A program made the translations under genes and the position numbers. Of a stretch of 64,000 bases of DNA, positions 1-64,000 are shown in pieces (the stretch's first letter is position 1; the number at the start of each line of letters is the position of its first letter). The stretch is from an uncultured Gemmatimonadales bacterium (lineage in GTDB: Bacteria; Gemmatimonadota; Gemmatimonadetes; Gemmatimonadales; GWC2-71-9), in NCBI GenBank assembly GCA_963844035.1, contig CAWJMT010000003.1:288001-352000 (forward strand), written 5' to 3'. The notes beneath the pieces are model-generated. The model worked only from the letters and a program-made list of their open reading frames with translations, searched no databases and was not told the DNA's origin.

Positions 1-633
1 TCGTTTGTGTGCATCGACATCTCGACCAACCAGGGACGCGATACCGTCGGGTCGCTGGTGTGGTTCGAGGCGGGGCGTCCCAAAAAGTCCGAATACCGGC
101 GCTTCAAGATCAAGGCGGTGGCACAGCAGGACGACTACGCCGCTATTCACGAAGTCGTCACCCGGTACTTCACCCGGCGGAAGAACGAGGACAAGCAGCT
201 GCCGGATCTGGTGGTGATCGACGGCGGCAAGGGGCAGCTCGGCGCCGCGCTCGAGGCGGCGCGTGGGGTGGGCCTCGAGGATCTCCCGATCGTAAGCCTC
301 GCCAAGCGGGAGGAGGAGATCTTCCTCCCGGGACGGGCGGAGGGGCTCAAGCTGTCGCGGCGGAGCCCGTCGCTCAAGCTGGTGCAGCGGGCGCGTGACG
401 AGGCGCATCGCTTCGCCATCACCTTCAGCCGTAAGCGCCGCAGTCAGCGCACCATCACCTCGGAGCTGTTGACGATCCCAGGGGTCGGGCCGAATCGTCG
501 CCGTGCGCTGCTCGAGCGCTTCGGGTCGCTGGCGGGTGTGAAGACCGCTACGCCGGCGGAGATCGCCGCCGTGCCGGGGTTCTCCGCCACGCTGGCGGAG
601 CGGATTCTGGACCGGTTGCGCGCCCGCGCATGA
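1..633 (+). CDS. uvrC: Excinuclease ABC subunit C, C-terminal part (5' truncated by window edge)
   Basis: DISTNQG...YRRFKIK...DDYAA, PDLVVIDGGKGQL, RDEAHRFA and C-terminal HhH (IPGVGP..RRALLERFGS). Confidence 0.97.
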   Translation, partial: SFVCIDISTNQGRDTVGSLVWFEAGRPKKSEYRRFKIKAVAQQDDYAAIHEVVTRYFTRRKNEDKQLPDLVVIDGGKGQLGAALEAARGVGLEDLPIVSLAKREEEIFLPGRAEGLKLSRRSPSLKLVQRARDEAHRFAITFSRKRRSQRTITSELLTIPGVGPNRRRALLERFGSLAGVKTATPAEIAAVPGFSATLAERILDRLRARA

Positions 634-1330
634 AGTCGGTCGTGGTATTGCAGCATGCCGGGAGCGAGAACCTCGGCACCATCGAGGATGCCCTCAGCGC
701 CGCCGGCGTCCGGTGCCGGTACGTGCGCTCATTCGAAGGGCAGCCGGTGCCGCGTGAGGTGGACGATGCGTCCGGACTCATCGTCATGGGCGGGCCGATG
801 GGCGTGTACGAGACCGCCCGCTTTCCATTCCTGCTCCAGGAGCTGGAGCTGATACGGAGCTACCTCGAGGCGGAGCGGCCGATCCTCGGCGTCTGCCTCG
901 GGAGCCAGCTGCTTGCAGCAGCGCTCGGCGCAACGGTGCGCCAGAGGGCGGCAGAAGGAAATCGGCTGGTATCCGGTCACTGGAAGCCCGGAGAGCCGAC
1001 GAGACGCCCTGTGGAGTGATCAGCCCTCCCGGTTCGTCGCCTACCATTGGCACGGCGACGTCTTCGATCTGCCGGAAGGAGCCGTTCTCCTGGCCTCGTC
1101 CGACATCACTCCCGTCCAGAGCTTTCGGTTCGGGAGTCGAGCCTACGGCCTGCTGTTTCATTTGGAGGTCACGCAAGCGTCACATTCAGGGCATGCTCGA
1201 TGAGTTTGCCGCCGAGATTCAGGAGGAGGGCCTGAGCGCGGCGGGCATACTCCGGGAGGGCGAGTCGTTCCTGTCTCCCTTGCAGCAGATCGGAGCGACC
1301 GTGTTCCGTCGCTGGATCGACCTCGCGTAG
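630..1330 (+). CDS. Class I glutamine amidotransferase (GMP-synthase-like), split by two apparent frameshifts
   Basis: GLIVMGGPMGVY, ILGVCLGSQL (nucleophile Cys), KEIGW, HWHGDVFDLP and FHLE are spread over ORFs 630-1019, 913-1203 and 1016-1330. Confidence 0.88.
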
Positions 1331-1333
1331 ACG

Positions 1334-2482
1334 ATGTTTCACTGGTCGCTCGAGTGCTCGGCGTGCCGGCAGGTCCGCCAGCCTGACGGTCTGCCGGGCG
1401 TGTGCGACGCCTGTGGCCAGCCCTACCTCGTACGGTACCCCACCACCCCGACACCCGAGGCGGTGCCGCCGCTGCGCGAGCGACCTTGGACGATGTGGCG
1501 CTACCGCGAGTGGCTACCGCTTGGTCCGCACGAAACGCCGGTCACCCTCGGGGAGGGCGCCACCCCGTTGCTGCGGGTGACGCGTATCGGTGAGCGGCAT
1601 GGGTTCGGCGACCTGTGGGTGAAGGACGAGGGGAAGAATCCCACCGGATCCTTCAAGGCGCGAGGAATGGCGGCGGCCGTGACGCGGGCAGTGCTCGCCG
1701 GGTGCACGCGGTTTGTCGTGCCGACGGCCGGCAACGCCGGGGTCGCGCTCGCCGCATATGCCGGGCGCGCCGGAGTTGCCGCCCGCGTGTACGCACCGGC
1801 GAGTACGCCGTCCATGATTCTCTCCCAGATCCGCGAGTTTGGAGCGGAGCTGGCGGTGATCGAGGGTCACATCGGCGACTGTGGCCGCGCGGCGCGAGCA
1901 TACGCCGCCGAGTCGGGGGCCGCGGACGTCTCCACCCTGCGCGAGCCGTATCGGATCGAGGGGAAGAAGACCATGGGCCTGGAGCTCGCGGAGCAGCTCG
2001 GATGGAGCCTTCCCGACGTGATCGTGTATCCCACCGGTGGCGGTACCGGATTGATCGGCATGTGGAAGGCATTCGGAGAGCTGATCGCCGGCGGCTGGGT
2101 GGACGAGCCACGGCCGCGCATGTACGCCGTACAGGCGGACACGTGCGCGCCGGTGGTGCGGGCATTCGCACAGGGCGCGGGGCAGTGCATACCCTGGGCT
2201 GATCCGCGCACGGTGGCGGCGGGCCTGCGGGTCCCGGCCCCGCTCGGGGATCGCCTGATTCTTTCGGTGCTGCGTGACAGCCACGGCGGGGCGGTGGCCG
2301 TCTCGGATCAGGATCTTGTCGCCTGCGCCCGTGAGTTACAGGTCGCCGAGGGTATCGATGCGGCGCCTGAAGGCGGTGCCACGCTGGCCGGGGCGATCGC
2401 GCTGAAACAGCGCGGTGAGATCGGAGGTTCGGAGCGCGTGGTCCTGCTCAATACCGGCGCCGGGTGGCTGTACCGCAGCTAA
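1334..2482 (+). CDS. thrC: Threonine synthase (PLP fold II) with N-terminal CxxC..CxxC knuckle
   Basis: TLGEGATPL, KDEGKNPTGSFKARG (PLP lysine), TAGNAG, EGKKTMGLE, YPTGGGTG. Confidence 0.85.
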   Translation: MFHWSLECSACRQVRQPDGLPGVCDACGQPYLVRYPTTPTPEAVPPLRERPWTMWRYREWLPLGPHETPVTLGEGATPLLRVTRIGERHGFGDLWVKDEGKNPTGSFKARGMAAAVTRAVLAGCTRFVVPTAGNAGVALAAYAGRAGVAARVYAPASTPSMILSQIREFGAELAVIEGHIGDCGRAARAYAAESGAADVSTLREPYRIEGKKTMGLELAEQLGWSLPDVIVYPTGGGTGLIGMWKAFGELIAGGWVDEPRPRMYAVQADTCAPVVRAFAQGAGQCIPWADPRTVAAGLRVPAPLGDRLILSVLRDSHGGAVAVSDQDLVACARELQVAEGIDAAPEGGATLAGAIALKQRGEIGGSERVVLLNTGAGWLYRS

Positions 2483-2491
2483 GCTTCTAAT

Positions 2492-3685
2492 ATGAGTCAC
2501 TTGCCTATGCGGATTGCGATCCTCGATCCCGCGGCCGGAATCAGCGGCGACATGACCCTGGGGGCGCTGTTGTCCCTGGGGGCTCCCGCGACCTGGTTGG
2601 AACAGCTCCCGGGCCGGCTCGGCCTGTCCGGCGTCGGTGTGACGATCCGCAGCGTGAGTCGGGCGAGCGTGGCGTGCCGGCAGGTGGAATTCACGATTCC
2701 TGAGCAGCCGCATGGGCGCCATGTGGGTGCGCTCATAAAGCTCGTTGAGCGCGCCCCGCTTTCGGATTGGGTGAAGGAGCGGGCGGTGCGCGCCTTCCAG
2801 CTGCTCGGCGAGGCGGAAGGGCGGGTGCACGGCGTGGCGCCGGAGAAGGTCCATCTCCATGAGGTCGGGGCGGTGGACGCGGTGCTCGACATCGTGGGGG
2901 CGATTGAAGGATTCGAGCAGCTCGGCGTGGGCGCGGTCTACAACTGGCCCGCGGCGCTCGGCACCGGTTGGGTGGAGGCGGCGCACGGCCGCTTGCCCGT
3001 CCCGGCACCGGCAACCGCGATCCTGCTCGAGGGGATCGAGACGGTGAGCGGCGGGCCGGTGGAGGGCGAGGCGACGACGCCGACCGGGGCGACCCTGCTA
3101 CGCGTATTGTCCTCCGGAAGGCCCCCAACACAGTGGCGGATGGTAGGCAGCGGCTGGGGGGCGGGGCAGCGCGATCCCAAGCACTATCCCAATGCACTGC
3201 GCATTCTGGTCGCGGAGCAGGCGGCCGAAGCGGCACGCGTGGCGCTGCTCGCCACTGATGTCGACGACATGAGCCCCGAATACGTCGAGCCGCTGCGGCA
3301 GGCGCTCATCGCCGCGGGCGCGCTCGACGTCCAGACCTGGCCGGTGCAGATGAAAAAGGGACGGTCGGGTTTCCGTGTCGAGGTAGTCGCGCCTGAGGAG
3401 TCGGCGGACCAGGTCACGGCCGCGCTGTTCCGCCACAGCACCACGGCGGGGGTGCGCCGCTGGGTGGCCGAGCGCGCCACGCTGCCGCGGCATCAGGTCA
3501 CCGTTCAGCTGTCCGCCGACGTGTCGGTCCGAGTCAAAGTCCTGGAGCAACCCGACGGCATCCGGGTCAAACCCGAATACGACGACGTTCTCGCGGCGGC
3601 GCTGGCACTCGGTCGGCCACCGATCGAAGTGGCGCGCGAAGCGCAGCGGGATGCGGAGCTGCTCGTCGCCAAGACCAAGGAGTGA
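2492..3685 (+). CDS. larC: Nickel-pincer cofactor biosynthesis protein LarC (start 2492 or 2507)
   Basis: GISGDMTLGAL, HGRH, VHLHEVGAVDAVLDIVG, AHGRLPVPAPAT, TPTGA, MKKGRSG, KPEYDD. Confidence 0.95.
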   Translation: MSHLPMRIAILDPAAGISGDMTLGALLSLGAPATWLEQLPGRLGLSGVGVTIRSVSRASVACRQVEFTIPEQPHGRHVGALIKLVERAPLSDWVKERAVRAFQLLGEAEGRVHGVAPEKVHLHEVGAVDAVLDIVGAIEGFEQLGVGAVYNWPAALGTGWVEAAHGRLPVPAPATAILLEGIETVSGGPVEGEATTPTGATLLRVLSSGRPPTQWRMVGSGWGAGQRDPKHYPNALRILVAEQAAEAARVALLATDVDDMSPEYVEPLRQALIAAGALDVQTWPVQMKKGRSGFRVEVVAPEESADQVTAALFRHSTTAGVRRWVAERATLPRHQVTVQLSADVSVRVKVLEQPDGIRVKPEYDDVLAAALALGRPPIEVAREAQRDAELLVAKTKE

Positions 3686-5207
3686 GCATGAGCCGACGCG
3701 TGTGGCTGGGCTGGGTGCTGGCGATCGGGGTGGCCGGTGGCTCTGTGGCCTCGGCCGCAGCGGCGCAGTCAACAAATTTTGTTCCCCCCAAGTGTGACCT
3801 GAAGGCCGGGCACTATCTCGTCACCAGCGGCATTCTCTATCTCGGCAAGGCGGCCGACACCAAGTTTCCTGATCAGCGGGAAAAGGATCTGCGAGACGCC
3901 AATCGCGTCCTAGGGCAGGCGCTGGGGACAGCGGGACAAGAGAAGAATCCGGCGGCCTGGTACTATCTCGGGCGCTACCACGTCGAGATGCAGGATGTCG
4001 CCGGCGTCGATACGGCGTTTACCAAGGCTGCCGCACTCGCCCCGAAGTGCGCCCAGGACATCAATCTGTGGCGCCGCAAGTTGTGGGTGCCGATCGTCAA
4101 CGCCGGCATTGCCGCCTGGCAGGCCGGCAACACCGATTCGGCAGCCGCGAGCTTTCGACGTGCCAACCAGGCGTACGCAGGTGAGCCGGACGCGCTTGCG
4201 TACCTCGCCACCCTGCTCGGCGGCGCCGACCAGCCCGACTCTGCGGTGAAGTACTTCAAGCTGGCCGTGGCGGCGGCGCAGGACCCCAAGTTTGCGAAGC
4301 AGAAGAAAGACGCGCTGTTCAACGTGGCGCGGGTGTATCACGCCGCCAAGCGTTGGGACGACGCCGCGCCGGCGTACAAGGAATATCTCGCTGCGTACCC
4401 CAACGACCCGCAGGCGACCGCCGGCCTCGCGTCGGTCTATTTCGCGCAAGGGAAACGCGACGAGGCCATGGCGATGTATGCCCAGCTGCTGCAGCACGCC
4501 GATGCGGCGGAGGCATCGGACCTGTTCCGCGCCGGACAGCAGATCTTGAGCGCACTCACCCCGCCCGACACGGCGGTGCAAGGGAACCAGTGCCGCGCGG
4601 ACGCGCGGAGCTCGAACAAGTCCCTCACGGTGCGCCAAATCGCCGTGCGCTGCGACTCGACCACCCGGCAGGCGATGCGCACGTTCGAAACCGGGGTCCG
4701 CGGGGGATACCGCATGGTCGAGCAAGTGTACGAGGCAGGGCTCACGAAGGCCCCCTACGATCGCGAGGCCCTGTTCACATTGTCCGGGGTGGCGGTCCTG
4801 GCCGGCGACACGGCGAAGGCGCTGACGGCGGCGCAGCGCCTGTACGCCGTCGATCCGCTCAACCGCGGGACGTTGCGGATGGTGGCACAAGCGTGGCAGC
4901 TCGGGGGCAAGGCCGACTCGACGCTGCGCTACCTCCAGCTCGCTGATTCGCTCTCCATCGAAGTCACCGCCGGGACGTTCACTCCCGACTCGCTCGGCGC
5001 CGCGCTGAGCGGCGTCCTGACCAACGTGCGCGCCAAGGCCAACAGCGCATTGGTCATCAAGTTCGAGTTTCTCGGGACGAAGGGCGATGTGGTGGCCACC
5101 GAACCCCTCAACGTCACGCCGATTGCACCCGGGGAGAATCTCAGCCGTTCGCGTTGACGGTGAAGGGAGCGGGGATCGTCGCGTGGAGGTATCAGGCGGT
5201 AGGGTAG
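3682..5207 (+). CDS. Secreted TPR-repeat protein; last ~20 aa in another frame (…PFALTVKGAGIVAWRYQAVG*)
   Basis: Signal peptide (AAAAQ cleavage site), TPR-like helices (AWYYLGRY, ALFNVARVY, LASVYFAQGK), beta-rich C-terminus; ORF 3682-5157 plus a continuation to TAG 5207. Confidence 0.75.
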
Positions 5208-5337
5208 TGCTCCTCTTGCGCGACGCGTGCGCCGAGCGGCATCCTCTCCGTCAACCCGTTCAGTCGTGGGAAGCGCTGCTAGCGTGCCGAGGGCCTCCGC
5301 AGCCTCCCCCAATTCCAAGTGAGGGGACATAGTATGA

Positions 5338-5990
5338 GTGCGCGCCCTGGTTCTCATGCTGCGGCAGTCCTCACCCCACATCCTCCTGCTCGTTACGATG
5401 TCCTCGTGTGGCTTCATCATTACGCAGGCGCCTCCGCAGAACCACGAGCAATTGACCTACTTCAGCTGCACCGAAAGCAACGTCGGTCCAAGCCTCGACG
5501 TTGTTTGGGCAGGGCTCAATGCGCTCGGTGCGCTGGGTGTTGCCAGCGACCCGGATTCATACGAGAATCCGGATCAAGTCATAACGGTTGGTGTTATCTG
5601 GGCGGTCGTTTCCGGCGCGTCCGCCGTCGTAGGCTTTGGTAAGACCAGCCGTTGTCGTGCCGCAAAGAGTACAGCTGGCCGAGAGGCAAGCGCACGGCCC
5701 TACGGGGATTCACAGCGAGGGCTCCGACTCATCCGTTGTGGCAGTCACCATCGCTCCCGCCGTGGACACGGTTTATGTGGGGGCGAGCGTGCAGCTCGTC
5801 GCTGCAGCACGCGGATCGAGTGGCCTCTCCATACCGAACAGGGCCTATTTCATGGTCGTCGAACGATGCAGTCGCCTCAGTCAACGTCGCCGGACGGGTA
5901 ACCGCAAACGCGGTCGGCTCCGTTGTTGTGGCTGCTCGTACCGGTTCCGTTGTGGGTACGGCAACGATCGTTGTGTTGCCAGCGCCCTAG
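5338..5990 (+). CDS. Exported/membrane protein with C-terminal bacterial Ig-like (Big_2) domain; two apparent frameshifts
   Basis: Joined frames give lipobox-like MSSC, TM segments, then VTIAPAVDTVYVGASVQLVA..ISWSSNDAVASVNVAGRVTANAVGSVVVAARTGSVVGTATIVV. Confidence 0.7.
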
Positions 5991-6100
5991 GGACCCTTCG
6001 CCACCGAGACCAGAACGGCACGGCGTCCTCGACGGCGGCGGATCGCGCGCAACATGGCCTGATCGAGATCGAAGCCGGTCTGACCGGGGGTAGGAGCGCC

Positions 6101-6927
6101 GTGCTGGAAGGCTCCCCCCGAATGTCCGCGACCGCCTCATGATGCAGGGCTTCGCGTGCGACACCGATCCGGCGGTCGCGCAGGCGGCTCCCTGGCTACG
6201 CCTCACCCCGGCCGTGAGTACCGTGTGGATCGTCACGGCGCTGGTGCTACGCTCGCCGACCGCGCTGTGGATCTTCGCGGGGCTCGCCGCATTGGGTGCC
6301 GGCGGATTGCATCTGTTCGACCAGGCGGTCAACGTCGTCCAGCGCGCCCGTGGCGCGCCCACGCTGCCCGCGAATCCTGCGCCACGGCGGTTCGCCATGG
6401 CACTGGCCGCAGGAATGAGCGCCGTGTCGGGGCTCCTCATCGCGCGAGGGTACACGGCCCTCGGCGTTCTGCTGGGGAGCACCTTGGCGCTTGCTGCGCT
6501 GATCGTCGCGTCAACCCACTTCTGCCTCGGGTCGTGGATGTGGGCGCAGCTGCAGCACGGTGTCGGCGCACTCAAACTCTTTCTCATTGCGACCCTCGTG
6601 GTGTTATCAGCCATTGCGTGTTCAGAGTCGGTGGTTTGCACAGCGGACTTCAGGTACGGCATCAGCGTTAGCGTGGAGGATTCCGTGTCCGGCGCTAGCG
6701 TAGCATCGGGGGCCCGCCTCGTGGTCCGTGATGGGGCGTATTTCGAGTCGACATCCCAAGTCTGGGTCGGGGACGTTCTGTTGGCCGCCGGCGAGCGACC
6801 AGGCCTCTACATCGTCGTGGTCTCCAAGTCCGGTTATCGGGATTGGACCCGAACGAATGTCCGGGTGGAAGACGATGGCTGCCACCCGGTCGGGGTCCAC
6901 CTCACCGCGCGGTTGCAACCAGAGTGA
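6101..6927 (+). CDS. DUF4395-like membrane protein read in frame into a lipoprotein-like beta-sandwich (carboxypeptidase-regulatory-like) domain
   Basis: QGF..WLRLTPA..PAPRRFA..FCLGSW then signal/lipobox-like SAIAC..CTADFRYGISVSVED..GERPGLYIVVVSKSGYRDW; AGGAG + GTG at 6101 suggests the real start, with a slip in a C-run before ORF 6139. Confidence 0.6.
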
Positions 6928-7298
6928 ACCGGTCCTGGCCTCTCACATTGATCGGCCTGGCGATTCTCGGACCGTCGCCAGGATACGGCCAGCGGATTGC
7001 GACCCCCTCGGCCGTGCCTCCAGCGCGATCAGAGGTGCCGCCGCTGACTTGGAGTTGGCCCGCCGACTCGGGCCAGGGGCAGGGGACGCACTGGCTCGAG
7101 GGTGCGGTGATTGGGGGCGCCCTGGTCGGTTTTCTCGGAGCTGTAACGGGCGTGGGGCTCTGCCACTTTGACGACCCATGTTCCGATCCGGCGCCGTTCG
7201 CTATCGGGGGGTTTGTTCTGGCGGGCTTGGCCGGCGTGGGCCTTGGAGGCCACATCGGGGCGGGTTTCCCGAAACACCGGTACCGCATCGGGCCATAG
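6924..7298 (+). CDS. Small exported membrane protein with glycine-zipper helices
   Basis: GTG overlaps the upstream TGA; signal-like N-terminus; GAVIGGALVGFLG..C..C..GLAGVGLGGHIGAGFPK. Confidence 0.65.
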   Translation: MNRSWPLTLIGLAILGPSPGYGQRIATPSAVPPARSEVPPLTWSWPADSGQGQGTHWLEGAVIGGALVGFLGAVTGVGLCHFDDPCSDPAPFAIGGFVLAGLAGVGLGGHIGAGFPKHRYRIGP

Positions 7299-7300
7299 AC

Positions 7301-7309
7301 TGCTAAGTT
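7301..7309 (+). promoter_or_regulatory. Putative extended -10 promoter (TGcTAAGTT) for tRNA-Gly
   Basis: TGn+TANNNT ending 13 nt before the tRNA 5' end. Confidence 0.45.
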
Positions 7310-7322
7310 GAGAGGGTCCTAC

Positions 7323-7394
<72 letters not shown>

Positions 7395-7412
7395 CTGCCA
7401 CGAACCGCCTCC

Positions 7413-7430
7413 GCGCTGGCATTCCAGCGC
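7413..7430 (+). other. Stem-loop after tRNA-Gly (GCGCTGG-CATT-CCAGCGC), no U-tract
   Basis: Perfect 7-bp inverted repeat. Confidence 0.45.
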
Positions 7431-7525
7431 TCTGCAGGTCATATTTCGCCACTCGGAAGTATCAGCCGGCGTTGAGGTTGCGGCGCCTGGTTTCACAAAC
7501 TCCTTGAACTCCTAGGCGGCCGGTT

Positions 7526-8848
7526 GTGATTCGCGTGCAGGCGGTGGCGCCGGACTCTCTCGGCGCCGCAGTAGGGCTGTCCAAGGGAACGGAGCTGCTC
7601 GCGGTGAACGGCCGCGCGCTCGAGGATTTTCTCGACTGGGAATTCCTCACCGCCGACGACCACTTCATGTTGTACGTGAAGTCCCCCTCAGGCGACGAGA
7701 TCGAGTACGACATCGAGCGTCCCGAGGGGATGCCGATGGGGGTGACGCTCGAGCCCCCGCGTATCCGCCGCTGCGCCAATCACTGCGACTTCTGTTTTGT
7801 GGACGGGAATCCGCAGGCCATGCGGGCGCCGCTCTACATCCGCGATGACGACTACCGCCTGTCGTTCCGCTACGGCAATTTCGCGACGCTCACGAACCTG
7901 AAGCCCTGGGACGAGGAGCGGATCGTCGAGTACCGCCTCTCGCCGCTGTACGTGTCGGTGCACGCCACCGACCCGACGGTGCGCCGCTGGCTGCTGCGCA
8001 ACCCCGATGCGCCCGAGATCGTCCCCCAGCTGCGCGCCTTCGGGGAGCGGGGGATCACGTTTCACACCCAGGTGGTGCTCGTGCCCGGGGTGAACGACGG
8101 GGCGGAGCTGGTGCGGTCGCTGGGCGACCTGTACGGCCTGGGAGACATGGTCCTGTCGGTCTCGGTCGTGCCGGTGGCGCTCACGGAGTTCAGCAAGCAC
8201 CAGCTGGTCCGCCAGCCCACGGTGGACGATTGCCGCGCGGCCCTGGCCACGGTGGGGGACTTTGCCGCCCGAGCGCTTGAGAAGCGCGGGTTCCCGTGGT
8301 GCTTCGGCGCGGACGACTTGTACCTCCAGGCCGGTGAACCGCTGCCCCCCGCGGCCTGGTACGGCGACTTCGAGCAGCGCGAGAATGGCGTCGGCGCCGT
8401 GCGCTACCTGCAGACGCGCATCGCCGCCACGGCGGGCGGGTTCCGTGCCGGCCTGGCGGGCAAGCGGATCGGCGTCGTCACCGGCACCGCGATGGCCCCC
8501 CTCATGCCGCAGGTGCTGGAGCCGCTCGCCGTCGCCACCGGGGCCCGGTTCGAAGTTGTCGCGCTCGAGAACTCCCTGTTCGGCTCGTCGGTGACGACGG
8601 CGGGGCTGCTCCCCGGCGGCGCGTTCCGGAGCGCCCTCGAGCACCGTGCCGATCTCGATCTCGCGCTGCTCCCCGCGGAAGCGGTGAACGACGATTTGCT
8701 GTTCATGGACGATCTCCACCTTGAGAAGCTCGCTGCGCAGGTGCCGATGCCGGTGAGTCTGTCGTACGACTTCGTCGACGCGCTCGCGCTCGATGAGGCT
8801 CGCCGGTCCCACTCGCATCGCACTCCGAACGGGCGAGGTGAGGCATGA
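7526..8848 (+). CDS. PDZ + radical-SAM-like DUF512 protein
   Basis: N-terminal PDZ-like (VAPDSLGAAVGL..LLAVNG), CANHCDFC motif, RDDDYRLSF, SPLYVSVH, QVVLVPGVNDG, QRENGVG. Confidence 0.9.
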   Translation: MIRVQAVAPDSLGAAVGLSKGTELLAVNGRALEDFLDWEFLTADDHFMLYVKSPSGDEIEYDIERPEGMPMGVTLEPPRIRRCANHCDFCFVDGNPQAMRAPLYIRDDDYRLSFRYGNFATLTNLKPWDEERIVEYRLSPLYVSVHATDPTVRRWLLRNPDAPEIVPQLRAFGERGITFHTQVVLVPGVNDGAELVRSLGDLYGLGDMVLSVSVVPVALTEFSKHQLVRQPTVDDCRAALATVGDFAARALEKRGFPWCFGADDLYLQAGEPLPPAAWYGDFEQRENGVGAVRYLQTRIAATAGGFRAGLAGKRIGVVTGTAMAPLMPQVLEPLAVATGARFEVVALENSLFGSSVTTAGLLPGGAFRSALEHRADLDLALLPAEAVNDDLLFMDDLHLEKLAAQVPMPVSLSYDFVDALALDEARRSHSHRTPNGRGEA

Positions 8849-10188
8849 CCACGCGCGGCGCCCCAACCGTTGCGATCATCGGCCGGCCCAACGTGGGCAA
8901 GTCCACCCTCTTCAACCGGCTGATCGGTGGCCGCGTGGCGATTGTGGATGCTGAGCCCGGCGTGACGCGGGATCGCAATTTCGGCGCGGCCGAGTGGAAC
9001 GGACGCCGGTTTTGGCTCGTCGATACTGGTGGATTGGTGCCCGGGGCCGAAGACGCCATGAACCGCGCCGTGCGCGCCCAGGTCGAACAGGCGATCGCCG
9101 AGAGCGACGTGCTGCTGTTCCTGGTGGACGTGGATGCCGGCGTTCACCCCGCCGATCTCGAGATCTCGGAAACGGTGCGCAAGGCGAGGCGGCCGTTCGT
9201 GCTCGTCGCCAACAAGGCGGACCATCTGCCCGTGGACACGCGGCACCTCGCGTTCTACGAGCTGGGCCTGGGCGACCCGTTCCCCGTCTCCGCGGCGATC
9301 GGGAAGAGCAGCGGGGATCTGCTGGACGAGATCGTCCAGCGCCTCCCCCCGACGGGAGAGGCGGCGGACGAGCCGGCGATCCATGTCGCGGTGGTGGGCC
9401 GTCCCAACGTCGGGAAGTCGAGCCTGGTGAACCGCTTGCTCGGCGAGGACCGGTTGGTGGTCGCCGCCGAGCCGGGCACCACGCGCGATTCGATCGACAC
9501 GCCGGCCTTGTACGAGGGGCACGCGTTCGTCTTCATCGACACGGCGGGCCTGCGCAAGCGCAGCAAGGTCGCCGAGGACATTGAGTTCTACTCGACGTTG
9601 CGTACGGCGCGCGCCATTGAGCGCGCTGACGTGTGCGTTCTGGTCGTGGATGCGCTGGACGGGATGCACGTGCAGGACCTGCGGATCGCCAACGAAGCGT
9701 GGGAGGCTGGGGCGGGGCTGATCATCGCCGTGAACAAGTGGGATCTGATCGAGGAGAAGGAGACCAACACCGCGGTGCAGGGCGAGAAGGAGCTCCGGGA
9801 GCGCGCGCCGTTCCTCGCGTTCATCCCGTTTCTCTACATCTCCGCGAAGACCGGGCAGCGGGTGACGAAGCTGTTTGATCTGATTCTTCGGGTTGCCGAG
9901 GAACGGCGCAAGCGTGTGCCCACGGCGGAAGTGAACCGTGTGCTGGAGGACTTGATGCAGCGCCAGCAGCCGCCGCAACCCGTCGGGGAATCAGTCCGGC
10001 TGCTCTACGCGACACAGATCAACACAGCGCCGCCGCGCTTCGCGATCATCTCGAACCGGCCGGAAGAGATTCCGGAGTCGTACACGCGCTATCTGTTGAA
10101 CGGATTCCGCGAGGCATGGGCGTTCACCGGGGCCCCGGTGACCATCAAGTACCGCCGGCGGCGCGGTCGCCAGGCAGCGGACCGGTGA
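8845..10188 (+). CDS. der: Ribosome biogenesis GTPase Der (EngA)
   Basis: Two GRPNVGKS P-loops, GVTRD/GTTRD, DTGG/DTAG, NKAD/NKWD, KH-like C-terminus. Confidence 0.98.
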   Translation: MTTRGAPTVAIIGRPNVGKSTLFNRLIGGRVAIVDAEPGVTRDRNFGAAEWNGRRFWLVDTGGLVPGAEDAMNRAVRAQVEQAIAESDVLLFLVDVDAGVHPADLEISETVRKARRPFVLVANKADHLPVDTRHLAFYELGLGDPFPVSAAIGKSSGDLLDEIVQRLPPTGEAADEPAIHVAVVGRPNVGKSSLVNRLLGEDRLVVAAEPGTTRDSIDTPALYEGHAFVFIDTAGLRKRSKVAEDIEFYSTLRTARAIERADVCVLVVDALDGMHVQDLRIANEAWEAGAGLIIAVNKWDLIEEKETNTAVQGEKELRERAPFLAFIPFLYISAKTGQRVTKLFDLILRVAEERRKRVPTAEVNRVLEDLMQRQQPPQPVGESVRLLYATQINTAPPRFAIISNRPEEIPESYTRYLLNGFREAWAFTGAPVTIKYRRRRGRQAADR

Positions 10189-10794
10189 CCTCCGCGCTGT
10201 GGATCGTGGCCGGGTACCTCGTGGGTGCGATCCCGACGAGCTATTTCGCCGGCAAGATCGGGCGGGGGATCGATCTGCGGCAGCATGGCAGCGGGAGTCT
10301 GGGTGCCACGAACACCTATCGCGTGCTGGGGTGGAAGTACGCCATTCCCGTCGGCCTGTTCGACGTCGCGAAGGGTGCGGCGCCGGTCGTGCTGGTCGAG
10401 CGCTGGTCCGGCGGGGCGGGGTGGCTCCCCGTCGCCGTCGGCGCGGCGGCGGTGGCGGGACACATGTTCTCTCCCTACGTGCGATTCCGGGGCGGGAAGG
10501 GTGTCGCTACGGCAGCCGGTATGTTCCTCGCGCTGGCGCCGCTCGCCATCGTGATCTCGATGGCGATCTGGTGCATCGTCCTCTGGATCTCGGGTTACGT
10601 ATCAATCGCGTCGATGTTCGCGGTCGGCCTGTTCCCGGTGTGGGCGCGCCTCACGCGTCCCGATGCGCCGCACACCTTCTGGGCGGGCGTCTATGCTCGC
10701 GATCCTGATCATCGTCTCACACCGCTCCAACATCCGGCGACTCCTGGCCGGCACCGAAGGGCGATTCCGCACCCGAAAGGGTGCCGCCGCGTGA
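10185..10794 (+). CDS. plsY: Glycerol-3-phosphate acyltransferase PlsY (frameshift ~10690)
   Basis: GYLVGAIP, DLRQHGSGSLGATN, GHMFS..FRGGKGVAT, and HRSNIRRLLAGTE in another frame. Confidence 0.93.
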
Positions 10795-11798
10795 CCCGGA
10801 TCGCCGTCATGGGCGCCGGGGCGTGGGGCACCGCGCTGGCGGACTCTGCTGGCCCGCAAGGGCGACGCGGTCACCATTTGGGCGCACGAGCCCGAAGTGG
10901 TCGAGAGCATCAACCGTGAGCATCACAATCACCTGTTTCTCCCCGACGCGCCGCTCGCCGACAACCTGCGGGCCGGCGGGGAGATCGCCGAGGTGGTGCG
11001 GGGCGCGGAAGTGATCGTCTCGGCGGCGCCGTCCCACGTGGTGCGCGCCGTGATGACACCGGTCGCCGCGGCTATGTCCGGGCGGCCGCTGGTGGTGAGC
11101 GTGTCGAAGGGGCTCGAGCCGGACCGCCTCAGCACCCCGTGCGGGGTCCTGCGCGAGGTCCTGCCGGCCGAGTACGCCGCTGGCGGTGCTCTCGGGGCCG
11201 TCGTTCGCCCGCGAGGTCTATGAGCGGCAGCCGACGGCGGTCGTCACGGCCGCGCGGGACCACGATGTCGCGCTGCGGGCGCAGCAAACCTTCTCGACGC
11301 CGGTGTTCCGGGCGTACTCGCTCACCGACGTGGTGGGCGTGGAGCTGGCCGGTGCGCTCAAGAACGTCATCGCCCTCGCCGCGGGCTTCCTCGCCGGGCT
11401 GGGCCTGGGCCACAACACGCGTGCCGCGTTGCTTACCCGCGGTCTGGCGGAGATCACGCGGCTCGGTGTGGCGCTGGGTGCCGAGCCGGCGACGTTCGCG
11501 GGGCTCGCGGGAATGGGCGATCTCATTCTGACCGCCACCGGGGGGCCGCTCTCGCGCAACCACACGCTGGGCGTCGATCTGGGGCGCGGGGTGCCCTTGG
11601 AGCAGGCGCTGGGCGGCCGCGCCACGGTGGCGGAGGGCGTCAACACCGCGCGCGCCGCGGTGACCCTGGGGGAACGGCACGGCGTCGAGCTGCCGATCGC
11701 CCAGCAGGTCACTGAGGTGTCTGTTCCACGGCAAGGGGCTACGCCAGGCGGTGGCGGACCTGATGGAGCGCGAGCTCAAGACGGAGCAGTGGCGATGA
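10791..11798 (+). CDS. gpsA: NAD(P)H-dependent glycerol-3-phosphate dehydrogenase (several frameshifts)
   Basis: GAGAWGTALA, SKGLE, LSGPSFARE, GVELAGALKNVIA, GLAGMGDLILT, SRN. Confidence 0.93.
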
Positions 11799-12173
11799 GC
11801 GCTCCGCATCCGGTGCAGGAGTTCTTCTCGATCGGCGAGGTCTGCCAGCTCACCGACCTGAAGCCGCACGTGTTGCGCTACTGGGAGAGCCAGTTTCGGT
11901 TCTCTGAATCCGGCCAAGAACCGGTCCGGCAACCGCGTGTACCAGCGGCGCGAGATCGAGCTGATCATGCTCGTGAAGCATCTGCTCTACACGGAGAAGT
12001 ACACCATCGAGGGCGCCCGCCAGAAGATCGAGCAGTACCGCCGGTCGGGCGAGCTGAAACCCGAGGCCCGGCGCGCGCTGGCCCTGGAGACCGTCAAGGA
12101 CCTGCGACTCGAGCTCAAAGCCGTACTCGTCATCCTCGAGGGGGCCGCCCCGCCGCATGCCGGGACCCGCTGA
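11795..12173 (+). CDS. MerR-family transcriptional regulator (frameshift ~11900)
   Basis: FFSIGEVCQLTDLKPHVLRYWESQF...RVYQRREIELI..KHLLYTEKYTIEGAR. Confidence 0.9.
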
Positions 12174-12951
12174 GGTGCCCCCGCTAGAATCCACGGGACG
12201 CCCCAAGATCCTCCTCTCGAACGATGACGGTATCCTGGCGCGCGGCCTCGGCGTGCTGGCGGAGGTGTGCGCCGCGGTAGGGCAGGTCACCGTGGTGGCT
12301 CCCGATCGCGAGCAGAGCGGGACGTCGCACTCGTTGACGCTGCACCGCCCGCTCCACGCCACCCGCCGCGCGGACGGCGCGTTCCAGGTGGATGGGACCC
12401 CGACCGACTGCGTCCTGCTCGCCCTCGGCAAGCTGATGCCCGAAGAACCCGACTTCGTCATCTCCGGGATCAACCACGGCTCCAACATGGGCGAAGACGT
12501 GCTGTATTCGGGCACCGTCGCCGCCGCGTTCGAAGGACTGGTGGCGGGCATTCCCAGCATCGCCATCTCGTTCGCCGGGGGCGATCTGGATCTCCTGGAC
12601 TCGCACCGCCCGGGGCTCGAGCGTCTGCTGCGCAGGCTCGTGGGGGTGAAGGACTTCCCCAAAGAGACGCTGCTCAACGTCAATCTCCCGGGAATCCCCG
12701 CCGATCAGGTGAAAGGCGTCCGGATCACGCACCTCGGCAGCCGCGTGTTCCACGAGGAGATCGCCCTGATGAAGGACCCGTGGGGCAAGGACATCTACTG
12801 GATCGGGGGCGGTCACGTGACATGGTCGGGCGGTACCGACTCCGATTTCCAGGCCACCCGGGACGGCTACATCTCGGTGACGCCACTCCACATGGACATG
12901 ACCAACTACAAGCTCCTCGAGGTGGCACAGTCGTGGTTTCGGGAGGAGTGA
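12157..12951 (+). CDS. surE: 5'/3'-nucleotidase SurE (start uncertain)
   Basis: ILLSNDDG, APDREQSGTSHSLT, DGTPTDCV, SGINHGSNMG, YSGTVAAA. Confidence 0.97.
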   Translation: MPGPAEVPPLESTGRPKILLSNDDGILARGLGVLAEVCAAVGQVTVVAPDREQSGTSHSLTLHRPLHATRRADGAFQVDGTPTDCVLLALGKLMPEEPDFVISGINHGSNMGEDVLYSGTVAAAFEGLVAGIPSIAISFAGGDLDLLDSHRPGLERLLRRLVGVKDFPKETLLNVNLPGIPADQVKGVRITHLGSRVFHEEIALMKDPWGKDIYWIGGGHVTWSGGTDSDFQATRDGYISVTPLHMDMTNYKLLEVAQSWFREE

Positions 12952-13604
12952 GCGGGCGCAGCAGCGACCCGTTTGCGGGCTATCGCGCCCGGCTGGTGGA
13001 GACGCTGCGGGGCAAGGGCGTCCAGAATCTGGCGGTGCTGCGGGCATTCGCCGACACGCCGCGCCACCTGTTCGTCCCCGAGGCCCTGCGCCGGAAGGCG
13101 TATGACGACGTCGCGTTGCCGATCGGACGTGGCCAGACCATCTCCCAGCCGTTCACCCAAGCCCGTTACCTTGAGGCCCTGGGTCTGCGCGGGTCGGAGC
13201 GCGTGCTCGAAATCGGCACGGGGTCCGGATATCAAACCGCGTTGTTGTGCGTCCTGGCCGCGCAGGTGTTTAGCGTGGAACGGGTCGAGCACCTGGCTCG
13301 TCAGGCACAACAGGCGCTGCGCGCGGCGGGCGTCACCAAAGCCTCGGTGCTGATGGGCGACGGGACGTTGGGCTGGAGCGCGTACGCGCCGTATGATGCG
13401 ATTCTGGTTGCCGCCGGAGGCCCGGAGATCCCGCCGCCGCTCGTCGAGCAACTCGCACCGGGAGGGCGCCTGCTGATCCCGCTCGGGGATCGCGGCGCGC
13501 AAACCCTCACGCTGGTCGAACGCCGGGACAGCGGACTGCGGCGCACGCCCCTGGGCGACGCCCGGTTCGTGCCACTTCTTGGGGAGCATGGCTTTGATGC
13601 TTGA
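12948..13604 (+). CDS. pcm: Protein-L-isoaspartate O-methyltransferase
   Basis: PRHLFVP, IGRGQTISQP, VLEIGTGSGYQTA, GDGTLGW..APYDAI, RFVPL. Confidence 0.96.
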   Translation: MSGRSSDPFAGYRARLVETLRGKGVQNLAVLRAFADTPRHLFVPEALRRKAYDDVALPIGRGQTISQPFTQARYLEALGLRGSERVLEIGTGSGYQTALLCVLAAQVFSVERVEHLARQAQQALRAAGVTKASVLMGDGTLGWSAYAPYDAILVAAGGPEIPPPLVEQLAPGGRLLIPLGDRGAQTLTLVERRDSGLRRTPLGDARFVPLLGEHGFDA

Positions 13605-14235
13605 ACGGTTTATTGAGTGGCTCTTGAACAGCCTTCTCGCGCTCGGGTATCCCGGCATCGTCGTCCTGATGGCGATGGAGTCGTCCATCTTGCCGGTGCC
13701 CGCGGAGCTCGTGATGCCGCCGGCGGGCTACTGGGTGGCCAAGGGAGAAATGGGAGCCGTGGCAGCGGTGGCGGCCGGTGTCGTCGGCAGCATCCTCGGG
13801 TCGCTCGCAAACTATTTTCTGGCCCTCTGGCTCGGCCGCGGGCTGGTGCGCCGGTTCGGGCGGTATGTCCTGATCTCCGAACGGTCCCTCGAACGCTCCG
13901 AGCGCTATTTCGCGGCGCACGGCGAAATCAGCGTGCTGCTCGGCCGGATGCTTCCCGTCGTGCGCCACCTGATTTCGATCCCCGCCGGTCTTGCGCGCAT
14001 GTCCCTGGTGGCCTTCGTGGTCTACACCGGGGTGGGTGCCACGATCTGGTGCGCCATCCTGGTCTGGATCGGATACTTCCTCGGCCGGCACGAGGGGGTG
14101 CTGCGGCAGGCTGAGGTGCGGCACTACGTGGGTCAGGCGCTCCTCGTGCTCGTGCCGGTCCTCGGGTTGGTCATAGGCATCTACGTGTGGCGCCAGCGGC
14201 ACCGTAAGGGCCCGGTCGCCGAGGAGGGACGCTAG
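13597..14235 (+). CDS. DedA family membrane protein
   Basis: GYPGIVVLMAMESSILPVPAELVMPPAG, GRMLPVVRHLISIPAG. Confidence 0.93.
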   Translation: MLERFIEWLLNSLLALGYPGIVVLMAMESSILPVPAELVMPPAGYWVAKGEMGAVAAVAAGVVGSILGSLANYFLALWLGRGLVRRFGRYVLISERSLERSERYFAAHGEISVLLGRMLPVVRHLISIPAGLARMSLVAFVVYTGVGATIWCAILVWIGYFLGRHEGVLRQAEVRHYVGQALLVLVPVLGLVIGIYVWRQRHRKGPVAEEGR

Positions 14236-14238
14236 GTC

Positions 14239-14508
14239 GTGGTGGTGCGATACCTGGTACGCGGCGTCGTTCAAGGCGTCGGATTTCGATGGTTCGTCAT
14301 GCGTGAGGCTCACCGGCTGAGCATGCGCGGCTGGGTCAGTAACCTGGCCGACGGCTCCGTGGAAGTCCTGGCGGACGGACCGCCGGCGCTGATCGCCGAT
14401 CTCGAGCGTTCACTGACGCGCGGCCCTACGGCGGCCAAGGTACGCAGTGTGGAAAAAGCAGATGTTCCACATGACCTGGTGCTGCCTAACTCGTTTGAAA
14501 TGCGTTAG
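14239..14508 (+). CDS. acyP: Acylphosphatase
   Basis: VRGVVQGVGFRWF, GWVSNLADGSVEV, GP. Confidence 0.95.
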   Translation: MVVRYLVRGVVQGVGFRWFVMREAHRLSMRGWVSNLADGSVEVLADGPPALIADLERSLTRGPTAAKVRSVEKADVPHDLVLPNSFEMR

Positions 14509-15054
14509 ATGGCAGAACTAGTGAGCCACGGCATTATCGACAGTATTCGTGGGCGGATCCGAGATATTCCGGACTTCCCGAAGCCGGGGATCGTGTTCAA
14601 GGATATCACGCCGCTGTTGCTCGATGCCGCGTTGTTCCGCCAGGTGGTGGAGCGGATGGCCGCCCCGTTCAGAGGGCAGGGCACGTCACGGGTGATTGCG
14701 ATCGAGTCGCGCGGTTTCCTGTTGGGCGCCCCGATTGCGATGGCGCTGCAGGCGGGGTTGGTTCCCATCAGAAAGCCGGGGAAGCTCCCCGCGGCGCGGA
14801 ATCGCGTCGAGTACGCGCTCGAGTACGGGACCGACGCGCTGGAGATGCACCGCGACGCGGTCGCCCCAGGGGATCGCGTGCTGATCGTCGACGACGTCCT
14901 GGCGACGGGTGGGACCGCCCAGGGAGCTGCCCGGCTCGTGCGTGGACAGGGGGCCGCGTTGGTCGGGTTCAGTTTCCTCGTCGAGCTTGATTTCTTACGC
15001 GGCCGGGAGAAGCTTCAACAGGAGCGGGTGGAGGCCTTGCTTCACTACACGTAA
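14509..15054 (+). CDS. apt: Adenine phosphoribosyltransferase
   Basis: IPDFPKPGIVFKDITPLL, ESRGF, RKPGKLP, YALEYGTD, IVDDVLATGGT. Confidence 0.97.
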   Translation: MAELVSHGIIDSIRGRIRDIPDFPKPGIVFKDITPLLLDAALFRQVVERMAAPFRGQGTSRVIAIESRGFLLGAPIAMALQAGLVPIRKPGKLPAARNRVEYALEYGTDALEMHRDAVAPGDRVLIVDDVLATGGTAQGAARLVRGQGAALVGFSFLVELDFLRGREKLQQERVEALLHYT

Positions 15055-15092
15055 GCTCGCTAGTTTTAAAAGCTTAGCTGTTCCGGGACGAC

Positions 15093-15166
15093 GCCCCTGT
15101 AGCTCAGGTGGATAGAGCAGCGGTTTCCTAAACCGTTGGCCGGGTGTTCGAGTCACCCCAGGGGCA
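15093..15166 (+). tRNA. tRNA-Arg(CCT), CCA end not encoded
   Basis: Acceptor GCCCCTG/CAGGGGC, D arm GCTC..GAGC, anticodon loop TTCCTAA, T arm GGGTG-TTCGAGT-CACCC. Confidence 0.96.
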
Positions 15167-15214
15167 CTGGGGTGCGACGAGCCGGATCCGGGTACGCATT
15201 TGAAGAGGACGAAC

Positions 15215-15901
15215 ATGGCCACATCAGCACCGGCGTCGCGGCGTGCCGCGACGTCTCCGCCACCCGACGACTCGGCGGCACTGACATCGGTAGCAACGTG
15301 GATCAAGGGGCATCGCCAGATCGCGAGTGCGATCGGGGCGGTGCTCGTGGTTGGCGGTGGGCTGCTGTGGTGGAATGGCATCTCGAGGAGCCGTACCGAG
15401 GCTGTTGCGGGGGAGCGTTTGTCCCAGGCTCGGCTGGCGTTCGATTCGCGCAACTATCCGCTGGCAGGAAGCGAGCTGTCCCAGGTAGTGGAAAACTACT
15501 CGGGCACCCGTGCCGCTCAGGAGGCGCAGCTGCTACTCGCCACCGTGCGCATGGCTCAGGGCCAGGAGCAGCAGGCGATCGATCAACTCAAGAAATTCGC
15601 GCCTGCGGCGGGCCCACATTTCCGCGCCCAAGCGTACGGCCTGCTGGGCGCCGCGTACGAGAATGCGGGTCAGTACAAGGACGCTGCCGAGGCGTATGAG
15701 ACGGCGGTGCCGTACGCCGAGTACGCATTCCTAAAGGCGCAGTACCTGTCGGACGCGGGGCGCAGCTGGGTGGCGCAGGGTGATACGGCCAAAGCGATTC
15801 TGGCGTACCGTACCATCGTGTCAAAGATGGATTCGACGGCGACCAGGAGTGAGGCGCAGGTGCGTTTGGGGGAATTGACCCGAGGGGCGGTGAGCCCTTA
15901 A
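15215..15901 (+). CDS. YfgM-like single-TM TPR protein (ancillary SecYEG subunit family)
   Basis: One N-terminal TM, YSGTRAAQEAQLLLA, several TPR helices; GAGGA SD before ATG 15215. Confidence 0.75.
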   Translation: MATSAPASRRAATSPPPDDSAALTSVATWIKGHRQIASAIGAVLVVGGGLLWWNGISRSRTEAVAGERLSQARLAFDSRNYPLAGSELSQVVENYSGTRAAQEAQLLLATVRMAQGQEQQAIDQLKKFAPAAGPHFRAQAYGLLGAAYENAGQYKDAAEAYETAVPYAEYAFLKAQYLSDAGRSWVAQGDTAKAILAYRTIVSKMDSTATRSEAQVRLGELTRGAVSP

Positions 15902-15931
15902 GGCCGATGGATTAAGGTTCGTAGCCGGTCT

Positions 15932-15959
15932 ACTTCGTATAATAGATGTTATGTTAAGT
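15932..15959 (+). other. dif: dif chromosome-dimer resolution site (XerC arm ACTTCGTATAA, spacer TAGATG, XerD arm TTATGTTAAGT)
   Basis: 11-6-11 structure; right arm differs by 1 nt from the E. coli XerD arm TTATGTTAAAT; lies in an AT-rich convergent intergenic gap at the gene-orientation switch. Confidence 0.92.
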
Positions 15960-15988
15960 TGAACGCTATGTGAATGTTGAAAGACTGT

Positions 15989-16828
15989 CTAGATCATCAC
16001 CCCCCGAAACACCATCCGCGCCTCCCCCACAAGCCACACATCCTCGTACGCATCTGTTATCCCGCGTTGGCCCCTCACTACCAGCGGGCGGCCACTTCGC
16101 GTCCACAGGGTCACAGGAAGCGTCCCCAGGCCCCAGCGATCCAGCGTGCAGCCGACCGCGACGGCCCCGGTGCCACACGCGAGCGTCTCCCCTTCCACAC
16201 CACGCTCGTAGGTGCGCATCCGCCAGTCCGACGGGCCGGTGCCGGGGCTGACGAAGTTCACGTTGGCCCCAGCTGCCCCCAGAACGGGATCGTTCCGAAG
16301 CGCGCGGCCGCGGTGCTCAACATCGACCTGGCCCACGTCCCGGACCAGAACCACCAGATGCGGTACTCCCACCGTACTGAGGGCCGCCTGCTCCTCGCCC
16401 TCCGCCAAGTGGAGACGCGGCAGGGTCACCGGGACGCCAACCGGTGCGAGATGGAGTTCGGGCTGCCCGTCCGCACCTACCACGCGCACGTCGTAGGTAC
16501 CGGCATCGGTTTCGAGCCGTGCGACAGTGCCGTTCCCGAAGCCGATGTGGCCGGCGAGGCGGGTGGTGCAGAGGGCGGCGTTGCCGCACAGGGCGGCGCG
16601 GGACCCATCGCTGTTGAAGTAGACCATGCGGACCGCCTCGGGGCTCGCGCCGGGCTCGACGAACACGAGCCCGTCGGCGCCCAAACCGGTTCCCCGGGCG
16701 CATACCCCTCGGATATCGTCGGGAGTCCAGTCCGCCGGTCGGGACGTGCGACCGTCGATCATCACAAAGTCGTTCCCCGACCCCGTCATCTTGTAGACGG
16801 GGAGCCCGCTTAGATCCGGCCGGACCAC
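15989..16828 (-). CDS. dapF: Diaminopimelate epimerase (start approximate)
   Basis: KMTGSGNDF, GLGADG, NSDGSRAALCGNA, GVPHLV, ANVNF, RTYERGVEGETLACGTGA. Confidence 0.96.
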   Translation of the reverse strand: MVRPDLSGLPVYKMTGSGNDFVMIDGRTSRPADWTPDDIRGVCARGTGLGADGLVFVEPGASPEAVRMVYFNSDGSRAALCGNAALCTTRLAGHIGFGNGTVARLETDAGTYDVRVVGADGQPELHLAPVGVPVTLPRLHLAEGEEQAALSTVGVPHLVVLVRDVGQVDVEHRGRALRNDPVLGAAGANVNFVSPGTGPSDWRMRTYERGVEGETLACGTGAVAVGCTLDRWGLGTLPVTLWTRSGRPLVVRGQRGITDAYEDVWLVGEARMVFRGVMI

Positions 16829-17532
16829 GCCATCAATCGGAGGCGCGGCACCATCCAGATTGCCTCGCGGACGATCGTGCGGTTCATCTTGCTCTGGCCC
16901 TCGGTCCGGTCGACGAACACGATAGGGATTTCTTTCAACTTGAATTTTTTTCGCCATGCGCGTGCGCTCATTTCAATTTGAAAGGCGTAGCCGTTCGAGC
17001 GGACCTGAGAAAGGTCGATCGCCTCGAGCACCTGCCTGCGAAAACACTTGAACCCTCCCGTCAGGTCCCAAATCGACAGGCCGATGACCCAGCGGGCATA
17101 GATATTCGCCGCGTAGGACAGGAGGAGGCGTGTCATCGGCCAATTGACCACCGTGACCCTCCCCCCAAGGTAGCGGGATCCGAGCACCAGATCAGCGTCC
17201 TCAATGGCCTTGAGAAAGTCCTTTAAGTGGGCGGGATCGTGGGAGAAGTCGGCGTCCATCTCGAACAGGTAGTCGTAGCCGTGCTCCAACGCCCACCGGA
17301 ACCCCGTGATGTAGGCGGTGCCGAGGCCCCGCTTCCCCTCCCGCTGTAGCACGTGCACCCGGGGGTCGAGCCTGGCCAGGTCCACCGCCATCTGACCGGT
17401 GCCGTCGGGGGAGTTGTCGTCCACGATGAGGACCTCGAGACGCGGGTCCTGGGCGAGGACCAGCGGGACGAGGTTGCCGATGTTCATGGCCTCGTTGTAG
17501 GTCGGAATAATGACCAGCGCCCGCTCAGCCAC
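16810..17532 (-). CDS. Polyprenol monophosphomannose synthase-like GT2 (Dpm1/Ppm1-like)
   Basis: IIPTYNEA, VDDNSPDGT, KRGLGTAY, MDADFSHDP, GSRY, DLTGGFK, GYAFQIEM. Confidence 0.9.
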   Translation of the reverse strand: MAERALVIIPTYNEAMNIGNLVPLVLAQDPRLEVLIVDDNSPDGTGQMAVDLARLDPRVHVLQREGKRGLGTAYITGFRWALEHGYDYLFEMDADFSHDPAHLKDFLKAIEDADLVLGSRYLGGRVTVVNWPMTRLLLSYAANIYARWVIGLSIWDLTGGFKCFRRQVLEAIDLSQVRSNGYAFQIEMSARAWRKKFKLKEIPIVFVDRTEGQSKMNRTIVREAIWMVPRLRLMAWSGRI

Positions 17533-19886
17533 CCTGGCCCGTCCCTTGAGTCCGGGCGCTCGCGCGACGCCGCACGGCGTCCGCGCCCACGGCAGCGAGT
17601 ACCCCCAGCAGCATCAGCAGGGTGATCATTCCGCCCCGCCGGAATCCCGGGGCTGAAAATGAAAGCTCGATCGACCGGGCGCCGGCCGGCAGGGGCACGG
17701 CCATCAGGGAGTGCTGGGCCCGAACGACGCGGGCCGGGCTGGCCATCGACCGTGGCGTGCCAGGCCGGGTGATAGTTCTCCGACACGAACAGATACGCCG
17801 GCGTCGCGCGTGGGGCGCCGAGATCGAAGCGAAGGGCGCCGGGGCGCAGCTCGTGCACCGCCACCGGCGCGGCCACCGGCTCGGGAATCTCGTGCCCTTC
17901 CAGCGACGCAAGACCGATGTGTTGGTCCGGGGACACGAGCAGGATGCGGCGGAGGTCGAACCGGTGATCCATCAGCGTCGGCCACGGTCTGCGAGTCGCC
18001 CAGCTGCAGGGCCTCCTCCACGAGGAAGGCATACGGGACGGGATCGGTGACGCGATAGAGATACGCGGCTTGGCCGTCCGCGGTCGCGAGCGGTCCGTCC
18101 CCCACCGGGGCCAGGAGCGTGGTGCTGATCGGCTCGTTGATGATCACGTACCGCACGGCCAGGAGTTTCAGCAGGTTGGGGCTGCCGATGTTGCGCCATT
18201 CATTCTTGCCACCGAGCAGCTCGTCATAGCGTTGCAGCTCGTTGCCGTGGTACCCGAGCACCGAGCGGACGCGCTGCGACATCAGGTAGTTCTCGAGCCC
18301 CTGGTACTCGTTGATGGACAGCACCCGGTAGACACCAGAGTCGCCTTGCAGCGTCTTGACGATCGCATCGGGCGCGAAGCTCTCCCGGGCCGGCGGGCTG
18401 AACTGGATGTAGCGGCGCTCGACGCTCCAGAGGTCGAGCAGCACCAGGCCACCCACGAGCAAGGCCCATCGGGCGCCGCCGATGCGGTTCGCAAGGCGAA
18501 CACTGCACAGCGGCGGCGGTCGCGCCGATCAAGATCAGGACGCGCACGGTGTCGGCCTGGAAGGCGGGATAGTTCGCCGTCACGGCGCCGATCCGCTGCG
18601 GATCGGCCAGGCCCCGCATGATCCCCTCAAATGCGCCCGCGAACCCCATGAGCACGGCAACGCCCGCGCCCCCGAGCCACCACCAGAGGGGAGTCTTGCG
18701 AGTGTCCGGTGCGGCGGTGAGCAGCGCCTGCGTCCCGAACGCGGCCAGCACCGCCGTACTGAACGCCGTGAGGAAAAAGATCATCGACGGCGCGCGCGTG
18801 AGCTTGATGCCGGGGAGAATCGCGTAGGGGATGTGGTAGAACGGGGTGTGTCCTCCCAGCGCGAACAGGATCCCGTAGGCAGCGAGGAACACGAAGAACC
18901 AGGCGAGGCGGCGCTTGTCCCGGAGATACGGGGCGAACGTTGCCAGCACGAGCACGACGGCGCCCAGGTACTCGCTGTGGAGCTTGAAGAAGTTGCGACC
19001 CCAATACTGGCCCAGAATCCCCGAGAAGGCCGGCCAGACCGTGTTGAGGAGCTCTTCGGGGGGCATGGACCACGACGTGGCGTATCCCCACCGGTCCGCC
19101 GATTCCTTCGCCGCTCCCCGTGCCGCGTAGGCGAGATACTCCTGAAACGGCACGAGCTGGACGGCGGCGATGCCGAAGGCGACGCACCAGCGCGAGGACG
19201 AACGGCAGCGCCGAGCGCCACCAGGGAGCCGCCGGCCGCTCGTCGCTCACGAACACCAGGAACGCCCAGAAGAACCCCGCGGCCATGAGCAGGAAGTACG
19301 TCATCTGGAAGTGGGGCGAGATCAGGCTCAATCCCACCGTGGCGCCGAAGTACAGATAGCGCCGCCAGTCGTTGCGCACCACGGCCTGGTACAGGAACAG
19401 CAACGCCAGCGGCAGCAGCGCGCTCACGAACAGCTTGCCGTCGTGGCCCGGGCTCACGAGCGAGACGACCTGCCCCGTGAACATGTAGGCCGCACCGCCC
19501 ACGAACGCCGCGCCCCATTCGAGCTTGAGGGTGCGCAGGAACAGGAAGGTGAACAGGCCCGCCAGCACGATGTGGAGCATGAATCCCAGCGTGATCCCCA
19601 CGTCCACCGGGAACACGAGGCGCAGCAGGAAGGTCGGGTAAAATACGTCGCCCCCGATCGCCCCGATGAACGGCATGCCGCCGAAGATGTAGGGATTCCA
19701 TTGCGGAAATCCGCCCACGTGATGCCAGTACTCGGACTCGAACAGTCGGAACGGATATCCGTTCCGCATGTCGCTCATGGGGTTGATGAGGAAGTGGCCG
19801 GTCCAAAACGGCCAGAACGCCACGGCGACGGCGAGCGCGTAGATCAGCGCCGCGCTGAGAACCGGGAAGCGTTCGCGCGGCGTCAT
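17525..19886 (-). CDS. YfhO-family (GT-C fold) polytopic membrane protein; several frameshifts
   Basis: PQWNPYIFGGMPF, many TMs, GHDGK, C-terminal LFVSENYHPAWHA..VPLPAGARSIELSF + TM; ORF pieces 18627-19961, 18224-19153, 17704-18462, 17484-18032, 17525-17911. Confidence 0.8.
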
Positions 19887-20929
19887 GCGTTGCGCGGCGG
19901 GACGCCGCCCGGGAGTGCCATCACGACTCCTCCTGCGGCAAGCTCGAGCAGTGTGAGCCACACCCGGGACGCGACGGCCAGGATCACGGCGTCAGCCCCG
20001 CCGACGCCCACGGTCATCAAGGCTTTCACGAGTGCCGCCTCGCGCACGAGGAGTCCAGCGGGTGCGAAGACCGCGATAACGCCGGCGACGTAGCTCCCGG
20101 TGAATGCGGCGACGTAGTCGGACCACGATCCCGCCGGGCTGTCGAGCAGCCCCACGGCCAGGAGGCGGAACGCGGTGCCGTACAGGATCCAGGGGAGCAC
20201 CAGCATCACGGTGAACGCGCCGAGCTGGGCGGGCCGGAGCTGCGACCACAGCAGACCAACGGCCGGCACCCGGGCTTCGATCCACCGTCCCAGGCGCCCG
20301 CCCGGGCGCGGCAGCGCGAGCCCTACCGCCCCGAGGACCGCGGCCACCACGAGCGCCGCCTGCCACCAGCGCGCGTGCAGCACCGACGGGGTGAGCGCGG
20401 CGAGCACGAGCAGACCGGTAAAGAGGAGCACGATCTGCTCCAGCAGCACGGTCGCCGCGGCTGCCATCGTCGACAGGCCATACCGCCCCGACATCACCGC
20501 GAGGCTGGCGAACTGCCACACGGCACCGGGCAGAAAGCGGGCGAGGTTGGCGGTGAACCAGACCCGGGCCGCGTCGATGTAGCGGATCCGTTGGGCGCAC
20601 CAGCGCAGCGAAACCGTCCACGCGGCCAGGAGGAGGGCCAGGTTGGCCCACACGATGAGGGAGCCGGCGAGCAGCGGGATGGCATGCCAACTGAGGCGGC
20701 GGGCCTGAATGGCCGGCCAATGGGGAGCCGCCAACCGGACCAGATAGTATCCCGCGCCGACCAGAATCGCGATCTGCGCCACCCGCACCCACCACGTTGC
20801 TCCCCTGCCGGCCACGCGCGTCGTTGCGGGGATTCCCAGTGGGACCTCGATTGCCGGGGGTTGGGGTGATAGACCGTTTGCACGCGACTGAGGAGTGCCC
20901 GGGGCTCTCGTACCGGGCAAAGATACCAC
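19883..20929 (-). CDS. Lysylphosphatidylglycerol-synthase TM domain (flippase-like) protein; start uncertain
   Basis: NLARFLPGAVW, APAGLLVREAAL, ASRVWL; about 8 TMs. Confidence 0.8.
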   Translation of the reverse strand: MVSLPGTRAPGTPQSRANGLSPQPPAIEVPLGIPATTRVAGRGATWWVRVAQIAILVGAGYYLVRLAAPHWPAIQARRLSWHAIPLLAGSLIVWANLALLLAAWTVSLRWCAQRIRYIDAARVWFTANLARFLPGAVWQFASLAVMSGRYGLSTMAAAATVLLEQIVLLFTGLLVLAALTPSVLHARWWQAALVVAAVLGAVGLALPRPGGRLGRWIEARVPAVGLLWSQLRPAQLGAFTVMLVLPWILYGTAFRLLAVGLLDSPAGSWSDYVAAFTGSYVAGVIAVFAPAGLLVREAALVKALMTVGVGGADAVILAVASRVWLTLLELAAGGVVMALPGGVPPRNA

Positions 20930-20956
20930 GACACCGGTGCATGCGCGACAAGGGGT

Positions 20957-20993
20957 TTGCCGTGGTTTGACGCGGGGCTATAGTACAGCCCCG
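20957..20993 (+). promoter_or_regulatory. Putative sigma70 promoter TTGCCG-16-TATAGT overlapped by inverted repeat CGGGGCT-N7-AGCCCCG
   Basis: -35 at 20957-20962, -10 at 20979-20984, inverted-repeat arms at 20973-20979 and 20987-20993, directly before ATG 20994. Confidence 0.5.
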
Positions 20994-22220
20994 ATGCGTA
21001 TCCTGCACGTCCTCACCGCCTTCCCGCGCTCCACGGACGACGTCATCGTACCCTGGCTGGTCGAGCTGCTGAAACACCTGCGCGCGGCGGGGCACGAGGT
21101 CGAAGTCCTGACCTCGGCATACAAGGGTGGCGGCAACCGCGAGTTCGCCGGAATCCCCGTGCACCGGTTCCGCTACTTTCCCGCGCGCTGGGAGGATTTG
21201 ACGCACGAAGAAGCGGCGCCCGACCGCATGCGACACTCCTGGCGCTACCGCATCATGCCGGTGTTCTACGTGGCGTGTGGCGCGTGGGCCGCGTGGCGGC
21301 TGGGGCGGCGGCAACGCTTCGACGTCGTGCACGTGCACTGGCCAGTGCCCCATGCGCTGTTCGGCTGGCTGATCCGGCGCGCCTGCGGCGCACGGCTGCT
21401 GTCGTCGTGGTACGGCGCCGAGCTGCGGTTGGTGAAAGGCTCCCTGCCCTGGCTGCGGCCGTTCGTCCGGTGGGCGCTCGAGACCTCCGACCAGGTGGTG
21501 GCGATCTCGTCTCACACGGCTCGCGAGATCGCAGCGGTCTCCGACGTCCAGCCGCGCATCATCCCCTACACGATCGGGTTCACCGCGGCGGGCGGGGCCG
21601 CGCCCCGGACCGCGCCGCGCGACGGGTTCGGCGTGCTGTTCGTCGGGCGGCTGGTCGAGCGCAAAGGGGTGCGCTATCTGATCGAGGCGGTGCAGCGGCT
21701 GTCTCCCGACCGGCGCGCGCGGCTGGTGATCATCGGTGACGGACCGGAGCGGCAGCGGCTGGAAGAACAGGCGCGGCGCAGCGGCCATGAGGGCCAGGTC
21801 GAGGTGCGGGGTCGCGTGTCCGACCGCGAGCTGCGCCAGGCGTATGCCGACGCGAGCGTGCTTCGTGTTGCCCGCGATCGTGGACACGCGGGGAGACACG
21901 GAAGGCCTGGGCGTCGTCTTGCTCGAAGCGATGAGCTATCGGGTCCCGGTGGTCGCGAGCGACCTGGGCGGGATCACGGACATCGTTACGCGCGGAGGAG
22001 ACGGGGCTCCTCGTGCCGCCGGCCGACGCCGCCGCCCTGGCGGCGGCGCTCGAGCGGCTGGCGGGGGATGCCGCGCTGGCCGACACGGCTCGGCGAAGCC
22101 GGGTACCGCGTCGTGCAGGAGCGCTTCAGCTGGCCGGCGATTCTTGCGCAGTGGGAGGCGTGCTATGCGGCGACGCTCCGGGCCCCGCGCTCCCTCAGCG
22201 GCGCTGCAGCAGAAAAATGA
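20994..22220 (+). CDS. GT4-family glycosyltransferase (frameshifts ~21865-22085)
   Basis: MRILHVLTAFP, DVVHVHW, LFVGRLVERKGV, IIGDGPER, EGLGVVLLEAMS, FSW. Confidence 0.92.
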   Translation: MRILHVLTAFPRSTDDVIVPWLVELLKHLRAAGHEVEVLTSAYKGGGNREFAGIPVHRFRYFPARWEDLTHEEAAPDRMRHSWRYRIMPVFYVACGAWAAWRLGRRQRFDVVHVHWPVPHALFGWLIRRACGARLLSSWYGAELRLVKGSLPWLRPFVRWALETSDQVVAISSHTAREIAAVSDVQPRIIPYTIGFTAAGGAAPRTAPRDGFGVLFVGRLVERKGVRYLIEAVQRLSPDRRARLVIIGDGPERQRLEEQARRSGHEGQVEVRGRVSDRELRQAYADASVLRVARDRGHAGRHGRPGRRLARSDELSGPGGRERPGRDHGHRYARRRRGSSCRRPTPPPWRRRSSGWRGMPRWPTRLGEAGYRVVQERFSWPAILAQWEACYAATLRAPRSLSGAAAEK

Positions 22221-22896
22221 ACTGGTACTCCCAGGCGAGCGGGAGCAGCCTCCACGCCATCTCGAGCAGCCAGCCTTTGGCGGCGTAGGGGGGGGAGCGG
22301 CGGCGAGGATTGGAGCGCCACTTGACCGCATGCCAGCGATCGGGGACCACGCGCTGCACGCGCAGGCCGTGATCTTCGAAGGTGCGGGTCCACTCCTCGA
22401 GCGAGAGCAGGCGTTCGTTGATGTCCTGCTGCGCAGTGCCCTGCTGACCCATCAGCTTCCACCCGGCGAAATTCCGGTTGGGCACCATGATGCAGAAGTG
22501 CGCGTCCGCCTTGGCGACCCGCAACATCTCGCGCAGTCCCCGGCCGACGTCGAGAAAGTGCTCGAGCGAGCCGAGGCAGGTCACGAAGTCGCAGCTCGCA
22601 TCGCGGACGCAGAGGTCTTCCCCTGCACAGACGGCGACGGGAATCGCGGGTGATACCTGGTGCACGAGCCGCACCGCTGCATCCGAGAGATCCACGCCGT
22701 AGGCGGTGAGCCCGCGCTCGCGGGCGGCCCGGAGCAGAAATCCGGAGCCGCAGCTCACGTCGAGCAACGTCGCGCCGGGGCGGGCATCCAGCAGATCGAG
22801 CACCGGCGGATAGGCCTCGAATGGACGCATGCTGTCGAGGCCGAGCGACGCGTAGCGCCGGTTGTACCAGGAGCGAACTTCCTGTGCGCTGGGCAT
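22195..22896 (-). CDS. Class I SAM-dependent methyltransferase
   Basis: LLDVSCGSGF, YGVDLS, CDFVTCLGSLEHF, REMLRVAK. Confidence 0.9.
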   Translation of the reverse strand: MPSAQEVRSWYNRRYASLGLDSMRPFEAYPPVLDLLDARPGATLLDVSCGSGFLLRAARERGLTAYGVDLSDAAVRLVHQVSPAIPVAVCAGEDLCVRDASCDFVTCLGSLEHFLDVGRGLREMLRVAKADAHFCIMVPNRNFAGWKLMGQQGTAQQDINERLLSLEEWTRTFEDHGLRVQRVVPDRWHAVKWRSNPRRRSPPYAAKGWLLEMAWRLLPLAWEYQFIFLLQRR

Positions 22897-23846
22897 CAGC
22901 GCTTGTCGCGCAGCTGCTCCACCTCGCGCCGCAACGCCCGCAGCTCCTCGAGCGCACCCGCCACCATCTCGCCCACGAATCCAAAGCCAAACAGGATCAG
23001 GCCCGCCAGGACCAGCAGCATGATGAGGTTCAGGATCGGGCGGAACCCCACCCCGTAGACGTAGCGCTCCACCAGTGCGTAGACGCCGATCAGGAAGCCC
23101 AGCAAACACAGCAGGGCCCCGGACACGCCGAAGAACAGCATCGGCTTGCGGCCGAACCGCAGCTGGAACCACACCGAAAGCAGGTCGAGGACGCCGATCG
23201 GAATGCGCCCGATCCCGAATTTCGATTTGCCGGCGCGCCGTGGGTGCAGTGGGATCGGCCGTTCCGCGAGGCGGAACCCTTGCGTCGCGGCGATCACGAC
23301 CATGAAGCGGTGCCAGTCGGGCCGGCTGGGGATCCCGTCCATCACCTCACGGCGGAACGCCTTGACCGAGTTCAGGTCGGTGACGCGTACACCGAAGAGC
23401 CAGCGGCACAGGCCATTGTAGACCCAGGAGACGAACCGCTTGTCGTAGTGACCCTGTTTGGCGCCGGTAACCACGTCCGCCTCGCCCGCCAGGATGGGTG
23501 CCAGGAGGCCCGGGATGTCGGACGGCGCGTACTGCAGGTCCGCGGGATAGAACACCAGCACTCTGCCCCGCGCGGTTTCGGCGGCCGACTTGAGGGAGTC
23601 GGCGATCCCGCGCCGGCTGCGGTGCGTCACGACCTTCAGGAACGGGTTCGCCGCGGCGAGCTCGTGCAGCACGGCCGCCGAGCCGTCCTCACTGCCGTCG
23701 TTCACCACGACCAGCTCGCCGGCATACGGGAGGGTCGACAGGGCCTCCCGGGTTTGCCGCACGAACTCGGGGAGGTTGTCGGCTTCATCGTTGGCCGGGG
23801 CGAGAATGCTGACGTCGGGGATGACGACCGGGGTGGCGAGGCTCAT
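22896..23846 (-). CDS. GT2 polyprenyl-phosphate glycosyltransferase (ArnC/GtrB-like) with two C-terminal TMs
   Basis: SILAPANDEADN, VVNDGSEDGS, ADLQY, DWHRF, RRAGKSKFG, RKPMLFFG. Confidence 0.88.
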   Translation of the reverse strand: MSLATPVVIPDVSILAPANDEADNLPEFVRQTREALSTLPYAGELVVVNDGSEDGSAAVLHELAAANPFLKVVTHRSRRGIADSLKSAAETARGRVLVFYPADLQYAPSDIPGLLAPILAGEADVVTGAKQGHYDKRFVSWVYNGLCRWLFGVRVTDLNSVKAFRREVMDGIPSRPDWHRFMVVIAATQGFRLAERPIPLHPRRAGKSKFGIGRIPIGVLDLLSVWFQLRFGRKPMLFFGVSGALLCLLGFLIGVYALVERYVYGVGFRPILNLIMLLVLAGLILFGFGFVGEMVAGALEELRALRREVEQLRDKR

Positions 23847-25304
23847 ATCCGCTTCCGCATGCGGGCCGGCAGGATCCCGAGCTGGTCGCGGTACTTGGCC
23901 ACTGTACGCCGGGCGATCTTCACGCCCTTCTGATCGAACAACTCGACGATCTGCTGGTCGGTGAGCGGGCTCTTGGTGTTCTCGTCCCCGACGAGCTTCT
24001 CGATCTGCGCCTTGATCGACCGGGCGCTGGCATCCTCTCCCGTCGTGGTCGTCAGGCCGCTCGAGAAGAAGAACTTGAGCGGCAGCAGGCCGCGGGGCGT
24101 CTGCACGTATTTCTCGTTGGTCACCCGGCTGACGGTGCTCTCGTGCATGTTGATGACGTCGGCCACCTCGCGGAGCGTGAGCGGCTTCAGGAACTCGACG
24201 CCCTTCTCGAAGAACTCCCGTTGCCGGTCGACGATGAAGTTCATCACCTTGAGCATCGTCTGGCGGCGCTGCTCGATCGCCTGGATCATCCAGTGCGCGC
24301 TGTTCATCCGCTGGTTGATGAACTCCTTGTTCTCGCCCTGAAACTGCTTCTTGTCGCGGGCGATCTCCTGGTAGACCTTGGAGATGCGCAGCCGCGGCAG
24401 GCCGGTGTCGTTCAGGAACACGTGGTACTGGCCGTCGATCTTGTCGACGACCAGGTCGGGGATGATGTAGTGGTCGGTGGCCGCGGCGTGCTGCAGGCCG
24501 GGCTTGGGATCGAGCTTCGCGAGGTCATCGGCCGCGGCCTGGACCTCCGTGGGGGAGAGCCCGAAGCGCTTGGCCAGGTCGCTCCAGCGGTGGGCGATGA
24601 GGTCGTCGAACGCTTCCTTCACCAGACCGGTAGGTCAGCGTCTCGGTGAGCTTGGCGTCCTCGAGCTGGAGCAGCAGGCATTCGCGCAGATCCCGCGCGC
24701 CCACGCCCGGCGGATCGAGCTGCTGAATCACCCGCAGCATCTCCTCGGCCTCGGTGAGCGTGTACGGCTGCACCTCGACGTCGATCTCCGACTCGACGGC
24801 GAACTCCTCGAGCAGCTGGTTGGCGCCGCGCACGATGTCCTCGAGGCCCGCGCCCAGGTAGCCGTCCTCCGCGATGTTCCCGAGGAACTCGTCCGCCAGC
24901 AGGCGTTGGCGCGGGTTCAGGTCCAGCATCTGGACCTGATCCTTCAGGTAGTCGGAGAGATCCTTGGCCTCGACCGGCACCGGATCGACGTATTCCCGCG
25001 CCTCGCTGAAGTCGCGCGGCGCTCCGTCGGCGCCGTTGTCGAGCAGCAGCTTTTCCCAGTCCGGCTCATCGTCGCCCGCGGTCTCGGCCTTCTCCTTTTC
25101 GGCCTTCGCCTCGTCGACCAGCGGGACCTCGGTCTCCTCCTCCGGCTCGACCATTTCGAGGAACGGGTTCCCCAGCAGCTCCTGCTTGAGGTGCTGCTGC
25201 AGGTCGAGCAGCGGCATGTACAGCAGGTCCATCGCCTGATACAGGCGTGGATTGATCCGCAGCTCCTGGCGGAGCGCCGCGTGCTGATGCAGGCCGGTTT
25301 TCAT
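23843..25304 (-). CDS. rpoN: RNA polymerase sigma-54 factor (frameshift ~24630)
   Basis: Gln/Leu-rich region [29 protein letters not shown], RpoN box ARRTVAKYR. Confidence 0.97.
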
Positions 25305-26505
25305 GCGGCGGGCGTGAGTCGCGCGCGCAGGCGCGCCGTGAGGGTGGGGCCGAAGTACAGGTTCGCCACCTGGTTGTCGAACACCAGCTCGCTGCACCGT
25401 GCCGGCGACCTGCACCTTGCCTTCGAACATGATGTACGCGCGATCCACGATGTCCAGCGTTTGCTCGACGTTGTGGTCGGTGATCAGCACGCCGATGCCG
25501 CGGTGGCGCAGCCCGGCGACGATGGTCTGAATGTCGTGCACGGCGATCGGGTCCACGCCGGCGAACGGCTCGTCCAGCAGCATGAATTTCGGCTGGGTGA
25601 CGAGGGCGCGGGTGATTTCGAGCCGGCGCCGCTCACCGCCCGAGAGCTGGTAGGCCTTCTGGCGTCGCAGGTGCGTGATGGTCAGCTCCTCGAGCACGCC
25701 CTCGAGCCGGGCGGTCCGCTCGGCGTCGCTCAAGGGCAGCATCTCGAGGATCGCCAGGACGTTCTCTTCGACGGTCAGCTTGCGGAACACCGACGGCTCC
25801 TGCGCCAGGTAACCGAGGCCGCGCCGTGCGCGCAGGTACATGGGCTCGTGCGTGATGTCCTGGCCGTCCAGGGTGATCTGCCCCTGATCGGCCCGGATCA
25901 GGCCCGTCATCATGTAGAACGTGGTGGTCTTCCCCGCCCCGTTCGGGACCGAGCAGCCCGACGATCTCGCCTTGCTCGAGGTGGATGTTGACGTCGTTGA
26001 CCACCTGGCGGCTCTTGTAGGCCTTCCGGAGGTGCTGCGCGTCGAGCACGCTGGCGCTGCCGCCGACGCGTGCATGGGCGGCGCTGGCCGACTCATCGCG
26101 CACCAGGGCGCGTTTGGCGGCGTCGCGGAACAGCCGGATCAGCTCGTGGCGGTCGTCGGGGATATCGAACCACACGTCCAGCGAGAACGCGACGGGCGCC
26201 TCGCTCCAGAGTCCGCCGACGGGCAGGGTCACGATGTCGAGCTGCGCCAGCCGCGGGAGCACGGAGTTGCCGAGATGGGTGCGCACGTCGTCGCCGGAGA
26301 GCTGCGCGGGGTCCGGGGACCGCGCCCCCATGGTTTCCTGCTGCAGGGTCAGGTAGTCCTCGCGGTAGGCGATCGCCAGCTCCGCGAACGAGGTGCGGCC
26401 GAGCGAGTCCGCGATGCGCGCCAGCGCGGCGACCCCGAGCGTGAGCGACGAGCTGCCCACGGCGAGCAGCTCTGCCAGGCGGGGCGTGAGTGGCCGGGCG
26501 GTCAC
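25301..26505 (-). CDS. lptB: LPS export ATPase LptB with ~150-aa N-terminal extension (frameshifts ~25950, ~25395)
   Basis: [62 protein letters not shown]; located between lptA-like gene and rpoN. Confidence 0.93.
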
Positions 26506-27869
26506 CGGGTGCCTTTCGGTTTTGTGGCGGGGGCTTTCCCGCCCTTGACGCTGTCACTCGCGGTGCTGTCGGGCGGCGGCGCCGGCGGGATGGGTTCGAG
26601 CTGCACCCCGTCCGCCTGCCCCGTCACCATCACCCGGTCGATCTTGTCCCCCTTCATCGCGACGTCGATCACGGCACCGCGCGAGTAGTTGAGCGAGGGT
26701 GGGGCCGTGGAGTCGCGCTGATTGTGCAGGTGCGTGAAGGCGCGCGCGGAGCCGCGGGCCACCAGGCGGTCGAGGGCCCGCGTCGGACTTGCCCGGCGCG
26801 GCGGTCCCTTGAGTCCAGTGTCCGGTGATCGTGTCGCCGGCGATCCAGTTTTCCTCCGCCGCTCTCGGTCGTGTCCCGCCTGGAGGTCGAGCGTGCGTCG
26901 CGGTAGGCGCGGGCCGCGGTGAGCACCTCGTTGGGGGCGTCGAGCGCGAGCGAGTCCGCCTCAATGGCATGCTGGCTCGACATCGCCTCCGGACGGGACG
27001 AGTCGCCCCAGGCGAACACCTGCTGCAGCTTGCGATTCCCCATCACGAAATGGATGGTGTCCGCGGTGAGCTGCCAATCCGCACCGATCGCCCTCCCCGA
27101 ACCGAGCGCCTTGATGACGCGCACCTCTCGCTGCTGCATCGCGAACTCGATGCGTTTGCCGAGCAGGCGATAGCTGCGAACGCCCTGGCCCCGGACCTGG
27201 GGCTTGCCGATCAACACGGCGATCCCCGCGGTCTCGTTGCGCATCATGGAGTCGGCGCGGGCCGCAAGATCGCTGCGGTCGATCGTGACGTTGCCTCCCG
27301 CCCACATGCGGTCGTTGCCCTTCATCCGCACGCGGTCTCCGACGATGATATAGGGCTCGCTCGAGTCGCCGCTGGGCCGGTAGGTGATGGTGGGGCGCGT
27401 GGTGGCGTACATCTCGGAGGTGTCCCGGATGCCGTGGGCGACCCGGTAGTAGGTCAGGTTGGGGCCGCGGAGCACGGAGCCGCTGGGAAGCGTTGTCGCG
27501 ACGACGTCCTTGTGCGCCTCGAGCCGCTCCTGGCGGACAAAGTACGACGCCGACATCGCGTCGATGGAGAAGGCCGCGTCGCGGATCTCGACCTGACCCA
27601 TCAGGTCGAGGCGCCCCACGCCTGCGAACCAGGCGATGCTGTCCGACGCGAGCGTGCTGGTCGTTCCCTGGCAGTGGGCACGAACGCCGCCGCCCGCGAA
27701 CAGGTTGGTCTCCCCCTTGCGCACTTCGACCTGCCGCCCGGAATGCCCGACCGTATCGATCACGACGTGGCAGGGGCGACCCGCTCCCGTGTCACGGGGC
27801 GGCGGCGGCGCGCGACGGCTTGGCGGCCGGGTGTTGGATCAGGGTGAGGGCGAGCATGGCCAGGATCAT
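26502..27869 (-). CDS. OstA/LptA-like beta-jellyroll periplasmic protein (long form; several frameshifts)
   Basis: Signal peptide, repeated beta strands (ASDS, ARADS, LTADTIHF, IEADSL, WIAGDTI, NYSRGAVI); located between lptC and lptB. Confidence 0.78.
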
Positions 27870-28405
27870 TGGTCCGGAAGCGAAAACTGGCCGCCCGTCC
27901 CGGTGGGATGCCGGGCCACGACGTCCTTGAACTCCGGGTCGGAGACGAACCCCTCACCCTCGACGTGGCGGTCGGGGGCGTCGAACACGAAGGGGACGTC
28001 GGATGTGACTTCGTTTTTGGTTTCGCTGTAGTGCAGCGTCGCAGTCTTCAGGGTGCGGCCGTCGGTCGTGACGACGGAGACATTGCCGTGCGCTTCCATA
28101 TCCCCGTTGCGCCAGTTGTACGTTCCCTCGCGCGACGTCAGGGTGGATGACTCCCCGCCATCGAGCTTATAGAACGTGATGTGCACGTTGCGCAGCATGG
28201 CGGTTTGCGTCGGTGAGTAGAAATAGGCGGTGTCGGCGCGTACCCGCGCCCGCTGCACACCCGCTGCCGTGACGTAATGCGACATGCCGATCAGCACCTG
28301 ATCCGCGGTATCGGCCAGCGTCGCGGTCGCCGTCGAGCGGCCTCCATCCCGGCAGGCGAGCACGGCTGCCGCGATCCCCAGCGGCACGAGCAGGCGCCCG
28401 ATCAC
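27866..28405 (-). CDS. lptC: LPS export periplasmic protein LptC
   Basis: Lipobox VLAC, ARVRADTA, LTSREG, GNVSV, LKTATLHY, EGEGF; canonical kdsD-lptC-lptA-lptB-rpoN order. Confidence 0.85.
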   Translation of the reverse strand: MIGRLLVPLGIAAAVLACRDGGRSTATATLADTADQVLIGMSHYVTAAGVQRARVRADTAYFYSPTQTAMLRNVHITFYKLDGGESSTLTSREGTYNWRNGDMEAHGNVSVVTTDGRTLKTATLHYSETKNEVTSDVPFVFDAPDRHVEGEGFVSDPEFKDVVARHPTGTGGQFSLPDQ

Positions 28406-29376
28406 GCGGCGCCCGCCTTCATGAGGTCGTGCAGATGCGCCATCCCCACGACGCGCTCCCCGCCGTCCAGCACCGGGAGCGCCATGATCCCGTGCTGCTC
28501 CATCACGCCGATTGCGGTTCCCGCGAGCGTGTCGGGCGTGGTGGTCTTGGGCGCGCGGCTCATGACGTCGGCCACGGGGGTGTCGAGGAAGCGATCGGTG
28601 CGCTCCATCAGCCGGGTCAGGTCACCCGCCGTCACGACGCCCACCAGGGCGCCCTGGTCATCGACGATGGCCACCGTGCCGCGCCGCTTCGCCAGCAGGA
28701 CGACGCACTCCCGCATCGGGCGATCGGTGCGCAGCGTGGGCAGGTCGCGTGTGACCATCACGTCGCCTACGCGGACGAGCAGCTTCCGTCCCAGCGAGCC
28801 GCCCGGGTGGAGCGCGGCAAAGTCATCGCGACGGAATCCCTTGTGCTCGAGCAGCGCGACGGCCAGCGCGTCGCCCAGGGCGAGCGCCGCCGTGGTGCTG
28901 GCGGTGGGGGCCAGCGTCTCCGGGCAGGCTTCTTCGGTGACGGCCGCATCGAGCACCACATCGGCCTGGCGTGCGAGCACCGAGTCCGGCTCGCCGGTAA
29001 TGGCGACGATCGGGACACCGAATCGCTTCAGCTGCTCGATCAGGCCGAACAGCTCGTCCGAGGCTCCGCTTTTCGAGAGCAGTACGGCCGCGTCCTCGCG
29101 CCCGACCACTCCCAGGTCGCCGTGCAGGCTATCGACGGGATGGAGGAACGTCGCGGGCGTGCCGGTCGACGTGAACGTGGCGGCGATCTTGCGGGCGATC
29201 AGGCCGGACTTGCCGAGACCCGACACGATCACGCGTCCCTTGACCCCCGCCAGCAGGCGTAGCGCGGCGGCAAAGCTCGGCCCGAGCCGCTCGGCGACCC
29301 GGCGGATCGCTGCAGCTTCGAGCAGCAGCACCCGCCGCCCACGCTCAACGGGATCCGCGGCTTCGGCCGGTGCCAC
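28402..29376 (-). CDS. kdsD: Arabinose-5-phosphate isomerase (KpsF/GutQ, SIS + CBS)
   Basis: SGLGKSGLIARKIAAT, FLHPVDSLHGDLG, APTASTT, HPGGSLG, CBS pair. Confidence 0.95.
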   Translation of the reverse strand: MAPAEAADPVERGRRVLLLEAAAIRRVAERLGPSFAAALRLLAGVKGRVIVSGLGKSGLIARKIAATFTSTGTPATFLHPVDSLHGDLGVVGREDAAVLLSKSGASDELFGLIEQLKRFGVPIVAITGEPDSVLARQADVVLDAAVTEEACPETLAPTASTTAALALGDALAVALLEHKGFRRDDFAALHPGGSLGRKLLVRVGDVMVTRDLPTLRTDRPMRECVVLLAKRRGTVAIVDDQGALVGVVTAGDLTRLMERTDRFLDTPVADVMSRAPKTTTPDTLAGTAIGVMEQHGIMALPVLDGGERVVGMAHLHDLMKAGAA

Positions 29377-29923
29377 GAGGAGTCTCGAAGTATTGGCGTC
29401 AGGAGCCCCGGCCACTCGCCGCGGGCCTTGAGCAGGCGTTCGGCCACTTCCCGGACGGCGCCCTGCCCGCCCGGGACCGTGGTCACGTACCGGGCGGCTG
29501 CCTTCACTTCACGGGTCGCGTTGGCCGTCGCGATCGGGAGGCCCACCGCCCGCAGCACCGGTATGTCCGCGAGGTCATCGCCGACGTAGGCGCACTCGTC
29601 GAGCGTCACGCCCCGGCGACTCCAGGACCTCAACCAGCGAGGCGAGCTTCTTCTGGGGTGCCACCTGCAACAGGTCATCGACCTCCATCTCCTTCGCGCG
29701 TGCCTCCGTTGCTTCGGACTCGCGGCCGCTGACGAGGACGACCGGGAGGCCCACGGTCCGCAGCAGCTTGACGCCGAGGCCGTCCAGGACGTGAAAGCGC
29801 TTGAACTCGAGCGGATGGTTGGCGACCAGGCCGATGTAGAGGCCGCCGTCGGTGAGCACGCCGTCCACGTCGAGGCCGATCAGCTTGATGCGCTTGGCGA
29901 GCGCGGCGGGGATGGTCCAGGAC

Positions 29924-29931
<8 letters not shown>
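29345..29931 (-). CDS. kdsC: KDO-8-phosphate phosphatase (HAD); frameshifts, end approximate
   Basis: [36 protein letters not shown]. Confidence 0.93.
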
Positions 29932-33156
<3,225 letters not shown>

Positions 33157-33211
33157 GTGGGAAGATACAAAAGTCGTGCCGTGGAGTCTAGAGAGTCACG
33201 CTTCGCCACCA

Positions 33212-33784
33212 CTAAAAAGTTTTGCAGCAAGCGCTTACCGTGCTCGGTTCCGATGGACTCCGGGTGGAACTGCACGCCCAAAGATCGGGTGGGTCCGGTG
33301 CCTCATGGCCATGATCTCGGCGCCCTTGGGTCGGTCGGCGCTCCACGCGGTGACCTGCAGCTCCTTGGGGAGCGACTTGTGGCTCGACGACGAGCGAGTG
33401 ATACCGCATGCCGGTCACCGGGCTCGGAATCCCTTCGAACAGCGACGTCCTGTGTCGTGCACCACGCCGCAGGTCTTGCCGTGCATCAGTCGGTCGGCCC
33501 GCACGACTTTGCCGCCGAACGCCTGGCCGATCGCCTGGTGGCCGAGACAGACGCCGAGGATCGGGAATCTTCCCTGCCAGCGCCGTCACCAGAGGAACCA
33601 GGATCCCGGCGTCGGACGGTGTGCAGGGACCGGGAGAGAGCACGGCGGCCTTGGGCTTCAGCGCCAGGACTTCGTCGACGGTGACCGCGTCATTGCGGTA
33701 CACGGCGGGCTCCGCACCCAGCTCGCCCAGATACTGGACGAGGTTGTAGGTGAAGGAGTCGTAGTTGTCGAGGACGAAGAGCAT
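33212..33784 (-). CDS. Anthranilate/aminodeoxychorismate synthase component II (TrpG/PabA GATase); frameshifts, 3' end uncertain
   Basis: [44 protein letters not shown]. Confidence 0.92.
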
Positions 33785-36036
33785 TTAGAGCTTCATCCTC
33801 CGCACATACTCCCCGAAGCGTGGATCCGACCGCAGCGGATCGTGCATGGGCTCGACCTTCAAGTACGCGAGCCAACCCCGACGATGCTCGTACGCCCGCT
33901 CGAGCCACGCAAATGCCTCGTCACGGTTACCGAGGCCCAGGTGAACCATCTGCGGGGCGACCGGAGAGACGTATTCTGACTGGCTGCGCGCCTCGAGCTG
34001 GGCGACAATCGCCTCCGCTTCCTGGCGGTTGCCGCGCACTGCCAGAAGGTACCCGAGGCTTGCGGTGGCGTACGCACTTTCCCCGAGCATGGCGGTGGCT
34101 TCGCGCAAGGCGCGCTCCGCCTGGTCGTACGCCCCTTGTTGTGTCAGGGTGAGGCCGAGGAGCCTGTAGGTCTCCTGCGAGGTCGGGTTCATCGCGATGG
34201 CTCGCCGCAGGTGATCGAGCGCGGTGTCGTAGCGCCGCGCGTAGTAGTACAGCCAGCCGAGTGAGCGGCGAATCGACACGGAGGCCGGATCGAGGTCCAG
34301 GGCGGCGTGCCCTTCAGCCAGGGCCTGGTCGAGCTGGCCGAGCGCCGCCAGCACGAAGCTGTACCACTGCCGCCCCGTGGCGTAGCTGGGGTTGAGCTCC
34401 AGCGCCCTCCGGAAGGTGCGCACGGCGCCGTGCCAGTCCCAATCGTAGATGAACAGGACCCAGGCGAGCGATGTGTGCGCCTCGGCCAGGGTGTCGTCGA
34501 GCGCCAGGGCCTTCCGGGCGAACTCCCGGGCGCGGGTGAGTCCCCCGTCCACGGGTACGCCCCGGTAGTCGACCTGCATCCCATACGCGTCGGCCAAGCC
34601 GGAATAGGCCAGAGCATAGTTCGGGTCGGCGGCAATCGCCTGCTCGAAGTAGTCGATCGATTCCCGGACCCCCTCATCCGAGCGCTTGTTCCAGGAATAG
34701 CGCCCGCGCAGGTAGAGCCCGTACGCCGCGACGTTCTCGGTGTAGCGACGCGGTGTGGGATCGGCGACCTCCGCGAGGAACGTCGTCCGCAGCGTGGTCA
34801 CGATGGTGCGGGCGATCTCGTCCTGAATGGCGAACACGTCGTCGAGCCGCCGATCGTAGCGGTCGGACCAGAGGTGCCGCCCGTCGTCGGCGGCGGTGAG
34901 GCGCGCCGTGATCCGCAGCTGGTCGCCGGCTTTGCGGACAGACCCTTCGAGCACCGCGGAGACGCCGAGCAGCGCCCCGATGGCGCGCACGTCCTGCGGC
35001 TTGTTCTTGAGCGCGAAGACCGAGGTGCGGGACGCCACGCGGAGTCCCCCGACCTTCGTGAACGCGTTGATCAGCTCTTCGGTGATGCCGTCGGAGAAAT
35101 AGTCGGTCTCCGGGTCGGGGCTCATGTTCACGAACGGCAGCACCGCGAGGGAGCGGGTGGTGCCGACCAGCGTGGTCTCCGGCCGCGGCCCCTGCCCCGC
35201 CTCGAGCGCTTCGAGGAAGCGCGGCCACGCTGGGATAGCGATCTTCCGGGTCCTTGGCGAGCGCGCGGGCGATCGCCTGCTCCACCGCCGGGGGCGTTTC
35301 GGGCCGCAGCGAGCGCACCGGCCGTGGATGCTCGGTCAGCTGACGCGCCATGATCGAGCGGGCGTTGGGACCCGCGAACGGCGGCTCGCCGGCCAGCATC
35401 TCGAACAGCACGCAGGCCAGACTGTAGAGATCGCTGCGCACGTCGAGCTCGCGCTCGGCGCTCGCCTGCTCGGGGCTCATGTATGCCGGGGTGCCCAGGG
35501 CCAATCCCGTCTCCGTGACCGGGTCGACGCCCGCGGCGGAGACGGCCCGCGCGATCCCGAAATCCGCGACCATGGCGTGGCCGTCGGCCAGGAGAATGTT
35601 CTCCGGCTTGATGTCCCGGTGCACGAACCCCTGGCGGTGCGCGTAGTCGAGCGCGGCGCCCACGTCGCGAGCCATACGGAGGGCATCGCGCACGGGACAG
35701 CTGCTGCTCGCGCATCAGCCGATGCCGCAGCGACTCGCCCGACACGTAGGGCATGACGTAGTAGAGCAACCCGGCCGCTTCGCCCGAGTCGATGAGCGGG
35801 AGGATATGTGGATGGGTCAGCAGCGCCGCGATCCCGATCTCGCGCAGAAACCGCTCGGCGCCGAGCTGCAGGGCGAGATCGCGCCGCAGCGCCTTCACCG
35901 CCACTTTGCGGTGATGCTTGCGGTCCTCGGCGAGATAGACGGTGGCCATGCCGCCCCGCCCCAGCTCGCGTTCGATCGAGTAGCGGGCGGCGAGTGCGGA
36001 AGCGAGGTCGAGAGGGACTTGGGTCGCGTCGGCCAT
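33785..36036 (-). CDS. Hanks-type Ser/Thr kinase fused to TolB-like and TPR domains (two frameshifts)
   Basis: LGRGGMATVY, VAVK, HRDIKPEN, DFG, GTPAYMSPEQ; AVLPFVNMS..YFSDGITEELI; TPRs ending LRSDPRF. Confidence 0.93.
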
Positions 36037-36090
36037 TCGGCGGGATAATACCACGGCGGCCGACGCGGGCGGGAGGGCGCTCCCGGTCTG

Positions 36091-36276
36091 CTAGAACTCG
36101 CGCTTCTTCATTTCCGAGAAAAAGTCCCGCAGGTCCGTATCTTCCTCGTGGTCGGAGGGAAGCGTGCTGTCGTATTGCCGGCGCCGGTTGGGTTTCCCCT
36201 TGGCCGGATTCGCGGCCGCCTTCGCGGCGTTCTTGCGGGCCAGTGCTTCTATCTTCTGATCGTCGTTCTTCGCCAT
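36091..36276 (-). CDS. Small charged protein (61 aa), function unknown
   Basis: Strong SD (AAGGAGG) before ATG; MAKNDDQKIEALARK...DLRDFFSEMKKREF. Confidence 0.72.
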   Translation of the reverse strand: MAKNDDQKIEALARKNAAKAAANPAKGKPNRRRQYDSTLPSDHEEDTDLRDFFSEMKKREF

Positions 36277-36378
36277 CGTCGGTGCCTCCTTACGGACAGC
36301 GTCGTCGGGGTCGCCATTCAATTTAGCGCATTCTGGGCGCGGCGTCACCTGTCTGGCCCTGAACGGCGTCGGCGAGGA

Positions 36379-36869
36379 TCAGCGGGGAGAACGAAAGCGC
36401 ACGTGCCACTTGGGGATGAGCGATCCGATGCCGGCGCCTACCAGGGCGCCCCCGGCGCCGCCGACGGCGGCGCCGGCGAGCGCGCAGTCGGCCCATTGGT
36501 CTTCGTTCCCGATCTCACCGTCGTCGGCTCGCCCGATCGAGCAGGCAACGGCGACCGCGTAGCCGCCCACCACGCCTCCGGCGACCGCGCCGACAATGGC
36601 GGCCGTCTTGGTCGCCCGGCCACGCTCGTGCAGCTCCTCGATCCGATCAACCGCCAACCATCGCTCGCCGCTTGGTCCCGCGAGAAGCAGCGAGTCCGCG
36701 GTCACGCGTGCCGAGGCGTCCTTCGAGCTGTTCCCCGCCCGTGAGCCCGACTCTGATGAGGGTTCCGGACCGGATGCGAGCGAGCGCGGCGCTGGCTTCG
36801 CTCCCGGGCGGCTCCGGTGCCGGGCGGGGAAGCGATAAGAGCGGCGATCAGTAGGGCAGCAGTACTCAT
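36379..36869 (-). CDS. Exported glycine-zipper membrane protein (frameshift near the 5' end)
   Basis: Signal MSTAALLIAALIAS; GAVAGGVVGG..C..C..GAAVGGAGGALVGAGIGSLIPKW. Confidence 0.65.
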
Positions 36870-36883
36870 GGGCTGGTTCCCGA

Positions 36884-37811
36884 TCAGGCTCTCGGGTGGT
36901 ACTGCCGGTGCACGGTCCGGAGGTATTCCCGGTCCACGTGGGTGTAGAGCTGCGTGGTGGCCAGATCGGCGTGGCCGAGCATCTCCTGCACCGCCCGCAA
37001 GTCCGCGCCCCCCTCGAGCAGGTGGGTGGCAAAGGTGTGGCGCAGCGTGTGGGGCGAGACCTTCTTGGTGATGCCGGCGGCCCGCGCCGCCCGCTTGATC
37101 ACCGACCACGCCCCGACGCGCGACAGGCGGGTCCCGCGCGCGTTCAGAAACACGAACCCCTTCCCCTGCCCGCGGTCGAAGCGCGGCCGGATCTCGCGGG
37201 CGTACAGCGCCACCGCTCCCAGCGCCCGCCGGCCCACCGGGATCACGCGCTGCTTCGACCCCTTGCCGAACAGGCGGGCGAGTCCGTCTTCGTACATCAC
37301 GTCCTGCAGGCGCAGCGCCACCACCTCCGACACCCGCGCGCCGGTCGCGTACGCGAATTCGAGCAGCGCGCGGTCGCGAATGGCGAGCGGCTCGTCGGTA
37401 TTGGGGGCTGCCAGCAGGCGCTCGATTTCGGCAACCGACAGGACCGACGGGAGGGTGCGGCCCAGCTTGGGGGACTCGATGCGCTCGCTCGGGTCGCGGG
37501 TGGCGAGCGCTTCGCCCACCAGGAACTTGTAGTACGTCCGGATGGCCGAGATCTGGCGGCGAATGGTGGTGGGGGCGAGGCCCGAGATCCTTGAGGGCGT
37601 ACACGAACTCGCGCAGCTGGGCCGTTGTGACCGCCGTGGGACCGCGGGCGCCGCCCGATCCCGCATGCGCCACCAGCCGCCGGATGTCGCGCACGTAGTT
37701 CTCCACGGTGTGCGGGCTGTTGCCGGCCTCGAGCGAGAGGTAGTCGCGAAACCGCTCGAGGTGGAAGGCCCGCTCGAGGGACTCCATCGCGGGCGTCGCG
37801 GTCTCAGCCAC
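36884..37811 (-). CDS. xerD: Site-specific tyrosine recombinase XerD (frameshift ~37585)
   Basis: [86 protein letters not shown]. Confidence 0.93.
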
Positions 37812-38310
37812 CGCCTGGTGCCTGTCCTATCAGGCGGCGCGCTTGCGCCAGATGATGCTCGAGGTGCGCGACGTAGTCCTCGATGAGATAGCCCAGCGTG
37901 GCCGGCTCCGAGCGAGGCACCGGCCGCCACCCCAGCGCGTCGAGGTTGTGCTCCGGCCGCGGTCGCTCCAACACCGCGGGCGGGATGACGCGCACGACGT
38001 GCACCAGCTGTTGGTTGTAGGCGGCCCACAGCGTCACCAGAGCGGGCCACTCCGCGTCCTGATACCGCTGGCTATTCACCCAGGCGTCCTGCGCATAACC
38101 GGGAAAGACGAGCGGATCCTGCATCTGCGCCTCAACGAAGCGGCGATGATTGTTGGCGGCGGAATCGATCAGGTGGCCGATGATTTCCTTGACGCACCAT
38201 TTCCCGGGGGCTGGACGCCGGCTCGCCTGAACGTCGGAGAGCCGGCTCAAGTCGACCGCGGCCTGCCGCACGCTGTGTTGCCAGCGGGCGAGCAGGACAT
38301 CGCGGTTCAC
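37804..38310 (-). CDS. DinB/YfiT-family protein
   Basis: [34 protein letters not shown]. Confidence 0.9.
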
Positions 38311-38769
38311 GGCAGTGCGGACGTGCAGTGCGGGCACCTCGTCGCTTTCAGCGGTACGATCGACAGGCAAAAGGGGCACTCTTTGGTCGAGGGCGCTGCC
38401 GGCACCGCCACCGGACGCGGCGTGAGCTTGGCCATCGCGCGGACGATCATGAATACTACCCACGCGACGATAAGGAACGTCACCACCTTGGTGATAAACA
38501 GGCCGTAGTTCAGCGTCACCGCGCCCGCAGCCTTGGCGCCCGCCAGCGACTCGTACGGTCCCGCGGACTTGGCACCCTCCTTCAGCGTCAGGAACAGGTT
38601 CGAGAAATCGACGCTCCCCAGCAGCGAGCCCGATGGGGGGCATGATGAGGTCGTCCACCAAGGAGGAGACGATCGCGCCGAACGCAGCGCCGATGATGAC
38701 GGCGGTCGCGAGGTCGACGACGTTGCCCCGCATGACGAAGTCACGGAAATCCTTCCCGATGGTGCTCAT
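38307..38769 (-). CDS. mscL: Large-conductance mechanosensitive channel with C-terminal zinc ribbon (frameshift ~38630)
   Basis: [63 protein letters not shown]. Confidence 0.95.
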
Positions 38770-39332
38770 GCGTGCGGCCACAGCCAGCCGAACGTGCCGG
38801 CGGTCAGCAGGGCGTAGATCAACCCGTCGATCGTGGACCGGATCGAGGTGCCGACTGCGCGGCGGTACCAGATGGTGAGCGGCCAGAGCCCGAGCGAGTA
38901 TCCCATGAAGCGTGGCGGTCCCAACGAACTGGAACACCCGGAGGTAGTCGCGTGCCCGGGGGCAGCGCGCGCCCCGCCACGTATGCGGCGAACATGCCGA
39001 CGACGATGGAGAAGACGAACCAGAGCGTCAGCTCCCTCCCCATCGTGACGGGGCCGTTCGGGAGCACCGTGACGATCATGGCCGGGCCCTTGCTCCGCTT
39101 GGCGACGAACTCCGGCGAGCCCATGTCCTTCATGCTCGCAGGACGCGGGAACATGTAGTCACCGGGCGGGATCCCGAGCGGCCGGAGCGCGTCCATGACC
39201 TTGTCTTCGTTGGGGATCTTGGGATAGTCGCCCGTGTGCCAGGGCGTGAACATGTGGATGACGGAACTCGCGACAAAGACGATCACCGCCGACAGCAGGA
39301 TGGGGAGCCACAGCACGTGTGAGCTCGGTCAT
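38766..39332 (-). CDS. Conserved hypothetical membrane protein (frameshifts)
   Basis: [65 protein letters not shown]. Confidence 0.75.
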
Positions 39333-39417
39333 GACAACCTCCTAGGGTTGATGCTCCGACGATCGCGAGATGAAGGTCGCGGGGCTCGTATAAGCTGCGG
39401 GCAAGTTGGGGTGGGCG

Positions 39418-40010
39418 CTACCGCTTCAGCCGTCGCCAGACGATGAATGCGACGACCGCCGCCACGACGAGCGCGCCGATGCCGAGCCAACGGTTCACCC
39501 GGCCCGAGCTGGGCCATCACGGTCTCGTAGTCGGTGCCCGAGCCGCATCACGAGGACGGTCAGGGCGCCGTACCACAGTCCCGATGCGAGCGCGACCGGG
39601 ATGAGGGTGCGCGCCGGGAGAGAGTCCGGCGATCCCGGCGAAGGGCGGGACGACGGCGCGCCACACGGGCAGCAGGCGGCTGAGGAAGATGCCGACGGTA
39701 CCGTATCGCTGGTAGGCGCGCTCGAGGCGGTTGAGCACAGGCTTGGACAGCAGCTTCCGGCCGATCGGTCGCTGGAAGAAGGCGCGGCCATGGCGGCGCG
39801 CGAGACCGTAGACGGCTGCCGCCGACCCGACGTTGGCGACCCAGCAGCATCCAAAGACCGCCCAGGCGTTGAGCATGCCGCGTCCAGCAAGGAACGCGCC
39901 GAGGGCCACGACAGCGTCGGACGGGACGGGAGGAAAGAAATTTTCGAGCGCGGCGAGCAGGGCGATCACCGCATAGAGGACTCCGGGAGGGAGACCCTCG
40001 AGGAATTCCA
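39418..40010 (-). CDS. DedA family membrane protein (frameshifts; start uncertain)
   Basis: [28 protein letters not shown]. Confidence 0.85.
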
Positions 40011-40015
40011 GGGAC

Positions 40016-40484
40016 CTACTCCAGCGCCACCACCGCGATCGCCGCGATGCCCTCGCCCCGTCCGATGAATCCCATCCGCTCGTTGGTCTTCCCTTTGACC
40101 GAGATGTCGGACGTACCGCACAGCAGCGCGCCGGCGAGCTTCTCCCGCATCTCTTCTACGAACAGGGCGATCGGCGGCTGCTCGGCGATGACGGTGACGT
40201 CGGCGTTGACGAGGTGCAACCGCATCTCGACCACCTGCAGGTACGCCTGCTTGAGGAGGTGGAGGGAGTTGGCGTTTTGCCACTGGGGATCGGTATCGGG
40301 GAACAGCGCACCGATGTCGCCCAGACCCGGCCGCGCCGAGCACCGCATCGGTCAGCGCGTGTGCCACAACGTCGGCGTCGGAATGGCCGGCGAGGCCCAG
40401 CGCGTGCGGGATCTCGACGCCACCGAGGATCAGCTTGCGGTTCTCGACAAAACGATGCGAGTCGAACCCGATGCCGACGCGCAC
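40016..40484 (-). CDS. ispF: 2-C-methyl-D-erythritol 2,4-cyclodiphosphate synthase (frameshift ~40325)
   Basis: [56 protein letters not shown]. Confidence 0.96.
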
Positions 40485-40904
40485 CTAGACCTTCAGCATT
40501 CGGATGGCGAGGTGGGCGGCGTTCTTGGCGTTGTCGATCCCGACGGTGGCCACCGGCACGCCCGGGGGTACCTGCACCGTGGCGAGCAGCGCGTCGAGAC
40601 CGTTCAAGGGACCGACCGCGAAGGGCACGCCGATCACCGGCAGATCGGTGAGGGAGGCGGCGAACCCCGGCAGTGCGGCTGACAGCCCCGCCCCGGCGAT
40701 AATGACCTTGAACCCGTTCTTGCGGGCCTGCTTGATCAGGTCGCCGGTCTGGTCGGGCTGGCGGTGGGCGGACGAGACGTGGAATTCGTAGGTGACCCCC
40801 GCTTTTCCCAGTATCTCGAACGCGGGCTCGATCCGCGGCTTGTCGCTCTCTGATCCGACGACGATGAGCACGTCAGGCAAGGGAGTACCCTTCCCTTTGA
40901 TCAC
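40485..40904 (-). CDS. purE: AIR carboxylase/N5-CAIR mutase PurE (short form)
   Basis: VGSESD, SAHRQP, IIAGAGLSAALPG, LPVIGVP, GLDALL, PPGVPVATV, NAA. Confidence 0.92.
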   Translation of the reverse strand: MIKGKGTPLPDVLIVVGSESDKPRIEPAFEILGKAGVTYEFHVSSAHRQPDQTGDLIKQARKNGFKVIIAGAGLSAALPGFAASLTDLPVIGVPFAVGPLNGLDALLATVQVPPGVPVATVGIDNAKNAAHLAIRMLKV

Positions 40905-41944
40905 GCTGCGTCCTCCAGGATCGTATAGTCTTGCCGGCGCTGCCGCGCGGCATACCCGCCGTCCGTGATCAAGCGCCGCATCTCCTCGAGCGTCATCTGA
41001 TAGGTCGTGCCGGCGGCCGACACGACGTTCTCCTCCATCATCAACGAGCCGAAATCGTTGGCCCCGAAGCGGAGCGCCACTTGCCCGATCTTCGGGCCCA
41101 TCGTCACCCACGAGGCCTGAATGTTGGGGACATCTTCGAGCACGATGCGGGCGATCGCCTGAGTGCGCAGGTAGGTCGCGGCGTCGGTTTTGGGCATGTC
41201 CGCCATCCCGGTGTTCTCGGGCTGGAGCGGCCAGCAGATGAACGCGGTGAACCCGCGCGTCCGGCGCTGGACCTCGCGCACCCGGAACAAGTGCTCGATG
41301 CGGTCGGCGGGGGTCTCCCCCAGGCCGTACATCATCGTCACCGAGGTCTTCAGGCCCAGTCCGTGGGCGATCTCCATCACCTCGAGCCAGCGATCGGCGC
41401 CGGCCTTTTTCTTCGCGACCCGGTCGCGGACCTCCTGCACCAGGATTTCCCCGCCGCCGCCCGGAATCGAATCGAGCCCGGCGTCGATCAGCGCGCGGAT
41501 GACCTCCTCGATCGTCATCCCGAACCGCCCGGCAAAGAAGTCGACCTCCGAGGGGGAGAACCCGTGAATATGAATCGGATGGTTGCGCTTGATGTAGCGC
41601 AGCAGATCGAGGTACCACTCGAACGGGATGTACGGGTTGTGCCCGCCCTGCATCAGGATCTGCACGCCTCCCAGCGCCTTCACGGCGTCGATCTTCCGGC
41701 CGATCTCCTCGAAAGACAGGACGTACCCCTCGCGGTCCTTGGGGCGGCGGAAGAACGCGCAGAACTTGCAGTCCGCGACGCACACGTTGGTGTAGTTGAT
41801 GTTCCGGTCCACGATGTAGGTGACGACCGGCTCGGGATGGAGGGTCCAACGCGTGCGATCGGCCGCGTCGCCCAGGTCGAGCAGCGGGGCCTGCTCGTAG
41901 AGATCGAGATAGGAGCGGAATTCGGACGACGCGCGGTCAATCAT
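40901..41944 (-). CDS. mqnC: Cyclic dehypoxanthine futalosine synthase (radical SAM)
   Basis: VDRNINYTNVCVADCKFCAF, MQGGHNP, SIPGGGGEIL, QASWVT, GANDFGSLMMEENVV. Confidence 0.93.
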   Translation of the reverse strand: MIDRASSEFRSYLDLYEQAPLLDLGDAADRTRWTLHPEPVVTYIVDRNINYTNVCVADCKFCAFFRRPKDREGYVLSFEEIGRKIDAVKALGGVQILMQGGHNPYIPFEWYLDLLRYIKRNHPIHIHGFSPSEVDFFAGRFGMTIEEVIRALIDAGLDSIPGGGGEILVQEVRDRVAKKKAGADRWLEVMEIAHGLGLKTSVTMMYGLGETPADRIEHLFRVREVQRRTRGFTAFICWPLQPENTGMADMPKTDAATYLRTQAIARIVLEDVPNIQASWVTMGPKIGQVALRFGANDFGSLMMEENVVSAAGTTYQMTLEEMRRLITDGGYAARQRRQDYTILEDAA

Positions 41945-41966
41945 GCTCGGGCATGCTCGGGCACGC

Positions 41967-42794
41967 TCAGGCCACCTGGAGGAAGCGTAGCGAGCCGGCG
42001 GGGACGATCCCGCGCGCGGCGAGCCGGCGGAAGAAGTCGCTGAGCCCCGCGAGATGGACCTCGCTGAAGGCGTAGTCCAGGCCGGCGAAGTACGTCCGGC
42101 ACTCCGCGACGGGGACACCCGTCGCCGCTGCGGCCGTCTCTGCGAGCAGGTCGAGGTGCGCCAGGCCCCACGCGCGGGCCTCGAGCAACGCCTGGTGGAT
42201 CGCGCGCACCCGTTCGCTGTCCGCGCTGCGGCGGGCGGCCCAGACGGCGAACACGAATGGCAGACCGGTCCACTGCTTCCACGCCGCCCCGAGGTCGAGA
42301 CGGTGGGCGTACGTGCCCCGCGCCGCCAACAGCAGTGCGGGGTCGCCGATCACGAGTACCGCGTCGTGCGGCAAGCCCGCGAGCGAATCCAGATCGGTGG
42401 CTTCGGCCCGCACCTGAGCGAACTGGGGGTGCACCCGCCAGAGATCGCGGCACAGCAGCTCGAGCAGCGCCACGGAGGTGCGCGACGAGGCGGTGACGAG
42501 CACCGTCGCCCCGTCGAGCTGCGACACCGGAACCTTGCTGAACAGGGCGACGCTCTGCGCGGGACCGTCGCAGGAGATCGCGAGGTTCGGGAGCAGGACC
42601 AGATCCTTCGTGTGCCGCGCGTACTCGATCGCGCTGATCACGCTGACGTCGAGCTCCCCCGCGACCAGCAGCTCGTTCAGCTCGGCCGGCGTGCCGGTCA
42701 CCAGTTCGGCCGGCATGTGCACCGCGCCGCGGTCGATCGCGCCGTACACCGGGTAGCAGTTGATGTAGCCGATGCGGCCGAGCTTCATGGTCAT
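41967..42794 (-). CDS. mqnA: Chorismate dehydratase
   Basis: LGRIGYINCYP, GTPAELN, SRTSVAL, VIGDPAL, DLGAAWKQWTGLPFVFAVWA. Confidence 0.94.
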   Translation of the reverse strand: MTMKLGRIGYINCYPVYGAIDRGAVHMPAELVTGTPAELNELLVAGELDVSVISAIEYARHTKDLVLLPNLAISCDGPAQSVALFSKVPVSQLDGATVLVTASSRTSVALLELLCRDLWRVHPQFAQVRAEATDLDSLAGLPHDAVLVIGDPALLLAARGTYAHRLDLGAAWKQWTGLPFVFAVWAARRSADSERVRAIHQALLEARAWGLAHLDLLAETAAAATGVPVAECRTYFAGLDYAFSEVHLAGLSDFFRRLAARGIVPAGSLRFLQVA

Positions 42795-44059
42795 TCCGCC
42801 GCGTCCACGGCGGCCAGGCGGCGCGGGCGTCCCGCCGTGGTGCGATGGTCGATGTGGAACGTGGGACCTTCCGGTCCGCCGGTTCGGGACGCCGGCGTCG
42901 CGGAGCCGGGAACGTAGTTCTCGAAGGTCCGCACCGTCTGGTAGAGCGAGTCGCGCTCCACCGGCTCCTTCCCCGCTCCGCGGATCAGCGAGACGATCTG
43001 GTCGTACGACAGCCACATCGGCGTCTCGGCTCCGGCCTCGTGGTAGACGCGCTCGAACACGACGGTTCCCTCGAGATCGTCGCAGCCGAACGTGAGCGCC
43101 ACCTGCGAGAGGAACGGCGTCACCATCGGCCAATGCGTCTTCACGTGCGGGATGTTGTCGAGCACCAGGCGGCCGACGGCGATGTTCTTCAGGTCGTCGA
43201 TGCCCGTGGTCGCCGTGCCGGTGCGCCCCAGGGTGACGCCCAGCTCGTTGTGGTCGGGGTGGTAGGCGAGGGGGATGTAGGTCAGAAACCCCTTCGACTC
43301 GTCCTGGAGCGCGCGGAGCGCGAGCAGGTGGTCCACCCGGTCTTCCAGCGTTTCCACGTGTCCGTACAGCATGGTGCAGTTCGACGGGATCCCCAGGGCG
43401 TGCGCCTCGCGGTGCACGGCGAGCCATTCGTCCCCCGTGAGCTTGCGGTCGGCGATCGTCGCCCGGGCGGCGGGGCTGAAGACCTCCGCGCCTCCGCCGG
43501 GGAGGCTCGTCACTCCGGCATCGCGCATGGCGATCAAGACCTCGCGCACGCTCAGACGCTCGATCTTGGCGAGGTGCGCGACTTCGACCGCGGTCAGGGC
43601 CTTGATGTGCACCCCGGGATGGCGCGAGCGCAGGCCGCGGAACAAGTCGAGGTAGTACGCGAGCCGCAGCTTGGGGTGGAGGCCGCCGACAATGTGGAAC
43701 TCGCGGGTCGGGTTGTCGCGCGCCGCGTCGGCTTCGGCGAACACCTCGTCCAGGGTTCTGGTGTACCCGCCGTCCTCCTGGGGCATGCGGGCGAACGAGC
43801 AGAACACGCAGGTGTTCCGCAGCACGCACAGGTTGGTCGGATTGAGGTGCTGGTTGGCGGCGAAGTACACGCGGTCGCCGTTCCGGGCGCGGTTGGCCGC
43901 GTCGGCCAGCCGGCCGATGGTCAGGAGATCGGGGGAAGCGAAGAGCGTGAGGGCGTCGTCGCGGGTGAGTCGTTCGCCGCGCGCGAGCTTCTCGGCGATC
44001 GGGTCGAGCGACGGATCGTGACCGCCTGACCGCCTGACCGCCTGACCGCCGTTGTTCAC
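42791..44059 (-). CDS. mqnE: Aminofutalosine synthase (radical SAM)
   Basis: NPTNLCVLRNTCVFCSF, HIVGGLHP, HIKALTAVE, LPGGGAE, TMLYGHVE, EGTVVFERVYHEAGA. Confidence 0.93.
   Translation of the reverse strand: MNNGGQAVRRSGGHDPSLDPIAEKLARGERLTRDDALTLFASPDLLTIGRLADAANRARNGDRVYFAANQHLNPTNLCVLRNTCVFCSFARMPQEDGGYTRTLDEVFAEADAARDNPTREFHIVGGLHPKLRLAYYLDLFRGLRSRHPGVHIKALTAVEVAHLAKIERLSVREVLIAMRDAGVTSLPGGGAEVFSPAARATIADRKLTGDEWLAVHREAHALGIPSNCTMLYGHVETLEDRVDHLLALRALQDESKGFLTYIPLAYHPDHNELGVTLGRTGTATTGIDDLKNIAVGRLVLDNIPHVKTHWPMVTPFLSQVALTFGCDDLEGTVVFERVYHEAGAETPMWLSYDQIVSLIRGAGKEPVERDSLYQTVRTFENYVPGSATPASRTGGPEGPTFHIDHRTTAGRPRRLAAVDAAE
44019..44050 (-). repeat. Perfect tandem repeat (GGCGGTCA)x4 in the 5' end of mqnE
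   Basis: TGACCGCC at 44019, 44027, 44035 and 44043 on the + strand. Confidence 0.95.
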
Positions 44060-45300
44060 GCCGCCCGCCGGACCGCGAGCGTCACGTTGTGCCCGCCGAA
44101 CCCGAACGAGTTCGAGAGCGCGACGTCGACCGCGCGGGTGACGGCATGGTTCGGGGCCGAATTGAGGTCGCAGGCGGGGTCGGGGGTGAACTGGTTGATC
44201 GTGGGCGGGATCGTGCCGCTCTTGATCACGAGCGCGCAGACGGCCGCTTCGAACGCGCCCGAGGCGCCCAGCAGATGCCCCGTCATCGATTTGGTGGACG
44301 CAAAGATCAGGGAGCGCGCGTGCTCGGCGAACACGGCCTTCACCGCCGTCGTCTCGGCGGCATCCCCGTGCGGCGTGGACGTGCCGTGCGCGTTGATGTA
44401 GGTGACCTGCTCGGGCTTGATCCCGGCATCCTGCATGGCGAGCCGCATCGCGTCCTGGGCGCCGGCACCATCCGGCGCGGGCGCGGTGATGTGATGGGCG
44501 TCCGCCGTCATGCCAAACCCGGCGAGCTCGGCGTAGATCTTGGCGCCGCGCCGGCGGGCGTGCTCCGCCTCCTCGAGAACCAGCACGGCGGCCCCGTCTC
44601 CCATGACGAACCCGTCGCGATCCTTGTCGAACGGCCGGCTGGCCGTCGCCGGATCGTCGTTGCGCTCGGAGAGCGCACGCATGTTCGCGAAGCTCGCCAT
44701 GGCGAGCGGCGTGATCGCCGCCTCGGAGCCTCCCGCGATCATGATGTCGGCCTCGTCGTCGCGGATGAATTGGACGGCATCGGCGACGGCGTGGGCGGAC
44801 GAGGCGCACGCGGACACGGTGCAGAAGTTCGGACCCTTCGCGCCGTAGCGCATGGAGATCAGCGCGGCGGCCACGTTGGGCATGTACATGGGGATGAAAA
44901 ACGGGGACACGCGGCTGGGTCCCTTTTCCACCAGCGCGCGGCAATTCTCTTCGAACGTCGTCAGCCCGCCCGTGCCGGTCCCGATCAGGACGCCCACGCG
45001 CTTGAGATCGACCGCATCCCAATTGTTCGCCAGGCAGGCGTCCGTGACGGCTTCTTCGCCCGCCCCAATCGCATACTGGGCGAACGGATCGAAGCGGCGG
45101 ATCTCCTTTTTCTCCAGATAGCGCGAGGCGTCGAATCCCTTCACCTCGCACGCGAACTTCACGGACGACTGCGCCGGATCGAACCGGGTGATCGGGCCCG
45201 CCCCCGAGCGGCCGGCCACCAGTGCATCCCAGGTGGTCCGGACGTCGGTGCCGAGCGGGGTGACGAACCCGAGGCCGGTAATCACGACCCTGCGGCTCAC
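44056..45300 (-). CDS. fabF: 3-oxoacyl-ACP synthase II
   Basis: RRVVITGLG, SACASSAHA, RPFDKDRDGFVMG, INAHGTST, STKSMTGHLLGA, SNSFGFGGHN. Confidence 0.98.
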   Translation of the reverse strand: MSRRVVITGLGFVTPLGTDVRTTWDALVAGRSGAGPITRFDPAQSSVKFACEVKGFDASRYLEKKEIRRFDPFAQYAIGAGEEAVTDACLANNWDAVDLKRVGVLIGTGTGGLTTFEENCRALVEKGPSRVSPFFIPMYMPNVAAALISMRYGAKGPNFCTVSACASSAHAVADAVQFIRDDEADIMIAGGSEAAITPLAMASFANMRALSERNDDPATASRPFDKDRDGFVMGDGAAVLVLEEAEHARRRGAKIYAELAGFGMTADAHHITAPAPDGAGAQDAMRLAMQDAGIKPEQVTYINAHGTSTPHGDAAETTAVKAVFAEHARSLIFASTKSMTGHLLGASGAFEAAVCALVIKSGTIPPTINQFTPDPACDLNSAPNHAVTRAVDVALSNSFGFGGHNVTLAVRRAA

Positions 45301-45303
45301 GCG

Positions 45304-45555
45304 TTACTTCCCCATTTTCTCGTGGAGGTACTTCATCGCCTGTCCCACCGTCCGGAGCTTTTCGGCCTCCTCGTCGGGAATGTCGATGTCGAACTCCTTC
45401 TCGAAGGCCATGACGAGCTCGACCGTGTCGAGGCTGTCCGCCCCCAGGTCCTCCATGAAACTGGCCTCGGGCGTGAGCTTTTCCCGCTCGACCCCGAGCT
45501 CTTCAACGATGATGTCCTTCACCTTTTCCTCGAGCTGCTTGATATCCATGGCCAT
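45304..45555 (-). CDS. acpP: Acyl carrier protein
   Basis: [20 protein letters not shown]. Confidence 0.98.
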
Positions 45556-45586
45556 GAGCGCCCTCAATCGGGGTGTGGGGGAACAG

Positions 45587-46345
45587 TCACAACACCATGC
45601 CGCCGTCGACGACCAGCACCTGCCCTGTAATGTAGCTCGCGAACTCGGAGGCGAGAAAGAGCACCGCGAATGCCACATCTGCTCCCATCCCGAGCCTCCC
45701 CAACGGAATCGCATCCTGCAGCGTGCGGCGCGCCTCGGGGGTGATGCCGCGGGTCAGCTCCGTGTCGATGAATCCCGGCGCCACGGCGTTCACGAGCACG
45801 TTGCGCGAGGCCAGCTCCTTGGCCACCGACTTCGTCAACCCGATCAATCCCGCTTTGGATGCGCTGTAATTCGCCTGCCCCTTATTGCCGGCGATACCGA
45901 CGACGCTCGTGATGTTGATGATGCGGCCGGTGCGGCGCTTGATCATGCCGCGCGCCGCGTGCTTCATCATCAGAAACGAGCCCTTCAGGTTGGTTTCTAA
46001 GACGTCGTCCCAGTCCTCTTCGCTGATGCGCACCATCAGGTTGTCGCGAGTGGTTCCGGCGTTGTTGATCAGGATGTCGATGCGGCCGAAATCCCGCTCC
46101 ACCTCGGCGACGGCGGCCTCGACCTGCGCCGACTGGCCGACGTCGCAGGCGTAGCCGCGGGCGGTGTCGTCCAGCGCCTGGGCGGCCGCCTTCGCCTTGG
46201 CGCCGTCGCGCCCGAACAGCGCGATCGTCGCGCCCGCGCCGTGAAGGGTCGCCGCGATCGACTCGCCGATGCCGCGGCTGCCCCCGGTCACGAGGGCCAC
46301 CTTGCCCGTGAGGTCGATCTTCATTGGCGTCGCCACCGGGCTCAT
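45587..46345 (-). CDS. fabG: 3-oxoacyl-ACP reductase
   Basis: [38 protein letters not shown]. Confidence 0.97.
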
Positions 46346-47292
46346 GCCGCCTCGAGAAATTGTGAGAGCTCGTCCGCCGTTCCCAGGCTCACGACCCTGG
46401 GGTCGGGCAGGATGCGCTTGACCAGCCCCGCCAGCACCTTGCCGGACCCGATCTCGATGAATTGCGCGCCCGGTCCGGCGATCCGTGCGGCGTGCTCGAC
46501 GCATTCGATCCAGCGGACGGGAGCCGTGAGCTGGTCCGCCAGCAGGCGTCGCGCGCGCGCTGCGGTGGTGACCGACTCCGCCGTCGCGTTGGCGATCACG
46601 GGGTGCTTCGGCTCGCCGAACGGGGCCTTGTCGAGCGCCGCCCGCAGGCGACTCGCGGCCGGCCCCATCAAGGGGGAATGGAACGCGCCGCTGACCTTGA
46701 GCTCGATCACGCGCTTGGCGCCGCGGGCCCGGCACCCTTCGGCGGCCCTGCGCACGGCCTCCGGGTCGCCCGAGATCACCGTCTGGTCGGGGGTGTTCAG
46801 GTTCGCCGTCACGGCGATCGCGTCCTTGGCCGACGCCTCGTGGCACGCCGCCGTGACGTCGGCGACGGGAAGTCCGAGTACCGCCGCCATTGCGCCGGGC
46901 CGCTCCCTGCCCACCTGTTGCATGAGGTCGCCGCGCTGACGAACCAGGACCGCCGCATCAGGGGCCGCCAGCGCGCCCGCCGTGAGATAGGCCGAGTACT
47001 CACCGAGGGAATGCCCGGCAGCGGCGGCCGCCGCGACCCCGGTGGTCGACCGCAGCACGGCGAAGATGGCGGCGGTGTGCGCCAGGATTGCGGGTTGCGC
47101 GTTGTGGGTGTCGGTCAACGCGTCTTCGGGTCCCTCGAACATGACGTGACTGAGCCGGAAGCTGAGCGCGTCGTCGATGGATTCGAAGACGAGTCGCGCG
47201 GCGGGAAACCGCTCCGCCAGGTCCTTGCCCATGCCGACTTTTTGCGCGCCCTGTCCCGGACAGAGCCAGACGGTCTTGCCTGGAGCTACCAC
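46342..47292 (-). CDS. fabD: Malonyl-CoA:ACP transacylase
   Basis: PGQGAQ, AQPAIL, GHSLGEY, VSGAFHS, PVRW. Confidence 0.97.
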   Translation of the reverse strand: MVAPGKTVWLCPGQGAQKVGMGKDLAERFPAARLVFESIDDALSFRLSHVMFEGPEDALTDTHNAQPAILAHTAAIFAVLRSTTGVAAAAAAGHSLGEYSAYLTAGALAAPDAAVLVRQRGDLMQQVGRERPGAMAAVLGLPVADVTAACHEASAKDAIAVTANLNTPDQTVISGDPEAVRRAAEGCRARGAKRVIELKVSGAFHSPLMGPAASRLRAALDKAPFGEPKHPVIANATAESVTTAARARRLLADQLTAPVRWIECVEHAARIAGPGAQFIEIGSGKVLAGLVKRILPDPRVVSLGTADELSQFLEAA

Positions 47293-48272
47293 TGGATGAC
47301 CATGCTCGCCCATGTGAAGCCCGCGCCGAACGCGACGAACATCACCTTCATGCCGGGCGTCAGCCGCCCGGTGCGTACCGCTTCGTCGAGCGCGATCGCG
47401 ACCGACGCGGCGGAGGTGTTCCCGTAGCGGTCCACGTTGACGAACACCTTCTCCATCGGGAGGTCGGCGTGTTTGGCCGTCGCCTCAATGATGCGGATGT
47501 TGGCCTGATGCGGGATCAGGAGATCCAGGTCGGCGGCGGCGAGGCCGGCCCGCGCGAGCGCCGTGTCGCAGGCGTCGGCCATGGTGAGCACAGCAGCCTT
47601 GAAGACCTCGCGGCCCGACATGCGGACGAAGTGCGAGTGGTCCTTGAGCATCTGCGCGTCGGGCGGATGCGCCGCGCCCCCGGCCGGTCGGTTGAGCAGG
47701 TCCGCCAGGGTGCCGTCGGATTTCATGTAGGACGACAGGATACCGCGGCCATTCACACTGCGCCGGACGACCGTGGCGCCCGCGCCGTCGCCGAACAGGA
47801 CGGCGGTCGTGCGGTCGGTCCAATCCACGATGCTCGTGAGCTTCTCGGCCGCCACCACCAGCACCGTTGCGGCCTGCTCCGAGGCGACCAGTCCCTCCGC
47901 CACATTGAGCGCGTACACGAAGCCGGTGCACGCAGCGGAGACGTCGAAGGCGGCAGCGTTCTTGGCGCCGAGCAGGGCCTGCAGGTCGCAGGCCTGGGAG
48001 GGCAGCAGCCGGTCTGGTGTACAGGTCGCCACGATGATCGTATCGAGGTCGAGCGCGGTCACGCCGCTGGTCTGCATCGCCCGTTCGGCGGCCGCCTTGG
48101 CCATGCAGGCGTTCGACTCGTCGAGGGCGGCGACGCGCCGCTCGCGAATCCCGGTGCGGTCCTGGATCCACTGGTCGGACGTGTCGAGCATCGCGGAGAG
48201 CTCGGTGTTCGTGACGACGCGTGCGGGCGCGTAACTCCCAGTTCCCAGCAGCTCGGCCACCGGGCGCTTCAC
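47286..48272 (-). CDS. fabH: 3-oxoacyl-ACP synthase III
   Basis: RTGIRERR, AACTGF, FGDGAGA, PHQANIRI, YGNTSAAS, FGAGFTW. Confidence 0.97.
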   Translation of the reverse strand: MKRPVAELLGTGSYAPARVVTNTELSAMLDTSDQWIQDRTGIRERRVAALDESNACMAKAAAERAMQTSGVTALDLDTIIVATCTPDRLLPSQACDLQALLGAKNAAAFDVSAACTGFVYALNVAEGLVASEQAATVLVVAAEKLTSIVDWTDRTTAVLFGDGAGATVVRRSVNGRGILSSYMKSDGTLADLLNRPAGGAAHPPDAQMLKDHSHFVRMSGREVFKAAVLTMADACDTALARAGLAAADLDLLIPHQANIRIIEATAKHADLPMEKVFVNVDRYGNTSAASVAIALDEAVRTGRLTPGMKVMFVAFGAGFTWASMVIQW

Positions 48273-49276
48273 GCGATCGCGCCTCCCCCGGCGAACTCGG
48301 CGCCGATATCCTGGCTCAGGCGGCTCTGCACCATCTGCACGGCCACCCGTACCGCATTCATGATGGCGCGGGCCGGCGAGGCGCCGTGGCAAATGATGGC
48401 GACGCCCCGGATGCCGAGCAGCGGCGCGCCACCGTACTCCGAGTAGTCGAGGAACTTGAGGATCTGCTTGGTCTCGGGGCGGCCGGCGATATCGGGGAAG
48501 GAGTGCTTGAGCATTCCAGCGAACATGCGTCCCGCGGACTCGTAGAACTTGAGGATGGCGTTGCCGATGAACCCGTCACACACGACCACGTCAACCCGTC
48601 CGGCGCGGCATTTGCCGGTGAGGATGTCCCGCCCTTCGACGTTGCCGAGGAAGTTCAGGCCCATCGCCGTCTTGAGCAGACGGTGCGCTTCCTGGACGAC
48701 GGCGCTGCCCTTTTCCTCTTCCTCGCCGACGTTCAGCAGCCCGACGCCGGGCTCCTGGCGCTCGAGCACGTCGCGCGCGTAGAGGGAGCCGAGATGCGCA
48801 AAGTTGACGAGCTCGCGCGCGTCACAGTCCACGTTGGCGCCGCCGTCGATGACCAGCACCGAATGCCCGGCCGTGGGAAACAGGGCTCCGATGGCCGCGC
48901 GCTGCACGCCGGGGTGTAACCGTAGCGCCAGCGTGGCCCCCGCCATCACCGCCCCGGTGTTGCCGGCGGAGATGAACGCATCGGAGTCGCCGTCCTTTTG
49001 GAGGCCGAGCCCGACCGCAATGGACGAGCGCGGTTTGCTCCGGATGGCGGTCAGGGGCTTCTCCCCCATGCCGACCACTTCGGGGGCCTCGACCACCTCC
49101 AGCCGGGACCGGTCGATCTGACCGTGCTGCTTGAGCGCCGCTTCGACGTCGGCTGTCCGGCCGACCAGCTGAATGCGGAACGTCGGCGGAAGGTCGCGTA
49201 GCGCCATCGCCGTTCCTTCCACTTCCACCAGCGGCGCGTTGTCTCCGCCCATCGCGTCGAGCGCGATGCGGATCAC
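48269..49276 (-). CDS. plsX: Phosphate acyltransferase PlsX
   Basis: IALDAMGGDNAP, SAGNTGA, DGGANVD, NVGEEEEKG, GNVEGRD, CDGFIGN, GGAPLLG. Confidence 0.97.
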   Translation of the reverse strand: MIRIALDAMGGDNAPLVEVEGTAMALRDLPPTFRIQLVGRTADVEAALKQHGQIDRSRLEVVEAPEVVGMGEKPLTAIRSKPRSSIAVGLGLQKDGDSDAFISAGNTGAVMAGATLALRLHPGVQRAAIGALFPTAGHSVLVIDGGANVDCDARELVNFAHLGSLYARDVLERQEPGVGLLNVGEEEEKGSAVVQEAHRLLKTAMGLNFLGNVEGRDILTGKCRAGRVDVVVCDGFIGNAILKFYESAGRMFAGMLKHSFPDIAGRPETKQILKFLDYSEYGGAPLLGIRGVAIICHGASPARAIMNAVRVAVQMVQSRLSQDIGAEFAGGGAIA

Positions 49277-49277
49277 G

Positions 49278-49460
49278 TCAGGCGTCCTCCACCACCACGC
49301 GCTGCACGTCGCCGTAATAGCCGCACGTGGGGCACACGTGGTGAGGCCGTTTCAAGTCGTGGCAGCGGGGACAGGGCTGCAACGTCGCTGCCACCGCCTT
49401 ATAGTGCGTGCGCCGGGCCCGCTTCTTCCGTTTCGACGTTCTTCGCTTCGGTACCGCCAT
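49278..49460 (-). CDS. rpmF: 50S ribosomal protein L32
   Basis: MAVPKRRTSK..CPRC..PHHVCPTCGYY. Confidence 0.98.
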   Translation of the reverse strand: MAVPKRRTSKRKKRARRTHYKAVAATLQPCPRCHDLKRPHHVCPTCGYYGDVQRVVVEDA

Positions 49461-49472
49461 GCGTAGCCTCGT

Positions 49473-49982
49473 TCAGTCGCGCAGCTTCCCTTTGAGCGCC
49501 GCGAGCGCCTTCCACCGCAGATCGGTAGCCGGCGCGCAGCCACAGGGGCCCGCGTTCAGGTCGTGACCGCAGCTCGGGCAGAGCCCGCGGCAGTCATCGC
49601 GGCACACCACATACTGGGGGGCCGCTAGAATCAGCTCCTCCCGAACCGCCGCCGTGACGTCAACTTCCGTCGCGTCCGGGGCGAGGGGGTACGAATCCGG
49701 ATCGTCGAGCGTGTCCGGGTCCTGCGTGAAGAGTGCCTTGATATCGGCCTCGACCGGCACCTGCACCGGCTCAAGACAGCGCCGGCAGGTCTCGGACAGC
49801 CGGGCGGCAACCTTGGCGTGCCAATAGAACCGCCCCTCGCCCGCCGGCTGCAGCCGTCCGGTCACCCGAACCGGGCCGTCCAGCGCGAAATTCAGACCCG
49901 CGAAGAGGCCGTCGGTGGCGGGGAGGTCGCCCCGCGTTTCAACCGGACCGCGGGCGAGCTCCCGGAGATCGGCTCGGAGCAT
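49473..49982 (-). CDS. yceD: YceD/DUF177 family protein
   Basis: CRRCL, CRDDCRGLCPSCGHDLN..C.C, DLRW; directly upstream of rpmF. Confidence 0.92.
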   Translation of the reverse strand: MLRADLRELARGPVETRGDLPATDGLFAGLNFALDGPVRVTGRLQPAGEGRFYWHAKVAARLSETCRRCLEPVQVPVEADIKALFTQDPDTLDDPDSYPLAPDATEVDVTAAVREELILAAPQYVVCRDDCRGLCPSCGHDLNAGPCGCAPATDLRWKALAALKGKLRD

Positions 49983-49990
49983 GCGCAGCG

Positions 49991-50019
49991 AAGCTAAACC
50001 GTTGTGGGACTTGCGTCAA
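49991..50019 (-). promoter_or_regulatory. sigma70 promoter TTGACG-17-TAGCTT for yceD-rpmF-plsX-fab
   Basis: -35 at 50019-50014, -10 at 49996-49991, 8 nt before the yceD ATG. Confidence 0.75.
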
Positions 50020-50027
50020 GCTAACTG

Positions 50028-50456
50028 TCAGCCGGCGCGGAACAGCTCCGCCAACTCCGCCTCGGTGAAGAAGAACGCCACCTCCCGGGCGGCGTTGTCG
50101 TCGGAATCGGAGGCGTGGATCGCGTTCCGCTCCTTGGACTGGGCGAAGAGCTTGCGGATCGTCCCCGCCTTGGCTTCGGCCGGATCGGTGGCCCCGATGG
50201 CGTCGCGGAGGGCGGCGACTGCCCCGTCGCGCTTGAGCGCCATGGCCAGAGCCGGCCCGGAGGTCATGAAGGTCACCAGTGAACGGAAGAACGGCCGTTC
50301 CCGGTGGACGGCGTAGAACGCCTCAGCCTGAGCGGTGCTCAGACGGACGAGACGGGCCGCACGCACGGCGAAACCGGCTGCCTCGAGGTGGGCCAGGATC
50401 TTCCCGGCGTTGCCGGCGGCGACAGCGTCGGGCTTGATGATGGCGAGCGTAATCAT
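50028..50456 (-). CDS. ndk: Nucleoside diphosphate kinase
   Basis: TLAIIKPDAV, FYAVHRERPFF, GATDP..GTIR, NAIHASDS. Confidence 0.97.
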   Translation of the reverse strand: MITLAIIKPDAVAAGNAGKILAHLEAAGFAVRAARLVRLSTAQAEAFYAVHRERPFFRSLVTFMTSGPALAMALKRDGAVAALRDAIGATDPAEAKAGTIRKLFAQSKERNAIHASDSDDNAAREVAFFFTEAELAELFRAG

Positions 50457-50457
50457 A

Positions 50458-50489
50458 GGTGTCGGGTGTCGGGGGTCAGGTGTCAGGTA
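50458..50489. repeat. Degenerate 7-bp tandem repeat (GGTGTCR-like, ~4.5 copies) between the EIIA-CBS gene and ndk
   Basis: ggtgtcg ggtgtcg ggggtca ggtgtca ggt. Confidence 0.7.
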
Positions 50490-51391
50490 GCAATGAGACG
50501 GCGAATCAGGTCCGCCCGGGTGAGAAAGCCGACCACCTTCCCTTCCCGTACCACGGGAAAGCGATCGACATCCTTGCTGTTCATGAGGCTGGCGACGTCG
50601 GTCATGGTTTGATCCTCCGCCAGGCAGAGGACGGAGCGCGCCATGGCCTCGCGTACGGGAATCTGCCGTGGATCGGTGGATCCGCGCTGGATCTGGCTCT
50701 TGGTGAGTGCGCGGGTCTCGCCGCTCTTGGTGCGCTGCAGATACTCCGGGATCAGGAACTTCAACAACTCCTTGTGGGACACCATTCCGAGCAGGGTCCC
50801 CGTTTCATCGACCACCGGTAGCGCGCCGAGGTCGCGTTCCACCATCAGGTGGGCGACCTCACCGAGGGGAGTTTCCGGCGTCAGCGTGAGGACGTGCGCC
50901 GTCATCACATCGCGCACCAACAGCTGCGCCGGCAGTTCGATCGAGGCGAGGGCGGGGATCGCCAACACCGCCTCAGGCGTCCGCGCATCGAGCAGCTCCC
51001 GCAGCGTCTCAGGATCGGAAAGTGCGCGCGCCAGCGCGCCGATGACCTGGAGGTACGTCGGGCCGTCGCGCGGCGGTGCCACGATGAAGATGACGACGCG
51101 CGCCGCCCGGCGCGCGTCCTTGCCGGAGGGAATGGCGGAGGGCGCGATTCCCACGCTGACCAGGAGACTGCGCACCGCCTCGGTGCGGAAGTGCGGCAGA
51201 AACGCATGGTCGCCAACGCTGGTCATATCCTCGGGCCAATTATCCTGAATCAGCGTGCGGAGTCGCTTGGGCTCGGCGACGCTTCCGGAGTCTACGAGAC
51301 GCTGAGCGAGCTGCTCGGTCGCGTCCTGCACCGTCCGCGCATGCAGCGGGACGATGACGTGCTCGCGCCGCAGCAAGTCCCGCAGCTTCAT
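50483..51391 (-). CDS. PTS EIIA(Ntr/Fru-like) domain fused to a CBS pair
   Basis: N-terminal [38 protein letters not shown]-terminal [34 protein letters not shown]. Confidence 0.85.
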
Positions 51392-52257
51392 AGCCTCTCC
51401 TTGAGTAGCGGGACCACATCTGCGGGCCGCCGCATGACCGGGATGCCCGCGCGCTCGAGCGCGGCCATTTTCTCCGCCGCGGTGCCCCCGGACCCCGAGG
51501 CGATGGCGCCGGCGTGTCCCATACGGCGCCCCGGCGGTGCGGTCTGGCCCGCGATGAATCCCACCACCGGTTTGGTCATGGAGCGCTGGACGAACTCGGC
51601 GGCCTGTTGCTCGTCCGTGCCGCCGATCTCACCGATCATCACGACCGCATCGGTCCCGGCGTCCGCCTGGAAGGCGGTCAAACAGGCGACGAACGACGTG
51701 CCGATGATCGGGTCGCCGCCGATTCCCACGCACGTGGATTGGCCGAAACCGTGGGTCGACAGCTGATGGACGATCTCGTAGGTGAGGGTGCCGCTGCGTG
51801 AGACGACGCCGATCCGGCCCGGCTGGCAGATGTTGCCGGGGATGATGCCCACCTTGCTCGCGCCCGGAGTGATCAGGCCGGGACAGTTGGGGCCGATCAG
51901 GCGCACGCGGCGCTCGGTGAGGAACGGCATCACCCTCGTCATGTCCAGCACGGGAATGCCTTCGGTGATGCAGATGATCAGCGTCAGCCCAGCGTCGGCC
52001 GCCTCATAGATGGCGGCGGCAGCCGCGGCCGCCGGCACGTAGATCACCGTCGCATTGGGTTGCGTGTCGCGTACTGCCTCCGCGACGGTGTCGTACACGG
52101 GGACACCCTCGTCGAAACGCGAGCCCCCCTTCCCCGGCGTTACGCCCGCGACGACGTTCGTGCCGTACGCGATCATCTGGCGCGTGTGAAACGAGCCGTC
52201 CCGGCCGGTCACGCCCTGGACGAGCAGCCGCGTCGCACGATCGATGAAGATGCTCAT
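51388..52257 (-). CDS. sucD: Succinyl-CoA synthetase alpha subunit
   Basis: [49 protein letters not shown]. Confidence 0.97.
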
Positions 52258-53388
52258 CGCGTTGGCCAGCGCCACGGCGCGCTGCACCGCGTCGTCCATG
52301 TCCGTCAGCGCAGAGAAACCGGCGTTCGTCAGGATCGCGACCGCCTCAGCTTCGTTGGTGCCGGTGAGGCGGATGACGAGGGGGACCTTGAGGGGGAAGT
52401 GCTGGGTCGCCTGGACGATACCGTTGGCCACGTCGTCGCACCGCGTGATCCCGCCGAAGATGTTGAACAGAATCGCCTTCACGTGCGGATCACCGGTAAT
52501 GATTTGCAGCGCCGCGACGACCTTCTCCGGGTTGGAGCTGCCCCCGATGTCGAGAAAGTTGGCGGGTTCTCCACCGTAGAACTTCACCAGATCCATCGTC
52601 GCCATGGCAAGCCCGGCGCCGTTCACGCAGCACGCTACAGATCCCGCCAGCTTGATGAACGACAGTCCGTGCTCCCGCGCCTGCTGTTCCGAAGGCGCCT
52701 CGGCCGACAGATCGCGCAAGGCGGCCAGGTCGGCGTGGCGCATGAGCTCGTTGTCGTCCAGGGCGAGCTTCGCATCCAGGGCGAGCACGCGGCCGTCGGG
52801 TGTCGTGACGAGAGGGTTGATCTCCGCGAGCGACGCGCCGACCGCATAGAAGGCGGCGTAGAGCTTCTGGGCGATGTCCGCGGCTGCGCGTACCTGCGCC
52901 AGATCGTCGTACAGCGCGAACCCAAGGGACATGGCCTGGTGAGTGAGCAGGCCGTAGCGCGGGTCCACCGGCACCCGCACGATGCGCTCCGGCGTGCGAG
53001 CCGCCACCTCCTCGATGTCCATTCCACCGGCCGCGCTGGCCATCACCATCGGACGCTGCGTCTCGCGGTCGACGATGATCCCGAGGTAGCTCTCCGACGC
53101 GATCTCGGCGGCCGGCACCACGAGCACTTTCTGCACCGGCAGGTCGCGGATGGTCATCCCGAGGATCCGTGAGGCGTGTTCGGCCGCCTCCGCCGGATTG
53201 CGGGCGAGCTTCACTCCCCCGGCCTTGCCCCGGCCTCCCGTGTGCACCTGCGCCTTCACCATCACGGGTCCCGCCATCCGCGCCGCGATCGCCTTGGCCT
53301 CCTGGGCGGTGGCTGCGACGGCTCCCGGGGGAAATGGAATCCCGAAGCGTTCGAAGATCTCGCGGGCCTGATATTCGTGAAGGTTCAC
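52258..53388 (-). CDS. sucC: Succinyl-CoA synthetase beta subunit (reads in frame into sucD in this sequence)
   Basis: [58 protein letters not shown]. Confidence 0.97.
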
Positions 53389-53399
53389 GGCAGGGAAAC

Positions 53400-55871
53400 C
53401 TAACGGCGTCCTCGGCCTGGTGCGGGCCTACTGGGGACGCCCAGGGCCCGTTTCAGCTCGGTGTAAAACCGCCCGAAGGCTTCGAGGTCGCCAGCCGCCG
53501 CGGCGCTGTCCGCTTCCACCGCGAGATGTCGCGCGAATTCCCAGCGCGCCGCCAACGTCGTGTCGGCCGCCGTCCCGTGAGCGCTGTGGGGGTCGGGCGA
53601 AACGAGATTACGCACCGCCGCGGTCGGGCTGGGCCCCTCACTCGCCCGCTCCCCGCGGCTGAGGAAGACCTTGCTCACGCCTCGCGGGGTCCCATCGGTC
53701 GCCGGCTCGACGAACAGGGCTTGCTCCGTGAGCAGCGTACCGTCCACGATCCAGAGACGCATCACGCCAACCGCTGTTTCGGGCGACCCCATCAGCTCGC
53801 GCGGCAGCCGCTGCGCGACAACCGGCGTCCAGAGATGCAGCCGAGGACCGGCGGGCGACATGGTGCCCGCCAGCAGCGCGACCACATGACTCGGCGCACC
53901 ACTATCGAACGCCTGGGCCATCCACAGGCGTACCCCGCCCGCCGGATCCGCGGGTGCCGGCAGCTCAAACGGTGCGCGCGGCGGCCGGTGCCACGCCGAG
54001 GAATCTCCCCGGCTGCGCATCAGCTGGCTCTCGGCGATGCGAAACGCGCTGCGCGGGTACGGCAGCTGCTCGCGCAGTGCGGCGGGGAGGCTGTCACGCG
54101 GCCGGATGAGGGGCGCAAGCAACCGGGCCCAGGCGGTCGCCAGCGAATCCGCGCCGGGCGCGAGGTAGAGCCGGGTGTCGCCGGTCGCGGCGTTCACGAC
54201 GCCAACCAGTCCGGTGCGCAGGTATCGCACCAGATGGTCGCTGCCCGGAACTGCGAGCGGGCGAGCCAGGGGACAGGTGCGGCTGGTGAGATAGCCGTAG
54301 GAGATCCACCACAACGTCGAATCCGCGATCACCGGCGTCGGATGGTCGAAGGTGGCGAAGGGAGCGAGCTGGGTGAGGCGGTCCGTCACGTCGCGGCGCC
54401 AGAGCAGCACCAGCCCGTCAGTTTGCCCGCGCACGAGCTCCAGATTTTGCAGCGTCCAGGCGAGCGCGGTGCGTGGCCACCAGCCCGCCACCGGGATGCC
54501 ACCGGCTCGGAGCGCCGGCCAGGTGTCGGGCGCGGCCACCGCAAAGTCATAAAACCCCGCGCCGAACCAATATGCGGAATCGCGGGTAGCCCCCCGGCTC
54601 ACGGCGAGGCCGGAGTCCGTTTCGGTTGCGGTGAGTGGCGGTCCGGCACGCGCGTAGCGGCCGCGATGTCGCTCGCTCCATTCGGGGCCGCCCGGGGGGG
54701 CACCATGGTCTCCCAGCGACACTGTCCCTTCCGCGCCCGGCACGACCAACCAGCTTGGCCTGCCCTCTCCCGATTTGGCGGGCATGAGGCTGGTTCCGGC
54801 AGCGGGCGCGCGTGAGCCCCAGAGGCGGGTCCGGCGAACGACGGTGGCGACGCGATCGGGGTCCCACACGGGCAGCGCGTTGACCGTCGATGCGAGGGTT
54901 GGAAAGGCGCCGGGCGACTGCGAGAGCCAGTCGCTGCCGAACGCCAGCCGCTCGAACCGGTCGCGGGTCGTGTCGCCCCCGGTGGCGCTGCTCATCAGTC
55001 CCGGGACCACGCCGTACACGGCGACCGCGCCGAGGAACAGCGCGCCCCATGCTCCGACGAGCAGGCGCGGTCGCTCGCGCAGGCCCCAGATCAGCGTTGC
55101 GACGACGGTCATACCGCTGAGCACGACCATCACTCTGGCGCCGGGGATGCGGGCCTGGAGCAACGTGTGGTCCAGCACGCCGCGCAGCCCGGCGACGGCT
55201 TCTGCCGGATCGAGGACAGCGGCGCGCGCGAGACTGAGTGCGAGCAGGGCGAGCACCAGCCCCAGGTGTGCGCGCGCGTGCGCGCTCGCCTCGGGACGCC
55301 AGCCGTGAAACCGCAGCGAGCCGATGCCCAGATACAGCAGCGCGACGATCAGCGCGGCCGTCCCCGTCGCGAGCAGCGCGAAGTTCTTGCAGGTGACGGC
55401 CCACGGCAGCGTGCCAAGGTAGTAGCCCAGATCGCGCTGCAGCACCGGGTCCAGAATGCCGAAGCTCGGCGGGTGTGATGCCAGCATCGCCTCGAGCCAC
55501 CAGTCTCCCGTGCCGAGCGAGAGCAGCAGGCCGTACAGGGTCCCGCAGGCGAGGGTGCCGGCGAGCAGCACGCGCTGAGGGACGGCCTCGACGATCTCCA
55601 GGTCGCCGAGGCGCCGCGGCAGCTGCACCGACCCGATGGCGCGATACACGTAGTAGAAGTTCGCCGTGCCCCAGGTGACGGCGACGAGCAGGATGATCCC
55701 GTTGGTCAGGCGGGCGAGGTCGCGAGCCGCGAGATACACGTGGCCCCGGGCGATGGTCGCGGCCCAGGCGTGCTCGGCGGTCTCGAGTGCGAGCCAGCGT
55801 CCGCCCACGAGGAGCGCCGCGAAGATGGTGAGCCCGAAGAGAACAACACGCCGCCGCCGGGCGGCGTTCAC
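53400..55871 (-). CDS. UPF0182 family membrane protein (divergent)
   Basis: N-terminal TMs, [64 protein letters not shown]. Confidence 0.8.
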
Positions 55872-57260
55872 ACGCTGACGCCTGCCGCGCGGAGCCAGTC
55901 CTCAACTTCATTGCGATACGCGGCCAGCTCGGCGTCGCTCGGCGCCTCGAAGCGCATCACGAGCACCGGCTGGGTGTTGGACGAACGCAGCAGACCCCAG
56001 CCGTGCGCAAACGTGATGCGGACGCCGTCGAGCGTGGACACGGGGTATTTCGCGCCGAAATGCTTGGCCGCCTGCTCGACGATCGCGACCTTGCGGTCGT
56101 CGGCGCACTCGATGCGGATCTCGGGTGTCGCCACCGTTGCTGGAAGGTCGGCGAGCCGCGGCGAGAGCGGACCGGTGTGCTCGGCGACGTAATGGATCAG
56201 GCGCGCGGCGGCGAACAATGCGTCGTCGAATCCGAACCAGTCGCCGCCGAAGAACATGTGGCCGCTCATCTCGCCGGCGAGCGGCGATTTGAGGTCCAGC
56301 ATTTTCTGCTTGATCAGGGAATGCCCCGTCTTCCACATGACGGGCTCGAGCCCGGCGCGCTTGAGCTCCTGCGGCAGCACCTCGGAGCATTTCACGTCGA
56401 AGATGACCGAGTGTCCCTTGCCCATGCGCCGGACCAGGTCGCGCGCGAACAGTACCAGCAGCTGATCGCCGAACACCGGTTTACCCTGCTCGTCCACCAC
56501 GCCGATTCGGTCGCCGTCGCCGTCGAAGCCGATGCCCAGCTCGGCGCCCTCCCGCACGACTGCGGCTTGCAGGTCAACCAGGTTCTCGAGCACCGTGGGA
56601 TCGGGGTGGTGATTGGGAAACGTCCCATCCGAGTCGGCGAACAGCGGCACGACCACGGCGCCCAACTTTTCGAGCGTCTCGATCGCGATGAGGCTCGTGA
56701 CCCCGTTGCCGCAATCGACCACGACCTTGACGGGCCGCTTGAGCGGGCTGTTCCGCTGCACGATGGCGTCACGATACGCGACGAGGATGTTGGGGTGCGA
56801 GCGCCGGTATCCCCCGGTCTGATCGCGCAGCCGGCCCTCCGAAATCATTCGGCGCAACAGCGCGATGTCTTCTCCGTAAATCGGCGCGCCGCTCGAGCAC
56901 CATCTTGAAGCCGTTGAACTCGGGCGGATTGTGGGAGCCGGTGACCTGCAGCCCGCCGTCGACGCCCAGGGTGTGGGTGGCGAAGTAGAGCGCGGGGGTC
57001 GGCACCTGTCCTACGTAGACGGCAAGGCCGCCCGCGTCCTCGATCCCGGAGACGACGCGGGCCACCAGCTCCACGCCTGACGGCCGGTTGTCGTGGCCGA
57101 CGGCGATCTGCGGCTCGCGCCGCAGCCGCTCGGCGCCGAGGGTCGCGAACGCCTTGCCGACGGCGTACGCCGCTTCCGGCGTGAGCTGGTCGCCGACGGT
57201 GCCGCGAATGTCGTATTCGCGGAAGATGACGGGGGGGAGGCGAAGGTTTACCGGGGGCAG
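55868..57260 (-). CDS. Phosphomannomutase/phosphoglucomutase (AlgC-like); frameshifts, start codon not visible
   Basis: IFREYDIRG, GHDNRPS, VTGSHNPPEFNGFK, FPNHHPDP, FDGDGDRIG, GEMSGH, RSSNTQP. Confidence 0.93.
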
Positions 57261-57275
57261 AGGGCCTGCCTTGCG

Positions 57276-58805
57276 TCAGTTGTCGTTCGTGGACAACGAT
57301 GCCGGCGGCGTGCGGGGCTGCACGACCGCGGCGCGAACACTTGCACCGCTCGTTTGGGCGAGCGAAAGCATCCCGCTCGGGTGTACGCCCAAGGCCAGCA
57401 ATCCGACCACCGCGGCGGCCACGACGGCGCCGGCCAGCCGGCCGAGGCGCAGGTCCACGTGGGCTTGTCCGGACGATTCGGGCTTCATGTACATCGCCAT
57501 CACGACCGGGAGATAGTACCCCGCCGACGCAACGCTGGCGACCACCAGCAGCGCGGCGAGCAGCCCCTGACCGGTGGTGATCGCGGCCGTCAGGATGTAC
57601 CACTTGCCGATGAATCCGGCCGTGCCCGGAACGCCGAGCAGCGAGAGCATGCACACGGTGAGGGCGAAGGCGAGGACCGGCCGGCGGGCGCCGAGTCCTG
57701 CGAGATCGTCGATGAGGACGTCGCGCTCGCCGTCGCGGCCCTTGGCCGCGAGGATGGCGAACGCCGCCAGCGTCATCAGGGCGTACGCGACCAGGTAGAA
57801 AACGAACGCTGCCGACCCGACGCTCGTGCCCGCGCTCACCGCGACCAGCAGATACCCGGCGTGAGCCACGGACGAGTAGGCGAGCATCCGCTTCATGGTT
57901 CGCTGCGCCAGCGCTGTGAGGTTGCCGAGGGCCATCGTGACGGCGGCGAGCCACCAGACGATCGTGTGCCATCCGGCGACCCCGGCGAACCCTTCCGTGA
58001 GCACGCGGAACAGGGCGGTGAACGCGGCGGCCTTCACACCGACGGCCATGAAGGCGGTCACGGGTGTGGGTGAGCCGTCGTACACGTCCGGGGCCCACAT
58101 GTGGAACGGCACGGCCGCGACCTTGAACCCGAACCCGATGAGCAGGAGCCCGACCCCGAGCAGCAGCATGGTGCTGTGGCCGAGACCGAGCGCGCTGACC
58201 TGCGCGCCGATCAGTGTCAGGTTGGTCGTCCCCGTGGCCCCGTAGGTCAGGGCCATGCCGTACAGCAGGAACGCCGACGCGAACGCCCCCAGCAGGAAGT
58301 ACTTGAGTGCGGCCTCGGCGCCGCCCGGGCTGCGACGGTTGATTCCCGCGAGGACGTAGACGCACACCGACATCAGCTCCAGCCCTAGGAACGTCACCAT
58401 CAGGTCTTCCGCGCCGCCGAGCAGCATCATGCCGATCGTCGCGAACAGGAGCAGCACGTAGTACTCGGGCGCGAGCAGCTGCTCGCGCTCGAGGTACGCA
58501 ACCGACAGCAGGACGGTGAGCGCCGCAGTCCCGAGGAAGATCCAGTCCGTCACGAATCGGAAGTCGTCTACCGCGATCATGGTCGCGATGCCGGCGACCT
58601 GCGCGCGCGTGGCCCACAGCCACCCGACGACACCCGCCGTCGAGATCAGCCCGGCCAGCGTGATCCAGCCGGCCAGCCGAAGGTCGGCCGCCGTGCGGTG
58701 CCGAACGGCGACGACCAGAAGGAGCAGCAGCCCCCAGCCGGTGAGCACGATCTCGGGGAGCAGCGCGATCACGAGGTCGGGATACTGCGACAGGTCGAGG
58801 TTCAT
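57276..58805 (-). CDS. nuoN: NADH-quinone oxidoreductase subunit N
   Basis: EAALKYFLLGA, FKVAAVPFHMWAPDVYDG, KRMLAYSS. Confidence 0.96.
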   Translation of the reverse strand: MNLDLSQYPDLVIALLPEIVLTGWGLLLLLVVAVRHRTAADLRLAGWITLAGLISTAGVVGWLWATRAQVAGIATMIAVDDFRFVTDWIFLGTAALTVLLSVAYLEREQLLAPEYYVLLLFATIGMMLLGGAEDLMVTFLGLELMSVCVYVLAGINRRSPGGAEAALKYFLLGAFASAFLLYGMALTYGATGTTNLTLIGAQVSALGLGHSTMLLLGVGLLLIGFGFKVAAVPFHMWAPDVYDGSPTPVTAFMAVGVKAAAFTALFRVLTEGFAGVAGWHTIVWWLAAVTMALGNLTALAQRTMKRMLAYSSVAHAGYLLVAVSAGTSVGSAAFVFYLVAYALMTLAAFAILAAKGRDGERDVLIDDLAGLGARRPVLAFALTVCMLSLLGVPGTAGFIGKWYILTAAITTGQGLLAALLVVASVASAGYYLPVVMAMYMKPESSGQAHVDLRLGRLAGAVVAAAVVGLLALGVHPSGMLSLAQTSGASVRAAVVQPRTPPASLSTNDN

Positions 58806-60287
58806 CGGGCTTTGACCGTCGAGATGAATCGCTGCGCCGCCGGCTCCATGCGCTCGAGGAACGGCTTCGGGTACACGCCGAGCCACACGATGCACGCCAG
58901 CAGCGGCAGCAGCACGGCGAGCTCGCGGGGGGTGAGATCGAGCAGCTTCTCGTTCTCCTTCTTGTCGAGCGCGTTGTAGATCACCCGCTGGAGCGCCCAC
59001 AGGAGGTACGCAGCCGCGACGATCACGCCGGCTGTGGCGAGCGTGGCGGCGACCGGGTACGTCTGGAACGCGCCGATCAAGACCAGGAACTCGCCGGTGA
59101 ACCCATTGGTACCGGGGAGCCCGATGGACGACAGGGACACGATCGTCAGAATCGCGGCGAACAGCGGGACCACGCGCGCGATGCCGCCGTACGCATCGAT
59201 CATGCGGCTATGGCGCCGCTCATAGATCATCCCCACCAGGAAAAAGAGCGCGCCGGTCGAGATGCCGTGATTGATCATCACGAGTAGCGCCCCCTGCACG
59301 CTCTGCACGGTGAGGGCCCAGATCCCGAGCATGACGAACCCCAGGTGGGCCACCGACGAGTACGCGATCAGGCGTTTGAAATCGGGCTGTACCATCGCCA
59401 CCAGACCGCCGTAGAGGATCCCGACCAGCGACAGCACGACGATCGCCGTCTGGATGGCGGGGTGCTGGGCCACCGCCGGAAAGAAGGGGAAGGCGAACCG
59501 GAGGAACCCGTAGGTGCCCATCTTGAGGAGAATACCGGCGAGGATCACCGACCCGGCGGTAGGCGCCTCCGTGTGAGCGTCGGGGAGCCAGGTGTGGAAC
59601 GGGAACACCGGGACCTTGATGGCGAACGCGAGGAAGAACGCGCCGAACAGCCAGTAGCCGCGCGGTCCCAGATCGCCGAGCCCGGTCATCAGATGCTCGT
59701 ACGAGAACGAGTACACCCCCGTGCGCTGATGGACCAGATGCACCAGCGTGAGGATGGCGACCAGCATGAGCATCGAGCCGAGCATCGTGTAGACGAAGAA
59801 CTTCAGGGCGGCGTACAGACGCCCGTCACCCCCCCACACGCCGATGATGAAATACATCGGAATGAGCATCACTTCCCACATCACGAAGAACAGGAACAGG
59901 TCGAGCGCGACAAAAACGCCGATCATTCCCGACGTCAACGCCAGAAGCAGCGCGTAGTAGCCGCGCACCCGCGTCGTGATGGTGGCGTAGCTGCCGAGCA
60001 CGGTGAGCGGGACCAGGAGGGTCGTCAGGAGTACGAGGAACAGCGAGATCCCGTCCACGCCCACGGTGAACCGGATGCCCCAGGCCGGCACCCAGGGCAC
60101 GTCGAACCGGAACTGCATCCCGCCGGACGGCACGAAGGTCCACCACATCGGGACCGAGATGGCGAATTCGACGCAGCGCTGCGGCGAGCGCGATGTGTTT
60201 GGCCCAGCGGTCCGGCGCGGCGAGCACGGCCAGAGCGCCGGCCACCGGCCAGAGGAGCAGCGCCAGCAACACCCAGTCGTTGTACAC
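58802..60287 (-). CDS. nuoM: NADH-quinone oxidoreductase subunit M (frameshift ~60175)
   Basis: GVDGISL, WEVMLIPMYF, KVPVFPFHTWLPDAHTEAPT, LLKMG, GLPGTNGF. Confidence 0.96.
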
Positions 60288-60290
60288 GGG

Positions 60291-62296
60291 TTAGCCCACC
60301 GCCCCGAGCAACAGCACGGCGCCCGCAACGAACAGGACCACGTACAGGCCCAGCTCCCCCGATTGCAGCCGGCTGCCCAGCCAGCCGAGCACCTGGGAGA
60401 CCCGCGCCACACCATTCACCCCGCCGCTGTCCACCACGCGCTGGTCGATCCACTTCCACAGGACCTCGCGCGACAGCCACACGATCGGCCGCACGATGAC
60501 GCGGTCGTAGATCTGGTCGACGTAGTACGCCTTCGCCAGGATGCGCGCGAATCCCTGCTCCGCCGCTGCCTGCCGCGCGGGCACGAGGCGCTCAAACGGC
60601 AGGAGGCGCCAGGCGGCGACGATGCCGGCCGCCGCGACCGCCACCGCGAGCACGATGAGCGCCCATTCGACGCCGTGGGACAGCGCCGGGACTGCGCTGA
60701 TGTGCGCGGCCGCTTCGGTCAACGGCTCGAGCCAATGTTCGAGCGGCGCGGTTCCGCCGAGCAACTGCGGCAGGTTCAGCGCGCCGCCGGCGGCCGCGAG
60801 CATCCCCAGCACCACGAGCGGTCCCGTCATCACCGGCGGCGCCTCGTGGAGGTGGGCGCCCGCCTTCTCGCCGGTCCGGTTGGGGCCGTGGAAGGTGTAG
60901 AGCATCAGACGCGTCATGTAGAACGCCGTCAGCAGTGCGGCCGTCACGCCCAACGCCCAGAACGCATACCACAGGGGATTGACCGCTCCGCGCGCGAATG
61001 CCGCACCGAGGATGGCGTCCTTCGAGAAAAATCCCGAGAACGGCGGGACGCCGGCGATCGCGAGCGTCGCGACCCACATCAGGCCGCAGGTCCAGGGAAG
61101 AAAGGCGCGCAGGCCGCCCATGTTGCGCATGTCCTGGGCGTCCTCGTGCGCGTGCGTGGCATGGTAGGCCTGATGCATGGCGTGAATCACGCTCCCCGCA
61201 CCCAGAAACAGCAGCGCCTTGAAGAAGGCGTGGGTCACGAGGTGAAACACGCCGGCCGCGTACGCGCCGGAGCCCACGCCCAAGAACATGTAGCCGAGCT
61301 GCGAGATCGTCGAATAGGCGAGCACCTTCTTGATGTCCCACTGCTTGAGACCGACCGACGCGGCGAAGCAGCGCCGTCAACGCCCCGACGCCCGGCCACC
61401 ACGGCGCTCCCCGTCGGCGACAGCGCGAAGAGCACGCCGCAGCGGGCGACGAGATAGACGCCAGCGGTGACCATGGTCGCCGCGTGGATCAGCGCCGACA
61501 CGGGCGTGGGTCCCTGCATGGCGTCCGGCAGCCAGGTATACAGGGGGATTTGCGCGGACTTCCCGGCGCAACCGAGGAACAGAAACAGGGCGATCGCGGT
61601 CACGGCCCGATCGCCGACCGCGAACGTGGTGGGCGCTTTGGCGAACACCGTCGTGAAGTCGAGCGAACCGGTGTGCTGGAAGATCAGGAACATCGCGATC
61701 AGGAACCCGAAGTCCCCGATGCGATTGACGATGAACGCCTTGAGCCCGGCATCGGCGTTGATCTTCTCGGTGAACCAGAACCCGATCAACAGGTACGAGC
61801 ACAGCCCGACGCCCTCCCAACCCACGAACATGAGGGGGAAGTTGGCGCCGAGTACGAGCGTCAGCATGAAGAACACGAACAGGTTGAGATACGCGAAGTA
61901 GCGGGCGTACCCCGGATCGTCGTGCATGTAGCCGACGCTGTAGAGGTGGATCAGCGTGCCGACGCCCGTCACCACGAGAATCATCACTGCCGAGAGCGAG
62001 TCGAGCTGCAAGGCCACATCCACCTGCAGGTTGGCCACGGGCAGCCAGGACCAGTACCGGAACACCAGGGGCTCGGCGGGGGGATGGCCGTGCAGCGTCC
62101 ACACCAGCCACACCGCGCTCACGCAAGCCGCCGCCACGCTGCCGACGCCAATGACGGACACGGCGGCTTTGGCTTTGGGGCGCCAGAAGGCCAGCAGGCC
62201 GTTCAGGACGAACCCGGCGAACGGCAGCGCGGGCACCGTCCAGAGCAGGCGCTGTACGCCTGCGTCCGCGGCTGCGACCATCAGGCCGTCGGCCAT
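60291..62296 (-). CDS. nuoL: NADH-quinone oxidoreductase subunit L (frameshifts ~61370-61395)
   Basis: GWEGVGLCSYLLIGFW, NRIGD, KSAQIPLYTWLPDAM.GPTPVSALIHAATMV, THAFFKALLF. Confidence 0.96.
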
Positions 62297-62591
62297 CACC
62301 CCTTCAACAGGTTGATGGTGTCGATGTTCACGCTGCGGCGGTGACGATACAGGGCGAGAATGATCGCGAGTCCCACGGCCGCTTCGGCGGCGGCCACGGC
62401 CATGACGAAGAACACGAAGATCTGCCCCCCGACCCCGAGCGACTGCGCGAGGGCGACAAAGGTGAGGTTCACAGCGTTGAGCATCAGCTCCACGCACATG
62501 AAGATCACGATGGCATTGCGGCGCAGCAGCACCCCGGCGACGCCGACGGTGAACAGCACTGCGGACACGAACAGCGAAGGGCCGAGGAGCA

Positions 62592-62592
<1 letters not shown>
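62296..62592 (-). CDS. nuoK: NADH-quinone oxidoreductase subunit K
   Basis: [31 protein letters not shown]. Confidence 0.96.
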
Positions 62593-63113
<521 letters not shown>

Positions 63114-63114
63114 A

Positions 63115-63621
63115 CTACTCGCCTTTGGGATCGGACGGATCCCACAACGTGGAGACGGCGTGGGTTTGCGCGCACAGGCGCTCGAGGTCGTACACGAAGC
63201 GATCGCGCGAGTATTCGGAGTTCTCGTAGTGCACGCCGACGTGAATCGCCTCTTCCGGACACACCTCCTGGCAGTAGCCGCAGAAGACGCAACGGAATTC
63301 GTCGATCTCGTAGATCAGCGGGTAGCGGTTCCCCTGGTCGTCTTCGCCGGGCACCAGCTTGATGCAGTTCGCCGGACAGATCTGGGGGCACAAACCGCAC
63401 GCCACGCACTTGGCGCGTCCCTGCTCGTCGGTCAGCATGCGGTGCGTTCCGCGCCACCGGGCGGAGATCGTCCAATCTTTGCTGCTCTTCTCCTCGGGAT
63501 ACTGCATCGTCACTTTGGGCCGGAAGATGTGACGCAGCGTGAGCACCATCGCCTTGAGCGTGGCGCGCAGGTACGAGGTCTCGGCCGTCGGCCGCTTGAG
63601 GATCTTCACGCCGATCGTCAT
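63115..63621 (-). CDS. nuoI: NADH-quinone oxidoreductase subunit I
   Basis: TMQYPEE, CVACGLCPQICP, RCVFCGYCQEVCP. Confidence 0.96.
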   Translation of the reverse strand: MTIGVKILKRPTAETSYLRATLKAMVLTLRHIFRPKVTMQYPEEKSSKDWTISARWRGTHRMLTDEQGRAKCVACGLCPQICPANCIKLVPGEDDQGNRYPLIYEIDEFRCVFCGYCQEVCPEEAIHVGVHYENSEYSRDRFVYDLERLCAQTHAVSTLWDPSDPKGE

Positions 63622-64000
63622 CTAGGCTTGCTCCTCAGCGACGGAAGGGGCCACGAGGCGCCCGCGGTCGAGCACGAACAAGAGCGGGATGGCCACGAGG
63701 ACGTTCATCCCGAACAACGCGAGCGCGAAGCGCGAGTCGTACGCCCACCCCAGCTGGTCGTGCAGCACCCAGATCGCGGTGGCGAGCACCGCCAGGTAAC
63801 CGAGGGCGAGGGGGAGCATCACCTTCCAGCCGAGCGCCATGAGCTGGTCGTAGCGGAACCGCGGCAGCGTCCAGCGCACCCAGATGTAGAGGAACAGGAA
63901 GAACCCGACCTTGACGGAGAAGGCCGCGACCGTGGCCAGCGTCTTCACAACCGTCCAGGGCGGCACGTCATCCCAGTGCGTGAAGGGGATATCCCAGCCC
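63622..64000 (-). CDS. nuoH: NADH-quinone oxidoreductase subunit H, C-terminal part (truncated by window edge)
   Basis: [20 protein letters not shown]. Confidence 0.95.

Follow-up and report, generated by a model that had tools for sequence, protein, structure and literature searches.

Kono et al. 2011 predicted a dif site in Gemmatimonas aurantiaca T-27 at position 1,930,284 (PMC3025954; available excerpt). Tomasch et al. 2024 (PMC11237797) described a high-strand-bias region of Gemmatimonadota that is centred on the terminus, and equated its strand switch with the end of replication on the basis of raw GC skew. The main text of that paper contains the whole words dif, Xer, KOPS and FtsK 1, 0, 0 and 0 times, respectively, 'dif' does not occur in the two text supplements, and none of the four is mapped. 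A literature search, conducted mostly outside subscription journals, found no publication that ties the strand switch to dif. As a dif site in the phylum was already predicted in 2011 and the terminus-centred strand bias is already published, the site described here is in itself routine.

The window analysed here is a stretch of 64,000 nucleotides, contig C3:288,001-352,000 of a 3.47-Mb assembly in 39 contigs that is 84% complete (the study genome, G000). As in the region described in PMC11237797, core genes, the rRNA operon (G000:C3:247,600-252,600) and nuo genes nearly all point toward one switch near ter, and the bias is weaker elsewhere. Unlike in that study, the switch is mapped here to a gap that contains dif, and silent sites often switch elsewhere.

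The study site is identical to the predicted G. aurantiaca dif, as given in the excerpt, at 23 of 28 positions (9/11, 5/6 and 9/11), the right arm reading TTATGTTAAGT in the study site and TTATGTAAACT in G. aurantiaca. The G. aurantiaca dif lies 370 bp from dapF, with xerD 21 kb further on (Table S2, PMC11237797), which makes the study site its positional orthologue. Both sites are computational predictions. The dif of B. subtilis, whose recombinases we take to be CodV and RipX, is identical to the study site at 22 of 28 positions and that of E. coli at 20 of 28, and both share the 11-6-11 layout. The study genome also has in common with these two systems a pair of Xer-family genes, an FtsK gamma domain and converging GGGNAGGG octamers. 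It differs from them in that Tus was not found, in that its dif lies within a block of core genes instead of a variable terminus region, and in that activity in this phylum is predicted.

The site and its neighbours

The 28-mer ACTTCGTATAA TAGATG TTATGTTAAGT occupies window positions 15932..15959 on the + strand (C3 position 303,932), exactly where the first-pass annotation had placed a dif site in a strongly AT-rich gap. The left arm ACTTCGTATAA (15932..15942) is predicted by convention to bind XerC, and the right arm TTATGTTAAGT (15949..15959), identical to the E. coli arm at 10 of 11 positions, is predicted to bind XerD. Between them, the central 6 bp TAGATG (15943..15948), which are partly variable among relatives, form the predicted strand-exchange region. 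The arms are complementary to each other at 8 of 11 positions, forming an imperfect inverted repeat. The gap that holds the site is 87 bp long (15902-15988) and has a G+C content of 40%, compared with ~68% for the genome, the lowest among the 79 called gaps of 50-200 bp on C3.

To the left, the gap is bordered by a gene for a TPR-type protein (15200..15901, + strand), labelled 'yfgM-like' in the first-pass annotation, for which all TPR-family hits were below cut-off. To the right lies dapF, encoding diaminopimelate epimerase (15989..16828, - strand), assigned by TIGR00652 (170.6 bits, cut-off 114.65) and by synteny. Both neighbours are conserved and both point at the site.

A search of the whole 3.47-Mb assembly found no second 28-mer at up to 8/28 mismatches and no second pair of arms at up to 5/22 mismatches. 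When the arms of three published dif sites were used as queries, all three picked 15932-15959 first genome-wide (4-5 mismatches in 22, with the runner-up at 6-7), so no better dif match exists elsewhere in the assembly. The site is thus single-copy, conserved and similar to published dif sites; it also lies at a switch in gene strand and KOPS-type polarity, 21 kb from xerD. Judged from these sequence features, it is very probably the dif site of the chromosome, as had been proposed, where XerC/XerD would unlink daughter chromosomes. As such it would be an ordinary dif, with its activity predicted.

Gene strand, octamer polarity and recombination machinery

Genes were called using a purpose-built hexamer-model caller. 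Within the window, all 17 genes left of dif are on the + strand and 47 of the 50 right of dif are on the - strand. The + calls on the right are a GT4 gene (20994-22220), the one exception already recognised in the first-pass annotation, and two further low-scoring ORFs (25921-26688 and 35806-36048), which look like shadows of frameshifted minus-strand genes. Across the whole of C3, 271 of 304 genes left of dif are on + (89%) and 88 of 106 right of it are on - (83%), whereas on ten other contigs 64% of genes are on the inferred leading strand. The strong co-orientation with replication that had been claimed is therefore local, and it is published for the phylum.

The change-point in gene strand falls at contig positions 303,621-304,408 and that of the KOPS-type octamer GGGNAGGG at 302,673-305,164. 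Both intervals bracket dif at 303,932, and both signals flip within ~1.3 kb of it. Octamer counts on the two strands are 66:11 left of dif and 4:26 right of it (Fisher p=2.5e-12), and the closest copies on either side (14674..14681 on +, 17157..17164 on -) point to dif. On the other contigs, the octamers keep their polarity whichever strand the gene is on (178:59 for leading and 105:39 for lagging genes). We take GGGNAGGG to be the KOPS motif of E. coli, and by analogy it may serve as the FtsK signal of this phylum.

In ten long stretches, the study genome included, each of the two change-points brackets dif in nine. The octamer change-point of G150 lies elsewhere, yet its counts flip from 16:7 to 5:22. 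On the dapF side of dif in G121:C3 (L288-L293), genes lie on both strands, 50 of 112 toward dif, yet octamer polarity persists (3:37). An old inversion or insertion, after which polarity was restored, would fit this pattern.

A XerD-family gene is present at about 36884..37811 on the - strand, 21 kb right of dif, in agreement with the xerD called at 36.9-37.8 kb in the first-pass annotation. It is closer to TIGR02225 (XerD) than to TIGR02224 and, owing to a single additional base near 37.58 kb, is broken across two frames. This frameshift is probably a sequencing or assembly error, because 21 of 82 and 26 of 90 orthologues on C3 (26-29%) are frame-changed, compared with 0-6 of 51-100 (0-7%) in eight other targets. 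A true xerD pseudogene was rejected on the grounds that frame changes are contig-wide and that XerD is intact and over the cut-off in five of six genus-mates. About one quarter of genes on C3 are frameshifted or falsely fused (lptB-rpoN, kdsB-pyrG-kdsA, mscL), for example at window 24.5-26, 30.3-33 and 37.8-38.9 kb. This pattern is typical of unpolished long reads and makes pseudogene calls in this genome unsafe.

The xerD gene had been named as the cognate recombinase; it is not alone, as a xerC-like gene is found on another contig, C4. Its best family is TIGR02224 (XerC), with a score of 330.5 bits just under the cut-off of 335.15, and it sits in a topA-trmFO-xerC-hslV-hslU cluster (neighbour names read by eye). 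An FtsK gamma domain was detected on C2 (96.9 bits) and dnaA is located on C9; Tus was not found in this 84% complete genome. The third tyrosine recombinase is an integron integrase (G000:C10:44670-45653, L033; TIGR02249 412 bits, cut-off 265). Many short ORFs surround it, one pair of which is toxin-antitoxin-like as labelled by eye, and the cassette array is only putative. Separately, from ~413,000 to the end of C4 (455,565) the G+C content drops from ~67% to 25-29% and the gene caller finds no genes, likely reflecting a chimeric join or contamination.

The action of FtsK and XerC/XerD in E. coli and B. subtilis, as covered in the available excerpt of PMC3025954, is the basis for the mechanism proposed here. 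FtsK would follow the converging GGGNAGGG motifs and so bring sister dif sites to the division septum. There XerC would sit on the left arm and XerD on the right arm, FtsK would activate XerD, and the two recombinases would swap strands in the central 6 bp, thereby resolving chromosome dimers.

GC skew, silent sites and the meeting place of the forks

An inflection of GC skew had been expected near 15.9 kb, and it is not seen there. Raw GC skew is +0.041 left and +0.003 right of dif, with no inversion. Its best change-point is at window ~44.9 kb (+29 kb from dif), the cumulative maximum is at ~59.8 kb (+44 kb), and the change-point of four-fold-site skew is at +36 kb. With the turn of the skew lying 29-44 kb away and silent sites beyond dif resembling those of a lagging strand, the claim that the window spans the replication terminus holds loosely and fails for the exact site.

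Silent sites were scored on a codon-family-adjusted scale trained on the other contigs (leading = 1, lagging = 0). The minus-strand genes right of dif (n=76) score -0.24 (CI -0.52 to 0.14), with the lowest values within the first 40 kb, while blocks on the left score 0.84-1.57. The ribosomal-protein block scores 1.35 (CI 0.24-2.82), so the lagging-like signal does not obviously come from high expression. The lagging-like zone of genes pointing at dif extends over ~15989..56000 on the - strand, and we infer that forks may overrun dif into it. Among 11 genomes compared using homology-defined coding segments (<=40 kb), six show the left-right asymmetry at p<0.05 (G000, G022, G027, G032, G150 and G082), the other five lack it, and the opposite asymmetry is seen in none, with p-values uncorrected for multiple tests or phylogeny.

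On balance, this silent-site bias makes it somewhat probable that forks run past dif and that termination is by fork collision on its dapF side. The dif site itself would not halt forks, which would meet approximately opposite the origin, on the dapF side. The fork arriving from the TPR-gene side would then usually pass dif, and the next 30-100 kb would be copied head-on to genes. Using dnaA as a proxy for the origin, dif lies 42-48% of the way round in four single-contig relatives, three of which share one genus, and the opposite point is always on the dapF side. In three single-contig genomes the asymmetry fades toward that point. In G150, lagging-like values (-5 to -8) give way to +7 between +100 and +120 kb, with the dnaA antipode at +97 kb. 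Single 20-kb windows in G117 (n=4) give -7, +2 and +7.5 at 0, +50 and +130 kb, with the opposite point at ~+100 kb, and those in G082 (n=8) give -6, -6, -1.5, -8, 0 and +5 out to +340 kb, with the opposite point at ~+390 kb. In the far windows of G082, plus-strand genes are too few (10, compared with 61 on the minus strand) for a difference between the strands to show (p=0.76).

Termination near dif, and not at it, is described in the available excerpts of Kono et al. 2011 and Kono et al. 2012 (PMC3025954, PMC3317982). Fork overrun shares with the fork-collision termination of PMC3317982, as excerpted, that termination is not fixed at dif and that the skew shift is explained by where forks meet. 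Unlike in that excerpt, overrun here would run head-on through a strongly co-oriented block of core genes.

The alternative is that dif is the fork meeting point, as held in the first-pass annotation and in PMC11237797, and that the silent-site bias to its right reflects intrinsic codon usage of the LPS, fatty-acid, nuo and suc genes located there. We consider this possible but rather unlikely. The raw cumulative GC-skew maximum does lie <=0.5 kb from dif in G150, G075, G121, G154 and G082, the distance from dif to the skew shift in G. aurantiaca is near zero in the table of Kono et al. (PMC3025954; excerpt), and the five genomes without asymmetry also fit a coincidence of dif and fork meeting point. 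However, in G082 and G150 the raw peak is accompanied by silent-site asymmetry (p=6e-6 and 3e-4, respectively), which means that a raw peak can arise from the coding-strand flip, and the signature in G150 reverts in the +100-120 kb bin, about where the point opposite dnaA lies. Intrinsic codon usage is further disfavoured by the adjustment of the silent-site test for amino-acid family. Moreover, for segments homologous to the same query proteins (overlapping, not identical, sets) the left-right difference ranges from -2 to +38 points by genome; the asymmetry is therefore not a fixed property of the genes.

Two features that might have stopped forks were considered and rejected. A conserved fork-stop ~40 kb right of dif was suggested by the first four genomes, and six more gave raw maxima from -75 to +0.5 kb. 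Head-on rRNA operons do not provide a trap, as an operon lies 43-71 kb left of dif and points at it in nine of ten stretches, with none on the right within 100-200 kb; the 80 kb available for G150 contain no rRNA operon. In G027:C4, between ~50 kb on the left of dif and 40 kb on its right (L205-L209), a silent-site skew of ~+20 points runs in one direction through dif and is absent just outside, which simple overrun does not fully account for.

Probable overrun of dif by forks casts doubt on the published placing of the end of replication at the strand switch. Tentatively, and aware that it may well prove wrong, we propose that the co-oriented core-gene block of the terminus is pinned to dif and to FtsK-guiding polarity and not to fork meeting, that forks of the shorter replichore continue for 40 to >200 kb beyond dif and meet core genes head-on, and that the skew peak at the switch is a coding artefact. 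Were this true, the strand bias would be kept by a segregation-transcription conflict, with FtsK travelling in the direction of RNA polymerase, or would be a fossil of an older terminus, and, contrary to the publication, would not be kept by a replication-transcription conflict. The mismatch between a gene and octamer switch anchored at dif and the mutational signature makes the published explanation testable. Should gene orientation remain tied to dif although forks meet away from it, the phylum's terminus-centred strand bias would call for a revised explanation. Raw GC skew would also, if forks meet off dif, be unfit for placing ter in strongly strand-biased regions.

Conservation of the site and other readings of the motif

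With <=3 mismatches allowed, 32 of 41 genomes contain the arms (reversed control 0/41). A 16-base core with one mismatch allowed was found in 128 of 151 genomes of the phylum, and exactly once per genome in 75 of 75 same-family genomes (reversed controls 0). As kin are not independent, these counts show conservation and carry no statistical weight. The TPR gene and dapF both flank the site in 23 of 29 relatives' loci and at least one does so in all 29, with invariant orientation, which bears out the conservation between these two genes that the first-pass annotation had predicted. The same locus is seen across three families, and the flanking proteins of the window match Gemmatimonadales-titled loci (DapF up to 68%), from which the study genome is taken to belong to the Gemmatimonadales. 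In 26 family loci for which the core was the sole criterion of choice, positions 1-4 and 27-28 are conserved in 18-25 (left-arm positions 1-4, which are outside the search pattern, in 18-23), compared with at most 14 for upstream positions. Five genomes missed by the first pattern were checked using dapF as a guide: in G011 and G102 a more diverged site, with 4 and 6 arm mismatches respectively, adjoins dapF, the loci of G025 and G010 end at or near contig ends, and the dapF search gave no match in G030. One per genome and between the same two genes across Gemmatimonadales, dif is a fixed, base-precise landmark that can orient fragmented assemblies.

An exact search of GTDB genomes for the 22 arm bases matched at least 120 stretches. 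Among the 80 matches listed, with taxa taken from record titles, 61 were from Gemmatimonadota, 11 from Bacilli/Firmicutes, three proteobacterial (one an Acinetobacter record), one each from Gemmiger, Slackia and Solirubrobacteraceae, and two unnamed. The Solirubrobacteraceae-titled contig has a Gemmatimonadales gene context around the site and may be misbinned. Sixteen of the 80 listed loci lack the flanking genes and come from records titled Bacillota, Actinomycetota or Proteobacteria, and the flanking proteins of the window matched none of the low-GC loci with exact arms. Identical copies of all 22 arm bases in Bacilli and proteobacterial records show that neither arm is restricted to this lineage, and the lineage-specific XerC arm proposed earlier must be given up; the left arm is also identical to the B. 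subtilis site at 9 of 11 positions. The low-GC, Bacilli-type contigs and the three proteobacterial records with identical arm bases are L047, L066, L068, L083, L096, L098, L100, L103, L106, L111, L113, L115, L117, L070, L077 and L090. Identical arms in such distant records could reflect convergence on a near-consensus dif, or mobile carriage.

It is very improbable that a Xer-exploiting mobile element uses the study site for attachment, or that the site is a plasmid-type pdif. Identical arms in the Acinetobacter record and other distant phyla, among the matches listed, would fit such an origin, as would a second, degenerate copy in G026 and G103. The site is nevertheless single-copy, flanked by core genes with mobile genes absent beside it, and at the same locus in three families; octamers converge on it at chromosome scale, and its presence once per genome in all 75 family genomes largely refutes a mobile origin. 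Two core matches were found in each of G026, G028 and G103. The second, degenerate dif-like sites of G026 (G026:C1:968062-968089) and G103 (G103:C4:34120-34141) are remote from the main site and are possible attachment sites of Xer-exploiting elements.

That the motif, rich in A+T and placed between convergent genes, acts as a promoter, terminator or regulator site and resembles dif by chance is hardly credible: it does contain TATAAT, and a weak sigma-70-like match (9/12) overlaps it on the - strand, but both neighbouring genes end at the gap, leaving a promoter without an obvious target, no terminator-like hairpin was found at the site, conservation begins at position 1 of the 28-mer, and an Rfam scan gave no family except an upstream tRNA. 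The left arm resembles what we take to be part of loxP; a construct artefact was rejected, since neither the right arm nor the 6-bp spacer matches loxP and relatives carry the site in synteny. ARAGORN called a tRNA-Arg(GCG) at window 1541-1624, within the ORF of a PLP-enzyme, which is probably a false call.
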